DNA of 64,000 bases, taken from positions 6,382,270 through 6,446,269 of the forward strand of contig JADJBV010000001.1 of the NCBI GenBank assembly GCA_016703535.1, given 5' to 3'. Made by a program: the position numbers and the translations under genes. Shown here piece after piece: positions 1 through 64,000 of this stretch. How positions within the stretch are numbered: position 1 is the stretch's first letter; each line of letters begins with the position of its first letter. The notes under the pieces are model-generated. The model was not told the origin of the DNA. It saw only the letters and a list, made by a program, of their open reading frames with translations, and did not search any database. The DNA comes from Deltaproteobacteria bacterium (GTDB lineage: Bacteria; Myxococcota; Kuafuiibacteriia; Kuafuiibacteriales; Kuafuiibacteriaceae).

Positions 1-2377
1 GGAGCTCCGGCTTCACCTCGCCCAGGGCACCGGCGATGTCCTTGGCCTTGCCGACCAACATCTTCTGCGCGAAGCCCGCACCTTCACTCGCCGCGGTCGG
101 GAACTCGAACTGCTGCTGGATCGCTCGGAGCAACACCTCGTAGGCGTAGGGACGTTCGGTCAAGGCCTCGAGGACTCGGCGAGCCTCCACCAGGGTCTCG
201 GCGTCGTTGACCCGCAGCTCCCGCAAGAAGCGGAACCAGTGATCGGCGAACTTCTCCAGGTAGAGGTCCCGGAAGTGTTCGGCCAACTTTCGATCGTCCT
301 CGTATTCGCCCAAAACCCAGGCGTCTACGCCCTCGGGCGTTTCGCCCAACTTGGAGCGCACCAACTTCCAACCCGCCCGTGAATACAGGCCCGGCACCGC
401 GTATCCGGCGGTCAAGGCGCCATGAGCCCGGCCCCCCAACAGCTCCCTCAAGGTCACCGGTTGTGAACCTTGGGCGGCCTCGGCCACCAGCCGGTGGTAT
501 TCGGCGTCCCGCTCCTTCAGCGACTTCCTGGCGCTTTCGATGATCCCGTCGTCCGGGTTGGCCCAGCGGGCCGCGCCGCTCTGCACCAACGACAAATAAC
601 GGGCGATCAACTTGGACAGGACGGCCTGCTCCTTGGCCACCTCGGGGTGCAGCTGCTTCTTCCACTGCTCCAACAAGACCGGGGTCGCGAAGGCCACCTC
701 CAGGTGTTCCCGTTGGGTGGTCAACATCAGGTAGGTCTTGAGCAGGTCGTAGTCGGCGACCACGTTTTGGGCACCGCCGGTGCTGACCATGTCGGTCAAC
801 GTCGCCTCCAGCTCCAAGGCGGTGGGGTCGACAAACACTCGCTTCAGCTGGGCGGCGTAGAAGCGGGACAAGGGCGGCAACAAGGTGGGCCCTACAAAAA
901 AGCCGGCGCCGTACCCGATCGGCAAGTTGGCTTGCAAAACCTCGAGCTGGGCGATCGAGTCACCGACCCCGGCCAAGGCGGTCAACCCAGCGATCACCTC
1001 GGTGGGCTGATCGCTGTCTTGGCCTTTGGTGGCTTCGGCCCGGGCCACAACCTCTTGGGTGAGGGCCTGGTTGTTGATGGTCCCGGCGATGGACAAGCCG
1101 AGCACCAAGAGGCCCACCGCGACCCCGGCGATCAATCCACCCACCTGGACCCGGGCCCGCCGTTGACGGCCCAAGACCGAAAGACCGCCGCGGCCAACGT
1201 CGGCGAAGGCGACCTTGCCGTAGAGATCGTGGAGGAAGTAGCCCTTGGTTTCGGCGGGCTTCTCGACCGGGACCTTGACCGGCACCAACCCAAAACCGCG
1301 CCGCACCTCGGCCAAGACCCGATCGATGGTCCGCCCGTCTTGGTGAGCGCTGGTGAAGTACACGCCCCCCAGCGGCGATCGTTCCCCGTAGCTGTTGGGT
1401 TGGAGCAAGACCCGCAGGAAACGCTGCAAGGGAACTTGCGTGGCGCGGAGCTGCGAAGGGAGTTGATAGGCCCGCCCCCGCTCCTTGGGCTGGCACTCCA
1501 CCAGCCGAGCCCGAACGTGTTCGTGGAGCCGTTGGTAGAGGTGTTGGTAGGCCTCGGGCAAGGTGGCCTCGGGATCTCCTTCGGGCACGGCGAAGCCCAA
1601 GGTCTGTCCTCGAGTGGCGCCGGCCAACCCCGAGAAGGCCTCGACGAAGCCCGGCAAGACGTCGCTCTTGCAAAAGACCAGATACACCGGCGGCAGGCGC
1701 TCCAACCCGGCGATGCTTTCGTGGAGCTGACGTCGCAGCCGGGTGGCCAAGGCATCGGCGGCCTCTGGCGCCCCCAACAGGTCCCCCAGCGGCACACACA
1801 ACAGGATGTTCTCCACCGGGACCGCGGCCTTGCGCAGGACGGTCAACACCTCCAACCACTCGTCGTGATCCGGGCCGTCCTCCCGTTGGCCGTAGCGACC
1901 GGCGGTGTCGACCACCACGCCGTTTTTGGCGAACCACCACTCGATGTCGGTGGTGGGATCTTCGGGCTTGGCTTCGCCCAAGGTGGTCAGCTGAAAGTCG
2001 AGGCGGGAGCGGCGCAGGATCGAGGTCTTGCCCACGCCGCTGGGGCCGATCATCAAGGTCCAAGGCAAACGGTGGAGGCCCGGGCCTTGGGCGCCGGCGG
2101 TTTTGGAGGAGGCCAAGGCCACGCCGACCTTTTGCAACTTGGCTTGCAAACGTGCCTTCACCTCGGGCGCCACCACCCGAGCCGACGAAGGTTGGTCGGC
2201 CCGTTTGGCCTTTTGGCTCTTGATGATCCGAAAAACGACGAAGCCGAGGTACGGCAACAGCAATAACGCCGCCACGCCAAGCTGCACGCCGGACGACAGC
2301 CCAAGGCCCGCGCCGAAGACGAACAACGCCGCCACCAGGGCCACCAACACCAACCCCACGATGATCAACAACACCAT
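1..2377 (-). CDS. tssM: Type VI secretion membrane-complex protein TssM/IcmF, N-terminal ~792 codons (3' end lies beyond window start)
   Basis: Absent from the ORF track because the frame has no stop inside the window. Manual minus-strand translation from ATG 2377 gives MVLLIIVGLVLVALVAALFVFGAGLGLSSGVQLGVAALLLLPYLGFVVF (two N-terminal TM helices). It then shows Walker A 'WTLMIGPSGVGKTS', 'VVVDTAGRY' and a third TM 'VGGLIAGVAVGLLVLGLSIAG'. The frame stays open to position 1. It lies 4 nt downstream of tssL. Confidence 0.85.
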   Translation of the reverse strand, partial: MVLLIIVGLVLVALVAALFVFGAGLGLSSGVQLGVAALLLLPYLGFVVFRIIKSQKAKRADQPSSARVVAPEVKARLQAKLQKVGVALASSKTAGAQGPGLHRLPWTLMIGPSGVGKTSILRRSRLDFQLTTLGEAKPEDPTTDIEWWFAKNGVVVDTAGRYGQREDGPDHDEWLEVLTVLRKAAVPVENILLCVPLGDLLGAPEAADALATRLRRQLHESIAGLERLPPVYLVFCKSDVLPGFVEAFSGLAGATRGQTLGFAVPEGDPEATLPEAYQHLYQRLHEHVRARLVECQPKERGRAYQLPSQLRATQVPLQRFLRVLLQPNSYGERSPLGGVYFTSAHQDGRTIDRVLAEVRRGFGLVPVKVPVEKPAETKGYFLHDLYGKVAFADVGRGGLSVLGRQRRARVQVGGLIAGVAVGLLVLGLSIAGTINNQALTQEVVARAEATKGQDSDQPTEVIAGLTALAGVGDSIAQLEVLQANLPIGYGAGFFVGPTLLPPLSRFYAAQLKRVFVDPTALELEATLTDMVSTGGAQNVVADYDLLKTYLMLTTQREHLEVAFATPVLLEQWKKQLHPEVAKEQAVLSKLIARYLSLVQSGAARWANPDDGIIESARKSLKERDAEYHRLVAEAAQGSQPVTLRELLGGRAHGALTAGYAVPGLYSRAGWKLVRSKLGETPEGVDAWVLGEYEDDRKLAEHFRDLYLEKFADHWFRFLRELRVNDAETLVEARRVLEALTERPYAYEVLLRAIQQQFEFPTAASEGAGFAQKMLVGKAKDIAGALGEVKPEL

Positions 2378-2381
2378 GGGT

Positions 2382-3038
2382 TCAGCTCCGCACCGCGCCG
2401 ATCCGCTCGGCAGCGTTGGCCGCGGACTGCCGGGTGTAGGCCAATAGGCCGAGGCCGATCAAAAGCGAAAGGCCCAACACCGACAGGCCGATCACCAGGC
2501 CCGGGAAGGGGCGCCGCCGCCCACCCCCTTGGAGCCGAGGCACCCCGTCGGGCGAAAGTTCCTCGCCCCCCGAGACCTCCAGGCCGGCCAAAGTTGCGGC
2601 CATGATCCGAGGCAACTCTTCGGACTTGCCGATCCGGTGGCGACCCAAAAACCCAAGGCCCAAGCAGAGGTGATAAACCTCCAACACGCCGGGGGATCGT
2701 TGGCGCACCACCTCCAGCCGTTCGTAGAAGCGTACGCCGGCCATCCGCTCGTTGTAGAGCTCGGCCTGAAGTGGCCTCGAGGCCCACTCCAACTTGCCGC
2801 TCCACTGGCTGAACTGGATCACCTCGTCGATGAGGGCGGTCAGCGCGTATCGCGCGTCGTCGATGTCCCCCGGGCTGTGGCCGGCTCGGCGCGCCTCCTG
2901 CTGAAACCGCTCCAGCGCCGCTTTGATCTTGAGGTTGGCGGTGGGGGCGTCGGGCAACTCACTGTGGCCCTCGGCGATCTGCGAGGCGCAGAGCAGGAGC
3001 TCTTGCGCCAGCTCGGCCAGCGGCACCGGCGCGTTCAT
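2382..3038 (-). CDS. tssL: Type VI secretion protein TssL/DotU
   Basis: 218 aa. DotU-type core 'DIDDARYALTALIDEVI', then a single C-terminal TM 'FPGLVIGLSVLGLSLLIGLGLLAY'. Located between tssK and tssM. Confidence 0.85.
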   Translation of the reverse strand: MNAPVPLAELAQELLLCASQIAEGHSELPDAPTANLKIKAALERFQQEARRAGHSPGDIDDARYALTALIDEVIQFSQWSGKLEWASRPLQAELYNERMAGVRFYERLEVVRQRSPGVLEVYHLCLGLGFLGRHRIGKSEELPRIMAATLAGLEVSGGEELSPDGVPRLQGGGRRRPFPGLVIGLSVLGLSLLIGLGLLAYTRQSAANAAERIGAVRS

Positions 3039-3039
3039 C

Positions 3040-4380
3040 TCAGAGCTCCACGGCCAACAGCTCCAGCTTCACCTGCTGGGGCTTGAGCGGCTGGAAGATG
3101 GCGATGGTCCCGCTCTTCAGGATGTCCTGCCAGTGGGAGCCCGCCTGGCCAAAACGCAGGTACACGTTGTCCGGCTTCACCGGGATGGCGGTCGGGGGCG
3201 AAAGATCCACCTGGAGCTCCAGGCCCGGCACCGCCGCGTGGACCACGTTGGTGATCTGCTCGTAGGAGCTGACCCGCACGTAAAGCGGCAACTCTTGGCG
3301 CAGCGTGTTCTCCGGGATCTCGCCGCTGGCCACCAGGTAGAGCTGGGACTTCTTCAACAAGGTCTGATCCAAACCCCGGGCCAAGAACAAACCGGGCTGA
3401 GGTTGTTCGAGGGGCAGCGACTTGTATTGCTGCGCGATCACCGTCGCCAACAACTCCGACAGCTGATCGAAGATCGGATAAAGGGACTCGGCCAGCTGCA
3501 GGTGTTCGTAGCGCGGCAGATCTTTGGGCTTACGTTGGGGCTCGAAGGTGGCCAGGCGCCCGACCAGCTCCGTCAACGTCAGGTACAAGCGCTCCGGGTG
3601 GGCCCGGCCGGTCGACGCCAAGTGCTGAAGCACCGGCACCGACGCGTTCAGCGTGTAGAGGTACCAAAACGTCACCATGTCGACCGAGCCGAACTCGACC
3701 AAGGAGGTGCTGCGGCCTCGATACCGTCCGGCCAAGGCGGTTTGTTTGGCGGCGGCCAAGGTCACCAACCCCGACAAACGCCGGGTCAAGGCTTGGCTGG
3801 CGGTGGTGGACAAACACGGCGGCACATAACGTTCCGACACCACCAAGGCGCCCGCTTCGTTGACCTCCAGCTCGGCCAACTTGAGGGTCACGTAGTTGGC
3901 CCGGTCTTCGGAGCCGAGGAGGAGCTGCACGTTGGGTCGCACCAGCTCCAGCTCCGCGTCTTCGGCGGTGCCGTACGCGTCGGGGGTGGGGTGAGTGACC
4001 CGCACCAAACGAGCGCCAGCGGCCCCGGGTTCACCGGCATAACTCGAGCTGCCTCGGGTCGCGTTGCTGGGCACCGCCAAATAAACTTCGGCCTTGGGAC
4101 CCCCACCACTCAAGGCGCCGTTGGCCATCACCACCGCCGCTTTGCTCGGGTGATCGGGGCCGATCTGCACCAAAAGACCGTCGGGCATCACCGCGGTCAA
4201 CCGCCGCACCTCGTAGAGCCCCCGGGTCAAGGCGTCGGGCGCGATCTCCAGCTCGGCCACTCCGAAGCCGTGAGGATGGAGCGCGCCCAGGCGTTGATCG
4301 ACCTCCTCCTCGAAGTGGCGTTCCAGCGCCTGAAAGTGTTGGGGCATCATGTAGAGCCCCTCTTTCCACATCGGCTTCAT
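3040..4380 (-). CDS. tssK: Type VI secretion baseplate protein TssK (ImpJ/VasE)
   Basis: 446 aa. The N-terminus 'MKPMWKEGLYMMPQHFQALERH' is the canonical TssK opening (W-x-EG-x-x-x-PQHFQ). Size and position in the tssJ-K-L-M order fit. Confidence 0.9.
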   Translation of the reverse strand: MKPMWKEGLYMMPQHFQALERHFEEEVDQRLGALHPHGFGVAELEIAPDALTRGLYEVRRLTAVMPDGLLVQIGPDHPSKAAVVMANGALSGGGPKAEVYLAVPSNATRGSSSYAGEPGAAGARLVRVTHPTPDAYGTAEDAELELVRPNVQLLLGSEDRANYVTLKLAELEVNEAGALVVSERYVPPCLSTTASQALTRRLSGLVTLAAAKQTALAGRYRGRSTSLVEFGSVDMVTFWYLYTLNASVPVLQHLASTGRAHPERLYLTLTELVGRLATFEPQRKPKDLPRYEHLQLAESLYPIFDQLSELLATVIAQQYKSLPLEQPQPGLFLARGLDQTLLKKSQLYLVASGEIPENTLRQELPLYVRVSSYEQITNVVHAAVPGLELQVDLSPPTAIPVKPDNVYLRFGQAGSHWQDILKSGTIAIFQPLKPQQVKLELLAVEL

Positions 4381-4390
4381 CGAGCGGCTC

Positions 4391-4906
4391 CTATTCGGCG
4401 GCGGGCTTGAGTGGCTCGGCGATCACTCGGTTGTCGGCGAGCTGAGCGCGGATCTGGGTGTGGAGTGACTCGGGCGTACAAGCGTCGACCGCCGGGCGCA
4501 CGTCCACCACCTTCTTCCACTGGTTGCCATCGTACTGACGGAAGATCCCGACGATCGCTACGAAGGCCAGCTCCGGAGAGCCGACCACGGTCTCGATCTT
4601 TTCTTCCGCCGGAAACACGGTGAAGGTCACCGTCTTGATCAAGGTCGGGCCCAGGGCTTCGGTGCCGCTGCGCCACAAGGTGTTGAAGTCGAGCTCGTCG
4701 AACTTGTCGGTGGACTTGAGCAAATAAGCCCGCACCTCGACCGGCAAAGACTGGCCCTCGGGGCTGAGGTTCAGCACTTCACCCGCTTTGACGAAGAGCT
4801 CGAGGGGGATCTCTTTACACTTCTCCGGCCCGGGGAAGAGCGAACGATACAGGCTGCAGCCCGGCAACAAGGCCAAGATCAGGAGCCAAACACTACGCGA
4901 CATCAT
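4391..4906 (-). CDS. tssJ: Type VI secretion lipoprotein TssJ (SciN/VasD-like)
   Basis: 171 aa. Lipoprotein signal 'VWLLILALLPGC'. Size and the 'LPVEVRAYLLKSTDKF' pattern fit TssJ. Its ATG overlaps the stop of the upstream FHA gene (ATGA at 4903-4906). Confidence 0.75.
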   Translation of the reverse strand: MMSRSVWLLILALLPGCSLYRSLFPGPEKCKEIPLELFVKAGEVLNLSPEGQSLPVEVRAYLLKSTDKFDELDFNTLWRSGTEALGPTLIKTVTFTVFPAEEKIETVVGSPELAFVAIVGIFRQYDGNQWKKVVDVRPAVDACTPESLHTQIRAQLADNRVIAEPLKPAAE

Positions 4907-7119
4907 GGTACCCGGAACACCAGTCGGACCGAGCCGACCCGAACCTCTTGCCCGTCGCGCAAGGTGGCGAGGCCCACCGGCTTACCGCCGAACTCGAGCC
5001 CGGCCTCGGCGCCCAGGTCGGCGATCTGACAGACCTGGCCATCCAGACGCGCCGCGGCGTGGATCCCGCCGACGCCCGGGCCCCGGACCATCACTTCGGC
5101 CCGAGGGTGAGCGCCGATCGAGCTGGTGACGCCGTTTTCCAGCGGCACGTGGGCGCCATCGTCAGGGCCACCGACCACCACCAGGTACGGTTGTCGCCCG
5201 GGGGAGTCCATGCGGAAGCGGGTCGCGATCTTCACCAAAAGTTCGGTGTCGCCCACGTGGATCCGTTCGTCATCCTTCAACACCCGCCGCCGCTCTTGGC
5301 CGTCGTCGCCGCGGGTGACCATCACCCACCGGCCCAGGCCGTCGAGATCAAAACGGGCCGACGAAGGACGGCTGGTGGCCGAACCGACGCGGAAGTCACC
5401 GCCATCGCCCACGACATAACCGGGCCGCAAGACCAAGGTGGTCCGTGGTCCGTCGTGGAGCGGCAACAACCAAGCGGCCACGTCCACCGACTCGACTTCG
5501 CTGGCGCTGAGGACCTGGGTCTTCTTCGACAGAGGGTCGACGGTGGACTGCTCCGAGCTCGGCGCCGAAAGAGGTGCGCCGCCCAAGTTGGGCAAGGCCA
5601 CCGGCGGCAACGAAGGCTTGGCGCTCAAGCTGCCCATGGTGCTGATCACGGGCTCGGGGGCTTTGGCGTCCCCTTTGGCGATCCGCAAAAACTGGGTTGG
5701 CGATGGCAAGGCCAGCTCGTTGTTGGCGTCGGGCGAACGAGGGCCCGGTGGCGGTCGGGTCTCGGCTTCACTCTCTTCCAGGGAGGGCTGCTCGAGGTGA
5801 GCGGGAGGCATCGACAAGGTCGGGATGATCTCGTCGTCGTCTTTGACTACCGGCTTGGGCGCGGGGGCTTTGACCTCGACCTTGGCGGCGGCTTTGGGGT
5901 CGGGCTTGGCGGCGTTGGGAGCCGGTTTTTTGGGGACCCCCCGCACCTCCACCTTGCCCTCGGCTCGCCCCTCCGCGGCTCGGGACGGGGTGATCTGCAT
6001 GCCCTTGATCATGCCCGTGTGCTCGAGGGAAGCGGGGGCCGCGCTTTTCATGTCTTGCAAGACAGCTTGCGCGCTGGCGACCTGACGGCGCCGGGCTTGG
6101 GTCATCAGCACCACGCCGCCCGCGAGGAACAAGAGGCCACCGGCGATGGCCAACACCAAACCCCAGTGAGCAAAGCCCGGCGGCTCCACCAAGGGCAGAT
6201 CGATCTGGACCGCGTCGGTGGCCAGATCGGCGCCGGCCTCGATCTGAAAATCGGTCACCTTGCCGGTGAAGAGTTGGGGCAGGTCGTACTCCAACACCCG
6301 CTGGTGCCGCAGCTCGTCGGCCAAGGCCACCAGGGCCGCCTTCATGTCGGGCACGTTGGTGCTGGGCCGCATGGTGCCGCCGCTGCGTTTGCTGAGTTCG
6401 GTCAAGGTGCGCAGCGGGGTGTCGTCGATGGGCGCGTAACCGACCGCGTGGATCCGGATGCCTCGGCTGGCCGCGTCGCCGCCCAACTTGGTGAAGGCCC
6501 CAAACTTGAGCTCGGCGGCCAGGCCATCGGAGACCACCACCAAAACCCGGCGTTCTGGCAAGTTGGCTTGCGAAAGTTGAGCGAGGCCGTCCCGGACCCC
6601 GTCGGGGAGCTCCAGCTCGATCGCATCTTCTTTGATCTGGAGCGCCTGCAGGGCGTCGCGGGCCGCCTTGACCGAGGTCGGCTTGAGTTCGCTGATCACG
6701 CCGTCGGCGTAGGCGATCAGGCCCACTTGGGAGCTGGGAGGCACCAGATCCAAGAGCTGCAGGAGCCCCGCCTTCAATTCGGCGAAGGCCGATCCAAAGA
6801 TCGGCGAACACTGGATCACCATGGTCAACGCCATGGGCTCCCCCAACTTGCCGAAGGTCTCGACCTGGGCGGCGTTGGGCAGGCGTTGGCCGTTGACCAA
6901 CAACTGATAGGGACGGGGAGTGGCCGGCGGGATCACCAAGCCGTTTTCATCGAGGTCGCTGAGGTAGATCCGAACCTTGGTCGGGGGTGAGGTCGCGATC
7001 CGCTCGATGCGCAGCGTGGGCTTTTGGGTCGAGGGACCGGCGGCCCCGACGGCGGGCCACAAGAGGCTCAACAAGAGGAGGCCGACCCCGAGGGTCGAGC
7101 GGCCGAGCGGGGCGCCCAT
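4903..7119 (-). CDS. Bitopic membrane protein: periplasmic vWA-like domain, TM, Pro/Ala/Lys-rich linker, two cytoplasmic FHA domains (T6SS Fha/TagH-like)
   Basis: The ORF track gives 4903..7338. I place the start at ATG 7119 ('MGAPLGRSTLGVGLLLLSLLWPAVGAAG', a signal/TM). The vWA-like core has a degenerate MIDAS ('ALTMVIQCSPIF', 'RVLVVVSDG', 'LTELSKRSGGTMR'). The TM is 'WGLVLAIAGGLLFLAGGVVLM'. The two FHA-like modules are 'LVLRPGYVVGDGGDFRVG...HVGDTELLV' and 'YLVVVGGPDDGAHVPLENGVTSSIGAH...VRVGSVRLVFR'. Confidence 0.75.
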   Translation of the reverse strand: MGAPLGRSTLGVGLLLLSLLWPAVGAAGPSTQKPTLRIERIATSPPTKVRIYLSDLDENGLVIPPATPRPYQLLVNGQRLPNAAQVETFGKLGEPMALTMVIQCSPIFGSAFAELKAGLLQLLDLVPPSSQVGLIAYADGVISELKPTSVKAARDALQALQIKEDAIELELPDGVRDGLAQLSQANLPERRVLVVVSDGLAAELKFGAFTKLGGDAASRGIRIHAVGYAPIDDTPLRTLTELSKRSGGTMRPSTNVPDMKAALVALADELRHQRVLEYDLPQLFTGKVTDFQIEAGADLATDAVQIDLPLVEPPGFAHWGLVLAIAGGLLFLAGGVVLMTQARRRQVASAQAVLQDMKSAAPASLEHTGMIKGMQITPSRAAEGRAEGKVEVRGVPKKPAPNAAKPDPKAAAKVEVKAPAPKPVVKDDDEIIPTLSMPPAHLEQPSLEESEAETRPPPGPRSPDANNELALPSPTQFLRIAKGDAKAPEPVISTMGSLSAKPSLPPVALPNLGGAPLSAPSSEQSTVDPLSKKTQVLSASEVESVDVAAWLLPLHDGPRTTLVLRPGYVVGDGGDFRVGSATSRPSSARFDLDGLGRWVMVTRGDDGQERRRVLKDDERIHVGDTELLVKIATRFRMDSPGRQPYLVVVGGPDDGAHVPLENGVTSSIGAHPRAEVMVRGPGVGGIHAAARLDGQVCQIADLGAEAGLEFGGKPVGLATLRDGQEVRVGSVRLVFRVP

Positions 7120-7255
7120 TCGGGCCCTTTTATCAGCCTCCTCGGTCCGCCGCACAACCCCGGTCCATCGCCCGGTCGGGGCCTGGACAATTCCTCCTGA
7201 AAGGCTAGACTTCCCGCACCGTTTGGGCCGGCTTTCGGCCCGACGCACCACGCGC
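7120..7255. promoter_or_regulatory. Divergent intergenic region between the vWA-FHA/tssJKLM operon and the PP2C-FHA operon; contains a perfect hairpin GGGCCG-gcttt-CGGCCC at 7225-7241
   Basis: 136 bp lie between two divergently oriented start codons. The 6-bp-stem hairpin sits about 15 nt upstream of ATG 7256. No promoter consensus could be assigned by eye. Confidence 0.3.
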
Positions 7256-8319
<1,064 letters not shown>

Positions 8320-8320
<1 letters not shown>

Positions 8321-9303
8321 TGCGCGCCGCCGTTTGGTTGCTTTTGGCTTGGCCTTCGGTCGCGGGGGCCGAACCCAGCCTACGTTTGTTGGCCGTGGAT
8401 CCGTCGGCCTGTGCGCGTGACGGCGTGGTGAAGGTGGAGCTGGAGGAGCTGGAGCTGGAGGGCGAGGTCCGAGACTTTCCCGCCAACACCTTCCGCTTGG
8501 TCCTCGACGAGTTGACCTTGGGGCAAGAGGCGGTGCACGCGCAGACCCTGGCCCAGTCGGAGGTGCCGCTGTCGATCGCGGTGGTGCTGCAGGCCGACCT
8601 TACTTATCGGCCTGACTTCGAGCGCCTGACCCAACTCACCCGTACTTTCTTGCGCGCCTTGCCCGCTCGAACTCAAGTGGGGGTGTGGACGTACGGCGAC
8701 GCGGTGATCGCCCGGGCCCAAGGCACCACGCCGGATCTGGCCGCCGACAGCATCGCCCAGATCTTTGCGGTGGATCGGGTGGGGAGTTCCGCGCTGCAAG
8801 CCTGGCAACAAGCCTTCACAGCCCTGCGAGCGGCGCCGGGCCGGCGCTTTTTGATCACGGTGGCCGACGGCAAAAACGAGGCCCCCGACCGAGCCGCGAT
8901 CCGCGCGTTCGGGGATCAGCTGGCCGCCGCCGGAATCTTGTTTCATCCCCTCGCCTACTCTCCCGCCGACGATCGGGAGCCGATGCTCCACCTGGGTGAG
9001 TTGGCCAAACGATCGGGCGGCACTTTTCGCTTAGGCACCAGCCTAAGTGATCTCGAGGCCCAGCTCGCCAACCTGAGCGCCCAGCTGGAGCGCCGCTGGA
9101 TCTTGAGTTTTTTGGTGCCGGATCGGTGTGCCCAGCCCCACCAACTCCAGGTTGGCCATGGCGCACTGCGCTCCGAGCCCCGGCCTTTGCCGGCGGTGGT
9201 GCCGCCGCCGCCGCCGGTGGGGATCTACGTGGGGGTCGGGGTGGGCGTGTTGGCGCTGGGAGCCGTGGGATTTTTGGTGCACCGGCGCAGGCGGATGGGG
9301 TGA
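8320..9303 (+). CDS. Secreted/membrane-anchored vWA-like protein, paralogous to the ectodomain of the 4903..7119 protein
   Basis: ATG 8320 overlaps the stop of the PP2C-FHA gene (TGATG). Signal peptide 'MRAAVWLLLAWPSVAGA'. The vWA-like core has a degenerate MIDAS ('LSIAVVLQADLTY', 'RFLITVADG', 'LGELAKRSGGTFR'). C-terminal TM 'IYVGVGVGVLALGAVGFLV' followed by HRRRR. Confidence 0.7.
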
Positions 9304-10562
9304 ACGTGGGAGCACCCCATCACCTCACCGATCGAGTCATCGCCGGCTACCGCACGGTGGCCATCGGGACCTTCAACTTCTTGCTGCTCTTTGGGCTGGT
9401 GAACGCCATCGCCCACGCGATCTTGGTCTCGCCGGCGCCCCATCCGGAGGGAGGTCACTTCCTGTCGGCGGGGGCGGCGCTGACGGAGCGCACGGAACTG
9501 TTGCGTGGACGTTATCCGGGGCGAAGTGACGCCGAAATCCGCACCTTGATCGAGACGCCCCAGGTGATGGCCCATCCCAAGCTTGAGTTTATCGGGAGGC
9601 CGGGCACCTCGGGCTTCTACACCGTCGGCGCCGACGGGGTGCGCAGCAACGGAGCGCAGGAGTCGTCCCGAGCCCTCGATGACGCGGTGTGGGTCTTCGG
9701 TGGGTCCACGGCCTTCGGGCACGGCGTGGCCAACGAGGACACCATCGCCGCGGCGCTGGAGCGGCTCGATCCTTCGCGCCGATACTTGAACCTGGGCGTT
9801 CAAGGTTACCACCTGAACCTTGAGTTGGATCGGCTGGTGCATTTGCTCAAGCAAGGCCACCGCCCCCGCCACGTCATCTTCATCGACGGCCTCAACGACG
9901 CCATCGCCTGCCGGGCGAGCAACTTCGCGCCCGAGGACCTGCCCTTCTTCGTCGCCAACGCCTACGGTCACCAGTACAACATCGCCCACGAGGTGCTGCC
10001 CAAGGGGTTGGGGTGGTTCCTGCGGCAGCTCCCGGTCACCAAGCTGATTCGGCGGGAGTGGGCCGCGGGGAAGGCACAAGAAGAACCCAGGGATCCCGGG
10101 TACACCGATCCCCACGATCCGTCGTCACTCTACGTGCGAGATCCGCTGCTCCACTACGAGCTCAACCAGGCGCGAGTTCGGGAGCCCAGCGCCACCCCAA
10201 GCGACGTCGAGAAGTTTCGACGCTACTATCGCGCCAACCTCGAGCTGCTGCGGGGGCTGGAGAAGGGCTTCGGCTTCCGAGGTGACGTCTTCTTTCAGCC
10301 CAACGGCCTGCTCAACCTGGAGACCGGCTTCGTCTTGGATCCCAGCCAGTACCAGACGAGTGAACTCTACCGGAGCCTCGAGGCCATGCAGGCGGCGATC
10401 AAAACCGACCTCGCCGCCGGCCGCTTGCCCGGCATGGTCGATCTGAGCGAGGCGGATCGGAGCTGCCGCGACTGCTACGTCGACGCGGTCCACTACGACC
10501 GGCGCCTGGCCGAGGTCCTGGCTCAACACATCCTCACCACCACCTCCTCGATCGGTCGCTGA
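9300..10562 (+). CDS. Membrane-anchored SGNH/GDSL-type hydrolase
   Basis: ORF 9126..10562. The probable start is GTG 9300 or 9306, overlapping the vWA stop codon. N-terminal TM 'VAIGTFNFLLLFGLVNAIAHAILV'. SGNH blocks are 'VWVFGGSTAFGHG' (nucleophile Ser), 'FIDGLNDA' (GxND) and 'DAVHYD' (DxxH). Confidence 0.65.
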   Translation: MNVGAPHHLTDRVIAGYRTVAIGTFNFLLLFGLVNAIAHAILVSPAPHPEGGHFLSAGAALTERTELLRGRYPGRSDAEIRTLIETPQVMAHPKLEFIGRPGTSGFYTVGADGVRSNGAQESSRALDDAVWVFGGSTAFGHGVANEDTIAAALERLDPSRRYLNLGVQGYHLNLELDRLVHLLKQGHRPRHVIFIDGLNDAIACRASNFAPEDLPFFVANAYGHQYNIAHEVLPKGLGWFLRQLPVTKLIRREWAAGKAQEEPRDPGYTDPHDPSSLYVRDPLLHYELNQARVREPSATPSDVEKFRRYYRANLELLRGLEKGFGFRGDVFFQPNGLLNLETGFVLDPSQYQTSELYRSLEAMQAAIKTDLAAGRLPGMVDLSEADRSCRDCYVDAVHYDRRLAEVLAQHILTTTSSIGR

Positions 10563-10662
10563 GGAGTTGGGCCCGGTGTCCCATGGGACTCGCCGGGATC
10601 AATCTCGCCTGATCGGCCCGCCCACCTTGACCCGCACTTCGAAGGCCCGTCAGCCTGGTGGG

Positions 10663-12033
10663 ATGGTGCGTCATGGTGTGGTGCTTGCGCTCCTCCTGAC
10701 CGCGGTGAATGCGGGGTGCGTCGCGCCGACGGAAGAACTTGGTCTTGGGGTCGGGATCGACGCCAACTTCGAGGCGAGGGACGCCGGCGACGATGGCGAT
10801 GATTCGTCCATTGCGCCTCGAGATGGCGGCGCCGACTTGGATGGGGCGGTGGGTCGGGACGCAGCCCCTCGAGATGTGGCGACGACCCCCATGGAGCGCA
10901 TGGCCTGCGGCTTGCCGCTCCCACCGGTGCAGTCGAACCCGACGTTTCCCGATCTGGCCGAGCTGAACATGGAGCTCCGCCCCGGCCTCGGCGCGACCTT
11001 TCGCGGACGACTCGTGGAGCCCGGGACCCTCTTCCGCATCTGGCTCGAGCTGGTGGACGAGTCGGGGAGGGTCGTCAAAGCCGAAGCGTCGGTGGAGCCT
11101 GATGAGTTCGAGCTCTTCGTTGGTGTCGACGCCTGCACCCAAAGCGGGGTGCGACGCCTCCAAGGCGTGATCCTCCGGGACTCCAACCAGCTCGAGACCA
11201 TGTTTCGGGATCTCGATGGGGATGGGGTCTTTGAAGTCATTCAGGACGGAGCCCCGCGCGGACAGCGGGATCTGGGCCGCTGGATCCTGAACTCTCCCAC
11301 GGCTTCGAGCGCTCACCCGATCCTGACGTCCATCACTTTGGCACCGTTGGACGCAGGCGAGGGCGTGGGTTTCGCCGCCAACGTCACCCTCTCGGGCGGG
11401 GAAGGTTGTGGCGCGGCTTCGGTCGTCTCCTTCGCCCGGGCCGTGAGCAACTATCCCTGCCAACCGGTGCTCCAGGGGGTCTCCAGCCTCGTCGGCGGTC
11501 GGGCCCGACCCGCCACGATGATGCGCCGCTGCATGGGCGGCGGCACCTGGACCATCGAGGGGCTGGCGCTCCGACCCAACTCCCATCCTTGGGATTTGGT
11601 GCCGATCGAAGATCCGAGTGGCTTGCTCCCAATCTCGATCGATCTGGGCGGGCCGGCTCCGTTCTCAGGTGTGCCTCAGGTCGAGGGCCTGACCTTCTCG
11701 AAGGAGTCGCGTTCGGACGGTACGGTCATCACGGTGGTCGGCGACTCCAACTTTCGCTGCCCCGCCTCCGGGAGCATCACCTTCAACCCTCTCGAGCCCA
11801 ACGCCCTCCCGGTCACCGGGATCGCCTCTTTGGGCGGCGGCGACTTCAGCGCCTGCCTCTTCATTCCGAAGAAGTGGTCGCCCAATCGCTTTGAGCTCTC
11901 CCAGATTCGGGTCCGCCCCGAGTACGGATGTGATCTGAACTTGGTGGCGCGTGGTGGGGTGCTGCAGGACCTCAGCCAACCCGGCTCCGGCTCCGAACTC
12001 CCGACGGCACTCCCGGTGATCACGACACCCTGA
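10663..12033 (+). CDS. Hypothetical lipoprotein
   Basis: ORF 10567..12033. ATG 10663 gives 'MVRHGVVLALLLTAVNAGC' (lipobox), followed by an Asp/Gly-rich linker. No recognisable domain. Confidence 0.6.
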   Translation: MVRHGVVLALLLTAVNAGCVAPTEELGLGVGIDANFEARDAGDDGDDSSIAPRDGGADLDGAVGRDAAPRDVATTPMERMACGLPLPPVQSNPTFPDLAELNMELRPGLGATFRGRLVEPGTLFRIWLELVDESGRVVKAEASVEPDEFELFVGVDACTQSGVRRLQGVILRDSNQLETMFRDLDGDGVFEVIQDGAPRGQRDLGRWILNSPTASSAHPILTSITLAPLDAGEGVGFAANVTLSGGEGCGAASVVSFARAVSNYPCQPVLQGVSSLVGGRARPATMMRRCMGGGTWTIEGLALRPNSHPWDLVPIEDPSGLLPISIDLGGPAPFSGVPQVEGLTFSKESRSDGTVITVVGDSNFRCPASGSITFNPLEPNALPVTGIASLGGGDFSACLFIPKKWSPNRFELSQIRVRPEYGCDLNLVARGGVLQDLSQPGSGSELPTALPVITTP

Positions 12034-12100
12034 AGGCCCGGGCGTCTTCGGCACAAACTATTCGGCGCCGACGACAACCCGAAGGGCGTATTGGTCAGTA

Positions 12101-12529
12101 GTGATGCCCCTTGCATGTCGGTCCAAAGCCGCGCCCGTCGCGGAAACACTCAGGATCCTTGGAGGTGCATGGCCTGAGCGCGCGGCGAGGTCCTGGCTGA
12201 GGGCCGGGTTGGTGGCGGTCGGCGTGTTCATCGGGGCCGCGGGATGCCAGGACGCGGCGAGCGAACTGGAGGGCGATGCGGATGTGGGGGCTGGACAATG
12301 TTCGGATCCGCAGCCGACCTGCCGCCGCGGCAACGACACGCCCTCCATCTACTGCTGTGTGCAATCCGATCCTTGTGGGGTGTGCTTTGGGGACGGGGTG
12401 ACCGCCACGACCTGCGAGGGCGGCGCCTGGATCTGCGGGCCCAGCTTCCGGCTCGAGTCCCAGTGCAGCGGATGGGCGTGGCAAGGGGACGCGTCCGGTG
12501 CACCTCCAGAGTGCGACGGCGGGATGTAG
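12101..12529 (+). CDS. Small cysteine-rich putative lipoprotein
   Basis: 142-aa ORF with a lipobox-like 'LVAVGVFIGAAGC'. The C-terminal ~90 aa are rich in Cys. The start codon is uncertain. Confidence 0.45.
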   Translation: MMPLACRSKAAPVAETLRILGGAWPERAARSWLRAGLVAVGVFIGAAGCQDAASELEGDADVGAGQCSDPQPTCRRGNDTPSIYCCVQSDPCGVCFGDGVTATTCEGGAWICGPSFRLESQCSGWAWQGDASGAPPECDGGM

Positions 12530-12579
12530 CCCGGGCTCAAGTTGTTCGCGTAGGGCCCGGGGCGCTCGTCCCGGGAGCC

Positions 12580-15500
12580 TCAGTACCAGTTGCCCGCCAC
12601 GGAGCCAGGACAGCTCCCGCCGGTGGTCACTTGGCCCGCGGCCCCCACACCCCCACCGTATGGGTTGTTGGTGCCGAAGTGCCACCGATACTCGGGCGAG
12701 TTGCAGGTGCAGGTGGCGCCGGGGGTCACGGTGGTGAAGGTCCCGCCGCAGGCGCGACCGCAGTTGGTCACGTTGTAGTGTCGATTGCAGGCGTCGAGGG
12801 CCCGCTGGTAGGAGCTCGTGTCGACCGGGCTCTCGTTGTAGAAGAGGGTCCCGAGGCCGGTGCTGTGTTCGTAACCTCGGAGGCCACATCCGCCGCTCGA
12901 GTCCACCGGAGCCTCACGACCGTCGGCAATGCCGTTGAAGCAACGACCCTCGATCTTCTGCACCAAAGCCACGCCGGAAGGTCCGATCGCTTGGGTGGCG
13001 TTGCCGCCGAAGAGGTACATCTTCCCGTGCAGCGTCGTGTGGGCGAAGCGATCCAGCGGCGACAGTAGGGCGCTGTCTGGGCCGATCGGGGTCAAGGCCG
13101 CGCCGCTGACGACCGCTTCACTCTCGATGACCTTGGTGGGCTGGTCGGCCCGCCGACCGGCGACCAGGCTCAATTGATCCCGCACCACGAAGGCGGCGCC
13201 ATGAGAGAAGGTAAAGCGCGCCGAGCTGCGGCTCGTCCAGTTGTTGCTGACGAAGCTGAGCATGGTGTTGTGGGGCGTGCCTTGATCGTTGAGGCCGCCG
13301 ACCACTCGCACCACCCCGGCGTGGGTGAAGGCCGAGGCCCCGGTGCGGGCGCTCGGGAGCACCGGCGCGCTGCTCCAGGTGTTGGCCACGGTGTCGTAGA
13401 CCTCGACCGTCTGGAGCGCACCGCCGTTGTAGCCGCCGATCACCCAGATCTGGGTGCCCTTGACCGTCACGGCCGCGTCCCGACGCGCCACCTGCATCGG
13501 CGTGCGCGGGATCCACTGGTTGAGGATCGGATCGTAGGCCCGGACGGTGGCCACTGAGTTGCCGAAGCTGTCGGCGCCGCCGATGGCGTACACCAGGTCC
13601 CCGACCGCGGCCGCCACCAGGCCACTTTGATGGGTGCCGAGGGGCGGGAGGATCCGATAGACCTCGGTCTCGGGATCGAACTCCCAGGCGGTGAGTTCTT
13701 CGGAGAAGTTGCGCCCTCCGAAGAGATAAACGCGGCCGTTGAGGGTGGCGGCGGCCTGCATGAAGCGCGCAGCCGGAAGTTCGGCCAAACGCCGCACGTA
13801 GTCCTGCGAGAAGTTGAACTGGACGCTGGTGTCCACCGGGCCGGCGCTGGTCTGGCCGCCGAGCACCCAAAGCGCAGCGCGTTGGGTGTCGACGTCGTCG
13901 GTGTCGACCACGATCAGGCCGGAGCCGCTGTGACGAGCGGCCGGCATCGGGGTGCGTTCGCGCCAGGCGTCGTCTTCGATGAGGTACTCCTCGACCTTGG
14001 CGGTGGCCGCACCACCGGCGACGCGACCGCCGGCGATCACCAGCCCGCGATGCCCACCATTCACTACCCCGGCGTTGATCAACTTACCGCCGGCCGCGAA
14101 GGAGCGCGGCGTCGGGAGCGCGGCCCCCAAGCTCCAGCTGTTGGCGCCGACGTCATAGATGTCGACCTCGGGGATCGGGTTGCCTTGGGCGTCTTCACCG
14201 CCGGCGACGATGATCCGGTTGCCCTCCACCACCGCGTTGAACGCATAACGCGGTCGCGGGAGTTGAGCGACCTGGTTGGTCCAGGCGCCGGTGCCGAGGT
14301 TCAGGACCTCGTGGTTCGGGAGCACCACGCCGCCGTTGGTCTTGCCACCCAGGACGTGGACCGAGTTGCCGACCACGACCGCGCTGAGGCCGAAGCGGGT
14401 GCTGGGCATGGGCGCCAAGTTCTCCCAGGTCGCTTGGGCGTTGCTGAGATCGAGCCGCTCGACCCGACCGAGGGGCGTGCCGTTGTTTTCGCCGCCGATG
14501 GCGTAGAGTTGGTTGCCCGAAGCCGCGATCGCCAGCTGGGCCCGGCCGCCGCTCATCGAGGCCAAGGCGGTCCAGGTCGCGGTCCCGAGGTCGTAGGCGA
14601 AGGCGCCCGCCTGGGGCGCGAGGCCGTCGGAGCCGCCGACCATGATCACCCGGGTGCCGACTTGGGTGGCCGCGGTGTGGATCAGGCTCTCCGAGAGCAT
14701 GGGCGCTGGGCGCCAGCCATTGCCATGGCCGGTGATCTCGTAGCTGGCGTCCACCACGTTGGCTTGCCAGTTGCCGGCCCGGTCCCGGGCCCGAAGGCGC
14801 AGGGTCGTGTCGTCGAAGACCCGGATGTCCTTCACCGACTCGAAGCTCTCCGAGTCTTCGGTGGGCGTCGAACCGTCGGTGGTGAAGTACACGGTGGCCG
14901 GTTCATCGCTGGCCAGGCGCACGGTGACGCCATTCAGGAAGGTGCCGCCCGAGGGGCTGAGAGAGGTGTTGGGAGGCGTGATGTCGTAGACGATCCGGGC
15001 CTCGATGGTGGCGCTCCCCTGGCCCTGGTCCACACTCCGCACCACGTAGACGTTTTCGCCAGGGACCAGGTTCAAGGCCACAGTCCAGGTGGTGTCGGGG
15101 CTCTGGGGCACGGCCTCCAGGCCGTTGATCTCCACCGAGGCGCCGGCCGGTTTGGTGCCGCCGAGGCTCAACACGCCGACGTTGGTCGGGGTGGTGTACG
15201 GGTTGAGGGTCGGCGGCTCGATGCACCCGCCGATGGGGCTCACCTGGCAGGTGCCGGCCTGGCAGACGTCGTTGGTGCAGGCATTGCCGTCGCTGCAGCT
15301 CGCGACCTGGGGCTCTTGGGCGCAGCGGTTCCGCGAGAAGTCGAAGTAGTCTCGGGTGCAGGGGTTGCGGTCGTTGCAGAGCGCGGCGTCATCGATGGCC
15401 TCACACACGCCGGCGTTGCAGATCTGCCCGATCGGACAGGCGCCGGTCTGATTGTTTTGGGAGCAGCCGATGCCGGCGTCGGTGCAGACCCCGGCGACGC

Positions 15501-16632
15501 AGTCGAAGCCGGTGGCGCAGAGGCCGTTGGGGTTGGTCGTGGAGCACAAGGTCGAGTCGGGTCGGCAGCGGCCCTCCAGGCAGGTCTCCTGGGTGCCGCA
15601 GACCGGGCATCCCGTCGGGGCTTCACACACGCCGTTGGTGCAGATCTCCCCGGCCGGGCACAGGCCCGTAGGCTCGGCCACCGAGCAGAGATCGGCGGTC
15701 GGGACACACAACCCTTCCAAGCAGCTGTTGCCGCTTGGGCACAGGCCGGTGGGGCGGGTGCTCGAGCACAAGAGCGTGGCGTCGACACATTGGGCGTCGA
15801 GACAGGTCTGTCCGGTCACACATCGTCCGCTGGGGTTGGTGGCGCTGCAGAGGTCGGCGTTTTCGACGCAGGCACCCTCGAGGCAGGTTTCGCTCATCGG
15901 GCAAAGACCCGCGGGCAACGCCGGCGCGCAGAGCAAGGTGTCGTTGGTGCAGTTGCCGTCGAGGCAGGTGCGACCGGTGGCGCAGAGGCCGCCTGGGTTC
16001 GCGGCGCTGCAGAGATCGCCCATGGCCACGCAGGTGCCGTCGAGGCAACGTTCACCGCCGGCGCAGAAGCCCATCGGCTCCGCGGGCGAACAGGGATTGG
16101 GCGTGGCGCAGGCGCCGTTGGTGCAGCTGAGGCCGCCGCCACACAACCCGGTCGGGTTGGTGGTGCTGCACAGGTTGGCCTCGGGGACGCAGTTCCCTTC
16201 GAGGCAGGCTTCGGTGGTGAGCAGGCACAAGCCCTCTTGGTTGGTGCCGGAGCACAACAACGCGTCGCTGATGCACTGGCCGGCGCGGCAGCTGGTCCCA
16301 GCGTCACAACGCCCGGTCGGGTTGGCGACGCTGCACAGGGCGGTCGCGCTTTCGCAGACGCCCCCGCGGCAGGTCTCGTTCGGCGGGCAGAGGCCCGTGG
16401 TGTTGCTCGCGCTACAGAAGGCCGCGTCCTCGAAGCACTGGCCGCCGTAACACTGGTATCCGGCCGCGCAGAGCCCGGTGGGGGCGAGGGGGCCGCAGAG
16501 TTCAGGGCCCACGCCGCTGTCGGCCGGCGGAGTGCCCGAGTCGGCGGGACTTGGCCCGGGCCGCTCGCTTTCGCCGCAGGCGGCGAAAAAGACCAAGGCG
16601 AGTCCGGGGACCAAATGGCGAGCGCTGAGCAT
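12580..16632 (-). CDS. Large secreted lipoprotein: ~13 Myxococcus-type cysteine-rich repeats, Ig/FN3-like region, multiple Kelch repeats, Cys-rich C-terminal domain
   Basis: 1350 aa. Signal/lipobox 'LALVFFAAC'. A 27-aa repeat 'C-S-x-x-N-P-T-G-L-C-x-x-G-x-x-C-x-x-G-x-C' covers aa 46-410. The Kelch-like units include 'LYAIGGENNG', 'VHVLGGKTNG', 'IIVAGGEDAQG', 'VYLFGGRNF', 'VYAIGGADSFG' and 'IWVIGGYNGG'. Confidence 0.85.
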   Translation of the reverse strand: MLSARHLVPGLALVFFAACGESERPGPSPADSGTPPADSGVGPELCGPLAPTGLCAAGYQCYGGQCFEDAAFCSASNTTGLCPPNETCRGGVCESATALCSVANPTGRCDAGTSCRAGQCISDALLCSGTNQEGLCLLTTEACLEGNCVPEANLCSTTNPTGLCGGGLSCTNGACATPNPCSPAEPMGFCAGGERCLDGTCVAMGDLCSAANPGGLCATGRTCLDGNCTNDTLLCAPALPAGLCPMSETCLEGACVENADLCSATNPSGRCVTGQTCLDAQCVDATLLCSSTRPTGLCPSGNSCLEGLCVPTADLCSVAEPTGLCPAGEICTNGVCEAPTGCPVCGTQETCLEGRCRPDSTLCSTTNPNGLCATGFDCVAGVCTDAGIGCSQNNQTGACPIGQICNAGVCEAIDDAALCNDRNPCTRDYFDFSRNRCAQEPQVASCSDGNACTNDVCQAGTCQVSPIGGCIEPPTLNPYTTPTNVGVLSLGGTKPAGASVEINGLEAVPQSPDTTWTVALNLVPGENVYVVRSVDQGQGSATIEARIVYDITPPNTSLSPSGGTFLNGVTVRLASDEPATVYFTTDGSTPTEDSESFESVKDIRVFDDTTLRLRARDRAGNWQANVVDASYEITGHGNGWRPAPMLSESLIHTAATQVGTRVIMVGGSDGLAPQAGAFAYDLGTATWTALASMSGGRAQLAIAASGNQLYAIGGENNGTPLGRVERLDLSNAQATWENLAPMPSTRFGLSAVVVGNSVHVLGGKTNGGVVLPNHEVLNLGTGAWTNQVAQLPRPRYAFNAVVEGNRIIVAGGEDAQGNPIPEVDIYDVGANSWSLGAALPTPRSFAAGGKLINAGVVNGGHRGLVIAGGRVAGGAATAKVEEYLIEDDAWRERTPMPAARHSGSGLIVVDTDDVDTQRAALWVLGGQTSAGPVDTSVQFNFSQDYVRRLAELPAARFMQAAATLNGRVYLFGGRNFSEELTAWEFDPETEVYRILPPLGTHQSGLVAAAVGDLVYAIGGADSFGNSVATVRAYDPILNQWIPRTPMQVARRDAAVTVKGTQIWVIGGYNGGALQTVEVYDTVANTWSSAPVLPSARTGASAFTHAGVVRVVGGLNDQGTPHNTMLSFVSNNWTSRSSARFTFSHGAAFVVRDQLSLVAGRRADQPTKVIESEAVVSGAALTPIGPDSALLSPLDRFAHTTLHGKMYLFGGNATQAIGPSGVALVQKIEGRCFNGIADGREAPVDSSGGCGLRGYEHSTGLGTLFYNESPVDTSSYQRALDACNRHYNVTNCGRACGGTFTTVTPGATCTCNSPEYRWHFGTNNPYGGGVGAAGQVTTGGSCPGSVAGNWY
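15403..16497 (-). repeat. Array of ~13 tandem 81-nt (27-codon) cysteine-rich repeat units inside the 12580..16632 CDS
   Basis: Repeat units start at protein Cys 46, 73, 100, 127, 155, 181, 208, 235, 262, 289, 316, 363 and 390 (counted by hand). There is one degenerate unit near 342. Confidence 0.8.
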
Positions 16633-16968
16633 GGAGCCTCCGGTACGAGCTTACGTTGGGACCCGCGGAACCTTCCCACCCGGTGGTCCAGGTGAGCCCA
16701 AAGATCGCGCTGTTGGCCCGAGTTCTCGGGTCCCCTGGAGCACGACAGGGGCAGACCGGGGGGCTCCTCCCACCTGGTGCGAGTGAAGGCGCGGGACCAA
16801 ACGTGGAGCGAGGCGCGGACCGTCGGCCCAGCCCCCGGATGACAGGGCCGCCGCGCAAGGTGAAAACGGGAGTCCTCACCTTGGACGGAATGGCGCCTAC
16901 CCCGCCCGCGGCTTTGGCGCCTGCGGTGCGGGCGCGGTGGAGTCCGTGTACGGTCCGCGAACCAGCCA

Positions 16969-18006
16969 ATGTCCAAGCCAAGGTTTTTGGGGTGGGTACC
17001 CCTGGTCTACTTGCTGAGTTCGGGCGGTTTCGCCCACGCCGAGTTCAACTCGTCGATCGGCAAACACAGCGACTGCAAGAAGCTCAAAGGCGCCGACCGA
17101 ACGCGCTGCACCCAGTGCCTCAACAGCGGCGAAGGCTTCTTCAACAAGGAACCCAAGACGGGCAAGTGGGTCTGCGGGATGACCAGCGACATGACGTCGG
17201 TCGCCGATCGGGAGCGGGGAGATCCTCCGCCGCCCCCCTTGAAGGCGATGCCGCCGCAGCAAAAGCAGTACGCCAAAATCGCCGCGGGCACGTTCCGGAT
17301 CGGCACGCCCGCGCCGGCGGATGGCTCGTACCGCTCGTCCTCGGAGTTGGACTCGGAGGTGACCATCACCCGGCCGTTCTTGATGAAGACCACCGAGGTG
17401 ACCAACGGCGAGTGGTACTTCGTGATGAAGAAGATGCCCAAGCGCTTCAAGGCGGGCTGCATGGACTGCCCGGCCACCCACATGTCCTGGCTCGACGCGG
17501 CCGCTTACCTCAACGCGCTCTCCAAGCTCGAGAAGCTCGAGACCTGTTACGTGATCCGCGGCGAAACCGTCGAGTGGAGGGGCCTCGACTGCAAAGGTTA
17601 TCGCCTGCCCACCGAAGCCGAGTGGGAGTACGCGGCCCGGGGCGGGACCACCGGTCCCACCCACGGAGAGATGGACGCCATCGCCTGGCACGCCGGCAAC
17701 AGCGACTCGAAGAAACACCCGGTCGGAGGCAAAGCGGCGAACGCGTACGGGCTCCACGACATGATGGGGAACGCCTCCGAGTGGACCTGGGATGTGTACA
17801 AAGAGGCCGCCTTCGAAAATCCTCAGACGGATCCGATCATCGGTGGCCTGAAGATGACCGACATCTACGAGGACCGAGTGGTCCGCGGCGTCGATTTTAT
17901 GGCGGCCCCCGCGAGCGCCAGCGTCGCCTTCCGCAACACCCAGCTGGACGCGAACCAGGCCGGCGAGACGATCGGGTTCCGGCCGGTGCGAACCGTCAAG
18001 CCCTAG
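16969..18006 (+). CDS. FGE-sulfatase (SUMF1/formylglycine-generating-enzyme-like) domain protein, secreted
   Basis: 345 aa. Signal 'WVPLVYLLSSGGFAHA'. Family hallmarks are 'GYRLPTEAEWEYAARGG', 'NAYGLHDMMGNASEWTWD' and 'GFRPVR'. Confidence 0.85.
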   Translation: MSKPRFLGWVPLVYLLSSGGFAHAEFNSSIGKHSDCKKLKGADRTRCTQCLNSGEGFFNKEPKTGKWVCGMTSDMTSVADRERGDPPPPPLKAMPPQQKQYAKIAAGTFRIGTPAPADGSYRSSSELDSEVTITRPFLMKTTEVTNGEWYFVMKKMPKRFKAGCMDCPATHMSWLDAAAYLNALSKLEKLETCYVIRGETVEWRGLDCKGYRLPTEAEWEYAARGGTTGPTHGEMDAIAWHAGNSDSKKHPVGGKAANAYGLHDMMGNASEWTWDVYKEAAFENPQTDPIIGGLKMTDIYEDRVVRGVDFMAAPASASVAFRNTQLDANQAGETIGFRPVRTVKP

Positions 18007-18056
18007 GCCGCCGCGCCGGGCCCGCCTTGCGTGACGCGGGTTCGGGTCTTAAGGTC

Positions 18057-18815
18057 GTGACGGTGACGCGAAGGCTGGCACCGCTGGTGATCTTTACCTT
18101 GGCCTTGGCTTGTGAAGACGCCGCCCAGCTGAGCGGCGTGGACGGCGGGCCCAACTTCGACGCCGCGCCTCGAGACCTGGGGAGCCTCCCGAGCGACGCC
18201 GCTTGGCCTGATGCAGCGCCAGCCCTCGACGACGCAGCGGCTTCGCAAGACGCCGAGCCGACGGACGCCGGGATCTCCGACACGGGTCCCGAACCCGACG
18301 CGGGCTCCAAGCTCGACGCCGGCCCGGGGGCGTGCCCAGACGGTCTCAACCAACTCCAGGCCCGGGACGAAAACTGCAACTTGGGAGGGCGCTTCGTCGC
18401 CTACGAATACACGCCGCAGCTGAGCTTCACCCTCGACCGGATCGAAGTGCCGACGGGCCTGAGCCGCTGGAACCTTCCGGCTCCACCTCCGGTCGCGCCT
18501 CCGGACATCGTCCCAGGTCAGCTGCTCGCCGAGGTCCGGGCCGACAGCAACGGCCTCCCCTCCTCGGTGGCCCTCACCTCCGGGCTGATCTCCATCGCGC
18601 CCGGGTATCAGTGGCAGTCGGTGCCCCTTTCGCCGCCGGTCGCGCTGGTCGCAGGGACTCGCTATTGGGTCGTCGTGAAGGCCCCCGAGGCCGACTGTTG
18701 GCTGGCGCTCACCGGAGTCCAGGTCCACTCCACGAGTTCGGATGCCCCGGACGGGCCCTGGAGCCAGCCGGGCTTCGAGAACTTTTGGCAGTTCAACTTC
18801 TGCGGCCGCCCGTGA
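18057..18815 (+). CDS. Hypothetical lipoprotein
   Basis: Only the 3' third of track ORF 16656..18815 looks real. GTG 18057 (or 18063) gives 'VTVTRRLAPLVIFTLALAC' (lipobox), followed by an Asp/Ala/Pro-rich linker. No recognisable domain. Confidence 0.55.
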   Translation: MTVTRRLAPLVIFTLALACEDAAQLSGVDGGPNFDAAPRDLGSLPSDAAWPDAAPALDDAAASQDAEPTDAGISDTGPEPDAGSKLDAGPGACPDGLNQLQARDENCNLGGRFVAYEYTPQLSFTLDRIEVPTGLSRWNLPAPPPVAPPDIVPGQLLAEVRADSNGLPSSVALTSGLISIAPGYQWQSVPLSPPVALVAGTRYWVVVKAPEADCWLALTGVQVHSTSSDAPDGPWSQPGFENFWQFNFCGRP

Positions 18816-18846
18816 AGGGTCGAGGGCAACGAGTGAGCCACCGGGA

Positions 18847-20205
18847 TCAGCGCGGACAAGGTACGGCGTCGTAGACCTCGGTCCCGTGAGACAAGGACAG
18901 CAGCAGGTGACGGCAGTCGGGGGTCTCGACGAAGCCGATGCCTTCGAAGTCTCCCGGCAAGAAGGTGGTCCCATCGTCCCGCCGCGCCTCGAGGATGGAG
19001 TGCAACTCCAGCGGGTTGAACCGGGAGAAGGCCGCGATGGTCAGGGCATATGGCTGAGGCACGGTGGTGAGGAAGATCAGCGATTGTCGATCGCAGCCAA
19101 GGTTCAGCCAGAACGCGCCTTGGCCGGGGGTGAGCGGAAAACCGACGCCTTCGCCGAGGAAGCCGGTGTCACCCGCCACCGTTGAGCTTCGCACCACCGC
19201 CACCGCGGCGAGGGTGTCGGAGCGGAAGATGAGGGTGCGGAGGTCGCCGAGCAGCACCGGGAAACGAAGGTGATCGGTGGCCTTGGAAAGGACCACCCGA
19301 GGGCGCACAAAAGGCGCGCCGAGCCGCGGGCGGGACGCGACCCAGATCTCGTTGATGGCGATACTCCCGGTGCGGACCTGAAAGAACAGCTCCAGGCCAT
19401 CGGCCCGGACCTGAGGGCGCTCCTGGGCGTAGTCGGCGGGGAGGCCCAGGTCGATCGGCTCGATGCTCCCCGGACGGATCGCGAGGTTCGGTTCGAGCTC
19501 CGCCCGGGCCAACTTCAGGTCCCCTGGGGGGCCGTAGCGATCCGTCGAGAAGTACAAGATCCACCGCCCGTCTTCGACCCCCACCGAAGTGACGGTGTCG
19601 TTGGCGCCCGGGGCAGCGAGGCCGAGCAGCGGGCCTCGGGAGCGATAACAAGCCTCGGCCCGCGGATCGGGCAGCAGGCAATCGTTGTGGGGATAAGGCT
19701 CCTTCAGCAGCGACGTTCGGGCGCAAGGGCAAGGCAACTTGCATTCCTCGGGGTTGGGGCTGAGCCCGTAACAACCGCCCGCGCCGAGGCAGGCGCCGCG
19801 TTCCGGCGCGGCGATGCGCACCGCCGCCAGCCGCAGTTCGGCGTCCGTGGCGTCGACGGGTGACCAGCGGGTGTCGACCTTCTCGAAGGTGGCCAGCCCC
19901 TCTGGGAGTGGTCGCCCATCGCCGCGAGGAAGTTGACCTTCCGGGAGGGCCAACTCACTCAAGGGTGCGCCCAGGTATCGCAAGTAGAGGGGGCCCGGCG
20001 GCGCGGCGAAAGGCGCCGGCCCTACCCCCTGATGCGCGATGACCACTGGGCCGTCCTCCGCCAGGACCACGATCAACATCGATCGGGCACCCGCGGGCGG
20101 GACGGGCCACTGTAGACCCTCGGCGGGGCTGCAGGCCGTGAAGCAAGCGGCGACGAGGGCCGAGACCCGCCGAGCGAGGCCCGGGAATGGACGAGGCCCG
20201 GTCAC
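18847..20205 (-). CDS. Hypothetical lipoprotein
   Basis: 452 aa. 'VSALVAACFTAC' lipobox and a Cys-rich middle ('CYGLSPNPEECKLPCPC'). No domain recognised. Confidence 0.55.
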   Translation of the reverse strand: MTGPRPFPGLARRVSALVAACFTACSPAEGLQWPVPPAGARSMLIVVLAEDGPVVIAHQGVGPAPFAAPPGPLYLRYLGAPLSELALPEGQLPRGDGRPLPEGLATFEKVDTRWSPVDATDAELRLAAVRIAAPERGACLGAGGCYGLSPNPEECKLPCPCARTSLLKEPYPHNDCLLPDPRAEACYRSRGPLLGLAAPGANDTVTSVGVEDGRWILYFSTDRYGPPGDLKLARAELEPNLAIRPGSIEPIDLGLPADYAQERPQVRADGLELFFQVRTGSIAINEIWVASRPRLGAPFVRPRVVLSKATDHLRFPVLLGDLRTLIFRSDTLAAVAVVRSSTVAGDTGFLGEGVGFPLTPGQGAFWLNLGCDRQSLIFLTTVPQPYALTIAAFSRFNPLELHSILEARRDDGTTFLPGDFEGIGFVETPDCRHLLLSLSHGTEVYDAVPCPR

Positions 20206-20325
20206 CCTCGGAAGCTACGTCGCCCCCTCGACCCCTGTCGAGGAGGTCGGTTCAGCGCGGGCCGGCGGAGCTCACGCATTCGCCGCTAGCGAGGGGCGAG
20301 CGATCGTGGTTAGGCAACTTCCTTC

Positions 20326-20727
20326 ATGAACGCGATCTACATGGCCCACTCCGGACTCCGCTACCTCGTCCTCCTGTCGGGGTTCATCACCCTGGCCCTG
20401 CTGTTGATCGGCCAACTCCAAGGCAAGGCCTTCGCGCCCATTCATCGGATCTCCAGCACCGCCTACGCGGGCCTGCTCCACCTGCAGGTCGTCCTGGGCA
20501 TCGTCTTGGTCGGGATGGGCCGCTTCTACCCGGCGCTGATCGGCCACCTGGCGATGATGTTGGCCGCCGCGGTCGGGCTCCAGTTCGCCCTCACCTTCAA
20601 CAAGAAGCGCGGGACCCCCAACCTCAAGCTCCCGCTGATCGCGGTCGCGGTGTCGCTGGTGTTGATCGCCGCGGGCGTGATGGCGATCGGCCGGGGCCTC
20701 TTTCAGAGCATCGCCTTCTCTTCTTGA
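20326..20727 (+). CDS. Small integral membrane protein (4 predicted TM helices)
   Basis: 133 aa with four hydrophobic stretches ('YLVLLSGFITLALLLI', 'AYAGLLHLQVVLGIVLVGM', 'LIGHLAMMLAAAVGLQFAL', 'LIAVAVSLVLIAAGVMAI'). Confidence 0.6.
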   Translation: MNAIYMAHSGLRYLVLLSGFITLALLLIGQLQGKAFAPIHRISSTAYAGLLHLQVVLGIVLVGMGRFYPALIGHLAMMLAAAVGLQFALTFNKKRGTPNLKLPLIAVAVSLVLIAAGVMAIGRGLFQSIAFSS

Positions 20728-20771
20728 GGCCCGTGGGCTGCATTGACTCCGCCCAGGTAGTCCCTCAAGAA

Positions 20772-21890
20772 GTGGGGGTGCCCTCCCGCACCCTGCTGCT
20801 CCTCATCGTGTTGACGGTCGCCGGGCTGGCGGCGTGCGAAGACCCGGCCAGCGACGCGGGGCCTGACGCCGGCTTCGTCGACGCGGCACCGCTGGACGCC
20901 ACACCCGCGGATCGGGGGGTCCAGGACGCGGCGCCCGACTCAGGCGCGGACTCGGGGCCCAGTGACTCGGGGATCTTGGACGCCGATCCGGCCGACGCCG
21001 ATCCGGCCGACGCAGATCAGGCCGACGCCGATCCGACCGACGTTGATCCGGCCGACGTTGATCCCACGGACGCCGACCCTCCGGACACCGGCGCCCCCGA
21101 CACCGGCCTCAGGGACGACGCGGGTTGTCCGTTCCCCAGCGGCGCGATCGACGATCCCACGGCCGTCGGTCTGCCCTCGGGTGTGGTGTTGTGGCTCCGA
21201 GGCGAACGTGGCGTCGCTACCTTGCCCGACGGGATCTCAGTGTGTCGCTGGGAGGACGTCAGCGGCAACGGCCGACACTTCTTGCCCGCCACCGCCACCT
21301 TGCCCAGCTACCAAGCGGCCGCGGTCGGCGGCCGCCCGGCGGTGGTCTTCGTGACCAACTCGCGGCTCGAGCGGCCCGACGTGCTCGGCCTGGGCGCGAC
21401 CCAAGGCCGGGCCATCGCCGTTCGCTCCCAGATCGTGGACACCACCCGTCGTTTTGGATCGCTGCTGCAAGGCAACCGTGGCAACAACTGGGAGTACCTG
21501 GAGCTGGAGCAGAACACCTTCAACACCGTCGGCAGTCGGGTCGGCGTCTACTTGACGGCCAACGCCTACGACTCGGACGTGGCCACCTCCACCGCCGCCC
21601 GCACCCACGTCTACTCGATCACCACCATGGTCACCGGCACCACCCTCCCCGGCGCCTTGTCCTACGCGGTCGACGGCGTGGAGCGCACCTTGACCCGCAC
21701 CCCCGGCGGCAACGGCCCCAGCGGCCCGGGCAACAACCTGGTCTGGGACTTCAGCGGCGCCAACTTCACCTCGATCGGTGAGACTGCAACCCCCGGCTTC
21801 ACCGGCGGCGCCATCGGCGAAGTGTTGGTGTTCGACCACCCGCTGACCCCGCAGGAGCGAGCGGCCGTCGAAGCCCACCTGGGCCGCTGA
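20772..21890 (+). CDS. Lipoprotein with Asp/Pro/Ala pentapeptide-repeat linker and LamG/concanavalin-like C-terminal domain
   Basis: This is the 3' part of track ORF 20187..21890. GTG 20772 or 20778 gives 'VPSRTLLLLIVLTVAGLAAC' (lipobox). The C-terminal 'FTGGAIGEVLVFDHPLTPQERAAVEAHL' resembles the end of LamG-type domains. Confidence 0.55.
   Translation: MGVPSRTLLLLIVLTVAGLAACEDPASDAGPDAGFVDAAPLDATPADRGVQDAAPDSGADSGPSDSGILDADPADADPADADQADADPTDVDPADVDPTDADPPDTGAPDTGLRDDAGCPFPSGAIDDPTAVGLPSGVVLWLRGERGVATLPDGISVCRWEDVSGNGRHFLPATATLPSYQAAAVGGRPAVVFVTNSRLERPDVLGLGATQGRAIAVRSQIVDTTRRFGSLLQGNRGNNWEYLELEQNTFNTVGSRVGVYLTANAYDSDVATSTAARTHVYSITTMVTGTTLPGALSYAVDGVERTLTRTPGGNGPSGPGNNLVWDFSGANFTSIGETATPGFTGGAIGEVLVFDHPLTPQERAAVEAHLGR
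20985..21104 (+). repeat. 15-bp tandem repeat (gatccggccgacgcc and variants, ~7-8 copies) encoding (D-P/A-A/T-D-A/V)n
   Basis: Read directly: gatccggccgacgcc gatccggccgacgca gatcaggccgacgcc gatccgaccgacgtt gatccggccgacgtt gatcccacggacgcc gaccctccggacacc ggcgcccccgacacc. Confidence 0.8.
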
Positions 21891-21962
21891 GCGCATCCGC
21901 TGGATCGACTGACGCGTGGGCCGGGAAATCTGCGCCTGGGCCGAGGCCGGACACGTAGAGCC

Positions 21963-23120
21963 ATGGGCCCGATGCTGTCGAACTTCAAAGGCGCTTGGTC
22001 CCTGCTTCCCCTGTTTTGGGCGGCCTGCACCGCGGACGCGGGCCTGCTCCAGGGCGGTGAGTCCCCAGACCAGGGGGCGGGGCGCGGCGGGGGTACCCAA
22101 GGGACCGATGGCGGCGCCGATCCGGACCTCGGGATCCCCTTCGACGCGGGCCTCGTGGTGGACGCCGGCGCGATAGCGGACGCCGGCTCACCCGCGGAGG
22201 TGGAGCAGGCCTTGGTGCGCGCCGAGTGCCGCTACGCCGCGAGGTGCCTTCGGCGCTTCTACTTCGACGCCTTCGGCGCCGATCCCGGCTGCCTCGAGTC
22301 GGGCGCTTACGGGTTGGGCCGAAGCGCCCGGGCGCGGATCGAGGCGGGTCGAGCGGTGGTCGATCCCGAGCAGCTGGCCGCCTGCCTCGCGGCGATGGAG
22401 TCCAGCGGCTGCGAAGAGACCACTCGAGCCCAAGCCTGCGATCGAGCCCTGGTGGGGACCGTGGCCCAAGGTGAAGGTTGCCTGAACTCGGCCGAGTGCG
22501 GCCCGGGCCTGCGGTGCTTCGGGATCAACTGCGGGACCTGCCAGCCGATGCTCCCCACCGGCGCTTCCTGCGACGCCAACGCGGGCGGCTGTGAAGGTTA
22601 TTGTTTCACCCAGATCGCGGGCACCCCCGGCTCCTGTCTGCCCAACCACCTGCTCGAGGGTGAGTTGTGCAGCGGGTCGTTCTCGGACTGCGAACCCCCG
22701 CTCCGCTGCGTTCGGATCAACGAAGACGAACGTCGTTGTCAGGCCGCGCCCGTGCCCGGAGCCGCCTGCAGCGACCTGGGCGGCGGCGCGAGCTGCGACT
22801 ACGGCCACGCCACCTGCAACAACGGCGTCTGCGAATGGCTGGTCTTCGTCGATCCCGGCGAACCCTGTGACCAGGATCGGCTCTGCCGCGGCAGCTGCTT
22901 CCAGGGCCTGTGCCGCGCCTACCCTCAGCTCGGTGAGGCATGCCCGGCCTTCTCCGGTGCCTGCGCGGGCGCCCTGGGCCGGTGCGGCAGCGACGGGATC
23001 TGCCGCCCCCGCCCCAAGGATGGCGAGCCCTGCCAAGGTTACGACAGCTGCGAACGTGGCCTGCTATGCGGCATCGACCCGCCCGTCTGCACTTCTCGCC
23101 CGTGGGAGACCTGCAACTGA
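21963..23120 (+). CDS. Cysteine-rich putative lipoprotein
   Basis: 385 aa. 'WSLLPLFWAAC' lipobox. More than 30 Cys occur in repeated 'G-x-x-C-x-x-x-x-x-C' contexts. Confidence 0.55.
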   Translation: MGPMLSNFKGAWSLLPLFWAACTADAGLLQGGESPDQGAGRGGGTQGTDGGADPDLGIPFDAGLVVDAGAIADAGSPAEVEQALVRAECRYAARCLRRFYFDAFGADPGCLESGAYGLGRSARARIEAGRAVVDPEQLAACLAAMESSGCEETTRAQACDRALVGTVAQGEGCLNSAECGPGLRCFGINCGTCQPMLPTGASCDANAGGCEGYCFTQIAGTPGSCLPNHLLEGELCSGSFSDCEPPLRCVRINEDERRCQAAPVPGAACSDLGGGASCDYGHATCNNGVCEWLVFVDPGEPCDQDRLCRGSCFQGLCRAYPQLGEACPAFSGACAGALGRCGSDGICRPRPKDGEPCQGYDSCERGLLCGIDPPVCTSRPWETCN

Positions 23121-23143
23121 ACTTGCACTCCCTCGGACGCGCA

Positions 23144-23794
23144 TCAGCGTAGCGCCGGTCCTTGACCTTCCGCGCCCTCCGGGCCCTGCTTCTTGCGGTC
23201 GCCGAACAACATGGCTCGGATGCCGGTGTGAGGCTCGGAGACCGTGATGGCCAGGTACACGTGGACGATGAGGAACATCGTGAAGACATAGGCCGTCACC
23301 GAGTGCCCGATCGCGACCGGGAGGAGCCCCGGCAGGCTGGCGACCTTCTCGGGAACCGATAACGGAAAGAGCAAGAGCAGGCCCGTGCCGATCTGCACCG
23401 GGAACATGAGGAAAACCGCCCCGATGTAAGAGACCTGCTGCAGCGGGTTGAAGCGACTGACGACCGTCGCCGGAAATGGGTGGTGCCCGCCCTGGAAGAT
23501 GTCCGAGAGATAATAACGAACCTGCCTGGCCGCGCGCCGAAAGAACGGGCGCCGGGGGACGTACTGCCTCCAGTGTCCCGTCCAGACCATACTCGCCAGG
23601 TAGAAGACATAGGCGAGTGTGCAGGCCACCCCCGTGGCGTTGTGACCCAGGACCGCCCAGCGAAAGTAGCCGCCGGCCCCGGCCTCGCCGTAGTGCAGCG
23701 CGAAGCCCGTCGCTACCAGGGCCAGAAACAGGAACGCGTTCACCCAGTGCCAGGCCCGCAGCCATCCTGGGAACATCGGCGTCGGCTTCTTCAT
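23144..23794 (-). CDS. Membrane di-heme cytochrome b (PhsC / Ni-Fe-hydrogenase-type cytochrome b-like)
   Basis: 216 aa with about 4 TM helices carrying conserved His ('WHWVNAFLFLALVATGFALHY', 'LGHNATG', 'IGHSVTAYVFTMFLIVHVY'). The start overlaps the stop of the upstream 7-heme gene. Confidence 0.7.
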   Translation of the reverse strand: MKKPTPMFPGWLRAWHWVNAFLFLALVATGFALHYGEAGAGGYFRWAVLGHNATGVACTLAYVFYLASMVWTGHWRQYVPRRPFFRRAARQVRYYLSDIFQGGHHPFPATVVSRFNPLQQVSYIGAVFLMFPVQIGTGLLLLFPLSVPEKVASLPGLLPVAIGHSVTAYVFTMFLIVHVYLAITVSEPHTGIRAMLFGDRKKQGPEGAEGQGPALR

Positions 23795-24762
23795 GGGTGA
23801 GGACCTCCCGGGCCGATTCCGCGCTTCCTACGCACCAAGGCGGCCGCGGTGCGCAACAGCGCGTGACCCAAGATGCCCAGGAAGGTCAGCGTGGCGAGCG
23901 ACATGCCTATCAAGTCGAGGGTCTGATTTCGTGTCGCGCCGATGACATAGGCCTCGTTCAAGATCGCCGCGTTCATGAACCCATACTTCTCTTGCTCGAC
24001 CGCGTGCGCGTAGCGATAGGTCTTGAACTTCAGCACCGACGCCTCTTGATGGCAGGACTCGCACTTCGAGAGCGCTTGGGCCTTGGGCAGGATACGATGG
24101 CTCCCCACGACGCCCTCGGAGTTCGTGTGGCAGTCGACGCAGCGGACCGAACGCCAGTGGAGGTCGCGGTTGGGCAGCCACTGATGGGCCGCGTCAAGAT
24201 CGGGGGGCGCGCGATGGGCGAAGGTCCGGAACTCGAGCTCAGAGCCGTGGCAGCGCAGGCATGCCTGGTTGTGCTCGAGGGACTCGTCGGGAGTCATGCC
24301 GAAACGGATCCGGTGGGGATCGTGGCACCGGGCGCAGGTGAACTGCACGCTCTTGGTGGAGTGTACGCTCTGATCGAACTCACGGATGATCCGGACGAGG
24401 TCGACCTTGTGGCCCCGTTCGGAGCCGGCGGGTGCGGGGGCCCGAGCCTCGAACTCAGCGAGCACGCGCTCGTCCAGGTGACAGTGCGCGCAGTCCACGG
24501 GACGAAGGTCCTCGTCCTCCTTGTCATGCGCGATGCTGACGTCCTCCACGTCGCCGTGACACGAGATGCAGCCATGGAGGGCATGGACGGAGGCCCGGTA
24601 GGCGACCAGATCGATCTTGGGCGCCCGCGCGTCGCCCGTGCCCGCGTGGCAGATGAAGCACTCGGAATCGCGCGCCGTCCTCGGGATCGGGTTGTCCGCG
24701 ACCGCAGAGGTGGGCCACCCCAGCCCGGCCGCGAGCAGCCCGAGGATCGTTATGGTTCTCAT
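23791..24762 (-). CDS. Heptaheme c-type cytochrome with C-terminal membrane anchor
   Basis: The ORF track gives 23791..24846. ATG 24762 ('MRTITILGLLAAGLGW', a signal) overlaps the upstream stop (ATGA). Seven CxxCH motifs are present: CFICH, CISCH, CAHCH, CARCH, CLRCH, CVDCH, CESCH. The C-terminal TM is 'LATLTFLGILGHALL'. Confidence 0.85.
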   Translation of the reverse strand: MRTITILGLLAAGLGWPTSAVADNPIPRTARDSECFICHAGTGDARAPKIDLVAYRASVHALHGCISCHGDVEDVSIAHDKEDEDLRPVDCAHCHLDERVLAEFEARAPAPAGSERGHKVDLVRIIREFDQSVHSTKSVQFTCARCHDPHRIRFGMTPDESLEHNQACLRCHGSELEFRTFAHRAPPDLDAAHQWLPNRDLHWRSVRCVDCHTNSEGVVGSHRILPKAQALSKCESCHQEASVLKFKTYRYAHAVEQEKYGFMNAAILNEAYVIGATRNQTLDLIGMSLATLTFLGILGHALLRTAAALVRRKRGIGPGGPHP

Positions 24763-26270
24763 CGACCGCCTCCGCCGCTCGTGAAGGGGTGGCAGCCGTG
24801 ACAGGTCTGCGCCCCTGGCTCGTGCGTCCGTTGCGGCTCGTGGCACGCCCCCACGCAGCTGGCGCGGTCAAAGGCCGTAGCCTGGTCGTGGAAGCGATGG
24901 CAGTCCGCACAGACCCCGTGCTTAGGGATCATGTGGAGGGACGGCAGTGGCGGAGCATGACACTTCGTGCAGGGCTGCGGAGCCGCCGGGCCCTTGGGGC
25001 CGTGCGCTCGATGGCAGTCCGCGCAGGCCCGGGCGGGCTCGCTGTGTGGCCCAAGGCCCTGCTGAGCGTGGCATTCGACGCAGGTCTTCTTTAGCGCACC
25101 GTCGTGGGTCTGGTGGCAGTCCGCGCAGACGTCGTGGCCACGAGGCGCGCTGGTGTGTTCGGTCGGATGACACTTGGCGCAGGCTGGCGGCCGCAGGGCC
25201 GGGTCGTGGGCCTGGAGGTGGCAGGTGGTGCAGCGCTCGTGCCCCTTCACCGTCTTCACGTGCACGGGGTCGAGGACCGAAGGCGCAGCCGAAAGTGCAT
25301 GGCAGCGAACACACAGATCCTCAGGGGGCACCGGAGTCCGGATCTTTCCCGGCGCGTGGCAGCTCGCGCAGGCGACACGACGGCCATGGAACGCGGTGTC
25401 TGAAGCGGCTTGGAGGTGGCAACTCGAGCAGGGCGCTGATCGTACGGTGCCGCCGCCCAGATGGATATTCTGGTGGGCGTCGTGGCAGTCCTTGCACGTC
25501 CCCGGCTGGGTGGCGCTGAGCACCTCCCGGGCGTGCCCAACCTGGTGGCAGCTTTCGCACGGACGAACCCCGGAGCCGGCCCCGTGGGGCTCGTGGCAGC
25601 TCACGCAGCGCGTGTGCCCGGGCAGCCTGAGCTTCTGCGCTTCGTGGCAGCCCTGGCAGCGCTCGGCCGCGTCCTCCTTCGTTCGGTGGCCGACGTGGCA
25701 CTCGATACACTGCGCCGGACCTTTCAACGCCGAGTTGTGCGCAGTGAAGCTGCTCTCGTGGCACCCGGCGCAGTCCCCGGGGCGCACCGCGGATTCGCCG
25801 TGCGGCGTATGGCACGCCTTGCAGGCCTCGGCCGCATGAACCGTGATGAGCGGCGCCTTGCTCGCCCAATCTTGTGCGGGAGCGCCCCGAGTCTGCTGCC
25901 CCTCTGCGGTGTGACAGCGAAGACAGCCCCACGGTGCCGCGGTCGTCGCGAGGAAGTCATGGCAGGTCAGACACTCTTTTGCGTCATCGCTGGCGGCGGC
26001 CCGGTGGACCGCCGACGCGCTCTTCTCGTGACAGCCGAGGCAACGCTGAGTCTTGGAGAGCACCTTGGCGCCCTCGATCCGGTGGCAGTCCGCGCAGACC
26101 GCCGGCTTCTCGGCGTTCAGGTGAGCCAGGTGGAGCGCACTCTGCAGGGCCTTGGCTTGCTCGGGGGTCGGCTCTTGGCCGGCGTCAGGGCTCGTCGCCG
26201 GGCGTTCCTGTGGGGTGCAGCTCCAGCCGAGACCCGCGAACAGGCAAGCGACGGCGAGCGATCTCAGCAT
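24759..26270 (-). CDS. Multiheme c-type cytochrome (22 CxxCH + 1 CxxxCH motifs in 503 aa)
   Basis: Signal peptide 'MLRSLAVACLFAGLGWSC'. Hand count of heme motifs gives CADCH, CLGCH, CLTCH, CLRCH, CKACH, CAGCH, CIECH, CQGCH, CVSCH, CESCH, CKDCH, CSSCH, CASCH, CVRCH, CTTCH, CAKCH, CADCH, CVECH, CADCH, CTKCH, CADCH, CVGACH, CHGCH. Confidence 0.9.
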   Translation of the reverse strand: MLRSLAVACLFAGLGWSCTPQERPATSPDAGQEPTPEQAKALQSALHLAHLNAEKPAVCADCHRIEGAKVLSKTQRCLGCHEKSASAVHRAAASDDAKECLTCHDFLATTAAPWGCLRCHTAEGQQTRGAPAQDWASKAPLITVHAAEACKACHTPHGESAVRPGDCAGCHESSFTAHNSALKGPAQCIECHVGHRTKEDAAERCQGCHEAQKLRLPGHTRCVSCHEPHGAGSGVRPCESCHQVGHAREVLSATQPGTCKDCHDAHQNIHLGGGTVRSAPCSSCHLQAASDTAFHGRRVACASCHAPGKIRTPVPPEDLCVRCHALSAAPSVLDPVHVKTVKGHERCTTCHLQAHDPALRPPACAKCHPTEHTSAPRGHDVCADCHQTHDGALKKTCVECHAQQGLGPHSEPARACADCHRAHGPKGPAAPQPCTKCHAPPLPSLHMIPKHGVCADCHRFHDQATAFDRASCVGACHEPQRTHEPGAQTCHGCHPFTSGGGGR

Positions 26271-26438
26271 CGGCTGACGGCGACGCTACTTCGGCGCAGA
26301 GGGAATTCAAAACGCGGTCGTCGTGACCGCGGAGTAACCTACCAAGAGGTAACAATTTGCGGGGCTGCGCCTGTGGGGGTCGAGCGGAAGTATAGGGTCC
26401 AAACCCTACAGCAGACGAACCTGGGCATTTAGGGCAGC

Positions 26439-26636
26439 CTACTGGCGCGGGCGACGTCCGAGCAGCAGAGCAAACACGTCGGCCGAGCCGCCTTCGCTGA
26501 GGCCCGCCCGACCCCTCCACGCCGTCGGGTTCTCAAACGTCCCGAAGATCAGATCCCAAAGCGCGATGTCGCCGAAGTTGAGCGGCGCCCGATCACGATC
26601 GTGATGCAGCGCGTGGCTCTCGAGCGGATGGGTCAT
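26439..26636 (-). pseudogene. 3'-terminal remnant of a fatty-acid hydroxylase / sterol desaturase-family gene
   Basis: The 65-aa ORF 'HPLESHALHHDRDRAPLNFGDIALWDLIFGTF' matches the last His box (HxxHH) and the 'NFG...WDxxFGT' tail of the family. The frame hits a stop 3 codons upstream of the Met, about 25 nt from the stop of the HD-Pnk gene. The roughly 200 N-terminal codons expected for this family are missing. Confidence 0.6.
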
Positions 26637-26667
26637 GAATCGCAGCTATCGCTACCATCGACCCGGC

Positions 26668-27969
26668 CTATGGCCGAGCAGGCGCCCAGGCGAGGCCGTA
26701 AGGCAGGGCACCGTGGACCCCAAAGGCCGCCCGCACCCGCTGGTTGCCGTCCAAAAACAGGACCCGGTGGGCCTCGTCGAGCTCGGGCCACTCCATGCGT
26801 TCGAGCTGGTTGTCCAACACGTTCGGCGGAACGGCGTCGGTCCGAGCCCGGTTGCGTCGGTGGTAGTCGGCGAGGTCCAGGTGAAAGACCACCAAGGTGA
26901 CCAAAGTGCCGTAGTCGAAGCCCAAACCAGCGACCCGGGTCCGGAAGTCCTGGCGCAAGCTGGTGGCGTCCCACACCACCGGCCGTTGTTTTCGCAAGCT
27001 GGCTTTCAATCGCTCTCTGCCTTCGGCGAGGACCCGATCGTTGGCGCCCTGATCACCTCGGTCCGAGCCGAGTTCTTCCCGCAGATCGTCGAGAGAGAGG
27101 TGATCGAAGCCGGCCAGGTGTTTTTGCGCGAAGGTGGTCTTGCCCGAGCCGCTGGGGCCAACGGTGATCACCAGATCCGAACGGGCCTCTCGGGCCTGAA
27201 AACTCCGGGCCACCGCCTCTTCTAGGCTGTGGATCTCACCCCGCTCTAAGCTGCGCCGGGCCTCGGACAGCGCAAAATCGATCACTTGATCGCCGTGACC
27301 CGCGAGGGACTCCACCAGCCGCGCCCGCCAGCTCGGGTCCTGCTCGCCGTGCCGAACGAACGCGCCGTAGTCTTCGGCGAAGAGCCGATACAGATCGATC
27401 TTCTCGATGGCCTCGGCCCGATCCCGGCAGGTCCGGCCCCGCATGTCCGCCTGCTCGACCCAATAGAGGAGCTCCGGATCGGCCAGGCGGCTGACCCGCT
27501 GATAGGCCCCGGCGCTCCGCTCCTTCACCACCAAAAACTTGGGCTCGTGGTGATGGCCGACCAAACCCAACAACACCTCCAGGGACGGATACGGCAACTC
27601 CTCCAACAACCGCGGCGCCAAATAGGAACGCCCCGCGGCCTCGTGACCCCGGGCGACGATGCGCTCCACCCCCTTCAGCTCCTGGGGTCGGGTGCAGATC
27701 GGCTTGGCGATGTCGTGGAGCAGGGCCCCCAACACCAAGAGCAATCGGCCCTCCCCTTCCAGGTGGGCGGCCGGCCCCGCGAGGAGTTGGTAGGCCTCGT
27801 CCATCACCATCTGGGTGTGGATGTGCACGTCGCCTTCGGCGTGCCACTCCGGATCTTGCGGCGTCTCTCGAAAGCGCCGCAACAACGGCAGCCGATCGCC
27901 CAGGGCCTCGACGCACTCGTCGAGGTTCGGAGACGCACCCCGACGAATCTCATCAAAGAAGGTCTTCAT
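26668..27969 (-). CDS. HD-Pnk-type RNA/DNA end-healing enzyme (N-terminal HD phosphoesterase + C-terminal P-loop polynucleotide kinase)
   Basis: The ORF track gives 26668..28059. ATG 27969 ('MKTFFDEIRRG') overlaps the RNA ligase stop (ATGA). HD motif 'LGALLHDIAKP' plus 'GHHHEPK'. Walker A 'ITVGPSGSGKTTFAQ' sits in the C-terminal third. Confidence 0.8.
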   Translation of the reverse strand: MKTFFDEIRRGASPNLDECVEALGDRLPLLRRFRETPQDPEWHAEGDVHIHTQMVMDEAYQLLAGPAAHLEGEGRLLLVLGALLHDIAKPICTRPQELKGVERIVARGHEAAGRSYLAPRLLEELPYPSLEVLLGLVGHHHEPKFLVVKERSAGAYQRVSRLADPELLYWVEQADMRGRTCRDRAEAIEKIDLYRLFAEDYGAFVRHGEQDPSWRARLVESLAGHGDQVIDFALSEARRSLERGEIHSLEEAVARSFQAREARSDLVITVGPSGSGKTTFAQKHLAGFDHLSLDDLREELGSDRGDQGANDRVLAEGRERLKASLRKQRPVVWDATSLRQDFRTRVAGLGFDYGTLVTLVVFHLDLADYHRRNRARTDAVPPNVLDNQLERMEWPELDEAHRVLFLDGNQRVRAAFGVHGALPYGLAWAPARP

Positions 27970-28610
27970 GACTTCTTCCCGGGTTCTCGCAGGCCGTTGG
28001 GCGTCACCACCCCGTGCATCCAATGATCGTCGGTCTGAACGTGACCGCGCCGCACCCACTTGGCCACGTGCTCCGAAAAGCGCGCGTACGGGAAGGCGCC
28101 GGCGCTGCGCACCACGTACCCTTCACAACGTTGGAGATCGAGCTTGAGGCTCCGGAGCCGGGCGTCGTCGTAGGGCCCTTCGTAGAGCGTCGGCACCAAC
28201 TCGAGGCCCAGCCGCATGGCCCAAGCCTTGGTCTCGGCCCACGACAAACAAGTGTTGGTCTCATCCCAGATCGAAAAGACAAAGAAGTAGCTGGCCAGAT
28301 CTTCGTACGCCACCGAATGCCGCGCGTAGAGATTTTCGCCGCAGACCCGAAACCCCGCCGGGATCTGGTAGCCGATCTCGCCCTGCAGCCGCTTCAGCCA
28401 ATCCCGGGACGGGTGGTGACGGCCATCCAGCGAGCGGGCGTGGAGCCCATCTTGGTAGAGGGTCGAGTTTTCGCCGTCGAGCTTTTCGGTGACCACCACC
28501 GGGGCCGACGACAAAGCCGCCGGGACCTCGGTGACCAGATCGTCGCTGCTGACCCCGGGAGACCAGGGCAGATGGGGCGTCCTAGGATACTTGAAGCGTT
28601 GGGTCGCCAT
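27966..28610 (-). CDS. ATP-dependent RNA ligase family protein
   Basis: The ORF track gives 27966..28643. The likely start is 'MATQRFKYPRTPHLPWSPG' at 28610. Covalent nucleotidyltransferase motif I is 'TEKLDGEN' (KxDG). Further motifs are 'VCGENLY', 'CEGYVVR' and 'VAKWVR'. Confidence 0.75.
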   Translation of the reverse strand: MATQRFKYPRTPHLPWSPGVSSDDLVTEVPAALSSAPVVVTEKLDGENSTLYQDGLHARSLDGRHHPSRDWLKRLQGEIGYQIPAGFRVCGENLYARHSVAYEDLASYFFVFSIWDETNTCLSWAETKAWAMRLGLELVPTLYEGPYDDARLRSLKLDLQRCEGYVVRSAGAFPYARFSEHVAKWVRRGHVQTDDHWMHGVVTPNGLREPGKKS

Positions 28611-28889
28611 GACCCACCTCCTTTGGCGGAGCCCAAGGCCCACGCCATCCCGCGATAGAGCATCGAGCGCAGAGCGGCTCGAAGGAACCGGGACCGAGGA
28701 GATTACATGGCGGAGGCTCGGAGAGATAAATAGGCTAAGCCAAGGCTCCGAAGGAGGTCAACCAGAGTTGCAGGACTTCAAGCTTCAGCGGACCAGAGAC
28801 CAACGACGACGATGGGATAGCAACCGGGTGGACCAGATCCGAGCGCTGGAAACGGCCAAACCCCCGCAGATCCCGGTGGCCACCAACAC

Positions 28890-29411
28890 CCGCCCTTCGA
28901 CCGGGCAAGGAGCCGCGCCTGCTGCCCGCGGAAGATGGCTTCCACGAAGACCCGCGCCATCGCCGCCAGGCCGTCTGCACGGACCGCCAACAACCCGACC
29001 AACTCCGAAGGCGGAGACAGAACGTACTGCCGAATCGGAACATCGGGGAACACACGCTCCACGAAGTGCGTCGCGACGTCGTCCATCCACCGCGCGCCGC
29101 AGCTCGGGCAGAGGCCGCGCCCTTTGGTCGCTCCGGCCATCCTGGCCTCTCGCGACACTTCCCGCGTCCTGTGGGTCGCACGAAAACGCCAGCGCCCGCT
29201 CCACTTGGCAGTCCGGGCAGCGCAGCCTGACGAAGCCCGCCTCGGGGACACCGCACACCAGGAACCGCTCCACTGCCCGGCCCACGAACTTGGGGATGGG
29301 GACCCCGGCCTCCTTGCTCTGCGCCACTAGCGCCGGCCACCAGCGCGTCACCAGTCGGTGCAGCACGCCCGAGCGCGGATCGCGAGCGGAGTAGCGCCGA
29401 GGACGATCCAC
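28890..29411 (-). mobile_element. IS91-family (rolling-circle Y2) transposase, 5' fragment only, frameshifted
   Basis: Two overlapping track ORFs (28785..29411 and 28778..29251) together read 'RYSARDPRSGVLHRLVTRWWPALV...FLVCGVPEAGFVRLRCPDCQVERALAFSC', then a frameshift, then 'KGRGLCPSCGARWMDDVATHFVERVFPDVPIRQYVLSPPSELVGLLAVRA...FRGQQARLLARSKGG'. This is the IS91 N-terminal zinc-binding domain. Family-like sequence stops at about 28890. Confidence 0.75.
28891..29039. repeat. Direct repeat copy 1 (~149 bp) shared by the two IS91 fragments
   Basis: Hand alignment: 'cgcccttcgaccgggcaaggagccgcgcctgctgcccgcggaagatggcttccacgaagacccgcgccatcgcc...caacaacccgaccaactccgaaggcggagacagaacgtactgccgaatcgga' against 39545..39692. 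They are near-identical except for about 15 substitutions and a 2-nt indel. Confidence 0.8.
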
Positions 29412-29465
29412 GCCAGGCCCGTAGGCCAGCCGCGTGCCCAGCCCCGGTGCTCATGGTTCGGACGA

Positions 29466-29503
29466 GATTCGTCCGGATTTCGCAGGACGTCCGGAATCCG
29501 GAC
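29466..29503. repeat. TCCGGA-rich motif block (gattcgtccggattt ... gtccggaAtccggac palindrome)
   Basis: Read directly. 'gtccggaatccggac' (29489-29503) is a perfect palindrome around a central base. It shares 'gattcgtccgga' with the array at 40312-40380. Confidence 0.6.
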
Positions 29504-29803
29504 GGACGCGGGTTACCGGTCGCGTGTGCAAGGGCGCGGCCTGCGGGCTCGGGAAGACCTGGGTCGGCCCACCGGCCCGCATCGAAAACGCGTGGCGCTG
29601 GCCGCTGATCGACGCGTCGCAGACCGCGCAAACCCACGCTTCGTCTGGGTCGTCGAAGCTGAGGGCCCCGGGCCGCTGCACCGCAGTGCCTCGCCCTGTG
29701 TTCGGCTGCGGCTCGAGGGCGAACATCGCTCGCCCTCGAGTCTACTCGGTTACTCGATCCCGGACAGCGCGCGCTGCGCCCGAGCCATGGCGAAGGGTAG
29801 CCC

Positions 29804-30148
29804 TTAGGGGACGAAGACCTCGACCCGATCGACCGCGCCGAAGGCCATCACCGAGGCTCCGCCCGGCACGTAGATCCGATCACCAATCGCCGCGGCGCCT
29901 GTCCCGTGCCGGCCGGTGGTCATCGGGCTCAAGCTTGACCACCGCTCGGTCTCAAAGCTCCAAGCCTCGACCGCGTCAAAGACCGCGCTGGCGGCGCCGG
30001 TGTTGCCTTCGCCGCCGAAGACGTAGAGCGCCTCGTTGAGGATCGCGGCGGCGGCGCCTCCTCGAGAGGTCGGCATCGGGGGCCCGGCGCTCCAGGTACC
30101 GGCGGTGGGATCGTAGAGGTCGAGCTGAGCGGTGTGCCCCGTGATGGG
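29804..30148 (-). pseudogene. Kelch-repeat protein gene, 3' fragment (5' end deleted at the island junction)
   Basis: Track ORF 29804..30076 reads 'LYVFGGEGNTGAASAVFDAVEAWSFETERWSSLSPMTTGRHGTGAAAIGDRIYVPGGAS'. Manual upstream extension keeps Kelch-like sequence ('GHTAQLDLYDPTAGTWSAGPPMPTSRGG') to about 30145, then 'FRRRPIT' and a stop. No start or N-terminal blades are present. Confidence 0.7.
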
Positions 30149-30217
30149 TCTCCTTCGGAAAAGGTTTCAAACACTTCGCCCGTGACATCGGCCGTCCGCC
30201 TCCTTGAAGTTGGGCTC

Positions 30218-31222
30218 ATGGATCTCAATCCGACTCGCCCCACTTTCGACTTCATCCCGATGGGGCCGGGCGCAGGCCCCTTGACGAGTCCCTCGACTTT
30301 CGACGACTCAAGAAGCATGTACATCGAAATGGTGCGGCAGGTCGTCGAGGAGGCGGTTGCTGTTCATGCGGCCGCGGAGAAGAAGACCATCTCCGATGTT
30401 CTGAAGGAAGTTCGCGAGCACATCGACGCAACAGCGAGGGAACATCAGAAGGACGAACCGGCAATCGACTATCAGAATGCGCTGTGTCGGCTTGGCTACC
30501 TCTACCGCCACGCTCCCGCAAACGCGACGTTGTTCGAGCGCGTCCTTCGTGATTGTCCAGACTTCCTGCTCAAGATTAAAGAACGCAACGGAGCGCGGTT
30601 GCACGTGTGCTCGGTTGGCGGGGGACCTGGCACCGAACTCCTTGGGCTCTCGAAGTTCTTACTCAGGCGGCCCGAGCTTGCGCCGAGCAAGATACAGTTC
30701 ACGGTGTTGGATCGGATCCCGCAATGGGCAGAGACCTGGCAGCGCCTGGCCGATGCCGTCGAGGACCAGTTCAAAAAAGCGCCGACGGGCGCCAAGCCGA
30801 GCATTGCTCCCTCGTTCCTGCCCATGGATGTGTGCGATCCGACCTCATACAAGAGCTACGCCTATCATTTCAGCACGGTCGACATTGTGGTCTTCAACTA
30901 CTTGTTCTCGGAGAACAAGACTCGCTTGGCGGCGGCAGCGGAAGCGGCCCGCCACTTGCTCAACTCCAGCCCGGTGGGTGCTTTGTTCCTATTCATCGAT
31001 CGCCACGAAGCAGACGGACAGCTCACAGAGGCCGTGAGAGCAATGATCCCGACGACTCCTCCTTGCACGGCCAACCTGTTTGGAGGGACGATCGATCGGG
31101 ACGAAGACCGGAAGGCGATGGGCGACATGTTGATGGGAGCTTTGGGCAACCCACGAGTGAAGTTCTTCACGGACAACTACCGTGACCCAACGGCTTTTTG
31201 GACGGCGATTCGGCGCACATGA
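30218..31222 (+). CDS. Class I SAM-dependent methyltransferase-like protein
   Basis: The ORF track gives 30134..31222. The start is placed at ATG 30218 ('MDLNPTRPTF'), just past the Kelch remnant. Motif I is 'LHVCSVGGGPGTELLGL', the post-I acidic residue is in 'FTVLDRI', and 'VDIVVFNYLFSE' follows. GC is lower and A/T-ending codons are more frequent than in the flanks. Confidence 0.65.
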   Translation: MDLNPTRPTFDFIPMGPGAGPLTSPSTFDDSRSMYIEMVRQVVEEAVAVHAAAEKKTISDVLKEVREHIDATAREHQKDEPAIDYQNALCRLGYLYRHAPANATLFERVLRDCPDFLLKIKERNGARLHVCSVGGGPGTELLGLSKFLLRRPELAPSKIQFTVLDRIPQWAETWQRLADAVEDQFKKAPTGAKPSIAPSFLPMDVCDPTSYKSYAYHFSTVDIVVFNYLFSENKTRLAAAAEAARHLLNSSPVGALFLFIDRHEADGQLTEAVRAMIPTTPPCTANLFGGTIDRDEDRKAMGDMLMGALGNPRVKFFTDNYRDPTAFWTAIRRT

Positions 31223-32142
31223 TCATCTCCGCCAGCTACAAGACTGACATCCCTGCGTTCTACGGAACGTGGTTTCGAAATCGCCTTCGTGCCGGGTTTT
31301 GCAAGACCGTCAATCCGCTCAATCGCGATCAGCACTCCACGATTTCACTGAAGCGGTCTGACGTCGAAAGCTACGTCTTCTGGACGAAGGGTCAGGGACC
31401 GTTCTTGCCGGTGCTCGATGAGCTGCATGAGGCTGGCTTCCCGTTCATCGTTCAGTACACGATAAACGGCTACCCTCGGGCTCTTGAAACGCGAGTTAGC
31501 GACTCGGATCGGGCCGTCGAACAAATGCAGGTGGTCTCACGTAGGTTCGGTCCCCGAGTAGCTGTCTGGCGCTACGACACCATCGTGCTCTCGTCATTGA
31601 CCGATTTCGCATTCCATCGAAGGAACTTCGAACGGCTTGCTGAAGCTCTCTCCGGAACAACGGACGAAGTCGTCGTCTCGTTTCTTCAGCTCTACCAGAA
31701 GACGAAGCGCAATCTCGACGAAGCCGGACGCGTGGAAGCGTTTGAATGGTGGGATCCAACGGTGGAAGAGAAGAGGGACCTGCTTTCTGCCCTGGCGCAG
31801 ATCGCTGCTTCAAATCGAATGCGACTCACCATTTGCACGCAACCGGACCTTGTCGTGGCCGGTGTCGGGGAGTCTCGCTGCATTGACGGTGAGCGCCTGA
31901 TGGACTTGGCCGGTGGACGATTCCCGGCGAAGGTCAAAGGCATGCGGGAGGGCTGCGGCTGCTACGAGTCGAAGGACATCGGCGACTACGACACGTGCCC
32001 ACATGGATGTGTCTACTGCTACGCCGTTCGCGATCGAGACCTCGCGCTGAATCGGTTTAAGGCTCACGATCCGGAAGGCGAGTACCTGTTTCCCGTTCAG
32101 CCCCCGAAGCCGGCGAGGCAGCTGCGGTTGTTCGGAGAGTAG
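31219..32142 (+). CDS. DUF1848-family protein (C-terminal Cys cluster, putative Fe-S)
   Basis: ATG 31219 ('MIISASYKTDIPAFYGTWFRNRL', the typical DUF1848 opening) overlaps the methyltransferase stop (ATGA). The C-terminal cluster is 'EGCGCYESKDIGDYDTCPHGCVYCYA'. Confidence 0.7.
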   Translation: MIISASYKTDIPAFYGTWFRNRLRAGFCKTVNPLNRDQHSTISLKRSDVESYVFWTKGQGPFLPVLDELHEAGFPFIVQYTINGYPRALETRVSDSDRAVEQMQVVSRRFGPRVAVWRYDTIVLSSLTDFAFHRRNFERLAEALSGTTDEVVVSFLQLYQKTKRNLDEAGRVEAFEWWDPTVEEKRDLLSALAQIAASNRMRLTICTQPDLVVAGVGESRCIDGERLMDLAGGRFPAKVKGMREGCGCYESKDIGDYDTCPHGCVYCYAVRDRDLALNRFKAHDPEGEYLFPVQPPKPARQLRLFGE

Positions 32143-32217
32143 TGCGGTCGCCCCCACGACCACTCAAGCTGGGTCGAACGCGAGGAGCGTCCTCAGGTGT
32201 GACCGCGGCTGTTACCG

Positions 32218-32307
32218 CCAGGGCGACTTCGAGCGACTTGGGTGGACAGCGTGAGACGCTCACCCTCAATGTTTGCGCGTATTTCCAAGTCGCTTCGGTC
32301 GCCCTGG
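32218..32307. other. Long imperfect inverted repeat in the 530-bp noncoding spacer between convergent DUF1848 and ThiC-like genes (possible bidirectional terminator or structured RNA)
   Basis: Left arm 'ccagggcgacttcgagcgacttgg' (32218-32241). Right arm 'ccaagtcgcttcggtcgccctgg' (32285-32307). The loop contains a nested hairpin 'agcgt-gag-acgct'. Confidence 0.3.
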
Positions 32308-32670
32308 CGCCTTTCCCAAGGTTGAAGTCGCGAGTTCGGTTCTCGTGTCCCGCTCTCGTATACCCCCGAAATCTTAGGTGGTTCGAACGACGCGCAGTCG
32401 CTTCGATCCCCCCATTTCGGTAGCTCCGAACCTCCGAACCCGGTCCTCCAGCGATGGAGCGGGGAGCGGGCGCGCTCCACGCTCGAGAAGTACAAGGGGT
32501 GGCGAGAACGGGATCGGGGAGGCGCAGACGATCGTCGCGGTGGGTGGTGCAAGCTACGTTGCGGCGCGGTTGTCGGCGCAGATTGGTGGGCCGGAGGGCA
32601 AGACGATCCTCGGCATCCGTCTACCCAAGCCCAGAACCTGTCGAGTTTTCGCAGGCCGTCCCGACTCAGA

Positions 32671-33726
32671 CTAAAGCGGACAGGTCGTCCCGCACCGAGA
32701 GCAGCCGGCCGTCTGCTTTCCGTCTACACAGGTTCGGTGTTCTGCTCGCCACTGCACAGCGGCCTCATCGGCCGCCGTCTCGTCTAGATTGTGCAGGTCA
32801 ATAATGTGGGCAGCGACCCGGGCCGCGCGAACCGCCTCCAGCGTGGATTCGAGGCTCGGGATGCCTCCTGTATGCTCCTCGCGCGTCACGGCCGCAAGCA
32901 CGTGGGCTGCTCCGTGAACACCCATCAGAGTGGCGCCGATAGCGGCCGACACATGGTCCTGTCCGTCCGCCGCGTCGGTAGGAATGGGGCCCAAGGGCAT
33001 GACTGGGAAGCCAGCAGGAGCTAGGATCGAAGCCACTCTCAGGATGTCCCGCGGTCGAGCATGACCAGGTGACTCAACAATCACGCTTGTTCCGCTTCGC
33101 ACGAGCTGTGAAGCGAGGTCCAACTGGGCCGCGATCTCTCCTAGTTGCGCTTCATCCAGCGAGTCAAAGATGTTCGCCGAGCGAAAGGACGCCCCGAGGC
33201 TCAGCGTCACGCCCCGGCGAGCTGCCTCCTCTGCCAGCTTCGGCATGATGTCCTGGTAAGCGTTGCCTCCGTCTCCGCGAAGTAGGAGGTCGTTGATGAC
33301 CAATCCGCCCCCTCGGGAAGTCCACGGAACACGTCGCCGACGCGCTAGGCGAACCAGCTCACGAGTCGGGGTCGGATGAATCGTCAGGAGGCCGGCACCT
33401 CGTTCCATCTGCTCGATGGCTCTATTGAGTAAGGCAGAACGATCAATCTGGCCCGATGTCGAGACAGCGGAATACACGGGCAACGTCGCGGCGACAAAGC
33501 CATATGAAACTATGCACTCCAGGAGCGGTTCGTTCGACGCAACAATCGATAGATCGGATACGATATCGGGACCGACTTCCATCTGTGCAAGCGCGTCAAT
33601 TTTTGCTCGCTGGGATCCGAAGTCGCGAATGTGGCTAGAGCCGACCAGGGCCATCACTGACGTTCGAATCCCAGGACCTACCGCGACGCTCGGGAGCGCT
33701 CGCCGCCCTAGCAAGGCAACAGTCAT
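32671..33726 (-). CDS. Minimal ThiC-like radical-SAM enzyme (HMP-P synthase/BzaF superfamily), 351 aa
   Basis: ATG 33726 ('MTVALLGRR') overlaps the stop of the SIR2-SLOG gene (ATGA). ThiC-core motifs occur in order: 'ATLPVYSA', 'GAGLLTIHPT', 'VPWTSRGGG', 'VTLSLGASFRSA', 'VIVESPGHARP', 'PVMPLGPIPTDAADGQDHVSAAIGATL' and 'LAAVTREEHTGGIP'. The C-terminal cluster 'CSRCGTTC' is CX2CX3C, against CX2CX4C in canonical ThiC. Confidence 0.8.
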   Translation of the reverse strand: MTVALLGRRALPSVAVGPGIRTSVMALVGSSHIRDFGSQRAKIDALAQMEVGPDIVSDLSIVASNEPLLECIVSYGFVAATLPVYSAVSTSGQIDRSALLNRAIEQMERGAGLLTIHPTPTRELVRLARRRRVPWTSRGGGLVINDLLLRGDGGNAYQDIMPKLAEEAARRGVTLSLGASFRSANIFDSLDEAQLGEIAAQLDLASQLVRSGTSVIVESPGHARPRDILRVASILAPAGFPVMPLGPIPTDAADGQDHVSAAIGATLMGVHGAAHVLAAVTREEHTGGIPSLESTLEAVRAARVAAHIIDLHNLDETAADEAAVQWRAEHRTCVDGKQTAGCSRCGTTCPL

Positions 33727-35096
33727 TTGAGGCTCGCTTCCACGCACCGAACCACGTCGGCAGCGCTGACACGGCCACTTCTCGCCTTTTCTAAGTAGGC
33801 TGGATCGATTTTCTGGAGCAGCCCGGCTACGCCCGGCTCATCGAGTTGCAGCGCGGCCAGACCCTTGCGTTGGATTGGCACAGGAACGATTTGGCACCGA
33901 TGGGCGCGCGCAACCTCCAGTTCCGCGGCCGTGCCCATGCCTCCATCAAACACAACCATCGTCCTGGCGGCGGCAAAGAGGCCTCCACGGTATCGCTTGA
34001 GATCGTCGAGGAGTGACCTGTCGTTTGAAAATGCAGGCCTTATTGCATAAGGATTCGGAAAAATCCTAATGCGCTGACGCAGGTCGGTTTGTCTTCGAAG
34101 GCAAGCATCGCCGAAAGCGTTGACGGCATGGCGGCCAATACCCTCGGACTGGCCGTCCAGAAGCACAATCGCCGGATCGATTTCGGAGAGCTTTGCTCCC
34201 ACCAGTGCCGCAAGGTCAGTCGCACGACGAGCAGCCTTATGCCCACCACTTACGAACACGGCCCGGTCCCGAGCTCGGAGGGCTAGATTGTCGAATACGT
34301 GCTGGATTTCATCGTATCCTTGGACGATCGCACAACGAATTCCAACCCGCATGAGATCCTCGGTCCAGAGTGCCTGGCGCTTCGCGTCTTCAGCACTGCT
34401 GGCTACCTTAAGCAGCATAAAATGTTCGCGAGTCGCGCGTTTGGCCAACCTCCTTGCTTGAACCAGCGCGGTTGAGATGCTGGAATCCCGATAGCCATAG
34501 CCAGCAAACAGGAAAGTTTTGTGGAGCAAGTCGTGCTGGAGGCGCTGCACAAAACTGGGCCGACGAGCCGCAAATTCCTCATAGTCGTCGGTCGTGATGA
34601 TGAGGTCGTTGGGCGAGCTTCGCTCGATGCATCCATGCACCTTCAGTATTTCAAAGTCATCAGCGAGGACATCCTGCGTAAAGTCTTGATCGTCAATCCG
34701 CACGACAACCCTCCGGTGTGCCATCGAGTCCTCAAGAAGACGATCGAAATTTGTGGTCCAGACGGTATCAATCGGAGTGAGCCGCAGGGCGGCGTGGTAG
34801 GAGTTTGGAAGAAGTCCGCGATTTAGCTTCGCTCTAAATGCCGCGACCAGGGGACCACGATTGCCCTTGTCGGCATTTACCAAATGCTGTGCGATCAACG
34901 GTAAGTCGTCGGTCTCCTTCAGGTCCAACCCGATCCGCCTCGCGTGCGGCTTCAATAGACCAAGCCAACTTGGCGCATTCGACTTGGCGGATATCCCGGA
35001 TCCCAAAAAGTACGCGCCCACACCGGCCGCGATTGCCTGAGCCATCCCATCAACCACGTAGGAGAGATCGACTCCAACCGACTTTGGTTCAGCCAT
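33723..35096 (-). CDS. ThsA-type SIR2-SLOG protein (Thoeris effector-like NADase architecture)
   Basis: The ORF track gives 33723..35132. ATG 35096 has a GGGAGA Shine-Dalgarno-like element about 10 nt upstream. SIR2_2-type motifs are 'AYFLGSGISAKSNAPSWLGLL', 'VWTTNFDRLLE' (catalytic Asn position) and 'EILKVHGC' (catalytic His position). The C-terminal SLOG/LOG-like Rossmann shows 'AVFVSGGHKAARR' and 'MVVFDGGMGTAAELEVA' (GGxGTxxE). Confidence 0.8.
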   Translation of the reverse strand: MAEPKSVGVDLSYVVDGMAQAIAAGVGAYFLGSGISAKSNAPSWLGLLKPHARRIGLDLKETDDLPLIAQHLVNADKGNRGPLVAAFRAKLNRGLLPNSYHAALRLTPIDTVWTTNFDRLLEDSMAHRRVVVRIDDQDFTQDVLADDFEILKVHGCIERSSPNDLIITTDDYEEFAARRPSFVQRLQHDLLHKTFLFAGYGYRDSSISTALVQARRLAKRATREHFMLLKVASSAEDAKRQALWTEDLMRVGIRCAIVQGYDEIQHVFDNLALRARDRAVFVSGGHKAARRATDLAALVGAKLSEIDPAIVLLDGQSEGIGRHAVNAFGDACLRRQTDLRQRIRIFPNPYAIRPAFSNDRSLLDDLKRYRGGLFAAARTMVVFDGGMGTAAELEVARAHRCQIVPVPIQRKGLAALQLDEPGVAGLLQKIDPAYLEKARSGRVSAADVVRCVEASLK

Positions 35097-35216
35097 TCCG
35101 TTTCGTCTCCCTCGCTGTTTGCGCCGGCTCATTGAACGTGACCGCCGTCTCCGTCCGCCCCATGCCTCTTCTGTTCAAACAGGCGCGACGAAATCTTAAA
35201 AGCAAGCGGTCACACA

Positions 35217-36050
35217 TCAAGTCGCAGTGCCAAAAAGCCCCAGTTGTTTCTCGGGAGGAATCGGGAGGACGCCGACGATCACCCACGGGTTGGGAGCGAC
35301 GAAATGGAACTGCTGCGTTGTTCCGAGGAAAAAGTGGAGATCGGTCTGCAGGAACTCGTCGAAGTACTTCTTGTGCACCTTGGCCAAGGCCGTTGGCTCG
35401 TCACCATTTGCGCGCCTGAGGCAGTTCCAGTAGAGCGCCCCTGCCTCCCAATCGAGCACTTGAAGATCGCTCTGCCGCCCTGCAGCGTCTTCGAACCGGT
35501 ACGTGAAACTATAGGGCAGCTTGTCGATGACCTTGAATGTCTCGCGCCAAGTGTTGTCCGCAAAGAGGTCATACTGCTTTGTCGCCTCGCGCATCTGCTT
35601 GACCCGCTCGGGGTCCCAAACACGCTCTTCGACTTCGGAGTAGAAATCCAGAATCTTTGATGGCCTGAACACTGCGAGTGACGCCGTGTTCGCTTTCGCA
35701 CTTGCGATCAAATCGTCTAAACGGTCGTAGACGCGAGCGGTTTCCAACAGGATACGCCTCCGTGCACCCCAATTGTTGCTAGTGTCGATGTGATCGACCG
35801 CGATCAGCTCGTGCTCATCAATTGGACGGAAGGTCTCCGGTCTCGGGTCGGATGGATTGCGAGCAAGGCGACACTCGAGCCAATCATACTTGTGGTACTG
35901 CTCTTTCTGATCCAGGCGCCGGAACGGAACCGGGTAGATGCGGACCCACGACCCATCTTCGCGGACTCCAGCAGTGCACACGGTCTCCCCGTACTTCCGG
36001 GACAGCGTTGGGTAGGTCTTGACCGTGATCAGGACACGCTCTTTGTTCAT
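35217..36050 (-). CDS. Hypothetical protein, 277 aa (no family recognised)
   Basis: Clean ORF with non-repetitive, balanced composition ('MNKERVLITVKTYPTLSRKYGETVCTAGVREDGSWVRIYPVPF...'). A GAGG sits 4-7 nt upstream of the ATG, inside the end of the preceding gene. The gap to the DUF488 gene is 6 nt. Confidence 0.65.
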   Translation of the reverse strand: MNKERVLITVKTYPTLSRKYGETVCTAGVREDGSWVRIYPVPFRRLDQKEQYHKYDWLECRLARNPSDPRPETFRPIDEHELIAVDHIDTSNNWGARRRILLETARVYDRLDDLIASAKANTASLAVFRPSKILDFYSEVEERVWDPERVKQMREATKQYDLFADNTWRETFKVIDKLPYSFTYRFEDAAGRQSDLQVLDWEAGALYWNCLRRANGDEPTALAKVHKKYFDEFLQTDLHFFLGTTQQFHFVAPNPWVIVGVLPIPPEKQLGLFGTAT

Positions 36051-36056
36051 CTCGCC

Positions 36057-36989
36057 TCAAAGGTCCGTCGCGTGAAGGTCCTTTCCGAATTGTCGTTCCA
36101 GCGCCTCGGCGACGCAATGTCGGTGACACTGGGCCGGTAGGTGTTCGTAGCAAGTAAGGGCGACGCGGTCACCCGCACGGAACCAATCGCGCAGCTTCTT
36201 CAGGGCGCTGGTCTGCTTCGGTAACCAGTCGCGCACATACTCCCTGAAGAGCGCGTCGTAATCGGCTTGGGTATCAAGACTCTGGCGCTTCTCGGACGCG
36301 ATGCCGAGTTCGGGAAGGTGCTCGTAGCGAATCCCGACCGCGTCGCAACCTCGTGCGAGGCTGTTCTTGGAGAAGCCATATTTGCGGCTGATCGGGTTGC
36401 GGCGGACATCGCACAAAATCGTGGTGCCGTTCTTCAGGAGGAGGTTGAGGTAGGTATCAAGCGAATGACCTTCGTAGCCAATCGTCTGAACTGACGCCCG
36501 TTTTTGATCGACTCGAAGGGCAGCTATCTGCTTGAGCGCTATCGCGTCCCCTTTCAGGACGCGGGCAGCGATCTCACTTCGGGTGGCGAAGTACGGAAAT
36601 CTCCGATACGTGTCGGCAACGAGCTCGTCACCTCGCAATTTTTGGTATCGACGCGCAAACGCCGCCATCTGCATGTCGATCGTGCGACCGATGACGCCGC
36701 GGCCTTCGTCAGTGAGCTGCCAGGTGCTCTCGTCGTTCACTAGCAGGCCGCGCTCAACGAGCTTTCGTCGATCGGCGTACGACATGAACGAGAAGGCTCC
36801 GAACTTGTGCGGGACAAAGTCGTAGGGCGCTTCGGACGGGGACTCTTGGCAGTACAGGAAGAGCAGCTTTTGGAAGTCCAGCTTGCTCGCTTGGCCACCG
36901 AGAGCGTCGAGCAGCTGCAAGAGCTGCCGCTGACGAGCGGGCAGCGTCGTCGCGGTCTTCTCCAATGGTCGGGCCCGAGCAGCGGTCAT
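36057..36989 (-). CDS. Two-domain protein: N-terminal helical/wHTH-like domain + C-terminal DUF488 (YeaO-like) domain
   Basis: The ORF track gives 36057..37304. The start is placed at ATG 36989 ('MTAARARPLEK'). The DUF488 part reads 'VQTIGYEGHSLDTYLNLLLKNGTTILCDVRRNPISRKYGFSK...IRYEHLPELG...VALTCYEHLPAQCHRHCVAEAL'. The N-terminal part reads 'KLDFQKLLFLYCQE...YDFVPHKFGAFSF...LVERGLLVNDESTWQLTDEG'. Confidence 0.7.
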   Translation of the reverse strand: MTAARARPLEKTATTLPARQRQLLQLLDALGGQASKLDFQKLLFLYCQESPSEAPYDFVPHKFGAFSFMSYADRRKLVERGLLVNDESTWQLTDEGRGVIGRTIDMQMAAFARRYQKLRGDELVADTYRRFPYFATRSEIAARVLKGDAIALKQIAALRVDQKRASVQTIGYEGHSLDTYLNLLLKNGTTILCDVRRNPISRKYGFSKNSLARGCDAVGIRYEHLPELGIASEKRQSLDTQADYDALFREYVRDWLPKQTSALKKLRDWFRAGDRVALTCYEHLPAQCHRHCVAEALERQFGKDLHATDL

Positions 36990-37150
36990 CAACGTTTCCC
37001 TTGGCGCTTGAGTTTGGGGGAAGCGGTGCGAGATGCTCGGCGATCTCGGGCATCTCGGTCGACCCTCACCCTGCCGAACCCTACCAGCGCGATCCGCTGG
37101 AAACAACTGGGCAATCGAGACGGGAGACACAGGCCAAGCTTCGATCGCAA

Positions 37151-37804
37151 TCAATCTGCAGCGTGAGGCGGTGGGTTCGCAGCGACTTGCCGGTGCTGTG
37201 CCTCGCGGATGCTCACCAGGCTCCGCCGGATGCAGGCGACCTCGCGCTCCCGGACGATTCGCGTCAGTTCGTCCGCGCGGTCGGGAAACTGTTGCGCTAT
37301 CCAAACAGCCCCATTCTCCCAGGCCCCGAGCTCCCGTGCCAGATCGATGGGAGCCGTGCGCACCGCTTCCCGTAGGTCGACGAAGCTTGCAGCAAGGTCT
37401 GGATGAACTCGTTCAAGCTCAGACCAGGCGGCGTCAAAGGTCCGCGCGCCTTGATGTGCCGGCTTGAATCCTTGAAGGAGGTGGCCAAACTCGTGGAGCA
37501 GGTCCGCGATGATCTCCTGTGCACCTGAGGGCGGGGCGGCGTGAAGGTAGATCTTGCTCTGGTCCCACGACACCTTGCTCGTGGCACGAGGGTCCTTGAA
37601 AGGCCGCATCGACCAAACTTGTGCTCGCCAGCTCCGAGGATCCCAGATTCCAGCTGCCGCAAGCTCCGCGTCGCTGACATCCGCAGATTTCCGTTCTCCG
37701 ACGACTTCGATTTCACGTTGGAGGGTGGTTAGCTCAGCCTCGAAGCGCTGGAGGTCGGGGACGTTCTCGAACAGCCTGTTTCGAATCTCGGCGGACGTGG
37801 CCAT
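37151..37804 (-). CDS. Hypothetical protein with HExxH zinc-metallopeptidase-like motif
   Basis: 217 aa. 'IIADLLHEFGHLLQG' contains HEFGH. No signal peptide is present. Its GC is closer to the host than the rest of the island. Confidence 0.5.
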   Translation of the reverse strand: MATSAEIRNRLFENVPDLQRFEAELTTLQREIEVVGERKSADVSDAELAAAGIWDPRSWRAQVWSMRPFKDPRATSKVSWDQSKIYLHAAPPSGAQEIIADLLHEFGHLLQGFKPAHQGARTFDAAWSELERVHPDLAASFVDLREAVRTAPIDLARELGAWENGAVWIAQQFPDRADELTRIVREREVACIRRSLVSIREAQHRQVAANPPPHAAD

Positions 37805-37871
37805 TGGAGCATTCTAGAGCCCCTAAGGCGGTGGTGCCCAGGCCGGAATCGAATCGCTTGTCCGGTTTGGG

Positions 37872-38438
37872 TCACCTGCAAGCGCGAGCGGTAGCTGGTT
37901 CCTTGAGAAGATCGTCGCGCCGCTGCTTGGCGATCGGCGTCCATTTCGCCAAAAAGCCGGGTAGGTCTTCGTCAAGAAGGACATCAATGCCGACTGAGGA
38001 TGCTCCAATCCCGGCCAACTCGTTCGTGACGCGCGCTGACGCCGAATTTAAAGCCGCTCGCTTGGTTGAGTTCATCTTCGTGACAGTCTTTCCCCACGGT
38101 TCTCCGTTCGGTCCGACCTGGAACAACACAGTCGCCAACACTGGAGCGCCGAGTCGCGCCATGACCGACAGGCTAGCCGCGTCTTTCACAAGACTCGTCG
38201 TCACACCAACCCCTTCAACCTCGAATGCGGCAACCGGGATCCACAACGGAGATTCGGCAGTCGCGCCTCTCAACGCCCAGATCACGTCAATCGCGTAGTT
38301 CCTATCAGTCCCGAACACGTTGAACTCAGGGACGGCATGAAGGTCAAGGTCGACGCCTGCCTGGCAGAGTCGAGCGCAAACCTCGTGCTTCGACATCGCA
38401 AGTTCGCTCAATCCCGCATGTTGACCGAGCGCGTTCAT
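37872..38438 (-). CDS. Hypothetical protein, 188 aa, possible PD-(D/E)xK nuclease-like core
   Basis: Only the 3' 188 codons of track ORF 37872..39263 look protein-like ('MNALGQHAGLSELAMSKHEV...YAIDVIWALRG...PVAAFEVEGVGVTTSLVKD...'). The upstream part of the ORF is Arg/Pro/Ser junk overlapping the IS91 fragment. The D...E-x-E pattern is only suggestive. Confidence 0.45.
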   Translation of the reverse strand: MNALGQHAGLSELAMSKHEVCARLCQAGVDLDLHAVPEFNVFGTDRNYAIDVIWALRGATAESPLWIPVAAFEVEGVGVTTSLVKDAASLSVMARLGAPVLATVLFQVGPNGEPWGKTVTKMNSTKRAALNSASARVTNELAGIGASSVGIDVLLDEDLPGFLAKWTPIAKQRRDDLLKEPATARACR

Positions 38439-38715
38439 CGCTAATGAAGGAGAGCATCCCTCGACCGGTGCAGAGGAAGCAACGGGCCAGAGGCTGGGGC
38501 GAATAGGAAACTCAAGGGTGGTTGCCGGGGCCACCTCCGCTTGGATCGAGCCGCCATATAGGGATACCTCCCCTGGATGGCAGGACCTACTTGAACGCCG
38601 GTGAGGGGTCGAATGGGGGTCTGTGGTGGGGTTGAGGGGCGCTTCCTGGGGCGCAGGACGAGCCTCGGCCTCGCGAGGATGCTCGCCTTCAAGGCCCGGG
38701 GCGGAGCTGTGGTGC

Positions 38716-39692
38716 TCAGTTCGCGAGTGGGAGAGCTTGTTGCGGCCCGGGCGGGCCGGTGCTCTCCACCGGCACGAACTGGTTTCGACGCAAGGTCCTG
38801 GGGCAGCGGGGGCAGGAATGGCCGTTGACCTCGTAGACGCGGGCCAAGAGCTTCGCCCACGCTTCGCGATACGGCACTGGCGTTGCCGGCTCGAACTTCC
38901 GAGCCCCGAACCACGCGCCTTGCACCGCCACCCAGCCTGCTGGCACCACCTGCGGTCGAAGCCGCGCGGCCGGCGCCAGCACCCCGAAGGCGCGGATCTG
39001 ATGCTGCCGCGGGGGAGGCACCAGCCAGGCCAGGCGCCGGAGCAACGAGAGCGGATGCAGCAGCAGCTCCTGCTGCGTGGTGCGCGTCGGGCGGCGGAGC
39101 GTGAACCGCGCCTGCGCCTCGTCGATGAGCTCGAGCTGGGCCTCCGCGAACGGCGGCCGGGCGGCGTAGCGCACGAGCTGGGCGCGACCGGCGCGGTCGT
39201 CGGCGCCGACCCGCACGCTCGCGTTGACCTCGAAGCGACCTCGGAGCTTCTTCGGCTCCACACTGACGATCCCTACGGCGCACGGGCCGCCGTTGGCCAC
39301 CACGGGTCGTCGGGCCGGCCCTCGGCGCCCTCCTCGAGATACCCATGGCGACGCAGCCACCCCAAAAACCGAAGCTCCACCTCGTCCTCGAGGGCCCCAC
39401 GCTCTCCGGCCGAGGGGCCTTGGTCCTGGCGGAATTCTAGCGTGCCGACGTCCTCCTCCAAGTAGCCGCCGTCGAGCACCCGCACGTGCAGGTGCGGATA
39501 GACCGAAAGCGTCTTCGTGAACCGCTGCACGAACGCCACCGCCCCGCCCTTCGACCGGGCAAGGGGCCGCGCTGCTGCCCGCGGAAGATGGCTTCTACGA
39601 AGACCCGCGCCATCGCCTCCTGGGCGTCGGCACGGGCCGCCAACAACCCGACCAACTCCGAAGGCGGCGACAGAACGTACTACCGAATCGGA
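38716..39692 (-). mobile_element. IS91-family transposase, 3' fragment (catalytic/C-terminal part), multiply frameshifted and lacking the N-terminal zinc-binding domain
   Basis: The pieces from track ORFs 39437..39655, 39273..39743 and 38716..39360 read 'LVGLLAARADAQEAMARVFVEAIFRGQQ', 'ARSKGGAVAFVQRFTKTLSVYPHLHVRVLDGGY...' and 'VRYAARPPFAEAQLELIDE...LLHPLSLLRRLAWLVPPPRQHQIRAFGVLAPAA...WAKLLARVYEVNGHSCPRCP...'. At 39692 the fragment is fused to an unrelated 54-codon ORF start (39693-39852, 'MSKTKRIKRDRPPV...'). Confidence 0.75.
39545..39692. repeat. Direct repeat copy 2 (~148 bp) matching 28891..29039
   Basis: See copy 1. Same orientation, roughly 90 percent identity by hand alignment. Confidence 0.8.
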
Positions 39693-39940
39693 GGTAGGCG
39701 TCGATCTCGCCCGCCAGATCCTGGAGCGATCGGCAGGTGCCACGGCGGAGCAGCCGGTCGAGGTGAAAGACGCCGTCCATCAGGCGTCGCCTGCCGGCGA
39801 CTCGGGCGGATACCGGGGGGCGGTCCCGCTTGATTCGCTTCGTCTTGCTCACGCCAAGCTCCCAGCCATCCCTTGGGGGAAGCTCTTGTCATGAGACCCT
39901 GGGGCAGGAGCAATGTCGGGAACCCAGTTCGGTGGCCGAG

Positions 39941-40284
39941 TTGGGTCCAGGTACTCAGGATAGTTGGGCGGGCGCAGGTCCGCGGATCCAAGCGACCCAC
40001 TCCGTAGTGCCTTCGGCGGGTCCGGGGACCTCGACAAAGCGGTCTCGAGTCGGTGCGGGGACCTGCCTCGACCCGAGCTCGGCGTCTATCGACTGGGTTT
40101 TTGGGTCCGCCCAGGCGGCCGAGCCACTGTGGAGTCTGGGTGGAGGATAAAAGTGGAGGGCCGAGGACCCGTCGCGGCGTCTGAATTGAGTCCCGGGACC
40201 CGAAGAAGGCACTGCGGAGTGGCTTCGTTGGGTCCCGGGACCCAGGCCGGATCACCTCGACCCAACCGGGTTGGGTCCGGGGAC
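39941..40284. repeat. Cluster of at least 6 copies of a TTGGGTCC(C/G)GGGAC-like motif, including a perfect 14-bp palindrome gggtcccgggaccc (40230-40243) and cccaaccGggttggg (40261-40275)
   Basis: Motif instances read at about 39941, 40018, 40101, 40188, 40230 and 40271. 'ggggacct(gc)ctcgac' also occurs twice (40024, 40057). No convincing ORF covers the region. Confidence 0.55.
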
Positions 40285-40311
40285 TGCTTAAAACGCTGTG
40301 AGTCGACGGGT

Positions 40312-40380
40312 GTCCGGATTCGTCCGGATTCGTCCGGATTCGTCCGGACGATTTGTCCGGCCGGACGAACGCCGGACGCC
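40312..40380. repeat. Helically phased TCCGGA array: 3 perfect tandem 10-bp units (gtccggattc) followed by the gtccggccggac palindrome and further ccggacg units
   Basis: Read directly: gtccggattc gtccggattc gtccggattc gtccggacgatttgtccggccggacgaacgccggacgcc. The 12-bp perfect palindrome lies at 40355-40366. Confidence 0.75.
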
Positions 40381-40414
40381 GCGGATCCCGAAGGTGCAGT
40401 GATTCCGCAGGAGG

Positions 40415-41359
40415 ATGTCCGGCACGCGGCTTGAAGATGGGTTCGGCATGACCTCGGACACGGAGTCCGAGCTCCAACCTATGAGGAGATTGACCATGTC
40501 GAACGAACTGGTGTCGCCCAGGTACTTCCAACTTCCGCCACTGGACGCCCCGGGGACCGTGGCGATGGCGACGAGCACCTTGGCATCGGCGCCGAAGGCA
40601 GCGCCGCCCGCGGTAAAGAAGGCCCTCAAGAAGGTGGCGTCAACGCTGGCCGAGATGAAGGAGGTGCTGGCGGGCGAGCCGATCGCGATGCCCGACGTGA
40701 GCCGGGCCGCCGACCTGTCCCTCGATCGTTCCTGGGGTGGCCTGAGCGGTCGGATCAGCAGCTACACTTTCCTGCCCGAAGACCTGTACCCCAAGGTGTC
40801 CACCGCGAATGAGTTGATGCGGACCCTGTTCCCCGATGGCTTGAGCTTCCTCAAGTTGCCCTACCGGCAGGAGTGGGCCGAGAGCGAAAGGCGCCTGGAG
40901 CGGATCGAGATGATGGGCTTGGAGGCCAAAATCCACGAGGTCGCTGGGCGTGATCACCTGGAGGAGGTGCGTCGGGCCCACCGGGTGTACGGCGAGGTCT
41001 TGGGCATCACCCGACCGAACCCTCTGGCTCAGGCCCCCGAACGCGCCGAGAAGCTGCGGGCGCTGCGCAAGGCTCTGAACCACTACGTGTTGAATCTGCT
41101 CGCTTGCCTGGACGAGGAAGATCCAGAGACCGAGGAGATGGTCCGGCGCGCCCTCCAGCCCATCGACGAGTTTCGCGCGGCGGCGCCCGGGCGGCGGTCG
41201 GCGAGTGACGACGACGGCCCGGAGACCGAAGTGCCCCCCGTCGCTTCACCCGTGGTGGCTTCACCGCCGCCTGTCGCGGTCGGCGGCGGCGCTGCGCCGA
41301 TCGCTCCCAGCCCGGCTCCGATCCCGGTGCGCTCGACCCCTACGGATGCCCCGAGCTGA
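40415..41359 (+). CDS. Hypothetical protein with Pro/Ala-rich C-terminus
   Basis: 314-aa ORF. The central part is non-repetitive ('LYPKVSTANELMRTLFPDGLSFLKLPYRQEWAESERRLERIEMMGLEAKIHEV'). The true start is uncertain, with internal Met at 'MSNELV'. Confidence 0.5.
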   Translation: MSGTRLEDGFGMTSDTESELQPMRRLTMSNELVSPRYFQLPPLDAPGTVAMATSTLASAPKAAPPAVKKALKKVASTLAEMKEVLAGEPIAMPDVSRAADLSLDRSWGGLSGRISSYTFLPEDLYPKVSTANELMRTLFPDGLSFLKLPYRQEWAESERRLERIEMMGLEAKIHEVAGRDHLEEVRRAHRVYGEVLGITRPNPLAQAPERAEKLRALRKALNHYVLNLLACLDEEDPETEEMVRRALQPIDEFRAAAPGRRSASDDDGPETEVPPVASPVVASPPPVAVGGGAAPIAPSPAPIPVRSTPTDAPS

Positions 41360-41394
41360 GCACGGTGCGAAGCTCCCACCGGGCCGACGTAACT

Positions 41395-42075
41395 TCAGGG
41401 CTTACAGGCCTTCTGGCGGAGCGCTACCACCTTGGCCCCCGCTTCCTTGAGGGCCTGACGCCGCCCCTGCGCCGACTGCAGCAGCGCCTTGTCCTGGGTG
41501 TCGATGGCCTTCTGCAGATCCCGGAGCAGCTCGGCGTTGTCGTCGAGGAAGTCGGCGGTCGCCCGGTGCAACTCATCGCACGCTCTTGGCGAGGACAGCC
41601 CCTGGATCAGGCTCTTCAATCGCTCGGCTTCGTCGATCGCCGGCTGCATGCTCTGGCTGGCCTTCACGTCGGCGAAGGTGGCCGCCTCGCTCTTGCCGGT
41701 GTCCGCGGCGTCGTAGGCCTTGAGGTACTCGGCGATGGCCTTGGCCTCTTCTTCCGGTGAGAGGGGCGGCGGCGTCACGACCACCTGGGGCGGCGGCGGC
41801 GCGGCCTTCTGCTTGGCCATGGCGGCCCGGATGGTGTTCGCCGTGGCCTGAGCCTCCGCGTGTTGTTTGCACTCGGGGCCCACCGCCTCCAGGGCCGTCA
41901 ACACCGGCCCGAAGCGCGGGTCGCCCAAAGTCGGATCCAGGCTCGCTTGGCTGACTTCGTCGAGCTGGGCCATGGCGGCCTCGAACTCTTCGCAGTTTTT
42001 GGTGGGCGCGGGTTTGTTGCAGGCGAGCGCACCGGCAAGGGCCAGCGCGAGATACCTTGTGAGGTGCCGGGACAT
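41395..42075 (-). CDS. Hypothetical helical lipoprotein
   Basis: 226 aa. 'YLALALAGALAC' lipobox. The mature part is Ala/Glu/Lys-rich and helical. Confidence 0.6.
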   Translation of the reverse strand: MSRHLTRYLALALAGALACNKPAPTKNCEEFEAAMAQLDEVSQASLDPTLGDPRFGPVLTALEAVGPECKQHAEAQATANTIRAAMAKQKAAPPPPQVVVTPPPLSPEEEAKAIAEYLKAYDAADTGKSEAATFADVKASQSMQPAIDEAERLKSLIQGLSSPRACDELHRATADFLDDNAELLRDLQKAIDTQDKALLQSAQGRRQALKEAGAKVVALRQKACKP

Positions 42076-42224
42076 GAACCGTTCCTACCCGACGTCCGAG
42101 GGCTGCACCAGTGGCGGGGGCGGGCGACATGTTCGTCCCTTGGACCGATTTGCGGTTGAAGAACCTGTGACAAAGGTCTGGGCTGCCTTGACCGGAACTC
42201 TGAGCCGGACGAGCGTGCCCCACC

Positions 42225-43226
42225 ATGAAAGCGGTTCAGATCTCCAAAGCCAACGGCCCCTTCGAGTTTGTCGAGCGGCCCATCCCCGAAGTTCGTCCTG
42301 GGACGGTGCGGGTGAAGGTCGAAGCCTGCGGCATTTGCCACAGCGATGCCTTCGTAAAATTTGCGGCCTTTCCGGGCATCACCTTGCCGCGGGTCCCGGG
42401 CCACGAGATCGCCGGGCGGGTCGATGCCGTGGGCGAAGGGGTCGTGCCCTGGAACGTGGGTGACCGCGTGGGGGTGGGTTGGCACGGGGGACATTGTTCG
42501 GTGTGCGAGCCGTGTCGGCGAGGGGACTTCGTCAACTGCAACAATGAGAAGATCACCGGGATCAGCCACGACGGCGGATATGCCGAGTATGTGGTGGTCC
42601 CCGCGGAGTCTCTTGCTCGGATCCCCGACGGCCTCAGCGCCGAAGAAGCCGCGCCGCTTTTGTGCGCGGGCGTCACCACCTACAACTCACTGCGCCAGAC
42701 CGGGGCGAGGGCCGGTGACACGGTCGCGGTCTTGGGCCTGGGCGGCCTCGGTCACCTCGGTGTCCAGTACGCGCACCACATGGGGTTCAGGACTGTGGCG
42801 TTGTCCCGAGGCGCCGACAAGGCGAAGCTTGCCCAGGAGCTCGGTGCGTCGATCTACATCGACACCGCCGCCGGGGATCCAGCCAAGGCGCTCCAGGACA
42901 TCGGCGGCGCCGACGTGATCCTCGCGACCGCCCCCAACGCCGACGCGATCAGCGCCATGTTCGGTGGGCTCAAAAAACGGGGCACCTTGATGGTGGTGGG
43001 CGCGACGATGGAGCCGCTCAAGATCCCGGCCTTGGGGCTCCTCAGCGGCAAAACGGTGCGAGGTTGGCCGAGCGGGAGCGCGATCGACTCGGAAGACACG
43101 ATGCGGTTCAGCGCGCTCGCGAAGATCAAGCCGTACCTCGAGCGCTTTCCGCTGGCGAAGGCCGAGGATGCCTTCAACAAGATGATGTCGAACCAGGTTC
43201 GCTTCCGCGCCGTCCTCGTCCCCTGA
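42225..43226 (+). CDS. adh: Zinc-dependent alcohol dehydrogenase (MDR family)
   Basis: 333 aa. Catalytic Zn 'EACGICHSD' and 'GHEIAGRV'. Structural Zn 'CSVCEPCRRGDFVNC'. Rossmann 'VAVLGLGGLGHLGVQ'. Confidence 0.9.
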   Translation: MKAVQISKANGPFEFVERPIPEVRPGTVRVKVEACGICHSDAFVKFAAFPGITLPRVPGHEIAGRVDAVGEGVVPWNVGDRVGVGWHGGHCSVCEPCRRGDFVNCNNEKITGISHDGGYAEYVVVPAESLARIPDGLSAEEAAPLLCAGVTTYNSLRQTGARAGDTVAVLGLGGLGHLGVQYAHHMGFRTVALSRGADKAKLAQELGASIYIDTAAGDPAKALQDIGGADVILATAPNADAISAMFGGLKKRGTLMVVGATMEPLKIPALGLLSGKTVRGWPSGSAIDSEDTMRFSALAKIKPYLERFPLAKAEDAFNKMMSNQVRFRAVLVP

Positions 43227-43435
43227 TCTCCGCCGAATGAGCGCCGCACCCACGTCGTGCGCGCCGATCGGGACCCACGGACAGTCAATTCGGTCACTGA
43301 GTCCAGAGACTTGCACGGGCTCTTGCGTGCCGCGCAATAGCCTCGTGCGCCCAGGCTGACATCGTTTGTCGCCGGACCGCGAAAACCTCTTTGCCTTCGC
43401 GGAACCAAACGCCGGGGCAGAAAAGAGAAGAACCG

Positions 43436-44014
43436 ATGAACACCAACAAGAGCCTCGTCCACGCCTTTGTCCTTCAGCCCAATGGGCTCCGGGTCGGTCC
43501 CCGCCAAGAGGAGCGGATCGTCAAAGCGGCGGACCTCAACAACGACGGCCAGGTCAGCTACGCCACCGAAGTCGGCGGCGCCGGCTCCTACGTTCGAAAC
43601 CAGTACGTCCGCCCCGGTGCCAACCCCTGCCAGGGGCCTCGGCTCCAACAAGGCGTCAGCCCCGAAGACGTGGTTCGCGCCCTCGAGGCTCGAAAGGCCG
43701 TCATCACCACCATCGTCAGCCAGTTCGCGGATCAGACCTTCGATCAGGGACGGGCCACCGGGACCCCCGCCAACTACTTCGGAGGTTTCTTCAGCGCCTC
43801 GAAGCGGACCATCAAGGACGAGATCGAAGAGGTCGCGGGCAAGATGGGAACCGCGGGCAAGTTGAATCAACTGGCGAAGATGATCGAAGCCACCCCTCGC
43901 AACGCCGACGGGAAGATCGACTTCAAGATCTGGGACGCCGTGCTCTTTGGGAAACTCCAAGCCGAACTCGGCGTGCAGAAGTGGAACCTCTACGGGCGGA
44001 TGTCGGATTGCTGA
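43436..44014 (+). CDS. Hypothetical protein with two EF-hand-like loops
   Basis: The ORF track gives 43391..44014. ATG 43436 is preceded by a purine-rich 'agaaaagagaag'. The loops are 'DLNNDGQVSYATE' and 'NADGKIDFKIWD'. Confidence 0.5.
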   Translation: MNTNKSLVHAFVLQPNGLRVGPRQEERIVKAADLNNDGQVSYATEVGGAGSYVRNQYVRPGANPCQGPRLQQGVSPEDVVRALEARKAVITTIVSQFADQTFDQGRATGTPANYFGGFFSASKRTIKDEIEEVAGKMGTAGKLNQLAKMIEATPRNADGKIDFKIWDAVLFGKLQAELGVQKWNLYGRMSDC

Positions 44015-44037
44015 CTCGACCCACCGCCCCGCCGAAA

Positions 44038-44967
44038 TCAGAAGTCGGGGCGCAGGCGGATGGTGGCCAACTCTTTGGTGAGCATGCGCTTGAAGATCAT
44101 CGGGCCGATCCAGGTGTACGCGACGATCGCCAGCCAACCGTATTCGACGATCGGCACGTAGGCGGCGTCTTCGGCCAAGATGGTGACGGTGCGGTAGAGG
44201 GCGAAGCCGCCGAGCAACACCAACATGGAGCGGGCGTCGGGCAAGGTCTGCATCCAGGTGTTCCAGCGCCACCAAACGCCGATCACCGGGCTTTGGTGGG
44301 CCTTGATGGCGGCCAAGAGGTGGAGGGCGCCCCGATGGTTGGGGTAGTCGCGGAGGACCCAGGCGGCGTGGTCTTTGGCGCTTTCGGAGTCCTTCTTGCG
44401 CAGGTGCACGTGACCGAGGACCACCAAAGCGGCGGCGTGATCAGGCGATTGTTCGAGGGCCTCACGGCTGCGGGCCTCGGCGTCGGCCAAGTTGCCTTCG
44501 GCCAGATCGAGCTCTCCCAGGTCGGCGAGCACGTCGGGATCGTTGGGCTCGAGGTTGCGGGCCTTCTCCAAGGTGGCCCGGGCTTCGGCCCGGCGGCCTT
44601 GGGCCACGTAGATCTCGGCCAAGCTGCAGAGGTTGCCGGCGTCGATCGGATCCAGGCTGATGGCCCGCATGAGGTGCTCTTCGGCGGGGGCCCATCGGCG
44701 TCGATAGAACTCGGCCAGGCCGAGGGCCCGGTGGGCCAAGCTGGCTTCGGGGTCCAACTCGACCGCCCGCTGAGCCTCGACGGTGGCGGCGTGGACCCGG
44801 TTGCCGACGAGTAAGTTGAGGGCCAAGAGGGCGTGGGCCGCGGCGTGCTCCGGATCCAAAGCCAGGGCCTGCTTGAGCAACAAGATGGCGCCGTGGTGAT
44901 CGCCCATGGCCATCCGCTGGCCGGCCTGCAGGTACAGGCGATGAAAGTCCGGCGAAAGGAAGGTCAT
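44038..44967 (-). CDS. TPR-repeat protein with C-terminal transmembrane segments
   Basis: 309 aa. It has about 6 TPR-like units ('AILLLKQALALDPEHAAAHALLA', 'EARATLEKARNLEPNDPDVLADLG', ...), then hydrophobic 'MLVLLGGFALY' and 'GWLAIVAYTWIGPMIF'. The start overlaps the upstream stop (ATGA). Confidence 0.7.
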   Translation of the reverse strand: MTFLSPDFHRLYLQAGQRMAMGDHHGAILLLKQALALDPEHAAAHALLALNLLVGNRVHAATVEAQRAVELDPEASLAHRALGLAEFYRRRWAPAEEHLMRAISLDPIDAGNLCSLAEIYVAQGRRAEARATLEKARNLEPNDPDVLADLGELDLAEGNLADAEARSREALEQSPDHAAALVVLGHVHLRKKDSESAKDHAAWVLRDYPNHRGALHLLAAIKAHQSPVIGVWWRWNTWMQTLPDARSMLVLLGGFALYRTVTILAEDAAYVPIVEYGWLAIVAYTWIGPMIFKRMLTKELATIRLRPDF

Positions 44968-45449
44968 GACAACACCATCCGCAAGATCGGCGCGAAGGGC
45001 GCGAGGACATAACCTTTGACGAAGGTCGCGCCGATGGCCACCAAGGCTCCGTTCCGCACCAACCCACCGAAGTATTCATAGAGCTGAAAACTCCGGCTCT
45101 GCTGGTTGTGAAGCAGATAGTAGATCGCCAACTTGGTCAGCTGTACGGCCAACACCCCAAAGCGGACCACCCGCAAGTCCCAACCTTGTTCATCGACCCG
45201 CCAGGCCAGGTGGTTGACCAACACCAGCCCCGCCAACAACGCCAAGACGCCGTAGAACAACCACTCGAGCTCCTTGCGTCGGGTGGCGCTGCCGATGGCG
45301 ATGCTGTTGAGCACGAACCAAGGCCCGGCCAACCAGAAGCCGCCCAACATGCCGCCGAGCAAGATCCAGAAGGGGTTGACCGCCAGGTGCGAAAGTTTGC
45401 TCGGCTGGGGTTCGTCGATGATCCGGTAGTCGTGGGTGGCGCCGCTCAT
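44964..45449 (-). CDS. Integral membrane protein (about 4 TM), unknown function
   Basis: 161 aa. 'FWILLGGMLGGFWLAGPWFVL', 'LFYGVLALLAGLVLV', 'FGVLAVQLTKLAIYYL', 'ALVAIGATFVKGYVLAPF'. The start overlaps the AAA gene stop. Confidence 0.6.
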   Translation of the reverse strand: MSGATHDYRIIDEPQPSKLSHLAVNPFWILLGGMLGGFWLAGPWFVLNSIAIGSATRRKELEWLFYGVLALLAGLVLVNHLAWRVDEQGWDLRVVRFGVLAVQLTKLAIYYLLHNQQSRSFQLYEYFGGLVRNGALVAIGATFVKGYVLAPFAPILRMVLS

Positions 45450-46831
45450 GCCTTGCCGTGTTTCGCGAGGAACTCCAGCACCTCATCGTATTGGCCCGAC
45501 TCGTTGGCGTAACGGGCGTGGTTGCGGGCGGTGGTCAACCACTCGAGGGTGGTCGGCTTGACCTCGGCGGCGGCCTGCTTGAGTTGCTCCGTGCCGATGG
45601 GCACCTCTTTCCCGGCCTGAATCGTCGCCTCGATGGCCAGGTCGGCGGCGGTGTCGATCAGGTGTTCGAGATCTGCGCCGGAAAAGCCGCTGGTGCTCTT
45701 GGCCACCCAGTCGAGCTCGATCCCTGGCGCCACCGGGCGGCCCGCCAACTTGAGGGCCAAGATCGCCGCCCGGGCCGGGCGATCGGGCGGGGGCACGAAG
45801 AAGGTCCGATCGAAGCGGCCCGGGCGACGGAAGGCGGCGTCGACGGCCCAGGGGGTGTTGGTGGCGCCCAAGATCAAGACGCCGGTGTTCTGGCTGGCGA
45901 AGCCGTCCATCTCCGACAAAAACTGGGAGACCAACTTGGCGGTGTGGCCATCCCGGGCGAACTGACGTTTGCCGCCCAGGGCCTCGACCTCGTCGAAGAA
46001 GAGCACCGCCGGCTTGGCGGCCCGAGCCTTCTCGAAGAGGGCGTGGAGTTTCTGCTCCGACTCACCGATGTACATGTCGAGGACGTCGGAGATGGCCACG
46101 TTGAAGAACTTGGCCTGACACTCGCCGGCGGTGGCCCGGGCCAACATGGTCTTGCCGACGCCCGGGGGGCCGAACAACAAAATGCCGCCGCCGCTCTTAC
46201 GCTTGAAGCGTTCGAACAAGGAGGGCTTCTGAAAAGGGAGGATGATTCGCCGCCGGATCTGCTCCTTCAAAGGCTCGAGGCCTCCGACGTCGGCGAAGGT
46301 GACCTTTTGAGCCTCAGGTTGAAAGAGGGGCTTGAGTTCGGCCTCGGCGATCGCTTCATCTCGAGCCGAAACTTGGTACCGGGGACGACCGGCGCCGACG
46401 TCGTTGGTGACCCGCTCCCGGGCCCCCAGGGCTTTGGCCAACTCGGGATCGGCGAGCAAGGGGCTCTCGACGGTCGCGCCTTCGTAGGCCTCGCGCCCCT
46501 CGGTGATCCGATCCAGGGCCAGCAGGGCCATGGCCCGGGCCAGACGTTCGCCGGGGGAGCCGCCGCTGGCGACCTGGAGGGCCCGTTCGGGGGCCCCACC
46601 TTTGGCCAACGCTTCGCCGAGGACCCGGCGATCGCCCGGGAGCAGGCCATCCATCGGGAGTTCGGCGGGGATCAGCCGGGCCGCCTTCTCGAACTCACCG
46701 CGCTTCAGCCGTTCCCGGACGACCGTAAGCAACAAGGTGGTGTTGTGGGGCGTCGCGGCCAGGGCGGCCTCGAGTGACTCCAGGGTGACTTCGTCCACCC
46801 GCACATCCTGCCACCCCTTGGGACCGACCAA
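45446..46831 (-). CDS. AAA+ ATPase (classic clade, CDC48/FtsH/Vps4-like single AAA module) with helical N-terminal domain
   Basis: 461 aa. Walker A 'LLFGPPGVGKTMLA', Walker B 'AVLFFDEVEAL', second region of homology 'ATNTPWAVDAAFRRPGRFDR'. Confidence 0.85.
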   Translation of the reverse strand: MVGPKGWQDVRVDEVTLESLEAALAATPHNTTLLLTVVRERLKRGEFEKAARLIPAELPMDGLLPGDRRVLGEALAKGGAPERALQVASGGSPGERLARAMALLALDRITEGREAYEGATVESPLLADPELAKALGARERVTNDVGAGRPRYQVSARDEAIAEAELKPLFQPEAQKVTFADVGGLEPLKEQIRRRIILPFQKPSLFERFKRKSGGGILLFGPPGVGKTMLARATAGECQAKFFNVAISDVLDMYIGESEQKLHALFEKARAAKPAVLFFDEVEALGGKRQFARDGHTAKLVSQFLSEMDGFASQNTGVLILGATNTPWAVDAAFRRPGRFDRTFFVPPPDRPARAAILALKLAGRPVAPGIELDWVAKSTSGFSGADLEHLIDTAADLAIEATIQAGKEVPIGTEQLKQAAAEVKPTTLEWLTTARNHARYANESGQYDEVLEFLAKHGKA

Positions 46832-46905
46832 AACCCCGGGGTTCTTCGTTTGAGCGTCGAGGGATCGCCTTGCTCCGAACGAAGGATGTGCCGTAGCGTG
46901 GAGCG

Positions 46906-48270
46906 GTGACGACCCGCGTGTACGCCCCAGCGGCGTGCCTTTGCCTCGCCCTCCTCTCGGCGTGTGGCCGTAAGCCCTGCGACGATCCCGACGTCAACAA
47001 AGGTCCCGTGGTGCGCTTGGACGTCTCCTTGGAGACCTGCAACTTTACGCCGGTGGCGGTGCCCACCGGACCGGACCGGGTCAAAAAGCGCGAGGTGGTC
47101 CAGCTGAACGGCAAGGCCAGCACCGATCGGAACGGGGACTCGCTCGGCTTCGAGTGGACCATGATCGACAAGCCGGACCGCAGCCAAGCCGAGCTCGACG
47201 ATCCGAAGAGCGCCACGCCCCGCTTCGTGCCCGATCGGGCCGGGCGGTATGAGATCGATCTGCGGGTCAGCGACGGCGAACTCACCAGCGCGGTGGCCAC
47301 CTTCACGATGCGGGTCACCAACGAGGTGCCGATCGCCAACGCCGGCCTCGACTTCCCCTCGCCTTTGGGTGCACCCGCGACCCTCGATGGCAACGCCAGC
47401 ACCGACGCCGACGGCGACCCCTTGACCTATACCTGGACGGTGAAGTCGCGACCGGCGGGCAGCGCCGCCCGGCTGAGTGATCCCAACAGCGCCACACCCC
47501 AGCTGACCCCGGACCTCTACGGCGTCTATTTGCTCGGGCTGGTGGTCAACGACGGTGACGTGGACAGCGCCGAAGACCTGGTGCGGGTGGGGGGTGGCGT
47601 GGTGGGTCAACCGCCGGTGGCCAACGCCGGCGCCGATCTGACCGCTGTCTTGGGCAAGTGGACCCCGTTGAACGGCTCGGCCAGCTACGATCCCGAGGGG
47701 ACCCCGCTCCTCTACCAGTGGAGCATCGCCGAACAGCCGCTCCGCAGCTTGGAGATGGGCAGCTTCTCCGACCCAAAACTCGCAACGCCCAACTTCTTGC
47801 CCGCCAAAGAAGGCCGCTACCAAGTGGAGTTGGTCGTCGAAGATGACTTCTTCGGCAGCGCGCCCGATCGGGTGCAGGTCGACGTGGTGGTGGGCACCGG
47901 GGTGCTGAACGGCCCCTGTGAGCCCGATGGGTGCCCGATGTTCTCGATCTGCCAAAACGCGATCTGCGTGCCCCGGGGCGGCTGCGGCACCAAAACCGCC
48001 GCCGGCAGCGACATGCCCGAGACCCATCAGTTCGATCTGGGGCAGACCTCGGGGACCTTCGAGCTGATCTACGACACCTACTTTCAAGAAGACCTGATCC
48101 GGGTGCTCTACGAAGGGACCGAGATCTTCAGCAGTGGTTGTGTCGGCGAATCCAAGATGATCCGCATCCCCTACTCGGGGAGCACCACCACCGTGACCGT
48201 GGAGGTCGAGCCCAACTGCAACGGCGGCTCGGGGACCGCTTGGGAGTTTCAGGTCAACTGCCCGATGTAG
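46906..48270 (+). CDS. Lipoprotein with three PKD/K319L-like Ig repeats and a Cys-rich C-terminal domain
   Basis: 454 aa. 'CLALLSAC' lipobox. A threefold repeat 'LxGxxSxDxxGDxLxYxWxxxxxPxxSxAxLSDPxSATPxxxPDxxGxYxxxLxVxDG' is present. Confidence 0.75.
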   Translation: MTTRVYAPAACLCLALLSACGRKPCDDPDVNKGPVVRLDVSLETCNFTPVAVPTGPDRVKKREVVQLNGKASTDRNGDSLGFEWTMIDKPDRSQAELDDPKSATPRFVPDRAGRYEIDLRVSDGELTSAVATFTMRVTNEVPIANAGLDFPSPLGAPATLDGNASTDADGDPLTYTWTVKSRPAGSAARLSDPNSATPQLTPDLYGVYLLGLVVNDGDVDSAEDLVRVGGGVVGQPPVANAGADLTAVLGKWTPLNGSASYDPEGTPLLYQWSIAEQPLRSLEMGSFSDPKLATPNFLPAKEGRYQVELVVEDDFFGSAPDRVQVDVVVGTGVLNGPCEPDGCPMFSICQNAICVPRGGCGTKTAAGSDMPETHQFDLGQTSGTFELIYDTYFQEDLIRVLYEGTEIFSSGCVGESKMIRIPYSGSTTTVTVEVEPNCNGGSGTAWEFQVNCPM

Positions 48271-48293
48271 GGGGCGAGGGACTGGTGCCTCAA

Positions 48294-49217
48294 CTAGAAG
48301 TCGAAGTCTCGTTCGGTCTCTTCGACGTCCAGGATGTCGACGCTGGTGGGGTTCTCTCGATCTCTGGACTTTGAGGTGGGCCGCAGGGCGCTGGCGAGAT
48401 CGAGGCCGAAGAGCAAGGCGTCGGGGGCGACGAAGTTGAAGCTGACGAAGATCGCCGGCTGAAAGGCGTCCAGGAGGTTGAGCCGCAGCCCGGGCGTCAT
48501 TTGGACGGGCGGCGCCACGTCGCCGATCCCACCGAGGGCGGTCGCGCCGCTGAACTCCAAGTAAGGTTCGGCGACGCCCAAGTTGATCCCGGCCCGGGCC
48601 GCGCCGCCGAACAACATCACCAGGCCCTGATCGCCTCGGGGGAGAGAGATGGCCGGCACCAACCCCAGCTCTCCGCCCAGGGTCACCGCCCCGATGCTGG
48701 CCTCGACGTGGAGGCGGCCCCGAAAGGAGAGGGTCTGGGGGAGATAGAGTTGGACCTCATAACCTCGAAAAGCGCCGAACAAGAGGAGCGCAGCTTGGGT
48801 GGTCTCGCTGGAAGGTGCGGTCGGGAGATACGCGTCCAGACCTCCGCCGACCCGCAACACCAGCTCGGGGGTCTCGACCACCACGCCGCCGAAGGATGCG
48901 CCCAGGGCCAAATTGCCGATCACCAAACGAGCGTCGGACTCATAGCCGTTGGTGATCCCCAGAGGCAGCGCTCCGCTGAACACCAAGCCGGGCCGCGCCC
49001 TGACTTGAGCCCGGATCTCGGTCGACCAGGCAGAGGAAGAAGAAAAAGGGCCTTGGCCGTCGGCGAAGGTGGCCCGGGTGACCAGGTTGAAGCGCGTCAG
49101 CCCCGAGGGATCGAGCTGCTCGGTGGACCAAGGCGGCAGCGGCGGAAGGGGCGGCGCGTCGATCTGAGCCTGGATGTCGGCTTGAGCGGCGAGGAGCAGG
49201 GCAAAGGAGAACCACAT
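48294..49217 (-). CDS. Hypothetical secreted protein, possible outer-membrane beta-barrel
   Basis: 307 aa. Signal 'MWFSFALLLAAQA'. Gly/Ala-rich alternating pattern and a C-terminal '...ERDFDF' aromatic end. Confidence 0.45.
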   Translation of the reverse strand: MWFSFALLLAAQADIQAQIDAPPLPPLPPWSTEQLDPSGLTRFNLVTRATFADGQGPFSSSSAWSTEIRAQVRARPGLVFSGALPLGITNGYESDARLVIGNLALGASFGGVVVETPELVLRVGGGLDAYLPTAPSSETTQAALLLFGAFRGYEVQLYLPQTLSFRGRLHVEASIGAVTLGGELGLVPAISLPRGDQGLVMLFGGAARAGINLGVAEPYLEFSGATALGGIGDVAPPVQMTPGLRLNLLDAFQPAIFVSFNFVAPDALLFGLDLASALRPTSKSRDRENPTSVDILDVEETERDFDF

Positions 49218-49323
49218 CGAGGAGGCCTCACAGGCTCCCCAAATCCGGGCGGGGGGTCAAGAGCTCCAGCCCCAGGGCGACCGAACGTCACCGGCCGGTG
49301 GCCGAGTCCGTATGGGCGGGCCC

Positions 49324-50226
49324 TCAGGCCCGGACGTCTTTGGCTTTGCCCAAGGTCTTGAGCCGCTTCAGGCGCATCGGATCTTGTTGGGACAAGAGCG
49401 GATCGGCCGAGTGGAGCTCGTAAGCCTTGGCGAAATAACGTTCGGCTTCGTCGGTCTTCTTGAGGGCCTGCAGGCACTCGGCGATCTCTTCGTTGATCAA
49501 GGCGTCGCTGAGCCGCAGCCGATCGAGTTCGGTCAGGAGGCCCTTTTGAAGCTCGAGGGCCTCGGGGATCTTGTTCATCAGGCGCAACACCCGGCCGCCG
49601 TAGGAGCGGGCCAGGACCACGTGCACCGCCAACCCCTGTTCCTTGAAGGCGCTTTCGGCTTGAGCGAAGGCGTCCATCGCTTTTTGAAGCTGGAGCAGCT
49701 CTAGGAAGTGCCACCCGAGGCGCACGTAGAGCACACCCCGCCAGTTGCGAGCCCGGGTGATGGTGGTGCGCTCCGCCGCCTCCAGCGCCTTGTTGGTCCA
49801 TTCGTGACGTTTTTTGGGGGTCTCGATCCGGGCCATCATGTCGGCGGCGTCGATCAAGAACGGGAGGTCGGCCTCTTCGGTGGCCAAGCGGAGCACCTCC
49901 ATGAAGCGCTCCCGAGCCTGGGCGGGTGACTTGGCCACCACCAGGGCCCGACCCCGCTCCAACAAGACTCGGAGCTTGGGCGCCAACGACTTGGCCGCCG
50001 GCAGGAGCTTTTCGGCCTCCAGCAAGGTGCGATCCGCCTCCCGCAACTTGCCTTGCAGCGACTCGGCCCGGGCGACCTGGGTCAAGATCTCGATGGCCCA
50101 CGACGGATCGCTGTGACCGGCGGCCCGCTCACTCTCCAGGATCCGCCGGAGCTCGACCTCGGCTTCTTTGGGATGGTGCAGGTCCCAAGGCAGAGCAACG
50201 TCGACAACTTCGCAGGGCAAGTCCAC
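49324..50226 (-). CDS. Hypothetical helical (TPR-like) protein
   Basis: 300 aa, all-helical composition, TPR-like 'AMDAFAQAESAFKEQG' and 'AERYFAKAYELHSADP'. Confidence 0.5.
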   Translation of the reverse strand: MDLPCEVVDVALPWDLHHPKEAEVELRRILESERAAGHSDPSWAIEILTQVARAESLQGKLREADRTLLEAEKLLPAAKSLAPKLRVLLERGRALVVAKSPAQARERFMEVLRLATEEADLPFLIDAADMMARIETPKKRHEWTNKALEAAERTTITRARNWRGVLYVRLGWHFLELLQLQKAMDAFAQAESAFKEQGLAVHVVLARSYGGRVLRLMNKIPEALELQKGLLTELDRLRLSDALINEEIAECLQALKKTDEAERYFAKAYELHSADPLLSQQDPMRLKRLKTLGKAKDVRA

Positions 50227-50319
50227 GGCCCAACTTCAGCCGTCGGGCCGTCAGAATGCAAGCGCTACGCGCACCGGGGGGGGGCGCCAGGTCCCGGCCT
50301 AGGGAAAAGCGGACACCCC

Positions 50320-52080
50320 TCAAGCGTCCAGGACGTCCCGGATCTTTCGGAACAACAGCTCCGGCGTCAGCGGCTTCTGCACGAAGGCCACTCCGGCCTC
50401 CAGGACGCCGTGGTGCAAGATCACGTCGTCGGTGTAGCCCGACATGAACAACACCGGCAACTTCGGGCGTTGGGTGCGGACCCGATCCGCCAGCTCCCGA
50501 CCGTTGAGGCCCGGCATGATCACGTCGGTCAGCAGCAGATCGAAGTTGCGCGCCGGATCGGCCACCAGACGCAGCGCCTCGTTGGGCCCGTTGACCGCTT
50601 GGACCTGGTAGCCGGCCTTGCCCAACATCGCCACCACCAGCCGACGCACCATCTCGTCGTCTTCGACCAAGAGGATCACCTCGTGGCCCCGGGCCTTGGG
50701 CAGGTCCCGGGTGGGCGAGGCGGCCGCGTCCGGCTGCCCCAAGGTGGCGGGCAAGTAGATCCGAATGGAGGTGCCGGTGCCGACCTCGCTGTAGAGCCAG
50801 ACGTTGCCGCCCAGCTGCTTGACGATTCCGAACACCGTGGAGAGGCCAAGCCCAGTGCCTTTGCCCCGGGCCTTGGTGGTGAAAAACGGCTCAAAGGCCC
50901 GAGCCTGGGTGGCCTTGTCCATGCCAAGGCCGGTGTCGCTCACCGCCAACATCACGTAGTCGCCAGGGGTCACGCCCAAGTGTTCCTTGGCGTACTCCTC
51001 GTCGAGGTACACGTTTTTGGTCTCGATGGTCAGGCGCCCGCCTTTGGGCATCGCGTCTCGGGCGTTGACCACCAGGTTCATCAACACCTGCTCCAGGTGG
51101 CCTTGATCCGCCTTGATCCGGGACAAGGGGCGCCCGAGCTGGAGTCGCAGCTCGATGTCTTCACCCAAAGTGCGCTCCAGGATCTGAGCGATGTTGTTCA
51201 CCACCACGTTCGGTTCGAGGACCTTCAGATCCAAGAGCTGCCGGCGGCTGAAGGCCAGCAGTTGTTTGGTCAGGTCAGCGGCCCGGAGCGCGGCCTTCTT
51301 CACCTGCTCCAGCTCGTTGCGGTAGGGCAACGCGGGCGGCGACTCCTCCAAGATCATCTCGCTGTAGCTGAGGATCACCGACAGCAAGTTGTTGAAGTCG
51401 TGGGAGACGCCACCCGCCAGGCGGCCGATCGCCTCGAGGCGTTGAGATTGTCGGAGTTGTTCTTCGGTGTTCTCCAGCGTCTCCATGGCATGGCGGAGCT
51501 CGGCGGTGCGGGCTTCGACCCGCTGCTCCAGCTCTTCCTTCAGCGTCATCAACTCCCGATTGACGACCTGGACCTCATGGGCTCGCCGGAGGATCTCGGC
51601 CTCCATCCGGCCGGCTTCGCTGCGCAGGGCTTCGGTGTCCCGGGCCGCCTCCACCCCTTCTGCCTTGAGTCGCACGAAGGTGGTGACGTCCTCGACCGCG
51701 TGGATCACGTAGGCCAACTCGTTGCTGGGGCCGTAGACCGGCGTGTTGATCGGGCTCCAGTACCGCACCTCGAAGCCGCCGCCTTCGGAGTCGGGCTTGC
51801 GGATGTCATACTTCTGCACGGGCATCGGGTCCGGCTTACGCAGGCGGATGGCCCGATCGATGGAAGCGCGAAGGTTGGCGACGCCCTCGGCCCCGACATC
51901 GTCCGGGTTGTCGGGGAATACTTCGAACAACTTTCGGCCGACGATCTCGCTTCGGTTGGTCATCGTCGCCTTCAGGTAAGCGTTGGTGACGGCGATGATG
52001 CGAAGTTCGGGATCCAAGATCAGGTAGCAGCCCGGGACGGCGTCGAGGATCTGGAGATAGTTGGGGCTTCCTTCCTGCAC
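50320..52080 (-). CDS. Hybrid sensor histidine kinase (PAS - HisKA - HATPase_c - receiver)
   Basis: 586 aa. H-box 'LAGGVSHDFNNLLSVI'. N/G boxes 'LMNLVVNARDAMP', 'VSDTGLGMD' and 'GTGLGLSTV'. Receiver 'ILLVEDDEMVR...LLLTDVIMPGLNG...LFMSGY'. Confidence 0.9.
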   Translation of the reverse strand: MQEGSPNYLQILDAVPGCYLILDPELRIIAVTNAYLKATMTNRSEIVGRKLFEVFPDNPDDVGAEGVANLRASIDRAIRLRKPDPMPVQKYDIRKPDSEGGGFEVRYWSPINTPVYGPSNELAYVIHAVEDVTTFVRLKAEGVEAARDTEALRSEAGRMEAEILRRAHEVQVVNRELMTLKEELEQRVEARTAELRHAMETLENTEEQLRQSQRLEAIGRLAGGVSHDFNNLLSVILSYSEMILEESPPALPYRNELEQVKKAALRAADLTKQLLAFSRRQLLDLKVLEPNVVVNNIAQILERTLGEDIELRLQLGRPLSRIKADQGHLEQVLMNLVVNARDAMPKGGRLTIETKNVYLDEEYAKEHLGVTPGDYVMLAVSDTGLGMDKATQARAFEPFFTTKARGKGTGLGLSTVFGIVKQLGGNVWLYSEVGTGTSIRIYLPATLGQPDAAASPTRDLPKARGHEVILLVEDDEMVRRLVVAMLGKAGYQVQAVNGPNEALRLVADPARNFDLLLTDVIMPGLNGRELADRVRTQRPKLPVLFMSGYTDDVILHHGVLEAGVAFVQKPLTPELLFRKIRDVLDA

Positions 52081-52139
52081 TACACCCCGACCCTAGGGGG
52101 TGGCTGGAATAATGGAAAGGCCCTCAATTCACCTTCTTT

Positions 52140-55100
52140 TCAGCGACGCCGACGCAGCAGGAACAGGAGCCCGCAGAGGCCCACTCCGATGCCGCCGGTC
52201 GGACCCGAGGGGTGGGCGGTACATCCGCACCCTTCTTCGGTGGGCGGCCCCCCGCCCGCGTCGACGGGGGTGCCTTGATCGGCCGCGCCCGCGTCGGGCC
52301 CACCCGAGTCGGCCGTGGGTTGGGCGTCCGGGTTCGGTAGGCCCGCGTCGGTCGGCCCCATCGCAGCGATGCACTCATTGGGGCCTTGCTCGCAAGGCGC
52401 CTCGGGCGGAAGTGAGTCGTTATCCAACGACAACAGATAGGACAACAGCTCGGCTCGTTCTGAAACAGCCAAAGCCGGGATCGGGCCGTGTCGATCCAAC
52501 ACCTGCTCCAAGGTGGCCGCCGATCCGTCGTGCAGATAAGGCGCCCCATCCCACAAACCGCGTAGGGTCGGGGTGTCGAAGCCCACGCCGATCAAAGGTT
52601 GGCCCAGGCCTTGGCCGCTGCTGGGACGGATGGTCCCGACGTCGTGGCGCAGGTGATCGCTGAAGGTGGGGCCGCCGTGGCAGACCGCGCACCCGGCGTT
52701 GTTGAAGACCACCCGGCCCCGGCGAGCGTCGGCGCTGAGGCTCCCGTCTGCTTCCCGATGGGGGCTGGGCTCGAACGTCGTCAGGGTCGCGACGTAGGCG
52801 GCCAAGGCGTCGAGCTCAGCGGAGCGCCCCGCTTTGGGAGCCCCGAGGGGATCTTGGGTCGCGGCGAAGTCGGCGTCGCTCAAGTAGCCCTGGCCCCCGA
52901 AGGCCCCTCGGATGTCGTGCTCAAAATCCTGGAGTTCGTCGAAGTTGGCGGTCCAATGGACCCGGCCGTGGCCCACGCCCGCTCGGCCGTTGAGGCTGAT
53001 GGTGTTGCGGAGGCCTTCGCCCGCCTGCGTGAAGTCCCAGGTGCGCCCGTCGTGGCCCCCTTCGAAGTGGCAGGTGGCGCAAGAGAGGTAGCTGTCCCGG
53101 CTCATCCGGTGATCGGCGGCGTCGTGGAAGATGCGCTTGCCGGCCAAAACCACGGGGCTCAAGGGTTCGCTGGCGACGGTGGTGATGGTGGCGAGCTCAG
53201 GGGCGGCGTTGCGGGTGCCCCGGAGCAACCCGGCCACGTCGTAATAACTCACCGACCGGGACAAGAAGTTGAAGACCGCCAGCCGTTCACCGGCCGGATC
53301 GAGGGCCATCGCCTGGGGCCCGAGGCCCACGTCGAACTGAGAGACCCGTTCGTCTTTGGCCAGATCGAAGACGTCGATCCGGTGCACGCCGTGAGAGGCC
53401 ACGAACAAAAGATCGGCCAGGGGGCTGATCAAGGTCGTGAGGACCAGCTCTCGATCGTTGATGTCCAGGCGCCGATGGACCGCCGCCGACGCCGTCGCGA
53501 TCTCAAAGCGCGAGACCACGGTGCGGGCCCGGCTTTCGAAGGTCAGGGGGCGTCCATCCCGCACCAGGCCCCGGGCGATGTTGTCCTTTTTGCTGGCCAC
53601 GAAGCCGGTCACGCCGTCGGGGGCGATCTGGACCTCGGCCACGTAGTTGGGCACGCCGCGGCCGGTGGCCTCGGTGTCGGGCCCCGGGTCGAAGGGCAAA
53701 TGGACCACTTCACGCTGGGCCAAGTTCGAAGCGTCCAAGACGTGGACCTCTCCTTCGGTGTCGCCCGAGATGAAGCGGGTCACGTACAACTTGCCGTCGA
53801 ACCAGGTCAGGCCTCGGGCGGTCGGCGTGATCACCGAACTTGGTCCCAGGGATCCGTCGGCCTCGATCACCTGGACCTCGCCGGTGGCGTAGAGGCTGAC
53901 GTAACCTCGGCCATCGGGGGCAAAGACGATGGCGGTCGGGGCCGAGGCCCGGCGCAGCGGGATCGTGCGCAGCTCCGACCCGGTGTCGAGGTCGAGGATC
54001 ACCAAACGCGCGCCGCTGCGATCCACCACCCAAAGTTCGTCGCCCTTTTGCGCCAGACCTTCGGGCCGGCCGCCGATCGCCCGCTCCCAGATCACGCCGC
54101 CGTTCGGGTCCACCCGGCTGACCGAGCCGTGGTCCGGGTTGACGTTGAGGGTGTGGCCTTCCACCCAGATCAACTTGGAGGCGGTCCGGGCCGGGACGTT
54201 GACCAAAGGCCGGTGCACGATCTTCAGGCCGCTGCAGCTGGCAGCTCGGACCCCGTCATCGACGTTGAGGGTGATCGGGTGGCGCCCGGGCGGGAGGAAC
54301 ACGCTGGGGTTGGGCCCGCTCAAGGTGCGGCCGGCGACCCGCCACTGATAGTTGCCGCTTTGGGGGCCGGTGCCGCTCAAGGTGATGGTGCCGGTCAGGG
54401 CCGGGCTGAGATCCACCTCGCAGGGCAAGGGTTCGGGGACGATCACCACCGAATACATGCTCTGGGCCCCACTGGCGCCCAAGGCCGAGTTGCCACCCAG
54501 GTTGACCGGGCCGGCGGGGAAGTCGCGCCGATAGACGTCCAAGGTGGTGTCGGTGGTGACCACGGTTTCGCCGGTGGGCGTGAAGGTGCCGAGCCAGTTG
54601 GGGATCGACGAGGCCCGAGCGTCGTAGAGCACCGCAACCTCGGCGGGCGCCAACAGCTCGAAGGAGAGGAAGTTGGAGAGGAAGTTGATCCGGTCGACGT
54701 TGGCGGTTTGCAAGTAGGCTTGCCGTTCGTAGCGGGCCGGATATTGGGCCGTGAAGGTGTAGTCCCGATCGCTGTAAACCAACTTGCCTTCGCTGAAGAT
54801 CCCCAAGGCGTAGCTGCCCAAGGCCACGTTGACGTCGACGTTGATCACCGCCGCGGTCGGCGACTGGGCCACCGATCCATCGCCGGTGGTGATGGTGCCT
54901 TCGAAGCGAGGCGACGGGTTGCCGACCACGTCCCGCACCCCCACCGCCACGATCCGATAGGTGCGGTTGAGGCCGAGTTCGCTGACCGGCGCCAGGTTGA
55001 CCAACCCTTGTTGGACCGACAACCACGCGGGCACTGGGTTGCCGCCGTCGTCCTCCAACCAGAGGGTGCTGGGGTTCAAGCTGGCGGCGTCGATCTGATC

Positions 55101-56267
55101 CGAAAAGCTGAGGCCGATCCGGGTGCTCAAGGCCACCTCGGTGCTGCCGCTGGGCGGGTGCATCCACTCGACCACCGGCGGGTTGGTGTCGGGGGCCTCT
55201 TGGTGCGGGATGATCGCGGTGCCGACGCCGTGATCATCGCCGGCGATCACCAGGTTGCCGAGGACTGAGGCGAAGTCTTCGTCTCGATCGGTGCGGCCCG
55301 AGCTTCCATCGCCGATCTGGGTCGGTGGGTTGATCTGAAACTTCACATAGTTGTTGGAGAAGCCCGAGTGAAAGAACCCATCTTGGTAAGATCCGTAGCC
55401 GCCCGAGTTGAAGAAGAAGCCCACCGTGTCGAGATAGTTTATCCCGCCGTCGGGGGTGAGCTGATAGAAGTGGGCCCGGGGTGGGATGTTGCCCGAGATC
55501 AGGATCTTCCCGTCGCCGGCCAGGAGGTGGCTGTAGCCGGCCCGGGCGTTCACCTGTTGGAGCAGGCGCGGCTGATCGGGGATCGCCACGTCCAAGGTGG
55601 CCATCGCGCTGGACTGGCTCTCCATCACCACCGCCAGGTTGCCCAGCACGAACACTTGGGCCGGGCTGACGCCGCCGAGATCACCGGTGGGCACTTGGGC
55701 CAACAACGCCGGCGCCGCTGGATCTCGGACGTCGACCACGTAGAGGCCTTGATCGACGCCGGCCACGTAAAGATAGGGCGCCTGCCAGAACAACCACCAG
55801 TCGCCGCTGTAGTCGCCGAGGGCGATCCCGGGCAGCGGCGTGTAGCTCAGGCGTTGGATCGCGCGAGGGTTGGTGACGTCGTAGATCAGGACCCCAAGTT
55901 CACCTTGGGCGGCGAGCAAAAGTTGGTTGCCGTACCAGGCCAAAGAGAAGCCGTGGGCCTCCCGCAGGGCGTGGGTCTCAGGGTCGTCGTATTGGGCCAC
56001 CATCACCGGCGCCCGGGGGTTGGAGAGATCCCAAAACTCGAGGCCACCGTCGCTTTCGTCGCCGCCGCCATCGCTTGAATAGATGACCAGCAAGTAGCCC
56101 TGCACCAGGGCGACGTTGCCGTGGCCGTGGGGGCTTTCGATGTAGCCGATGGGGTTGAAGACCTCGCCCGAGCTGTAGTTGAGGTTGCCCAAGCCCGGGC
56201 CGACCTGGGCCTGGGCGGTGAGGCTCAAGGCGAGGAGCGGCAAGGCCAAACCAACGCGGGCGAACAT
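52140..56267 (-). CDS. Large secreted protein: LVIVD-type beta-propeller repeats, Ig-like domains, beta-propeller region, di-heme cytochrome c peroxidase-like domain, MYXO-CTERM-like sorting tail
   Basis: 1375 aa. Signal 'LALPLLALSLTAQAQ'. LVIVD-like 'GYLLVIYS' and 'LYVVDVRDP'. Heme motifs 'CATCH' and 'CAVCH' lie in the C-terminal third. The tail is 'GCGCTAHPSGPTGGIGVGLCGLLFLLRRRR'. Confidence 0.8.
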   Translation of the reverse strand: MFARVGLALPLLALSLTAQAQVGPGLGNLNYSSGEVFNPIGYIESPHGHGNVALVQGYLLVIYSSDGGGDESDGGLEFWDLSNPRAPVMVAQYDDPETHALREAHGFSLAWYGNQLLLAAQGELGVLIYDVTNPRAIQRLSYTPLPGIALGDYSGDWWLFWQAPYLYVAGVDQGLYVVDVRDPAAPALLAQVPTGDLGGVSPAQVFVLGNLAVVMESQSSAMATLDVAIPDQPRLLQQVNARAGYSHLLAGDGKILISGNIPPRAHFYQLTPDGGINYLDTVGFFFNSGGYGSYQDGFFHSGFSNNYVKFQINPPTQIGDGSSGRTDRDEDFASVLGNLVIAGDDHGVGTAIIPHQEAPDTNPPVVEWMHPPSGSTEVALSTRIGLSFSDQIDAASLNPSTLWLEDDGGNPVPAWLSVQQGLVNLAPVSELGLNRTYRIVAVGVRDVVGNPSPRFEGTITTGDGSVAQSPTAAVINVDVNVALGSYALGIFSEGKLVYSDRDYTFTAQYPARYERQAYLQTANVDRINFLSNFLSFELLAPAEVAVLYDARASSIPNWLGTFTPTGETVVTTDTTLDVYRRDFPAGPVNLGGNSALGASGAQSMYSVVIVPEPLPCEVDLSPALTGTITLSGTGPQSGNYQWRVAGRTLSGPNPSVFLPPGRHPITLNVDDGVRAASCSGLKIVHRPLVNVPARTASKLIWVEGHTLNVNPDHGSVSRVDPNGGVIWERAIGGRPEGLAQKGDELWVVDRSGARLVILDLDTGSELRTIPLRRASAPTAIVFAPDGRGYVSLYATGEVQVIEADGSLGPSSVITPTARGLTWFDGKLYVTRFISGDTEGEVHVLDASNLAQREVVHLPFDPGPDTEATGRGVPNYVAEVQIAPDGVTGFVASKKDNIARGLVRDGRPLTFESRARTVVSRFEIATASAAVHRRLDINDRELVLTTLISPLADLLFVASHGVHRIDVFDLAKDERVSQFDVGLGPQAMALDPAGERLAVFNFLSRSVSYYDVAGLLRGTRNAAPELATITTVASEPLSPVVLAGKRIFHDAADHRMSRDSYLSCATCHFEGGHDGRTWDFTQAGEGLRNTISLNGRAGVGHGRVHWTANFDELQDFEHDIRGAFGGQGYLSDADFAATQDPLGAPKAGRSAELDALAAYVATLTTFEPSPHREADGSLSADARRGRVVFNNAGCAVCHGGPTFSDHLRHDVGTIRPSSGQGLGQPLIGVGFDTPTLRGLWDGAPYLHDGSAATLEQVLDRHGPIPALAVSERAELLSYLLSLDNDSLPPEAPCEQGPNECIAAMGPTDAGLPNPDAQPTADSGGPDAGAADQGTPVDAGGGPPTEEGCGCTAHPSGPTGGIGVGLCGLLFLLRRRR

Positions 56268-56334
56268 GGCGAGCCTGTAGCCCGATCCCCCAGCCCGGGG
56301 GAACCGGGAGGCCGACGTATCCGCCGAAGCGGGT

Positions 56335-57096
56335 TCAGCGGCTCGGGGCTTGTCTCGACCACCAGGCTCGATAAGCGGCGACGGTGGGGAACTTCTGCTT
56401 GGTCAGGGCCCGCAGGGTGGGCAGGTACTCCTCACTCGTACCTCGGGCGCTTGCGCCTTCCGCGGCCCGCAACAGGCCTTCGGTCAACTTCGGCTCCGGG
56501 TGTTTGGCCAAGATCTGGAGCGCCCGGCTCTCCAACACCGGATCACCGGCCTCGAGGGCCTGGAGCAGGGCCGGGCCCGCCTTCACCTCGAGCCGGGGCA
56601 CCTCGAGGAGCCCGGTGGCCGCGGTCCGGGCCACCTCTTCGTCGGGGTAGGCCACCAACACCACCAGCCCCTCTTGGGCTTCTTTGGTTTGGGGACGGGC
56701 GGCCAAAAGCCGAGCGGCGAGTTGGAAGCTGCGGTCCTTGGGGCCCCTCTCGGAGAGGCGGGGCAACACGCCCGGGCTCAAGGTGGGGGCCGGGTTCAAG
56801 ACCTTGACCACCCAGGCGCCGGTCGCCGCCGCCGTCGCGCCGTAAGGTCGGGCCAACCACCATCCCAACAGGGCGTCGGTTTCGGCTTGGCCAGGCTCGA
56901 GGCCCGCCAGCTGAGGGATCAACTTCGGGGTCTGGGGGGCCGAGTCGAGTTCGGTCAGGCGCCGCAGGGCCGAGATCCGTTCGCCCCCCAACTCACCTTG
57001 GGCTTTTTGCAAGAGAACTTGCACTTCGGCGTCGGGGGCGGCCGAGGTTGGCGGGGAGGTGCCCATCAGGATCAGGAAAACCGGCCAAGGGCGCAT
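56335..57096 (-). CDS. Secreted HEAT/ARM-like repeat protein (hypothetical)
   Basis: 253 aa. N-terminal hydrophobic 'WPVFLILMG'. Repeated helical 'ALRRLTELD' and 'LLQALEAGDPVLESRALQILA' units. Confidence 0.45.
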   Translation of the reverse strand: MRPWPVFLILMGTSPPTSAAPDAEVQVLLQKAQGELGGERISALRRLTELDSAPQTPKLIPQLAGLEPGQAETDALLGWWLARPYGATAAATGAWVVKVLNPAPTLSPGVLPRLSERGPKDRSFQLAARLLAARPQTKEAQEGLVVLVAYPDEEVARTAATGLLEVPRLEVKAGPALLQALEAGDPVLESRALQILAKHPEPKLTEGLLRAAEGASARGTSEEYLPTLRALTKQKFPTVAAYRAWWSRQAPSR

Positions 57097-57129
57097 CTTG
57101 CGTCTCTACCACACCGCCATGGGTTCCGT

Positions 57130-60100
57130 TCAGGGACCCACGCCGACCCCCACCCGCTGAGGCGGACGCGCCACGACCGGCGGGTCAGGCAACCGCGTGC
57201 GGAGCTGTTCGGTGATCTTGTCCTCGAGTGGCCCGAGGGTGAAGGTCATGAAGCTCCGGCCCGCCCGCCACTGGGTGGCGCCGGTGACCGTGCCGTCGTT
57301 GGTGATCGCCGAAAGCCCGGGTGTTCCCGCCAAGGCCGAGCGGTGGGTCAAGGTCGACTCGATCCCCGCCACGTAGCGGTTCATCAACAGCGCCTCGTTG
57401 GAGTCGGCGCCCAACTCGGTTACCACCCGATCGCGCCGGGCCCGTAGTTCGGTCAAGGCCGGGCTGCCGTCTCCCCCTTGCAGAGCCCGGGATCCCAAGC
57501 GGGCCAGGCCTTCGGCGTTGGGCATCGGTGAACGGGGGCGCATGTCGCTCAAGCGCGAGAGCACCGTGTGTTGTTCCCGGAGCCCCTCCCGCAGGCCTTG
57601 CAGGTGTTGGGTCTCGACCGGCAGTTGTCCGGCCGCGCTCAGCGCCTGTTGGTCGAGGCTCCGGGCCTGATCCACAAACTCACCACCTCGGCAGGCGTCG
57701 ATCACCCAGACCAAGTTGACGCCGTGATCCCGGGCGGTGCGGTTCAGCTGCTCGAGCTGCTCGGGGGTGATGTCGACCCGTTGCCCTCGTTCGTCGGTCA
57801 ACATCAGGCCCGAGACCTCGCGATCGCCGCGGGAGCCGAAGCTGCCGGTGTGGCCCGCGAAGTGGACCACCACGGTGCGCGGCCTGGTGCGACCTTCGGC
57901 GTCGAGCCGGGCCGCGGGGTCCCTCGGATCTCGGAGGATCTCGCCCTCGATGGCCCGCATCATGGTCTCGGGTGTGGGTCGGTGATGGACCTCGACCTGG
58001 CCCTCGGGGACGCCACCGTAACGACGGAACATGTCCGCGACCCGCTCGGAGCTGCGCTGAAACGAGGCCCGATCGCTGGCCGAACCCCGGCCCGAAAACG
58101 AAAGGACCTGGAGATCTCGACCTTCGGCCCGCGCCCCGGTCCGGGGATCGACCAAAAAGTCCTCGGTCTGGCCGTGGGCGACGCCGTTTTCCCGGGTGCG
58201 TTCGCCGCTGCGCAACAAGGTGGTCGCTCGGTAGTCGTCGATCTGGAACAAGGCGTTGAGCGGGATGGCGGGATCGGGCTGGTTGCCGGCGGCCCGATAG
58301 GCCTGCCGTGCCCGAGTGGAGGCCCGTTCACTCGCTTGGTATCCCGTGTCGAAGAAGACGCCGTATTGGTACCACTGGTTGCTGCTGGTCGCGCCGAGCC
58401 GTGCGTCGCTGATCAGATCTTGGGTGTTGGCCCGATCGCTGGTGGTCACCGCCCCCAGCTGGAAGGTGATGGCGGCGGAGCGGGTGTTGTTGGCCCGACC
58501 GTCCACCAAGGTGCGACGCACCGCCTCCAGATCCCGGTTGCGTTGACCCCGGGTGAAGTCGATGGGCCCTTCGCTGCTGGGCAAGCTCCCGTTTCGATCG
58601 AGTTGATCGAGGCGAGAGAAGGCCCGGACCGTCTCGTCAAAGTCGAGGCCTGGGTATCGTTCCCCAAAGGCCCGGCGGGCGGCGTCCAGATCTCCCGACG
58701 CCGGGATCAGGCCGGCCAGATCCGCCCGATCGATCGTGTATTCAGGGCCGGGACGACGACCGGTGCCGGGAGCCCGGAGGCGCACCGAATAGTCGCCACC
58801 ACCGTCCCGCACCGACTCGGCCGCCAACTGCAGTTCGGCGTGACGGGCTCCGCCGGGTCCACTCAGATCGAAGAGCTGGTGAATGCGCGAGCCAGCCCGG
58901 ATGTCGAGCTCGATGTTGGTCGGGGCCTGAAACACCTCGAGCTGTTGATCGATCTGCTGGAGGCGGTGGGTGAGCCGCTCCCGTTCGGGCAAGGAGGTGG
59001 CCGGATCCAGGAGTTGTCGCCGCACGCCCGTCCGTTCGCCCTGGAGTTGAGCCGCGGTGCCGCTGTCATCCCGCCGGACCCCGTCGCTGACGTTGGTCAA
59101 CAACCCCTCGAAGGAGGCCCGGGTCATGCCGGTTCGGCGCAACACGTCGTCGCGATAGGTTCGGTCCGAAAAGTAGCGCTGCAGCGAGATCTCGTTGGCG
59201 CCGGTGCCTCGGGCGGTGATCACCAAGGGCTCGCCGGTGCCCGTGTCTTGGGCCCGCAGGCGTAGGTTGTGGGCGTCGAAGGCCCGAACCACCGTCGCCT
59301 GATCCGCCTCTCGGGTGATGGTGCCCGCGGTGGGCTGGGGCAGGCTGATCTCCGCGCCGTTGGCGCCGAGCAGACGCTGGAGATCGTGGGTCGAGCTCAG
59401 GCGGGCCTCAAAGTCGGTGAGCAGCCGCTGGGCGTGGGCCGGGCTGGAGGCGTGCTGCAGCTGCTGAAACAGGCCGGTGCCGCCCAGCAAGTGAGCCCGC
59501 TCGGGCCCCAGCTGGCCGACCAAGGCGTAGGCCCGGGGCCTCAACTCGGCCGGCAGGTTCTCCACGGCCCGGGCGCTCTGCACCACGTCGACGGCGGAAT
59601 CAGCGGTGGCGGGCGTACGAAATCCGTCCCGAGCGAAGGCCTGGAAGATCGCGGTGCGGGTTTCGGCGTTGCCGGCCTCGTAGCCACTGCGCACCATGTC
59701 GGCGTTGTATTCGGCGTCGGTCGCTTCGCCCTCAGGCGGCACCGAGGGCGTAAACAAGGTCAACAGGTTGGCCCGTTCGGCGTCGGGGAGCTCGTTGAGC
59801 ATCCGCATCGCCTCGCCCCGGACCGCCGGCGGCTGGGCCAAGACGGTGCGGACCTCGGCCTGGGCCTGCTGCGAATAACCGTGGGCCCGCAAATACAACG
59901 CGGCCTCTTGGCCTTCGGCGGCGTTCATCGCCGGCAAGGTCCCGGCCCGGGTCTGTTCGGCCAACGCACCCCGGGCACCCTGCAGGTAGTCGTTTACCGC
60001 CCGGTTCCACTGGGTTTCGGTGGCCCGAGGAGGACGTTGGGCCTCCAACTGGCGCCGCAGTTCGGCCTCCCCCCGAGGCGAGGACAAGACCGACTGCATC

Positions 60101-61026
60101 ACCAACGCTTGATCGCCCGTCGCCGCCCGGCGCCCGACGTCTCGGAAGTGGGCGTCGTCGACTCGGCCGTTGAAGGTGACGGTGTCTGGGTTCCACGAGC
60201 TGCCAAAGGCCCGGGCGATCGCCGCCGCAGCTTCGGCCAAGGCCTCGCCGATCATCTCGAAGAAACCTGGGCCCTCGACCCGCTCCCCACGCAGGCCCTG
60301 GCGATCGCCGACGGTGGCCTCTCGGGCCGCGGCCGCTTCGGTGCCGCTGCGATCGAGGTGGCTGTCGACCACCTCACCGCCGGGTCCACCCAGGTGATAG
60401 GCCCGGGCGATCTCGCTGCCCGGGCGCAGGTCGATCTCGGTGCCGGGCGCTACGGTGCCGGAGTTGAGATCGTCGAGGAGCTCGTTGAGTTCGGCCGGAG
60501 CGATGCCGTGGCTGCGCAAGAAGTCTCGAAAACGGGCCGGGTCTTGATCGATCGCTTGACGGAGTTGTCCGGCGGTCAAGGTCTCATCGCCGATCCGAAA
60601 GCGCAGCTGCTGAGCCGCGCCGTTGCCGCTCTGCTCGAGGGAACGGCTGAGCAAGTCGCGGGTCAGGCCCAGTTGGCCGATGCTGCCGGTGTCGCCGCCC
60701 ACGCTCTGGATGCCAGCCCGTCGGCGCGCACCGACCCCGAGGTCCTCCCGCACGGCCACGTCGCCGGTGTGGGCCGGAGGTGGGGCTGGGGGGACCACCC
60801 CGCTGGCGCCGATCCCGCGGATCGGATCCCGGTTGCCCAGGGCGCAACCTTCACCCTCGGGGACCGCCTGGCCGATGGAGGCGCCGTTTTCGACCCGGTC
60901 GGCGTAGGCGTTCGGCCGGGGATCGGCCTCGGCCACCGGTTCACCACCCCCCACCTCGGACAACGGGGAAGGCCCGTCCGGGTTGGCCACGGGAAGGAGA
61001 TCACGGCGTCGTTCGACTGCACCCAC
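57130..61026 (-). CDS. Very large protein (1298 aa) with C-terminal caspase-fold (peptidase C14/CHAT-like) domain
   Basis: His-Cys dyad context 'TVVVHFAGHTGSFG' ... 'VNLVWVIDACRGGEF'. The first ~1000 aa have no recognisable domain. No signal peptide is seen. The start codon is uncertain. Confidence 0.65.
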   Translation of the reverse strand: MGAVERRRDLLPVANPDGPSPLSEVGGGEPVAEADPRPNAYADRVENGASIGQAVPEGEGCALGNRDPIRGIGASGVVPPAPPPAHTGDVAVREDLGVGARRRAGIQSVGGDTGSIGQLGLTRDLLSRSLEQSGNGAAQQLRFRIGDETLTAGQLRQAIDQDPARFRDFLRSHGIAPAELNELLDDLNSGTVAPGTEIDLRPGSEIARAYHLGGPGGEVVDSHLDRSGTEAAAAREATVGDRQGLRGERVEGPGFFEMIGEALAEAAAAIARAFGSSWNPDTVTFNGRVDDAHFRDVGRRAATGDQALVMQSVLSSPRGEAELRRQLEAQRPPRATETQWNRAVNDYLQGARGALAEQTRAGTLPAMNAAEGQEAALYLRAHGYSQQAQAEVRTVLAQPPAVRGEAMRMLNELPDAERANLLTLFTPSVPPEGEATDAEYNADMVRSGYEAGNAETRTAIFQAFARDGFRTPATADSAVDVVQSARAVENLPAELRPRAYALVGQLGPERAHLLGGTGLFQQLQHASSPAHAQRLLTDFEARLSSTHDLQRLLGANGAEISLPQPTAGTITREADQATVVRAFDAHNLRLRAQDTGTGEPLVITARGTGANEISLQRYFSDRTYRDDVLRRTGMTRASFEGLLTNVSDGVRRDDSGTAAQLQGERTGVRRQLLDPATSLPERERLTHRLQQIDQQLEVFQAPTNIELDIRAGSRIHQLFDLSGPGGARHAELQLAAESVRDGGGDYSVRLRAPGTGRRPGPEYTIDRADLAGLIPASGDLDAARRAFGERYPGLDFDETVRAFSRLDQLDRNGSLPSSEGPIDFTRGQRNRDLEAVRRTLVDGRANNTRSAAITFQLGAVTTSDRANTQDLISDARLGATSSNQWYQYGVFFDTGYQASERASTRARQAYRAAGNQPDPAIPLNALFQIDDYRATTLLRSGERTRENGVAHGQTEDFLVDPRTGARAEGRDLQVLSFSGRGSASDRASFQRSSERVADMFRRYGGVPEGQVEVHHRPTPETMMRAIEGEILRDPRDPAARLDAEGRTRPRTVVVHFAGHTGSFGSRGDREVSGLMLTDERGQRVDITPEQLEQLNRTARDHGVNLVWVIDACRGGEFVDQARSLDQQALSAAGQLPVETQHLQGLREGLREQHTVLSRLSDMRPRSPMPNAEGLARLGSRALQGGDGSPALTELRARRDRVVTELGADSNEALLMNRYVAGIESTLTHRSALAGTPGLSAITNDGTVTGATQWRAGRSFMTFTLGPLEDKITEQLRTRLPDPPVVARPPQRVGVGVGP

Positions 61027-61244
61027 CCTTCAAGGGATTGCACCGGTCATGCCAGGCCCAGTCCGGCCTTTCTGCCCTCGAAACGCGGCTCGGAGGGCTC
61101 GGCCGGGGCGTGACCAAGCAAGAGCTGCAGGTCAGGCGCGCAAGGTTGGCGGTGCTCCGGCGCACATGCCTCGCCGAGGGCCTTCGGGCACGATCCGGCC
61201 GCACCGTTGACGCCCAGCCTGGGATGAGCGAAACGCCGTCTCTC

Positions 61245-63167
61245 ATGTGCGGCATCGTCGGAGCGGTCGGCGCCATCGACGAGCGGGTGATCGCCGCCGT
61301 CAAGGCTGCGAACCAACGCATGGCCCACCGGGGCCCCGACGCCGAAGGGATCTGGAGCGACATCGGACCAGACGGGCGAGGGGTGGTCTTTGGCCACCGC
61401 CGTCTGGCGATCATCGATCTACGACCCGAGTCCAACCAGCCGATGGTCGAAGGCCGACAGGCCTTGGTCTTCAACGGCGAGATCTACAACTACCAAAGCC
61501 TTCGCAAGTCACTGCTGGAGCGGGGCCAGACCTTACGCACCGAAGGGGACACCGAGGTCTTGCTCCGTTCGGTCGAGCTCGACGGGCCGGCGGCTTTGGA
61601 TCGGCTCCGGGGCATGTTCGCCTTCGCCCAGTGGGATCGAGATCGCCGCCGGCTGCTCTTGGCCCGGGATCGGATCGGCGAAAAGCCCCTTTACCTGACG
61701 ACCATCGACGGTCCGGCGGGGCCGCTCCTCTTGTTCGCCTCCGAGGTGCGGGCCTTGTTGGCCACCGAGTTGGTGCCGCGGCGTTTGGACCCGGTGGGGC
61801 TCTCGGGCTTTTTGTGGAACGGCTTCGTGCCCGGCCCCAACACCTTGGTGCAGGGCATCCGTCGCTTGAGCGCCGGCACCTACGCCCAGGTGGAGTTGGC
61901 CGACGTGGGCCTCGAGGTCAGCGACCACCGCTACTGGCGTCTCCCGGCGGCCTCACCTCGGCCCGACGGTGATCGCTTGCTCGGGGAAGAGCTGCGGCGA
62001 GCGGTGGATCTGCAGCTGATGGCCGACGTGCCCTTGGGCGTGTTCCTCTCGGGCGGCATCGACTCGAGTTCGGTCGCGGCGTTGGCGGTGGCGGCCGGCC
62101 GGGGCCCGGTGCGGACCTTCAACCTCTCCTTCCCCGACGATCCGCTGGACGAGTCCCGCTACGCCAAGGCGGTGGCCCAAGGCCTCGGCACCGATCACAT
62201 CACCGTGCCCCTCGACGAAGGCGGGTTTGCAAGTCAACTTGACGCCGCCCTTTCGGCCCTGGATCAGCCGACCTTCGACGGCATCAATACTTACTTCGTC
62301 AGCCGAGCTGCTCGCGAAGCCGGAGTGACGGTGGCCTTGGCCGGCACCGGCGGCGACGAACTCTTCGGCGGCTACGCCAGCTTCGCCGATCTGCCCAAGC
62401 TGCGGCAGGCCTCGACCGCCACCCAGTTGTTGCCCAAACCTCTGCTGAAGTTGGCGGGGCAAGCGGTGGCCCGGGCCAAACTGGGGCCTTTTGGCGAGGT
62501 CCCGCCTCAGACCCGTTGGGGCAAGTTGGGTGAAGCCTTGGGCGCGGGCGGAGATCTGGTCGCCCTCTACCAACTCGCCTACGGGCTATTTTTGCCGGAC
62601 TTTTTGGCCGAACTTTCGGATCACGCGGGCCGCTTGCCGATCGGCCTGCCGCCGGCCCTCGAATCCCACGCCCGGGGTTTGGTCGAGGGTGCGCCCATCC
62701 TCCACGCGATCTCCTTGCTCGAGTTGACCTCCTTCACCGGCGAACGGCTCTTGCCCGACGGCGACGCGGCCAGCATGGCGGTGTCTTTGGAGGTGCGGGT
62801 GCCCCTCCTCGATCACCGGGTCATCGAGTCGGTGGCGGCGGTCGATCCCGAGCGGCGTTTTTTGCCGTCTCGCAAGAAGGCCCTCCTGCGGGAGTTGGCC
62901 TTGGGTAAGTTGGACCCGGCGATCTTCGATCGACCCAAGTCGGGCTTCGTGTTGCCGATCGAAGGTTGGTGCAAAAAGGGCCTGGCCCTCGAGGTCGGGC
63001 AGACCCTCTCGGATCCCCAGTTGGCCCAAAACGCCGGCCTACACCCCGAAACCGTGGGCCGACTGTGGCGGGCCTTTTCGGCGAACGCGCCCGGCCTCTA
63101 TTGGTCGCGAATCTGGGCCTTGTACGTCTTGCTCCGCTGGGTGCGCGAGCACAAGATGTCCGCATGA
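61245..63167 (+). CDS. asnB: Asparagine synthase (glutamine-hydrolysing), AsnB family
   Basis: Within track ORF 60780..63167. The start is at ATG 61245, giving the obligatory 'MCGIVG' Ntn-amidotransferase N-terminus. 'HRGPD' and the PP-loop 'FLSGGIDSS' are present. Confidence 0.9.
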   Translation: MCGIVGAVGAIDERVIAAVKAANQRMAHRGPDAEGIWSDIGPDGRGVVFGHRRLAIIDLRPESNQPMVEGRQALVFNGEIYNYQSLRKSLLERGQTLRTEGDTEVLLRSVELDGPAALDRLRGMFAFAQWDRDRRRLLLARDRIGEKPLYLTTIDGPAGPLLLFASEVRALLATELVPRRLDPVGLSGFLWNGFVPGPNTLVQGIRRLSAGTYAQVELADVGLEVSDHRYWRLPAASPRPDGDRLLGEELRRAVDLQLMADVPLGVFLSGGIDSSSVAALAVAAGRGPVRTFNLSFPDDPLDESRYAKAVAQGLGTDHITVPLDEGGFASQLDAALSALDQPTFDGINTYFVSRAAREAGVTVALAGTGGDELFGGYASFADLPKLRQASTATQLLPKPLLKLAGQAVARAKLGPFGEVPPQTRWGKLGEALGAGGDLVALYQLAYGLFLPDFLAELSDHAGRLPIGLPPALESHARGLVEGAPILHAISLLELTSFTGERLLPDGDAASMAVSLEVRVPLLDHRVIESVAAVDPERRFLPSRKKALLRELALGKLDPAIFDRPKSGFVLPIEGWCKKGLALEVGQTLSDPQLAQNAGLHPETVGRLWRAFSANAPGLYWSRIWALYVLLRWVREHKMSA

Positions 63168-64000
63168 GCGCCGCGCCGTCCCGCCGGTACTGCTTGATCA
63201 CCCCTTGCCGCGACGAGGCCGCTTACGCCCGTCGCTCCTTGGACAGCGTGGTCCGTCAGAGTGTGCCGCCGACCAAGTGGATCATCGTCGACGACGGCTC
63301 CACCGACGACACGCCCCAGATCTTGGCCGAATACGCGGCCCGTTTCCCGTTCATCCAGATCGTGACCCGCAAAGATCGCGGCAAACGGGCGGTGGGCCCG
63401 GGGGTGATCGACGCCTTCTACGCGGGTTGGGACCAGATCCGGCCCGCCGACTACGACTACGTCTGCAAGCTGGACCTCGATCTCGATCTACCGCCCCGAT
63501 ATTTCGAACGGCTGATGGAGTTGATGGAGGCCGATCCGCGCTTGGGTACGGTCAGCGGCAAGCCGTATTTTGAAGAGAACGGCGGCCTGGTCAGCGAAAA
63601 GTGCGGCGACGAGATGTCGGTCGGGATGACCAAGTTTTATCGAACTCGCTGCTTCGAGCAGATCGGCGGCTTCGTGCGCCAGGTGATGTGGGACGGCATC
63701 GACTGTCACCGGGCCCGGATGTTGGGCTGGAAGGCCGCTTCACTCGACGAATTGGAGCTCCGCTTCATCCACCTCCGGCCGATGGGTTCCTCCCAAAAGG
63801 GCATCTACACCGGCCGCATGCGCCACGGGTACGGCCAGTATTTTATGGGCACCGGCCTGCTCTACATGACGGCGAGTTCGGTCTTCCGCTTGACCCACCC
63901 GCCGGCCGTCACCGGCGCCGCCGCCATGTGGTGGGGCTACGCCAAGAGCCGCCTCAAAGGTGAGGCCCGCTACGACGACGAGGCCTTCCGTAAGTTTTTG
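63164..64000 (+). CDS. Family 2 glycosyltransferase (5' 279 codons; runs off window end)
   Basis: Absent from the ORF track because it has no stop in the window. ATG 63164 overlaps the asnB stop (ATGA). Manual translation gives 'MSAAPSRRYCLITPCRDEAAYARRSLDSVVRQSVPPTKWIIVDDGSTDDTPQIL...DYDYVCKLDLDLDL', the GT-A DxD-type signature. Confidence 0.8.
   Translation, partial: MSAAPSRRYCLITPCRDEAAYARRSLDSVVRQSVPPTKWIIVDDGSTDDTPQILAEYAARFPFIQIVTRKDRGKRAVGPGVIDAFYAGWDQIRPADYDYVCKLDLDLDLPPRYFERLMELMEADPRLGTVSGKPYFEENGGLVSEKCGDEMSVGMTKFYRTRCFEQIGGFVRQVMWDGIDCHRARMLGWKAASLDELELRFIHLRPMGSSQKGIYTGRMRHGYGQYFMGTGLLYMTASSVFRLTHPPAVTGAAAMWWGYAKSRLKGEARYDDEAFRKFL

What the first reader, a model, noticed from the sequence alone, without database searches (positions are those of the whole stretch)
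30218..32142. Translationally coupled SAM-methyltransferase + DUF1848 (Cys-cluster) pair facing the SIR2-SLOG operon
Seen in sequence:
- The methyltransferase stop and the DUF1848 start overlap (ATGA at 31219-31222).
- The methyltransferase has a clear motif I (VGGGPGTE) but no recognisable target-recognition domain.
- DUF1848 ends in 'CGCYESKDIGDYDTCPHGCVYCYA'.

Established knowledge: DUF1848 is an uncharacterised family whose C-terminal cysteines have been compared to radical-SAM-type Fe-S clusters.

Inference: the pair could be a nucleic-acid or small-molecule modification module. For example, it could mark self DNA/RNA, or tailor the product of the ThiC-like enzyme encoded convergently 530 bp away. 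A methyltransferase/Fe-S pair next to an NADase effector would resemble a modification-plus-effector logic.
Basis: partly seen in the sequence, partly recalled or inferred. Interest (0 to 1): 0.55.

Follow-up and report, generated by a model that had tools for sequence, protein, structure and literature searches.

The report
Methyltransferase paired with AlkB-like radical-SAM partner
The two overlapping genes are a real, widely conserved, self-contained cassette (a SAM methyltransferase plus an iron-sulfur DUF1848 enzyme) whose second gene is repeatedly swapped for the demethylase AlkB in related cassettes, suggesting a methyl "writer" coupled to a methyl "eraser" and not an accessory of the neighbouring SIR2 defence genes.

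Summary
The methyltransferase (MTase) stop and the DUF1848 start share ATGA at 31219-31222. Motif I and the C-terminal Cys cluster are present. The MTase probably starts at 30317, not 30218.

The linkage is conserved. DUF1848 lies immediately beside the MTase in 26 of 29 MTase loci, spanning seven or more bacterial phyla and Methanothrix; it is downstream in 25 and upstream in one. No third gene is conserved. ThsA, the ThiC-like gene and PDC-M19 never co-occur with the pair, so the "modification plus NADase effector" and "ThiC tailoring" ideas are not supported.

DUF1848 carries a canonical CX3CX2C motif at its C-terminus and four more conserved Cys. Its predicted fold best matches radical-SAM enzymes, weakly. 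The MTase is a class I enzyme nearest to the Rsm22/METTL17 and Bmt6 rRNA MTases. It has no DNA-MTase motif IV.

The key result concerns the partner slot. In sister cassettes it is filled by an ALKBH3-like AlkB instead of DUF1848, at four or more separate places in the MTase family.

Best reading (inferred): the MTase N-methylates a nucleic-acid base, and DUF1848 acts as an O2-independent AlkB analogue that removes the methyl group. That would be a DarTG-like writer/eraser module. No biochemistry has been done.

The parts
30317..31222 (+). Class I SAM-dependent methyltransferase, 301 aa (Methyltransf_34/Bmt6-like, Rsm22/METTL17-like fold). ORF-finder starts at 30134 (GTG) and 30218 (ATG) are probably not used.
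30614..30637 (+). SAM-binding motif I, VGGGPGTE
   Evidence: Read directly from the sequence. G101-G103, P104, T106 and E107 are invariant in 54 homologues.
31219..31222 (+). ATGA stop/start overlap between the MTase and DUF1848 (translational coupling)
   Evidence: Tight junctions of -4 to +25 nt are conserved in 29 of 30 pairs from other genomes.
31219..32142 (+). DUF1848 protein, 307 aa: predicted radical-SAM-like Fe-S enzyme, the partner of the MTase
31996..32019 (+). CPHGCVYC: a canonical radical-SAM CX3CX(aromatic)C motif, located at the C-terminus (C260, C264, C267)
   Evidence: Sequence. Invariant even in homologues of 32-38% identity.
31834..31962 (+). Four further conserved cysteines (C206, C221, C246, C248): candidate ligands of an auxiliary cluster
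   Evidence: Invariant columns in alignments A2 and A4. Their role as ligands is inferred.

Best explanation
The two genes form an autonomous, horizontally mobile cassette. It is not an accessory of the neighbouring Thoeris-like or ThiC-like genes.

Gene 1 is an active-looking class I SAM methyltransferase. Its nearest characterised relatives are rRNA-directed enzymes: yeast Bmt6, which makes m3U, and Rsm22/METTL17.

Gene 2 (DUF1848) is a radical-SAM-type enzyme. It has a C-terminal CX3CX2C [4Fe-4S] site and probably a second cluster.

In sister cassettes of the same MTase family, the second gene is instead an ALKBH3/ALKBH2-like AlkB. That enzyme type oxidatively removes 1-methyladenine and 3-methylcytosine from single-stranded DNA and RNA. 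From this I infer that DUF1848 does the equivalent job without O2.

Proposed chemistry (inferred):
1. The 5'-deoxyadenosyl radical abstracts H from the N-methyl group installed by the MTase.
2. The auxiliary cluster takes the electron.
3. The resulting iminium hydrolyses to formaldehyde plus the unmodified base.

The cassette would then be a translationally coupled writer/eraser pair on nucleic acid. The MTase product is harmful: either it is the toxin of a DarTG-like toxin-antidote or abortive-infection module, or it is an unavoidable by-product. The partner keeps it in check.

Shown here: conserved linkage, coupling, co-divergence, motifs, fold similarities, and AlkB/DUF1848 alternation.

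Inferred: the substrate class, demethylation by DUF1848, toxicity of the MTase, and the biological role.
For: **Linkage**
- DUF1848 is adjacent on the same strand in 26 of 29 MTase loci. These come from Myxococcota, Planctomycetota, Chloroflexota, Verrucomicrobiota, Acidobacteriota, Proteobacteria, Bacteroidota and Methanothrix.
- Junctions are -4 to +25 nt.
- The proteins co-diverge: Mantel r=0.65, 0 of 2000 permutations.
- There is no conserved third gene. Independent gene calls at two further loci show the same isolated pair.

**AlkB displacement**
- In L020 an AlkB gene sits 99 bp downstream of the MTase, exactly where DUF1848 normally sits.
- In L030 the locus carries AlkB, an MTase-like gene and DUF1848 together.
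- I sampled 7 further homologues of this AlkB. Five have the same MTase family adjacent.
- A Nostoc mobilisable plasmid also carries MTase then AlkB.
- AlkB-linked MTases are nested among DUF1848-linked ones at four or more places. For example, the L020 MTase is 53% identical to that of L015 and 52% to that of L024, both DUF1848-linked.

**Nature of this AlkB**
- Its best solved relative is human ALKBH3, E=5e-47.
- It corresponds to bacterial group 1B, which is repair-active (PMC2790896).

**DUF1848 as a radical-SAM-like enzyme**
- CX3CX2C plus four other Cys are invariant.

**The MTase**
- Motif I and D132 are intact.
- PF11312 is the family of the 25S rRNA m3U2843 MTase.

**Asymmetry expected of a toxin/antidote pair**
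- Only 1 of 29 MTases is an intact orphan (L023).
- DUF1848 without an MTase is common (26 of 33 fully flanked loci). It also occurs inside the MTase-linked clade (L038, L041, L042).

**Context**
- In the window the pair lies in a low-GC island with other defence genes.
- Type I R-M, PIN and HigBA-like toxin-antitoxin genes, recombinases and plasmids occur near several homologues.
Against: - Nothing biochemical is known. No paper in the searchable library characterises DUF1848.
- Gene-slot replacement shows that the two enzymes are interchangeable partners, not that they catalyse the same reaction. AlkB-family enzymes can also elaborate methylated bases (ALKBH8, ALKBH1).
- Most DUF1848 genes lack the MTase and sit in housekeeping contexts such as dnaK/grpE or holA. 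The family's basal function is therefore independent of this MTase.
- One intact orphan MTase (L023, between ybaB and recR) argues against obligatory toxicity.
- Defence-island association across loci is modest: about 4-8 of 41.
- The cassette is absent from phage and IMG/VR collections.
- The substrate (RNA, ssDNA or something else) is not established.
Confidence: 0.45

Rival explanations
1. Two-step hypermodification pathway. The MTase installs a methyl group and DUF1848 (or AlkB in sister cassettes) then functionalises it into a stable, more complex base. Precedents are Trm5 then TYW1, NSUN3 then ALKBH1, and the fused MTase-AlkB enzyme ALKBH8. The product would be used for self-marking, anti-restriction or tuning of an RNA.
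For: - It rests on the same linkage and partner-swap data.
- From established knowledge, radical-SAM enzymes commonly act on methyl C-H bonds, and AlkB-family enzymes hydroxylate modified tRNA bases.
- In a 735-kb megaphage, DUF1848 lies among other MTases of the FkbM and C-MTase families.
- A mobilisable plasmid carries the MTase and AlkB just after its relaxase gene.
Against: - The AlkB partner is of the repair type. It is ALKBH3/2-like, group 1B, and about 60% identical to a stand-alone AlkB next to a UvrA-like gene. It is not ALKBH8- or ALKBH1-like.
- No reader or effector gene that would use a stable mark is conserved.
- Orphan MTases are rare while orphan DUF1848 is common.
Confidence: 0.2
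2. Damage-control pair. The MTase has a useful primary target, such as a protective or regulatory methylation of DNA or RNA on a mobile element. Its off-target N1-A or N3-C methylation is cleaned up by AlkB or DUF1848. This is the role proposed for AlkB domains beside MTase domains in plant-virus replicases.
For: - The partner is a repair-type AlkB.
- Cassettes occur on plasmids.
- DUF1848 and AlkB both also exist as stand-alone housekeeping genes.
- One orphan MTase is tolerated.
Against: - Ordinary DNA and RNA MTases do not need a dedicated, translationally coupled eraser.
- The MTase lacks a target-recognition domain and DNA-MTase motifs.
- Linkage is very strict (26 of 29 loci) and the partner has been replaced at least four times. 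This implies that the main product, not a rare by-product, needs handling.
Confidence: 0.15
3. The pair marks self nucleic acid for, or tailors a metabolite of, the adjacent ThsA (SIR2-SLOG) and ThiC-like operon, as in a modification-plus-effector system.
For: The only support is physical proximity in this window: the genes are convergent and 528 bp apart, inside one low-GC defence island.
Against: - No ThsA, ThiC-like or PDC-M19 homologue occurs in the 29 MTase-centred loci. Neighbour clustering and Pfam counts around 41 pairs show no such family among the recurrent neighbours.
- The genes are on opposite strands.
- Independent contexts show the pair on its own.
Confidence: 0.03
4. Small-molecule or natural-product tailoring enzymes: an O-, N- or C-methyltransferase plus a radical-SAM enzyme of a biosynthetic cluster.
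For: - DUF1848 sits beside sugar-type MTases in a megaphage.
Against: - No biosynthetic neighbours are conserved.
- The best MTase matches are RNA-directed.
- The alternative partner is a nucleic-acid demethylase.
- The cassette moves as two genes only.
Confidence: 0.07
5. Remnant or minimal form of the UG25 reverse-transcriptase system, which is an MTase-RT fusion plus DUF1848, a candidate DRT-type defence system.
For: - PADLOC's RT-associated DUF1848 model hits at 3e-43.
- Mestre et al. 2022 report that UG25 RTs carry an N-terminal MTase and are linked to DUF1848.
Against: - No RT gene or RVT domain appears among the listed most frequent Pfam families of neighbours around 41 pairs. The top 150 family representatives are all stand-alone proteins of about 300 aa.
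- The MTase hits no PADLOC model.
- The Pfam DUF1848 score (297 bits) far exceeds the UG25-type score (146 bits).
- The paper itself rates UG25's defence role as inconclusive.
Confidence: 0.05

Closest known systems
UG25 (class 1 UG/Abi reverse transcriptases): MTase-RT fusion associated with a DUF1848 gene (Mestre et al. 2022, PMC9226505)
   Same: This is the only published association of a SAM MTase domain with DUF1848. PADLOC's RT-associated DUF1848 model matches the window protein at 3e-43.
   Different: There is no reverse transcriptase here or around any of 41 homologous pairs. The MTase is a stand-alone 300-aa protein. Whether the two MTase domains are homologous could not be tested. 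UG25 itself is uncharacterised.
DarT/DarG toxin-antitoxin
   Same: It is a two-gene, overlapping, mobile cassette. Enzyme 1 puts a replication- or translation-blocking adduct on nucleic acid, and enzyme 2 removes it enzymatically. In both systems the second enzyme's family also exists as a stand-alone housekeeping enzyme.
   Different: The chemistry is methylation, not ADP-ribosylation. There is no sequence or fold relationship. Toxicity and phage defence are untested here.
AlkB / ALKBH3 direct-reversal repair of 1-methyladenine and 3-methylcytosine
   Same: An AlkB of this type occupies the DUF1848 slot in sister cassettes of the same MTase family, in at least four independent places.
   Different: DUF1848 is unrelated in sequence and fold: it is a radical-SAM-like barrel, not a double-stranded beta-helix. 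It would use SAM and Fe-S clusters instead of O2, Fe(II) and 2-oxoglutarate. Its activity is not demonstrated.
Canonical radical-SAM enzymes acting on nucleic acids (spore photoproduct lyase, TYW1, Elp3, RlmN/Cfr, MiaB)
   Same: They share the CX3CX(aromatic)C motif and a partial TIM-barrel fold. SPL, Elp3 and Cfr/RlmN are among the structural matches. TYW1 acts on a methyl group placed by an MTase (Trm5).
   Different: In DUF1848 the motif sits about 40 residues from the C-terminus instead of near the N-terminus, which suggests a permuted arrangement. Pfam Radical_SAM does not hit. No solved structure is related by sequence.
Yeast Bmt6 (25S rRNA m3U2843 MTase; Pfam Methyltransf_34) and Rsm22/METTL17
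   Same: The MTase passes the PF11312 threshold. Its model superposes best on Rsm22/METTL17, with about 230 residues aligned including the N-terminal helical extension.
   Different: Sequence similarity is marginal (29.7 bits; 10-15% identity in the structural alignments). The bacterial family has its own invariant motifs (CRLGYLY, NYLFSEN, IDR.E). Its target is unknown.
Restriction-modification systems, and MTase-AlkB domain pairs in plant-virus replicases and in ALKBH8
   Same: All pair a methyltransferase with a second nucleic-acid enzyme. The viral and ALKBH8 cases place an MTase next to an AlkB domain.
   Different: There is no nuclease, no target-recognition domain and no DPPY or PCQ motif. 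The viral MTase is a capping enzyme, and ALKBH8 builds a tRNA modification.

Membership tests
Pfam DUF1848 (PF08902) | Full-length match to the family profile above the gathering score | tested here: met
   297.6 bits against a cut-off of 30.5, covering profile positions 1-262 of 262.
Radical SAM superfamily | CX3CX2C motif with an aromatic residue before the third Cys | tested here: met
   C260-PHG-C264-VY-C267 is invariant down to 32% identity. It lies near the C-terminus, not the N-terminus.
Radical SAM superfamily | Partial or full (beta/alpha) TIM-barrel core resembling solved members | tested here: inconclusive
Radical SAM superfamily | Match to Pfam Radical_SAM (PF04055) or to a solved member by sequence | tested here: not met
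   Only DUF1848 is reported by Pfam. No PDB sequence relative is found at E below 0.1.
Radical SAM superfamily | [4Fe-4S]-dependent reductive cleavage of SAM to 5'-deoxyadenosine | not testable with these tools
   This needs anaerobic protein chemistry.
Class I (Rossmann-fold) SAM methyltransferases | Motif I GxGxG, an acidic residue at the end of beta-2, and a seven-stranded Rossmann-like fold | tested here: met
Pfam Methyltransf_34 (Bmt6-type rRNA m3U MTases) | Score above the gathering threshold | tested here: met
   29.7 bits against 26, but only profile positions 9-150 of 304 are covered. Most homologues carry the same precomputed hit. The link to Bmt6 is from PMC5307852.
Restriction-modification DNA methyltransferases | Motif IV (D/N/S)PP(Y/F/W) or PCQ, a target-recognition domain, and a linked nuclease | tested here: not met
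   No PADLOC MTase model hits at E<=0.01. The post-beta-4 motif is FNYLFSENK. No nuclease is conserved nearby.
Thoeris (ThsA plus partner), with the pair as an accessory | Co-occurrence of the pair with ThsA in other genomes | tested here: not met
   No ThsA homologue occurs in the 29 MTase-centred loci, and no SIR2 family is among the listed recurrent neighbours of 41 pairs.
UG25 DRT-type system | An RT with a fused N-terminal MTase, encoded next to DUF1848 | tested here: not met
   There is no RT ORF in the window next to the pair. No RVT family is among the listed recurrent neighbours. The top 150 MTase family representatives are about 300 aa.
Toxin-antitoxin (enzymatic-reversal type, DarTG-like) | Two tightly coupled genes that are mobile and patchily distributed, with an orphan antidote tolerated more often than an orphan toxin | tested here: met
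   There is 1 intact orphan MTase in 29 loci, against 26 of 33 fully flanked DUF1848 loci without an MTase.
Toxin-antitoxin (enzymatic-reversal type, DarTG-like) | Gene 1 is toxic and is neutralised by the catalytic activity of gene 2 | not testable with these tools
   This requires expression experiments.

The most novel reading that the evidence does not exclude
DUF1848 is an oxygen-independent, radical-SAM nucleic-acid demethylase and the functional counterpart of AlkB/ALKBH3. Its stand-alone copies in anaerobes and other bacteria would then be a missing direct-reversal repair route for 1-methyladenine/3-methylcytosine-type lesions. Together with its dedicated methyltransferase, it would form a new methylation-based toxin-antidote (abortive-infection) module.
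Probability: 0.3. Interest if true: 0.85.

Novelty: new variant of a known kind. Interest (0 to 1): 0.66.

Why it matters
DUF1848 is a large, uncharacterised family: at least 6,800 of 8,000 candidates scored matched in one search. It occurs in gut anaerobes, methanogens, Chloroflexota, probable alphaproteobacteria and some phage-annotated contigs.

The repeated in-place exchange of DUF1848 and a repair-type AlkB beside one methyltransferase family gives a concrete, testable prediction of what DUF1848 does. If it holds, three things follow:
- a new radical-SAM reaction (N-demethylation of nucleic acid);
- an answer to how organisms that cannot use O2-dependent AlkB reverse such lesions;
- a new class of writer/eraser conflict module based on methylation.

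Even if the eraser idea fails, the cassette is a clean two-gene system with a defined partner swap. That makes it easy to dissect experimentally.

Tried and rejected
**Links to the window's neighbours.** I tested ThsA, the ThiC-like gene, PDC-M19A/B and ORF 37151-37804 by tblastn against the 29 MTase loci. There were no hits, so this was rejected.

**A third conserved gene.** ORF clustering around the MTase loci and the DUF1848 loci found none. Pfam and PADLOC scans of the two nearest neighbours on each side of 41 pairs found only scattered type I R-M, helicase, recombinase, ThiF and housekeeping genes.

**RNA and signal searches.**
- Rfam on 28.5-40 kb gave only a sub-threshold guanidine-II hit.
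- No tRNA at the island ends.
- No sigma-70-like promoter upstream of the MTase, and terminator-like hits were not above the shuffled expectation.

**Solved structures.** Sequence searches found no meaningful relative for either protein.

**Phage origin.** The MTase is absent from INPHARED and from IMG/VR by pattern scan. DUF1848 occurs in 8 phage-annotated records, and the 4 I examined have no MTase of this family.

**Homology to the UG25 MTase domain.** Not testable: the paper's supplements are not held, and no RT-fused member appeared among the top 150 representatives.

**Other dead ends.**
- The AFDB Foldseek library was unavailable.
- Literature searches for DUF1848, PF08902, MTase-AlkB operons and radical-SAM demethylation of nucleic acids found no prior description.
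- A strict aerobe (AlkB) versus anaerobe (DUF1848) split was considered and not adopted, because DUF1848-linked cassettes also occur in aerobic lineages such as Isosphaeraceae, Alcaligenaceae and Chitinophagia.
Full report
**1. The observation**

The region holds two same-strand ORFs.

- The first ends cgc-aca-TGA at 31220-31222.
- The second begins ATG at 31219-31221, so the ATGA overlap at 31219-31222 is real.
- VGGGPGTE is encoded at 30614-30637.
- CGCYESKDIGDYDTCPHGCVYCYA is encoded at 31954-32025.

Pfam assigns the second protein to DUF1848 (E=1.4e-88). It assigns the first, weakly, to Methyltransf_34 (29.7 bits against a cut-off of 26).

One correction is needed. All 24 aligned homologues are about 300-310 aa and start at the residues MYIE... 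The methyltransferase (MTase) therefore most likely starts at 30317, not 30218.

The window matches a 6.9-Mb contig of a 'Deltaproteobacteria bacterium' MAG.

**2. Is the pair a unit?**

A scan of one genome per species with an MTase alignment returned 29 loci. They come from Myxococcota, Planctomycetota, Chloroflexota/Dehalococcoidia, Verrucomicrobiota, Acidobacteriota, Proteobacteria, Bacteroidota and the archaeon Methanothrix.

- In 26 of them DUF1848 lies immediately next to the MTase on the same strand. It is downstream in 25 and upstream in one.
- The distance from MTase stop to DUF1848 start is -4 to +25 nt in 29 of 30 pairs measured.
- Pairwise identities of the two proteins are correlated across 33 pairs (r=0.65; 0 of 2000 permutations reach it). 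The MTase evolves much faster: mean pairwise identity is 26% against 50% for DUF1848.

No third gene is conserved. The nearest neighbours are heterogeneous. They include type I R-M in 3-4 loci, helicases, serine recombinases, ThiF, NYN and AAA_15/21, plus plain housekeeping genes. Two look-ups with independent gene calls show the same isolated pair. One lies beside PIN and HigBA-like modules, the other beside RecQ.

None of the window's other island genes (ThiC-like, ThsA, PDC-M19A/B) recurs. The cassette is therefore autonomous, and the proposed connection to the SIR2-SLOG/ThiC-like operon is not supported.

**3. The view from DUF1848**

DUF1848 is a much larger family than the MTase family.

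- DUF1848: at least 6,817 of 8,000 scored candidates matched.
- MTase family: 944 representatives at 50% clustering with E<=1e-3. The best 150 are all fragments or stand-alone proteins of about 300 aa.

I examined 80 DUF1848-centred metagenomic loci. An MTase of this family, found with an iterated profile, is adjacent in 14 of them. Among the 33 loci with at least 1 kb on both sides, 7 have it.

The window's DUF1848 belongs to a clade in which nearly all members are MTase-linked. Other clades sit in housekeeping positions:
- one between dnaK-dnaJ and grpE-hrcA;
- another beside holA/gyrA.

DUF1848 therefore has a function of its own, onto which this MTase has been grafted.

**4. What the proteins look like**

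DUF1848:
- It has seven invariant cysteines.
- The last three form CPHGCVYC, which is the canonical radical-SAM CX3CX(aromatic)C motif. It lies about 40 residues from the C-terminus.
- The other four (C206, C221, C246, C248) could hold an auxiliary cluster. That role is an inference.
- Foldseek against the PDB gives nothing at E<=1e-3. Its only high-probability hits are Elp3 and PFL-AE.
- Pfam Radical_SAM does not hit, and no solved structure is related by sequence.

The MTase:
- It models with high confidence (pLDDT 93.7) as a class I fold with an N-terminal helical extension.
- Its Pfam family is that of the yeast 25S rRNA m3U2843 MTase.
- It matches no PADLOC R-M MTase model. It has FNYLFSENK where DNA amino-MTases have (D/N/S)PP(Y/F).

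**5. The key lead: AlkB in the DUF1848 slot**

I looked at the three MTase loci that lacked DUF1848.

- L013 is disrupted by a transposase.
- L023 is an orphan MTase between ybaB and recR.
- In L020 the MTase is followed 99 bp downstream, on the same strand, by an AlkB dioxygenase.

Other loci show the same pairing.

- On a Planktothrix plasmid, an AlkB plus MTase-like operon lies convergent with DUF1848.
- I sampled seven further homologues of that AlkB. Five have the same MTase family directly adjacent. One has an unassigned 274-aa protein upstream, and one stands alone.
- A Nostoc mobilisable plasmid carries relaxase, a hypothetical gene, the MTase, AlkB and ParA in that order.

This AlkB is closest to human ALKBH3 and ALKBH2 (E=5e-47). 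That corresponds to bacterial group 1B, which is experimentally repair-active like E. coli AlkB (PMC2790896). By established knowledge, ALKBH3 demethylates 1-methyladenine and 3-methylcytosine in single-stranded DNA and RNA.

Within the MTase family, AlkB-linked members are interspersed among DUF1848-linked ones at four or more places:
- the L020 MTase is 53% and 52% identical to the DUF1848-linked MTases of L015 and L024;
- L113 is nearest to L044 and L034;
- the cyanobacterial group clusters with L036 and L027;
- L115 groups with L030.

The partner has therefore been exchanged repeatedly in situ. This is the signature of functionally equivalent enzymes.

**6. Interpretation**

The simplest account is a methyl writer coupled to an enzyme that handles the resulting methyl group. 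DUF1848 would be the radical-SAM, O2-independent counterpart of AlkB.

A chemically reasonable route is H-abstraction from the N-methyl group by the 5'-deoxyadenosyl radical, one-electron oxidation via the auxiliary cluster, and hydrolysis of the iminium to formaldehyde. This route is inference only.

Several features favour a product that must be removed, as in DarTG:
- the strict coupling;
- the rarity of intact orphan MTases (1 of 29);
- the frequency of orphan DUF1848;
- the fast-evolving MTase;
- the mobile, patchy distribution, including plasmids, a low-GC island flanked by IS91 fragments in this window, and nearby toxin-antitoxin and R-M genes.

Rivals that remain open:
- a two-step hypermodification (TYW1- or ALKBH8-like);
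- a damage-control role for a useful MTase;
- much less likely, metabolite tailoring or a reduced UG25 system. UG25 is the only published MTase-DUF1848 association. It involves an MTase-RT fusion, and its defence role is rated inconclusive.

**7. Novelty and limits**

I found no description of the stand-alone cassette or of the AlkB/DUF1848 alternation.

Everything about substrate, activity and biological role is inferred from gene context, motifs and predicted folds. The structural support for 'radical SAM' is moderate. The censuses are samples (29 + 80 + 9 loci), not exhaustive. I rate the cassette as a new variant of known kinds of system (enzymatic-reversal toxin-antidote pairs, or writer/eraser pairs), with an unusually specific and testable functional prediction for a large DUF.

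Noticed in passing
window 32671-35132 (- strand): ThsA-like SIR2-SLOG gene (33723-35132; PADLOC ThsA 5.5e-66) abuts or overlaps a truncated, divergent ThiC-like ORF (32671-33747; Pfam ThiC_Rad_SAM 1.8e-44, far below the NCBIfam ThiC cut-offs). This ORF sits where Thoeris normally has a TIR ThsB. It could be a non-TIR Thoeris variant with a radical-SAM-type signal generator.
   Followed up: partly
window 35217-37304 (- strand): Two genes match the PADLOC candidate system PDC-M19 very strongly (M19B 1e-108; M19A 7e-100, containing DUF488). They are followed by an unassigned 217-aa ORF (37151-37804) with a weak HExxH-type hit.
   Followed up: no
window 28785-29411 and 38716-39743; repeats at 28919-29039 and 39572-39692: The 30-38 kb segment has lower GC (0.56-0.62 against 0.65-0.70 in the flanks). 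It is bracketed by degenerate IS91-family transposase fragments that share a 121-nt direct repeat of 93% identity. A 90-aa Kelch-repeat fragment (29804-30076) lies just upstream of the MTase. Together these suggest that the defence island was acquired horizontally.
   Followed up: partly
window 26668-28643 (- strand): An RNA ligase (PF09414) lies next to an HD plus AAA_33 kinase-like protein. This looks like an RNA repair or healing-and-sealing pair at the edge of the island.
   Followed up: no
L024 8921-9793 and 10354-11226 (Methanothrix MAG): Two tandem DUF1848 copies follow the MTase.
   Followed up: no
L049, L052-L055, L060, L062, L063, L085: A DUF1848 clade 46-56% identical to the window protein has no MTase. 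It is conserved between dnaK-dnaJ and grpE-hrcA. A second clade (L092, L099-L110) sits beside holA and gyrA. These positions suggest a housekeeping or stress-related basal role for DUF1848.
   Followed up: partly
L023 952-1830: An intact orphan MTase of the family is inserted between ybaB and recR, with no DUF1848 or AlkB in the 8 kb held downstream.
   Followed up: partly
L129 (735-kb uncultured megaphage LR756501), 1377-5390: DUF1848 is flanked by an FkbM-family MTase 8 bp downstream and by a Methyltransf_23/14 C-methyltransferase upstream. This is a third, independent MTase context for DUF1848.
   Followed up: partly
L116 1270-1566, L119 1154-1420, L125 3617-3871: In the cyanobacterial MTase-AlkB cassettes, a small ORF of 84-98 aa with no Pfam hit precedes the MTase. 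It may be a third component or a regulator of that variant. The window has no equivalent.
   Followed up: no
window 32651-32696 (- strand): A sub-threshold Rfam guanidine-II (mini-ykkC) match (28.4 bits against a gathering score of 32, E=0.019) overlaps the 3' end of the ThiC-like ORF and a terminator-like hairpin. It is probably a chance match.
   Followed up: no

What the first reader, a model, noticed from the sequence alone, without database searches (positions are those of the whole stretch)
35217..37804. Uncharacterised three-gene string (HExxH protein, wHTH-DUF488, 277-aa unknown) directly upstream of the SIR2-SLOG gene
Seen in sequence:
- All three genes are co-oriented with the SIR2-SLOG/ThiC-like pair.
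- The DUF488 gene and the 277-aa gene are 6 nt apart, with a GAGG ribosome-binding site embedded in the upstream gene end.
- The DUF488 protein carries an extra ~170-aa N-terminal domain. Its 'FQKLLFLYCQE...YDFVPHKFGAFSF...' pattern and C-terminal winged-helix-like 'LVERGLLVNDESTWQLTDEG' recall, from memory only, phage-associated antitoxin or DNA-binding modules.
- The 277-aa protein matches nothing I recognise.

Inference: these genes may be sensor or regulator components of the downstream effector pair, or a separate two-gene system. Either way the combination is not a named system to my knowledge.
Basis: partly seen in the sequence, partly recalled or inferred. Interest (0 to 1): 0.5.

Follow-up and report, generated by a model that had tools for sequence, protein, structure and literature searches.

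The report
Two-gene DUF488 and OB-fold defence candidate
Two of the three genes form a tightly linked, very widespread and highly conserved pair (a phosphatase-like DUF488 enzyme fused to an antitoxin-like domain, plus an OB-fold protein) that a defence-system database already lists as an untested anti-phage candidate, while the third gene and the neighbouring SIR2 gene pair are unrelated to it.

Summary
The three ORFs, their shared orientation, the 6-nt junction with GAGG and the extra N-terminal domain on the DUF488 protein are all real. They are not a three-gene unit.

- **The pair.** The DUF488 fusion (A, 36057-36989) and the 277-aa protein (B, 35217-36050) are full-length matches to PADLOC candidate PDC-M19A/B. 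That candidate comes from a set of 145 that its authors call untested.
- **Linkage.** In 79 of 80 genomes from more than a dozen phyla, A lies directly upstream of B, 3-25 nt apart. B is 64-82% identical across these genomes.
- **Not linked.** The HExxH ORF has no homologue anywhere (0/80 loci). The ThiC-like gene is also at 0/80, and SIR2 gives one weak hit.
- **Distant relatives.** More remote B homologues on plasmids and in seven Gordonia phages also sit beside a DUF488 gene, in varying orientation.

Best reading: this is an autonomous conflict module with toxin-antitoxin-like wiring that acts on nucleic-acid ends. Its function has not been tested. It is a new member of a catalogued candidate family, of moderate interest.

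The parts
36057..36989 (-). Gene A (310 aa): antitoxin-like winged-helix domain fused to DUF488; PADLOC PDC-M19A
   Evidence: PADLOC PDLC04505, 7.3e-100, profile positions 3-289 of 294. Pfam DUF488 at 1.5e-27, and DUF488-N3a at 28.9 bits against a cut-off of 27. phrog_14939 at 7e-49. The start at 36989 is supported by homologue lengths and codon-position GC. The AF2 model has pLDDT 84.
36495..36989 (-). A, N-terminal domain (about residues 1-165): winged helix plus helical extension, DarG C-terminal-domain-like
36060..36494 (-). A, C-terminal DUF488 domain (about residues 166-310), PTP/dual-specificity-phosphatase-like fold
36051..36059 (-). A/B junction: TGA stop, 6-nt spacer, with GAGG (36058-36055) overlapping the stop codon
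   Evidence: Read directly from the sequence. The same tight junction, 3-25 nt with median 7, is found in 77 of 77 measurable loci.
35217..36050 (-). Gene B (277 aa): OB-fold protein, PADLOC PDC-M19B
37151..37804 (-). HExxH ORF (217 aa): adjacent orphan gene, not part of the module
   Evidence: The only match among 5.8e9 proteins is itself. It is absent from all 80 related loci and from all plasmids. There is no Pfam or PADLOC hit. Codon-position GC of 0.72/0.48/0.68 looks coding.

Best explanation
Genes A and B form an autonomous, horizontally mobile two-gene conflict module. It is the PADLOC candidate PDC-M19. It is independent of the HExxH ORF and of the ThsA-like/ThiC-like pair next to it.

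Proposed mechanism; every step of it is inferred:
- B is a nucleic-acid-binding subunit, most likely for single-stranded DNA or DNA ends. It has an N-terminal OB fold and possibly a second one.
- A is its obligate partner. A's DUF488 domain is a cysteine-dependent enzyme of the rhodanese/PTP-phosphatase type. It would act on a phosphate attached to a sugar at a nucleic-acid terminus or on a nucleotide-derived adduct.
- A's N-terminal domain has the fold that DarG uses to clamp its toxin DarT. It would dock A onto B and keep the complex silent.
- Foreign DNA from a phage or plasmid would compete for B's binding groove and release the activity. The result would be processed ends that block replication or ligation of the invader.

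What is shown: the obligatory linkage of the two genes, the domain folds, the intact catalytic motif, and the setting among defence genes and mobile elements.

What is inferred: the substrate, the A-B contact, the trigger, and the anti-phage phenotype.
For: **Linkage**
- A lies directly upstream of B in 79 of 80 genome loci from Myxococcota, Chloroflexota, Acidobacteriota, Planctomycetota, Verrucomicrobiota, Gemmatimonadota, Armatimonadota, Spirochaetota, Actinomycetota and others. The 80th locus is cut at a contig end.
- The A-stop to B-start gap is 3-25 nt.
- No third gene recurs in the neighbourhood; the largest neighbour cluster covers 7 of 80 loci and is syntenic housekeeping.

**Distant B homologues (28-35% identity)**
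- They still sit next to a DUF488 gene on plasmids pYS1, pRL8, Arthrobacter plasmid 3, and plasmids of Streptomyces canus, Sulfitobacter and Calothrix.
- The same holds in seven Gordonia phages. Those seven are the only phages out of 50,697 records that match A's DUF488 domain.
- Orientation varies, and so does the N-terminal module on the DUF488 protein: none, an XRE-type HTH, or the DarG-like winged helix.

**Folds**
- B matches OB-fold ssDNA binders.

**Defence context**
- Both genes are full-length PADLOC PDC-M19 matches. PDC candidates were selected because instances are embedded in BREX, DISARM or type I RM systems.
- Immediate neighbours in other genomes include BrxA (3 loci), DarG (2), type I methyltransferase (2), DrmD and DpdE.
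- In this window the pair sits in a low-GC island (0.56-0.62 against about 0.67) together with ThsA-like and DUF1848 genes, flanked by IS91-like fragments.
- In the Gordonia phages the pair lies in the lysogeny-control region beside the repressor and integrase.
Against: - No experiment exists. The authors of the PDC set call these candidates untested, and no paper in the library names PDC-M19.
- B has no recognisable catalytic domain. Its model is mediocre (pLDDT 65.6), and the highly conserved C-terminal 35 residues are unmodelled.
- The similarity to DarG's C-terminal domain is at fold level only: no Pfam hit, and hhalign E 0.29.
- Many distant relatives lack that domain entirely, so it cannot be essential to the core function.
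- B is 64-82% identical across phyla, which is atypical for fast-evolving immune genes.
- Some plasmid copies sit among leading-region or establishment genes such as ssb, radC and DUF932. This fits a service to the mobile element as well as it fits defence.
- No close relative was found in IMG/VR contigs.
Confidence: 0.45

Rival explanations
1. The pair is a toxin-antitoxin or addiction module with DarTG-like logic. B is a toxin that binds or modifies DNA. A is a dual antidote: its DarG-like N-terminal domain sequesters B, and its DUF488 domain enzymatically reverses B's product. Any defence would come from abortive infection, or the module may simply stabilise mobile elements.
For: - The gene order is antitoxin-like first, with a 3-25 nt coupled junction.
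- A's N-terminal domain has the fold of DarG's toxin-neutralising domain. One paper states that this domain is homologous to the DUF4065 antitoxin family.
- The DUF488 partner carries interchangeable DNA-binding heads, XRE HTH or winged helix, as antitoxins often do.
- The pair occurs on conjugative plasmids and in prophage immunity regions.
- B's invariant acidic and basic residues (D68, R70, E72, D200) look more catalytic than purely DNA-binding.
Against: - B matches no toxin or enzyme family.
- A comparison with the OB-fold nuclease SNase is not significant.
- Many relatives have a bare DUF488 protein transcribed convergently from B, which is unusual for type II toxin-antitoxin pairs.
- No conserved operator-like inverted repeat lies upstream of A: mean best repeat 8.2 nt against 7.7 nt in shuffles.
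Confidence: 0.25
2. The pair is not immunity at all. It is a DNA-end or ssDNA processing module that mobile elements carry for their own establishment, repair or integration. B would bind incoming single-stranded DNA and DUF488 would trim or repair its termini.
For: - B is of the OB-fold ssDNA-binder type.
- The Sulfitobacter plasmid copy lies between DUF932/radC and ssb genes, and the pRL8 copy lies near a toprim/DUF3991 primase-like gene.
- Tyrosine recombinase/integrase genes lie near the pair on pYS1 and in the Gordonia phages, and next to the B homologue on Sulfolobus pSOG2.
- Very high sequence conservation across phyla fits a housekeeping-like activity on a universal substrate.
Against: - Most of the 80 chromosomal loci show no plasmid or phage backbone around the pair.
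- Several copies are embedded among BREX, type I RM, DISARM-like or DarG genes.
- PADLOC selected the family because of such embedding.
- Both genes are dispensable and patchily distributed, with 305 hits among 185,579 species genomes.
Confidence: 0.18
3. This is the first reader's main idea: the three genes are sensor or regulator components of the downstream SIR2-SLOG (ThsA-like)/ThiC-like effector pair and form one five-gene system.
For: All five genes are co-oriented. Only 84 nt separate B from the ThsA-like gene, and the scan predicts no terminator between them.
Against: - Co-occurrence in 80 A-B loci: ThiC-like 0, HExxH 0, SIR2 1 weak hit.
- The ThsA-like/ThiC-like pair recurs on its own in all three informative metagenome loci, without A or B.
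- The HExxH ORF has no homologue at all.
Confidence: 0.02

Closest known systems
PADLOC-DB candidate system PDC-M19 (Payne et al. 2024 bioRxiv, 'guilt-by-embedding' candidates)
   Same: Both proteins are near full-length matches to the PDC-M19A and PDC-M19B models (7e-100 and 1e-108), and the genes are adjacent. This is the same family.
   Different: Nothing differs structurally. PDC-M19 is only a catalogue entry, one of 145 candidates that the authors call untested, so the name carries no mechanism.
DarTG toxin-antitoxin / defence system
   Different: There is no DarT ADP-ribosyltransferase and no macrodomain. The enzyme is DUF488 (PTP-like) and lies C-terminal, not N-terminal. The partner is an OB-fold protein. 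Sequence similarity to DarG is not significant.
Panacea / DUF4065 (PanA, SocA-like) antitoxin domain
   Same: A paper in the library states that DUF4065 proteins are homologous to the DarG C-terminal domain. A's motif, LDFQKLLFLY...YDFVPHKFGAFSF, resembles that class.
   Different: No Pfam DUF4065 hit appears even at E<=1. The relation is indirect, through the DarG structure.
[quoted passage not shown]
   Same: A's C-terminal domain is a clear DUF488 and passes the DUF488-N3a cut-off. It has the PTP-like fold. B is OB-fold, and two distant homologues give weak DuOB hits. As I recall the abstract, that paper predicts DNA-end processing in virus-host conflict for enzymes of this clade.
   Different: B itself does not hit DuOB. 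Only 2 of 89 family members do, and both fall below the cut-off. I could not read the paper to check whether this exact pairing is described.
Thoeris (ThsA/ThsB)
   Same: The only connection is the neighbouring gene, which is ThsA-like (SIR2-SLOG; PADLOC ThsA 5.5e-66).
   Different: A and B are not Thoeris components and do not co-occur with ThsA elsewhere.

Membership tests
PADLOC PDC-M19 (candidate defence system) | A protein matching a PDC-M19A model | tested here: met
   PDLC04505 at 7.3e-100, covering profile positions 3-289 of 294.
PADLOC PDC-M19 (candidate defence system) | A protein matching a PDC-M19B model, encoded next to the A gene | tested here: met
   PDLC04508 at 1.1e-108, positions 1-268 of 269. 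The genes are 6 nt apart.
PADLOC PDC-M19 (candidate defence system) | Anti-phage activity | not testable with these tools
   The source paper describes PDC systems as untested. No paper in the library mentions PDC-M19.
DUF488 (PF04343) / DUF488-N3a (PF22751) | HMM score above the curated cut-off | tested here: met
   PF04343 scores 97 bits against 22.2. PF22751 scores 28.9 bits against 27, a marginal pass.
DUF488 (PF04343) / DUF488-N3a (PF22751) | Intact conserved Cys...Cys-His-Arg loop (the 'active' form) | tested here: met
   C280, E282, C288, H289 and R290 are invariant in 42 homologues. A divergent A lineage keeps C-x-E...C-H-R.
PTP / dual-specificity phosphatases | PTP-like alpha/beta fold | tested here: met
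PTP / dual-specificity phosphatases | Canonical C-X5-R phosphate-binding loop | tested here: not met
   The loop reads C280-YEHLPAQ-C288-H-R290, which is C-X9-R or C-X1-R.
DuOB, dual OB-containing domain (PF22557) | HMM score above the curated cut-off (27 bits) | tested here: not met
   The window protein gives no hit. Only 2 of 89 family members hit, at 18.6-18.7 bits.
DuOB, dual OB-containing domain (PF22557) | Two tandem OB folds | tested here: inconclusive
DarTG | DarT ADP-ribosyltransferase toxin | tested here: not met
   Neither protein gives a DarT or ART hit in Pfam or PADLOC.
DarTG | DarG macrodomain | tested here: not met
   No macrodomain is present. The enzymatic domain is DUF488.
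DarTG | DarG C-terminal toxin-binding domain | tested here: inconclusive
Panacea / DUF4065 antitoxins (PF13274) | HMM match to DUF4065 | tested here: not met
   The N-terminal 165 residues give no such hit at E<=1.
Type II toxin-antitoxin module | Toxicity of one partner, neutralised by direct binding of the other | not testable with these tools
   Only the coupled gene order and the fold resemblance are available.
Thoeris accessory component | Conserved co-occurrence with ThsA | tested here: not met
   One weak SIR2 hit in 80 loci. The ThsA-like/ThiC-like loci lack A and B.

The most novel reading that the evidence does not exclude
The pair could be a mechanistically new kind of immune or toxin-antitoxin module. 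A PTP-fold DUF488 enzyme would carry out a previously undescribed cysteine-dependent reaction on DNA or RNA termini, or on a nucleotide adduct. It would be directed by an OB-fold partner and gated by a DarG/Panacea-type clamp domain that occupies that partner's nucleic-acid groove. The near-invariance of B across more than a dozen phyla would then reflect recognition of a universal nucleic-acid structure.
Probability: 0.25. Interest if true: 0.65.

Novelty: new member of a known kind. Interest (0 to 1): 0.35.

Why it matters
DUF488 is a large family with no demonstrated activity. Here it is locked to a single partner, in an arrangement simple enough to test: two genes, about 1.8 kb.

If the pair defends against phages or plasmids, it would assign a first biological role and a likely substrate class (nucleic-acid termini) to DUF488. 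It would also extend the DarG/Panacea-type neutralising domain to a new enzyme class. The very high conservation makes any one homologue a good proxy for thousands of others.

For annotating this window, the practical result is this. The island at about 29.4-39.3 kb holds several independent modules: DUF1848 with a methyltransferase, ThsA-like with ThiC-like, and PDC-M19. It does not hold one five-gene system.

Tried and rejected
1. **HExxH as a third component.** It has no homologue. No homologous neighbour occurs in any of the 80 loci. Only one unrelated co-oriented ORF with an HExxH motif lies just upstream of A, out of 80 loci. Rejected.
2. **Link to ThsA/ThiC-like.** Rejected by co-occurrence in both directions.
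3. **A recurrent third gene.** Clustering 681 flanking ORFs gave none.
4. **Autoregulatory operator.** An 11-nt inverted repeat lies 40-68 nt upstream of A in the window. Across 76 loci, upstream inverted repeats are no longer than in shuffled sequence, and there is no common motif. Not supported.
5. **B as an SNase-like OB-fold nuclease** (DPRPET against DTPET). hhalign gives probability 0.6%. Rejected.
6. **Internal duplication in B.** hhalign of the two halves found nothing.
7. **Solved-structure relatives by sequence.** None was found for A or B.
8. **Sequence-level link of A's N-terminal domain to DarG.** The motif aligns but E is 0.29.
9. **Close relatives in IMG/VR viral contigs.** None.
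10. **Gordonia phage gp44, annotated 'immunity repressor', as an A homologue.** It is not; it is an XRE HTH protein. The DUF488 gene there is gp42, annotated 'HipA toxin'.
11. **The 168-aa gene downstream of the B homologue on Sulfolobus pSOG2 as a DUF488.** Not supported.
12. **Literature.** No paper in the library mentions PDC-M19, COG5483 or PF04343. The key Burroughs & Aravind 2023 paper is not held. The exact-sequence look-up of the source contig found nothing.
Full report
**1. What is at the coordinates**

On the minus strand there are three co-oriented ORFs.
- A 217-aa ORF at 37151-37804 contains HEFGH.
- A DUF488 gene ends at 36057.
- A 277-aa gene lies at 35217-36050.

The DUF488 stop is TGA at 36059-36057. 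Six bases follow, then the ATG of the 277-aa gene at 36050. GAGG at 36058-36055 overlaps the stop codon.

The longest DUF488 ORF (415 aa, TTG at 37304) overlaps the HExxH gene and is not the real gene. Three results place the start at the ATG at 36989, giving 310 aa.
- The PADLOC profile aligns from residue 123 of that ORF.
- Homologues are 305-310 aa.
- The upstream extension has a non-coding GC pattern by codon position, 0.67/0.70/0.55, against 0.64/0.43/0.72 for the gene proper.

This leaves 161 nt between the HExxH stop and the DUF488 start. Below I call the 310-aa protein A and the 277-aa protein B.

**2. What the database scans say**

- A has Pfam DUF488 in its C-terminal ~120 residues (1.5e-27). 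It just passes the 'Active DUF488-N3 subclade' model, 28.9 bits against a cut-off of 27. About 165 N-terminal residues remain unassigned.
- B has no Pfam family.
- In PADLOC-DB, A is PDC-M19A (7.3e-100) and B is PDC-M19B (1.1e-108). Both matches are nearly full length.
- Both proteins also match PHROG families of unknown function: phrog_14939 at 7e-49 and phrog_25907 at 2e-63.
- The PDC entries are 145 'phage defence candidates'. They were chosen because instances are embedded inside BREX, DISARM or type I RM systems, and their authors describe them as untested.
- No paper in the library mentions PDC-M19.

So the combination is named, but only as a catalogue entry.

**3. Which genes belong together**

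*Family sizes.* B has 5,821 relatives (90%-identity clusters) with E<=1e-3, and the best 120 are 73-100% identical to it. A has 4,644. An exhaustive HMMER search finds 2,216 clusters at 50% identity for B.

*Close relatives.* A scan of one genome per species found 305 B-encoding loci. The best 80 come from Myxococcota, Chloroflexota, Acidobacteriota, Planctomycetota, Verrucomicrobiota, Gemmatimonadota, Armatimonadota, Spirochaetota, Nitrospirota, Latescibacterota, Fibrobacterota, Actinomycetota and several proteobacterial classes. B identity in these loci is 64-82%.

tblastn of all window proteins against these loci gave the following.
- A lies directly upstream of B on the same strand in 79 of 80 loci. 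The 80th is cut at the contig end.
- HExxH: 0 of 80.
- ThiC-like: 0 of 80.
- ThsA: 1 of 80, a weak 29% SIR2 hit.

The A-stop to B-start distance is 3-25 nt, median 7, in all 77 measurable loci. Clustering 681 flanking ORFs revealed no recurrent third gene.

*HExxH.* The HExxH protein matches only itself among 5.8 billion proteins and nothing on plasmids. Its codon-position GC looks coding. It is best described as an orphan gene that happens to lie next to the pair.

*The neighbouring pair.* Relatives of the ThiC-like gene in metagenomes carry a ThsA-like gene immediately upstream in all three informative loci, and none has A or B. The ThsA-like/ThiC-like pair and the A/B pair are therefore two independent modules.

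**4. Distant relatives strengthen the link between B and DUF488**

B homologues at 28-35% identity occur in 23 plasmids, including Sulfolobus and Saccharolobus plasmids, and in seven related Gordonia phages.

A DUF488 gene sits next to the B homologue on all of the following.
- Burkholderia pYS1
- Rhizobium pRL8
- Arthrobacter FB24 plasmid 3
- A Streptomyces canus plasmid
- A Sulfitobacter plasmid
- A Calothrix plasmid

The arrangement is sometimes co-directional and often convergent with overlapping ends. The DUF488 protein is either bare (140-160 aa) or, in S. canus, fused to an XRE-type HTH.

In Gordonia phage Nymphadora the B homologue gp43 is convergent with gp42. gp42 is annotated 'HipA toxin' but is a DUF488 protein (1.2e-29). 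The pair lies between the repressor gp44 and the integrase. A's DUF488 domain finds exactly these seven phages, and no others, among 50,697 phage records.

The one exception I saw is Sulfolobus pSOG2, where the downstream gene is not recognisably DUF488.

The constant partnership is therefore B plus DUF488. The N-terminal domain on A is a lineage-specific addition.

**5. Structure-based assignment**

*Protein A.* The model is good, with pLDDT 84.
- I checked which part of DarG that chain is. A DarG-like protein that happens to be a neighbour in locus L080 matches 7yk3 with its residues 168-339, and matches macrodomain structures with residues 1-156. The hit is therefore to DarG's C-terminal, DarT-binding domain.
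- A paper in the library states that this domain inhibits DarT and that DUF4065 proteins are homologous to it.
- At sequence level the relation is not significant. hhalign lines up A 22-67 with DarG-like 182-223, but E is 0.29, and there is no Pfam DUF4065 hit.
- C280, E282, C288, H289 and R290 are invariant. They lie on the loop between strand 276-279 and helix 289-301, the topological position of the PTP phosphate-binding loop. The spacing is not the canonical C-X5-R.

*Protein B.* The model is only moderate, with pLDDT 65.6, and the highly conserved C-terminal ~35 residues are not modelled.
- Longer alignments to tandem-OB proteins hint at a second OB fold: HIN domains over 101-117 residues and RADX over 155.
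- Two distant homologues give sub-threshold hits to Pfam DuOB, 'Dual OB-containing domain'. Only 2 of 89 diverse members do so, and no internal repeat is detectable.
- Invariant residues across 89 diverse members are R37, D68, R70, E72, D200 and W201.

**6. Context**

In the window the pair lies in a low-GC stretch (0.56-0.62 against about 0.65-0.70). That stretch also holds:
- a DUF1848 gene, matching the PADLOC DRT-associated model at 3e-43, together with a methyltransferase;
- the ThsA-like/ThiC-like pair.

The stretch is bracketed by IS91-like transposase fragments that share a 121-nt direct repeat at 28919-29039 and 39572-39692, 93% identical.

In other genomes the nearest neighbours of the pair include BrxA (3 loci), DarG (2), type I methyltransferase (2), DrmD/SNF2, DpdE and other PDC candidates. 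This fits a defence-island habit. However, some plasmid copies sit among ssb, radC and DUF932 genes, which fits a service to the element itself.

**7. Mechanism**

*Shown.*
- An obligatory two-gene unit.
- An apparently active PTP-fold enzyme.
- An OB-fold partner.
- A DarG-C-terminal-domain-like extra domain on A in this lineage.
- A setting among mobile elements and defence islands.

*Inferred (my best account, overall confidence about 0.45; the specific steps are much less certain).*
- B binds single-stranded nucleic acid or DNA ends.
- A's DUF488 domain acts on a sugar-linked phosphate at such termini or on a nucleotide adduct.
- A's N-terminal domain docks onto B, as DarG's domain docks onto DarT.
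- Foreign DNA releases the activity.

My recollection of Burroughs & Aravind 2023 is that it defines a RapZ-C-DUF488-DUF4326 clade and predicts DNA-end processing in virus-host conflicts for some of its members. I could not obtain the paper, so this is a lead, not a test.

*Rivals.*
- A DarTG-like toxin-antitoxin reading, with B as toxin and A as a dual antidote (0.25).
- A DNA-processing role for the mobile element, without immunity (0.18).

**8. Unexplained observations**

- B is 64-82% identical across more than a dozen phyla, which is unusually conserved for an immune gene.
- In three loci (L004, L015, L025) B is 73-77% identical to the window protein while A is only 34-36% identical, with the same architecture. 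Overall, A and B identities correlate only at r = 0.45. Two A lineages therefore serve one B lineage.

**9. Verdict**

- The three-gene grouping and the proposed link to the SIR2-SLOG gene are not supported.
- That system is already catalogued as PDC-M19 but is functionally untested.
- This instance is a typical new member of the family.
- Interest is moderate (0.35): a clean, testable handle on the unknown DUF488 family, but not a new kind of locus.

Noticed in passing
window 32671-35132 (- strand); loci L089-L091: The ThsA-like SIR2-SLOG gene (33723-35132; PADLOC ThsA 5.5e-66) overlaps by 25 nt a truncated ThiC-like radical-SAM gene (32671-33747; Pfam ThiC_Rad_SAM 1.8e-44, well below the ThiC equivalog cut-offs). 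There is no TIR ThsB. The same ThsA-like then ThiC-like adjacency recurs in all three informative metagenome loci, at 37-50% identity. This looks like a Thoeris-like pair in which a ThiC-like enzyme stands where ThsB would be. One text search for ThsA plus ThiC was mostly noise from word-start matching, and I opened none of its hits.
   Followed up: partly
window 30134-32142 (+ strand): A 362-aa putative SAM methyltransferase (Methyltransf_34, 6e-7) overlaps by 25 nt a DUF1848 gene (Pfam 1.5e-88). The DUF1848 gene also matches the PADLOC model 'RTasDUF1848 (DRT)' at 3e-43, yet no reverse transcriptase lies next to it. This may be another independent module of the island.
   Followed up: no
window 28919-29039 and 39572-39692; 28785-29411, 38716-39743: A 121-nt direct repeat, 93% identical and 10,653 nt apart, lies inside fragments of IS91-like transposase genes (Zn_Tnp_IS91, Y2_Tnp). 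The repeats bracket the low-GC region that holds all the candidate defence genes. This suggests the island was inserted or shuffled by IS91-type elements.
   Followed up: partly
window 26668-28643 (- strand): An RNA ligase gene (Pfam RNA_ligase, 4.5e-33) overlaps an HD-domain plus AAA_33 kinase gene. This looks like an RNA-repair pair just outside the island.
   Followed up: no
window 37872-38450 (- strand): A ~192-aa ORF ends 67 nt upstream of the HExxH ORF's ATG. It has no Pfam, PHROG or NCBIfam match. It lies at the 3' end of a longer, probably spurious 463-aa ORF. It could form an orphan pair with the HExxH gene.
   Followed up: no
L081 (Gordonia phage Nymphadora NC_031061.1) 5819-6271: Gene 42 is annotated 'HipA toxin' but is a DUF488 protein (Pfam 1.2e-29). 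In the other six related phage records the same gene is annotated 'hypothetical protein'.
   Followed up: yes
loci L004, L015, L025 against the other loci: B is 73-77% identical to the window protein in these loci, while the adjacent A is only 34-36% identical with the same two-domain architecture. Two divergent A lineages are paired with one B lineage.
   Followed up: partly
L080 294-1358: A full DarG-like gene (macrodomain plus C-terminal domain; PADLOC DarG 2.8e-134) lies 422 nt upstream of the A/B pair. DarG is an immediate neighbour in 2 of the roughly 40 loci scanned. This could be coincidence within defence islands or a real association.
   Followed up: no
L087 (Sulfitobacter plasmid NZ_CP136688.1) 289-4901: Here the DUF488/B pair sits between DUF932 and radC genes on one side and an ssb gene on the other. 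This resembles a conjugative-plasmid leading region and hints at a role during entry of single-stranded DNA.
   Followed up: no
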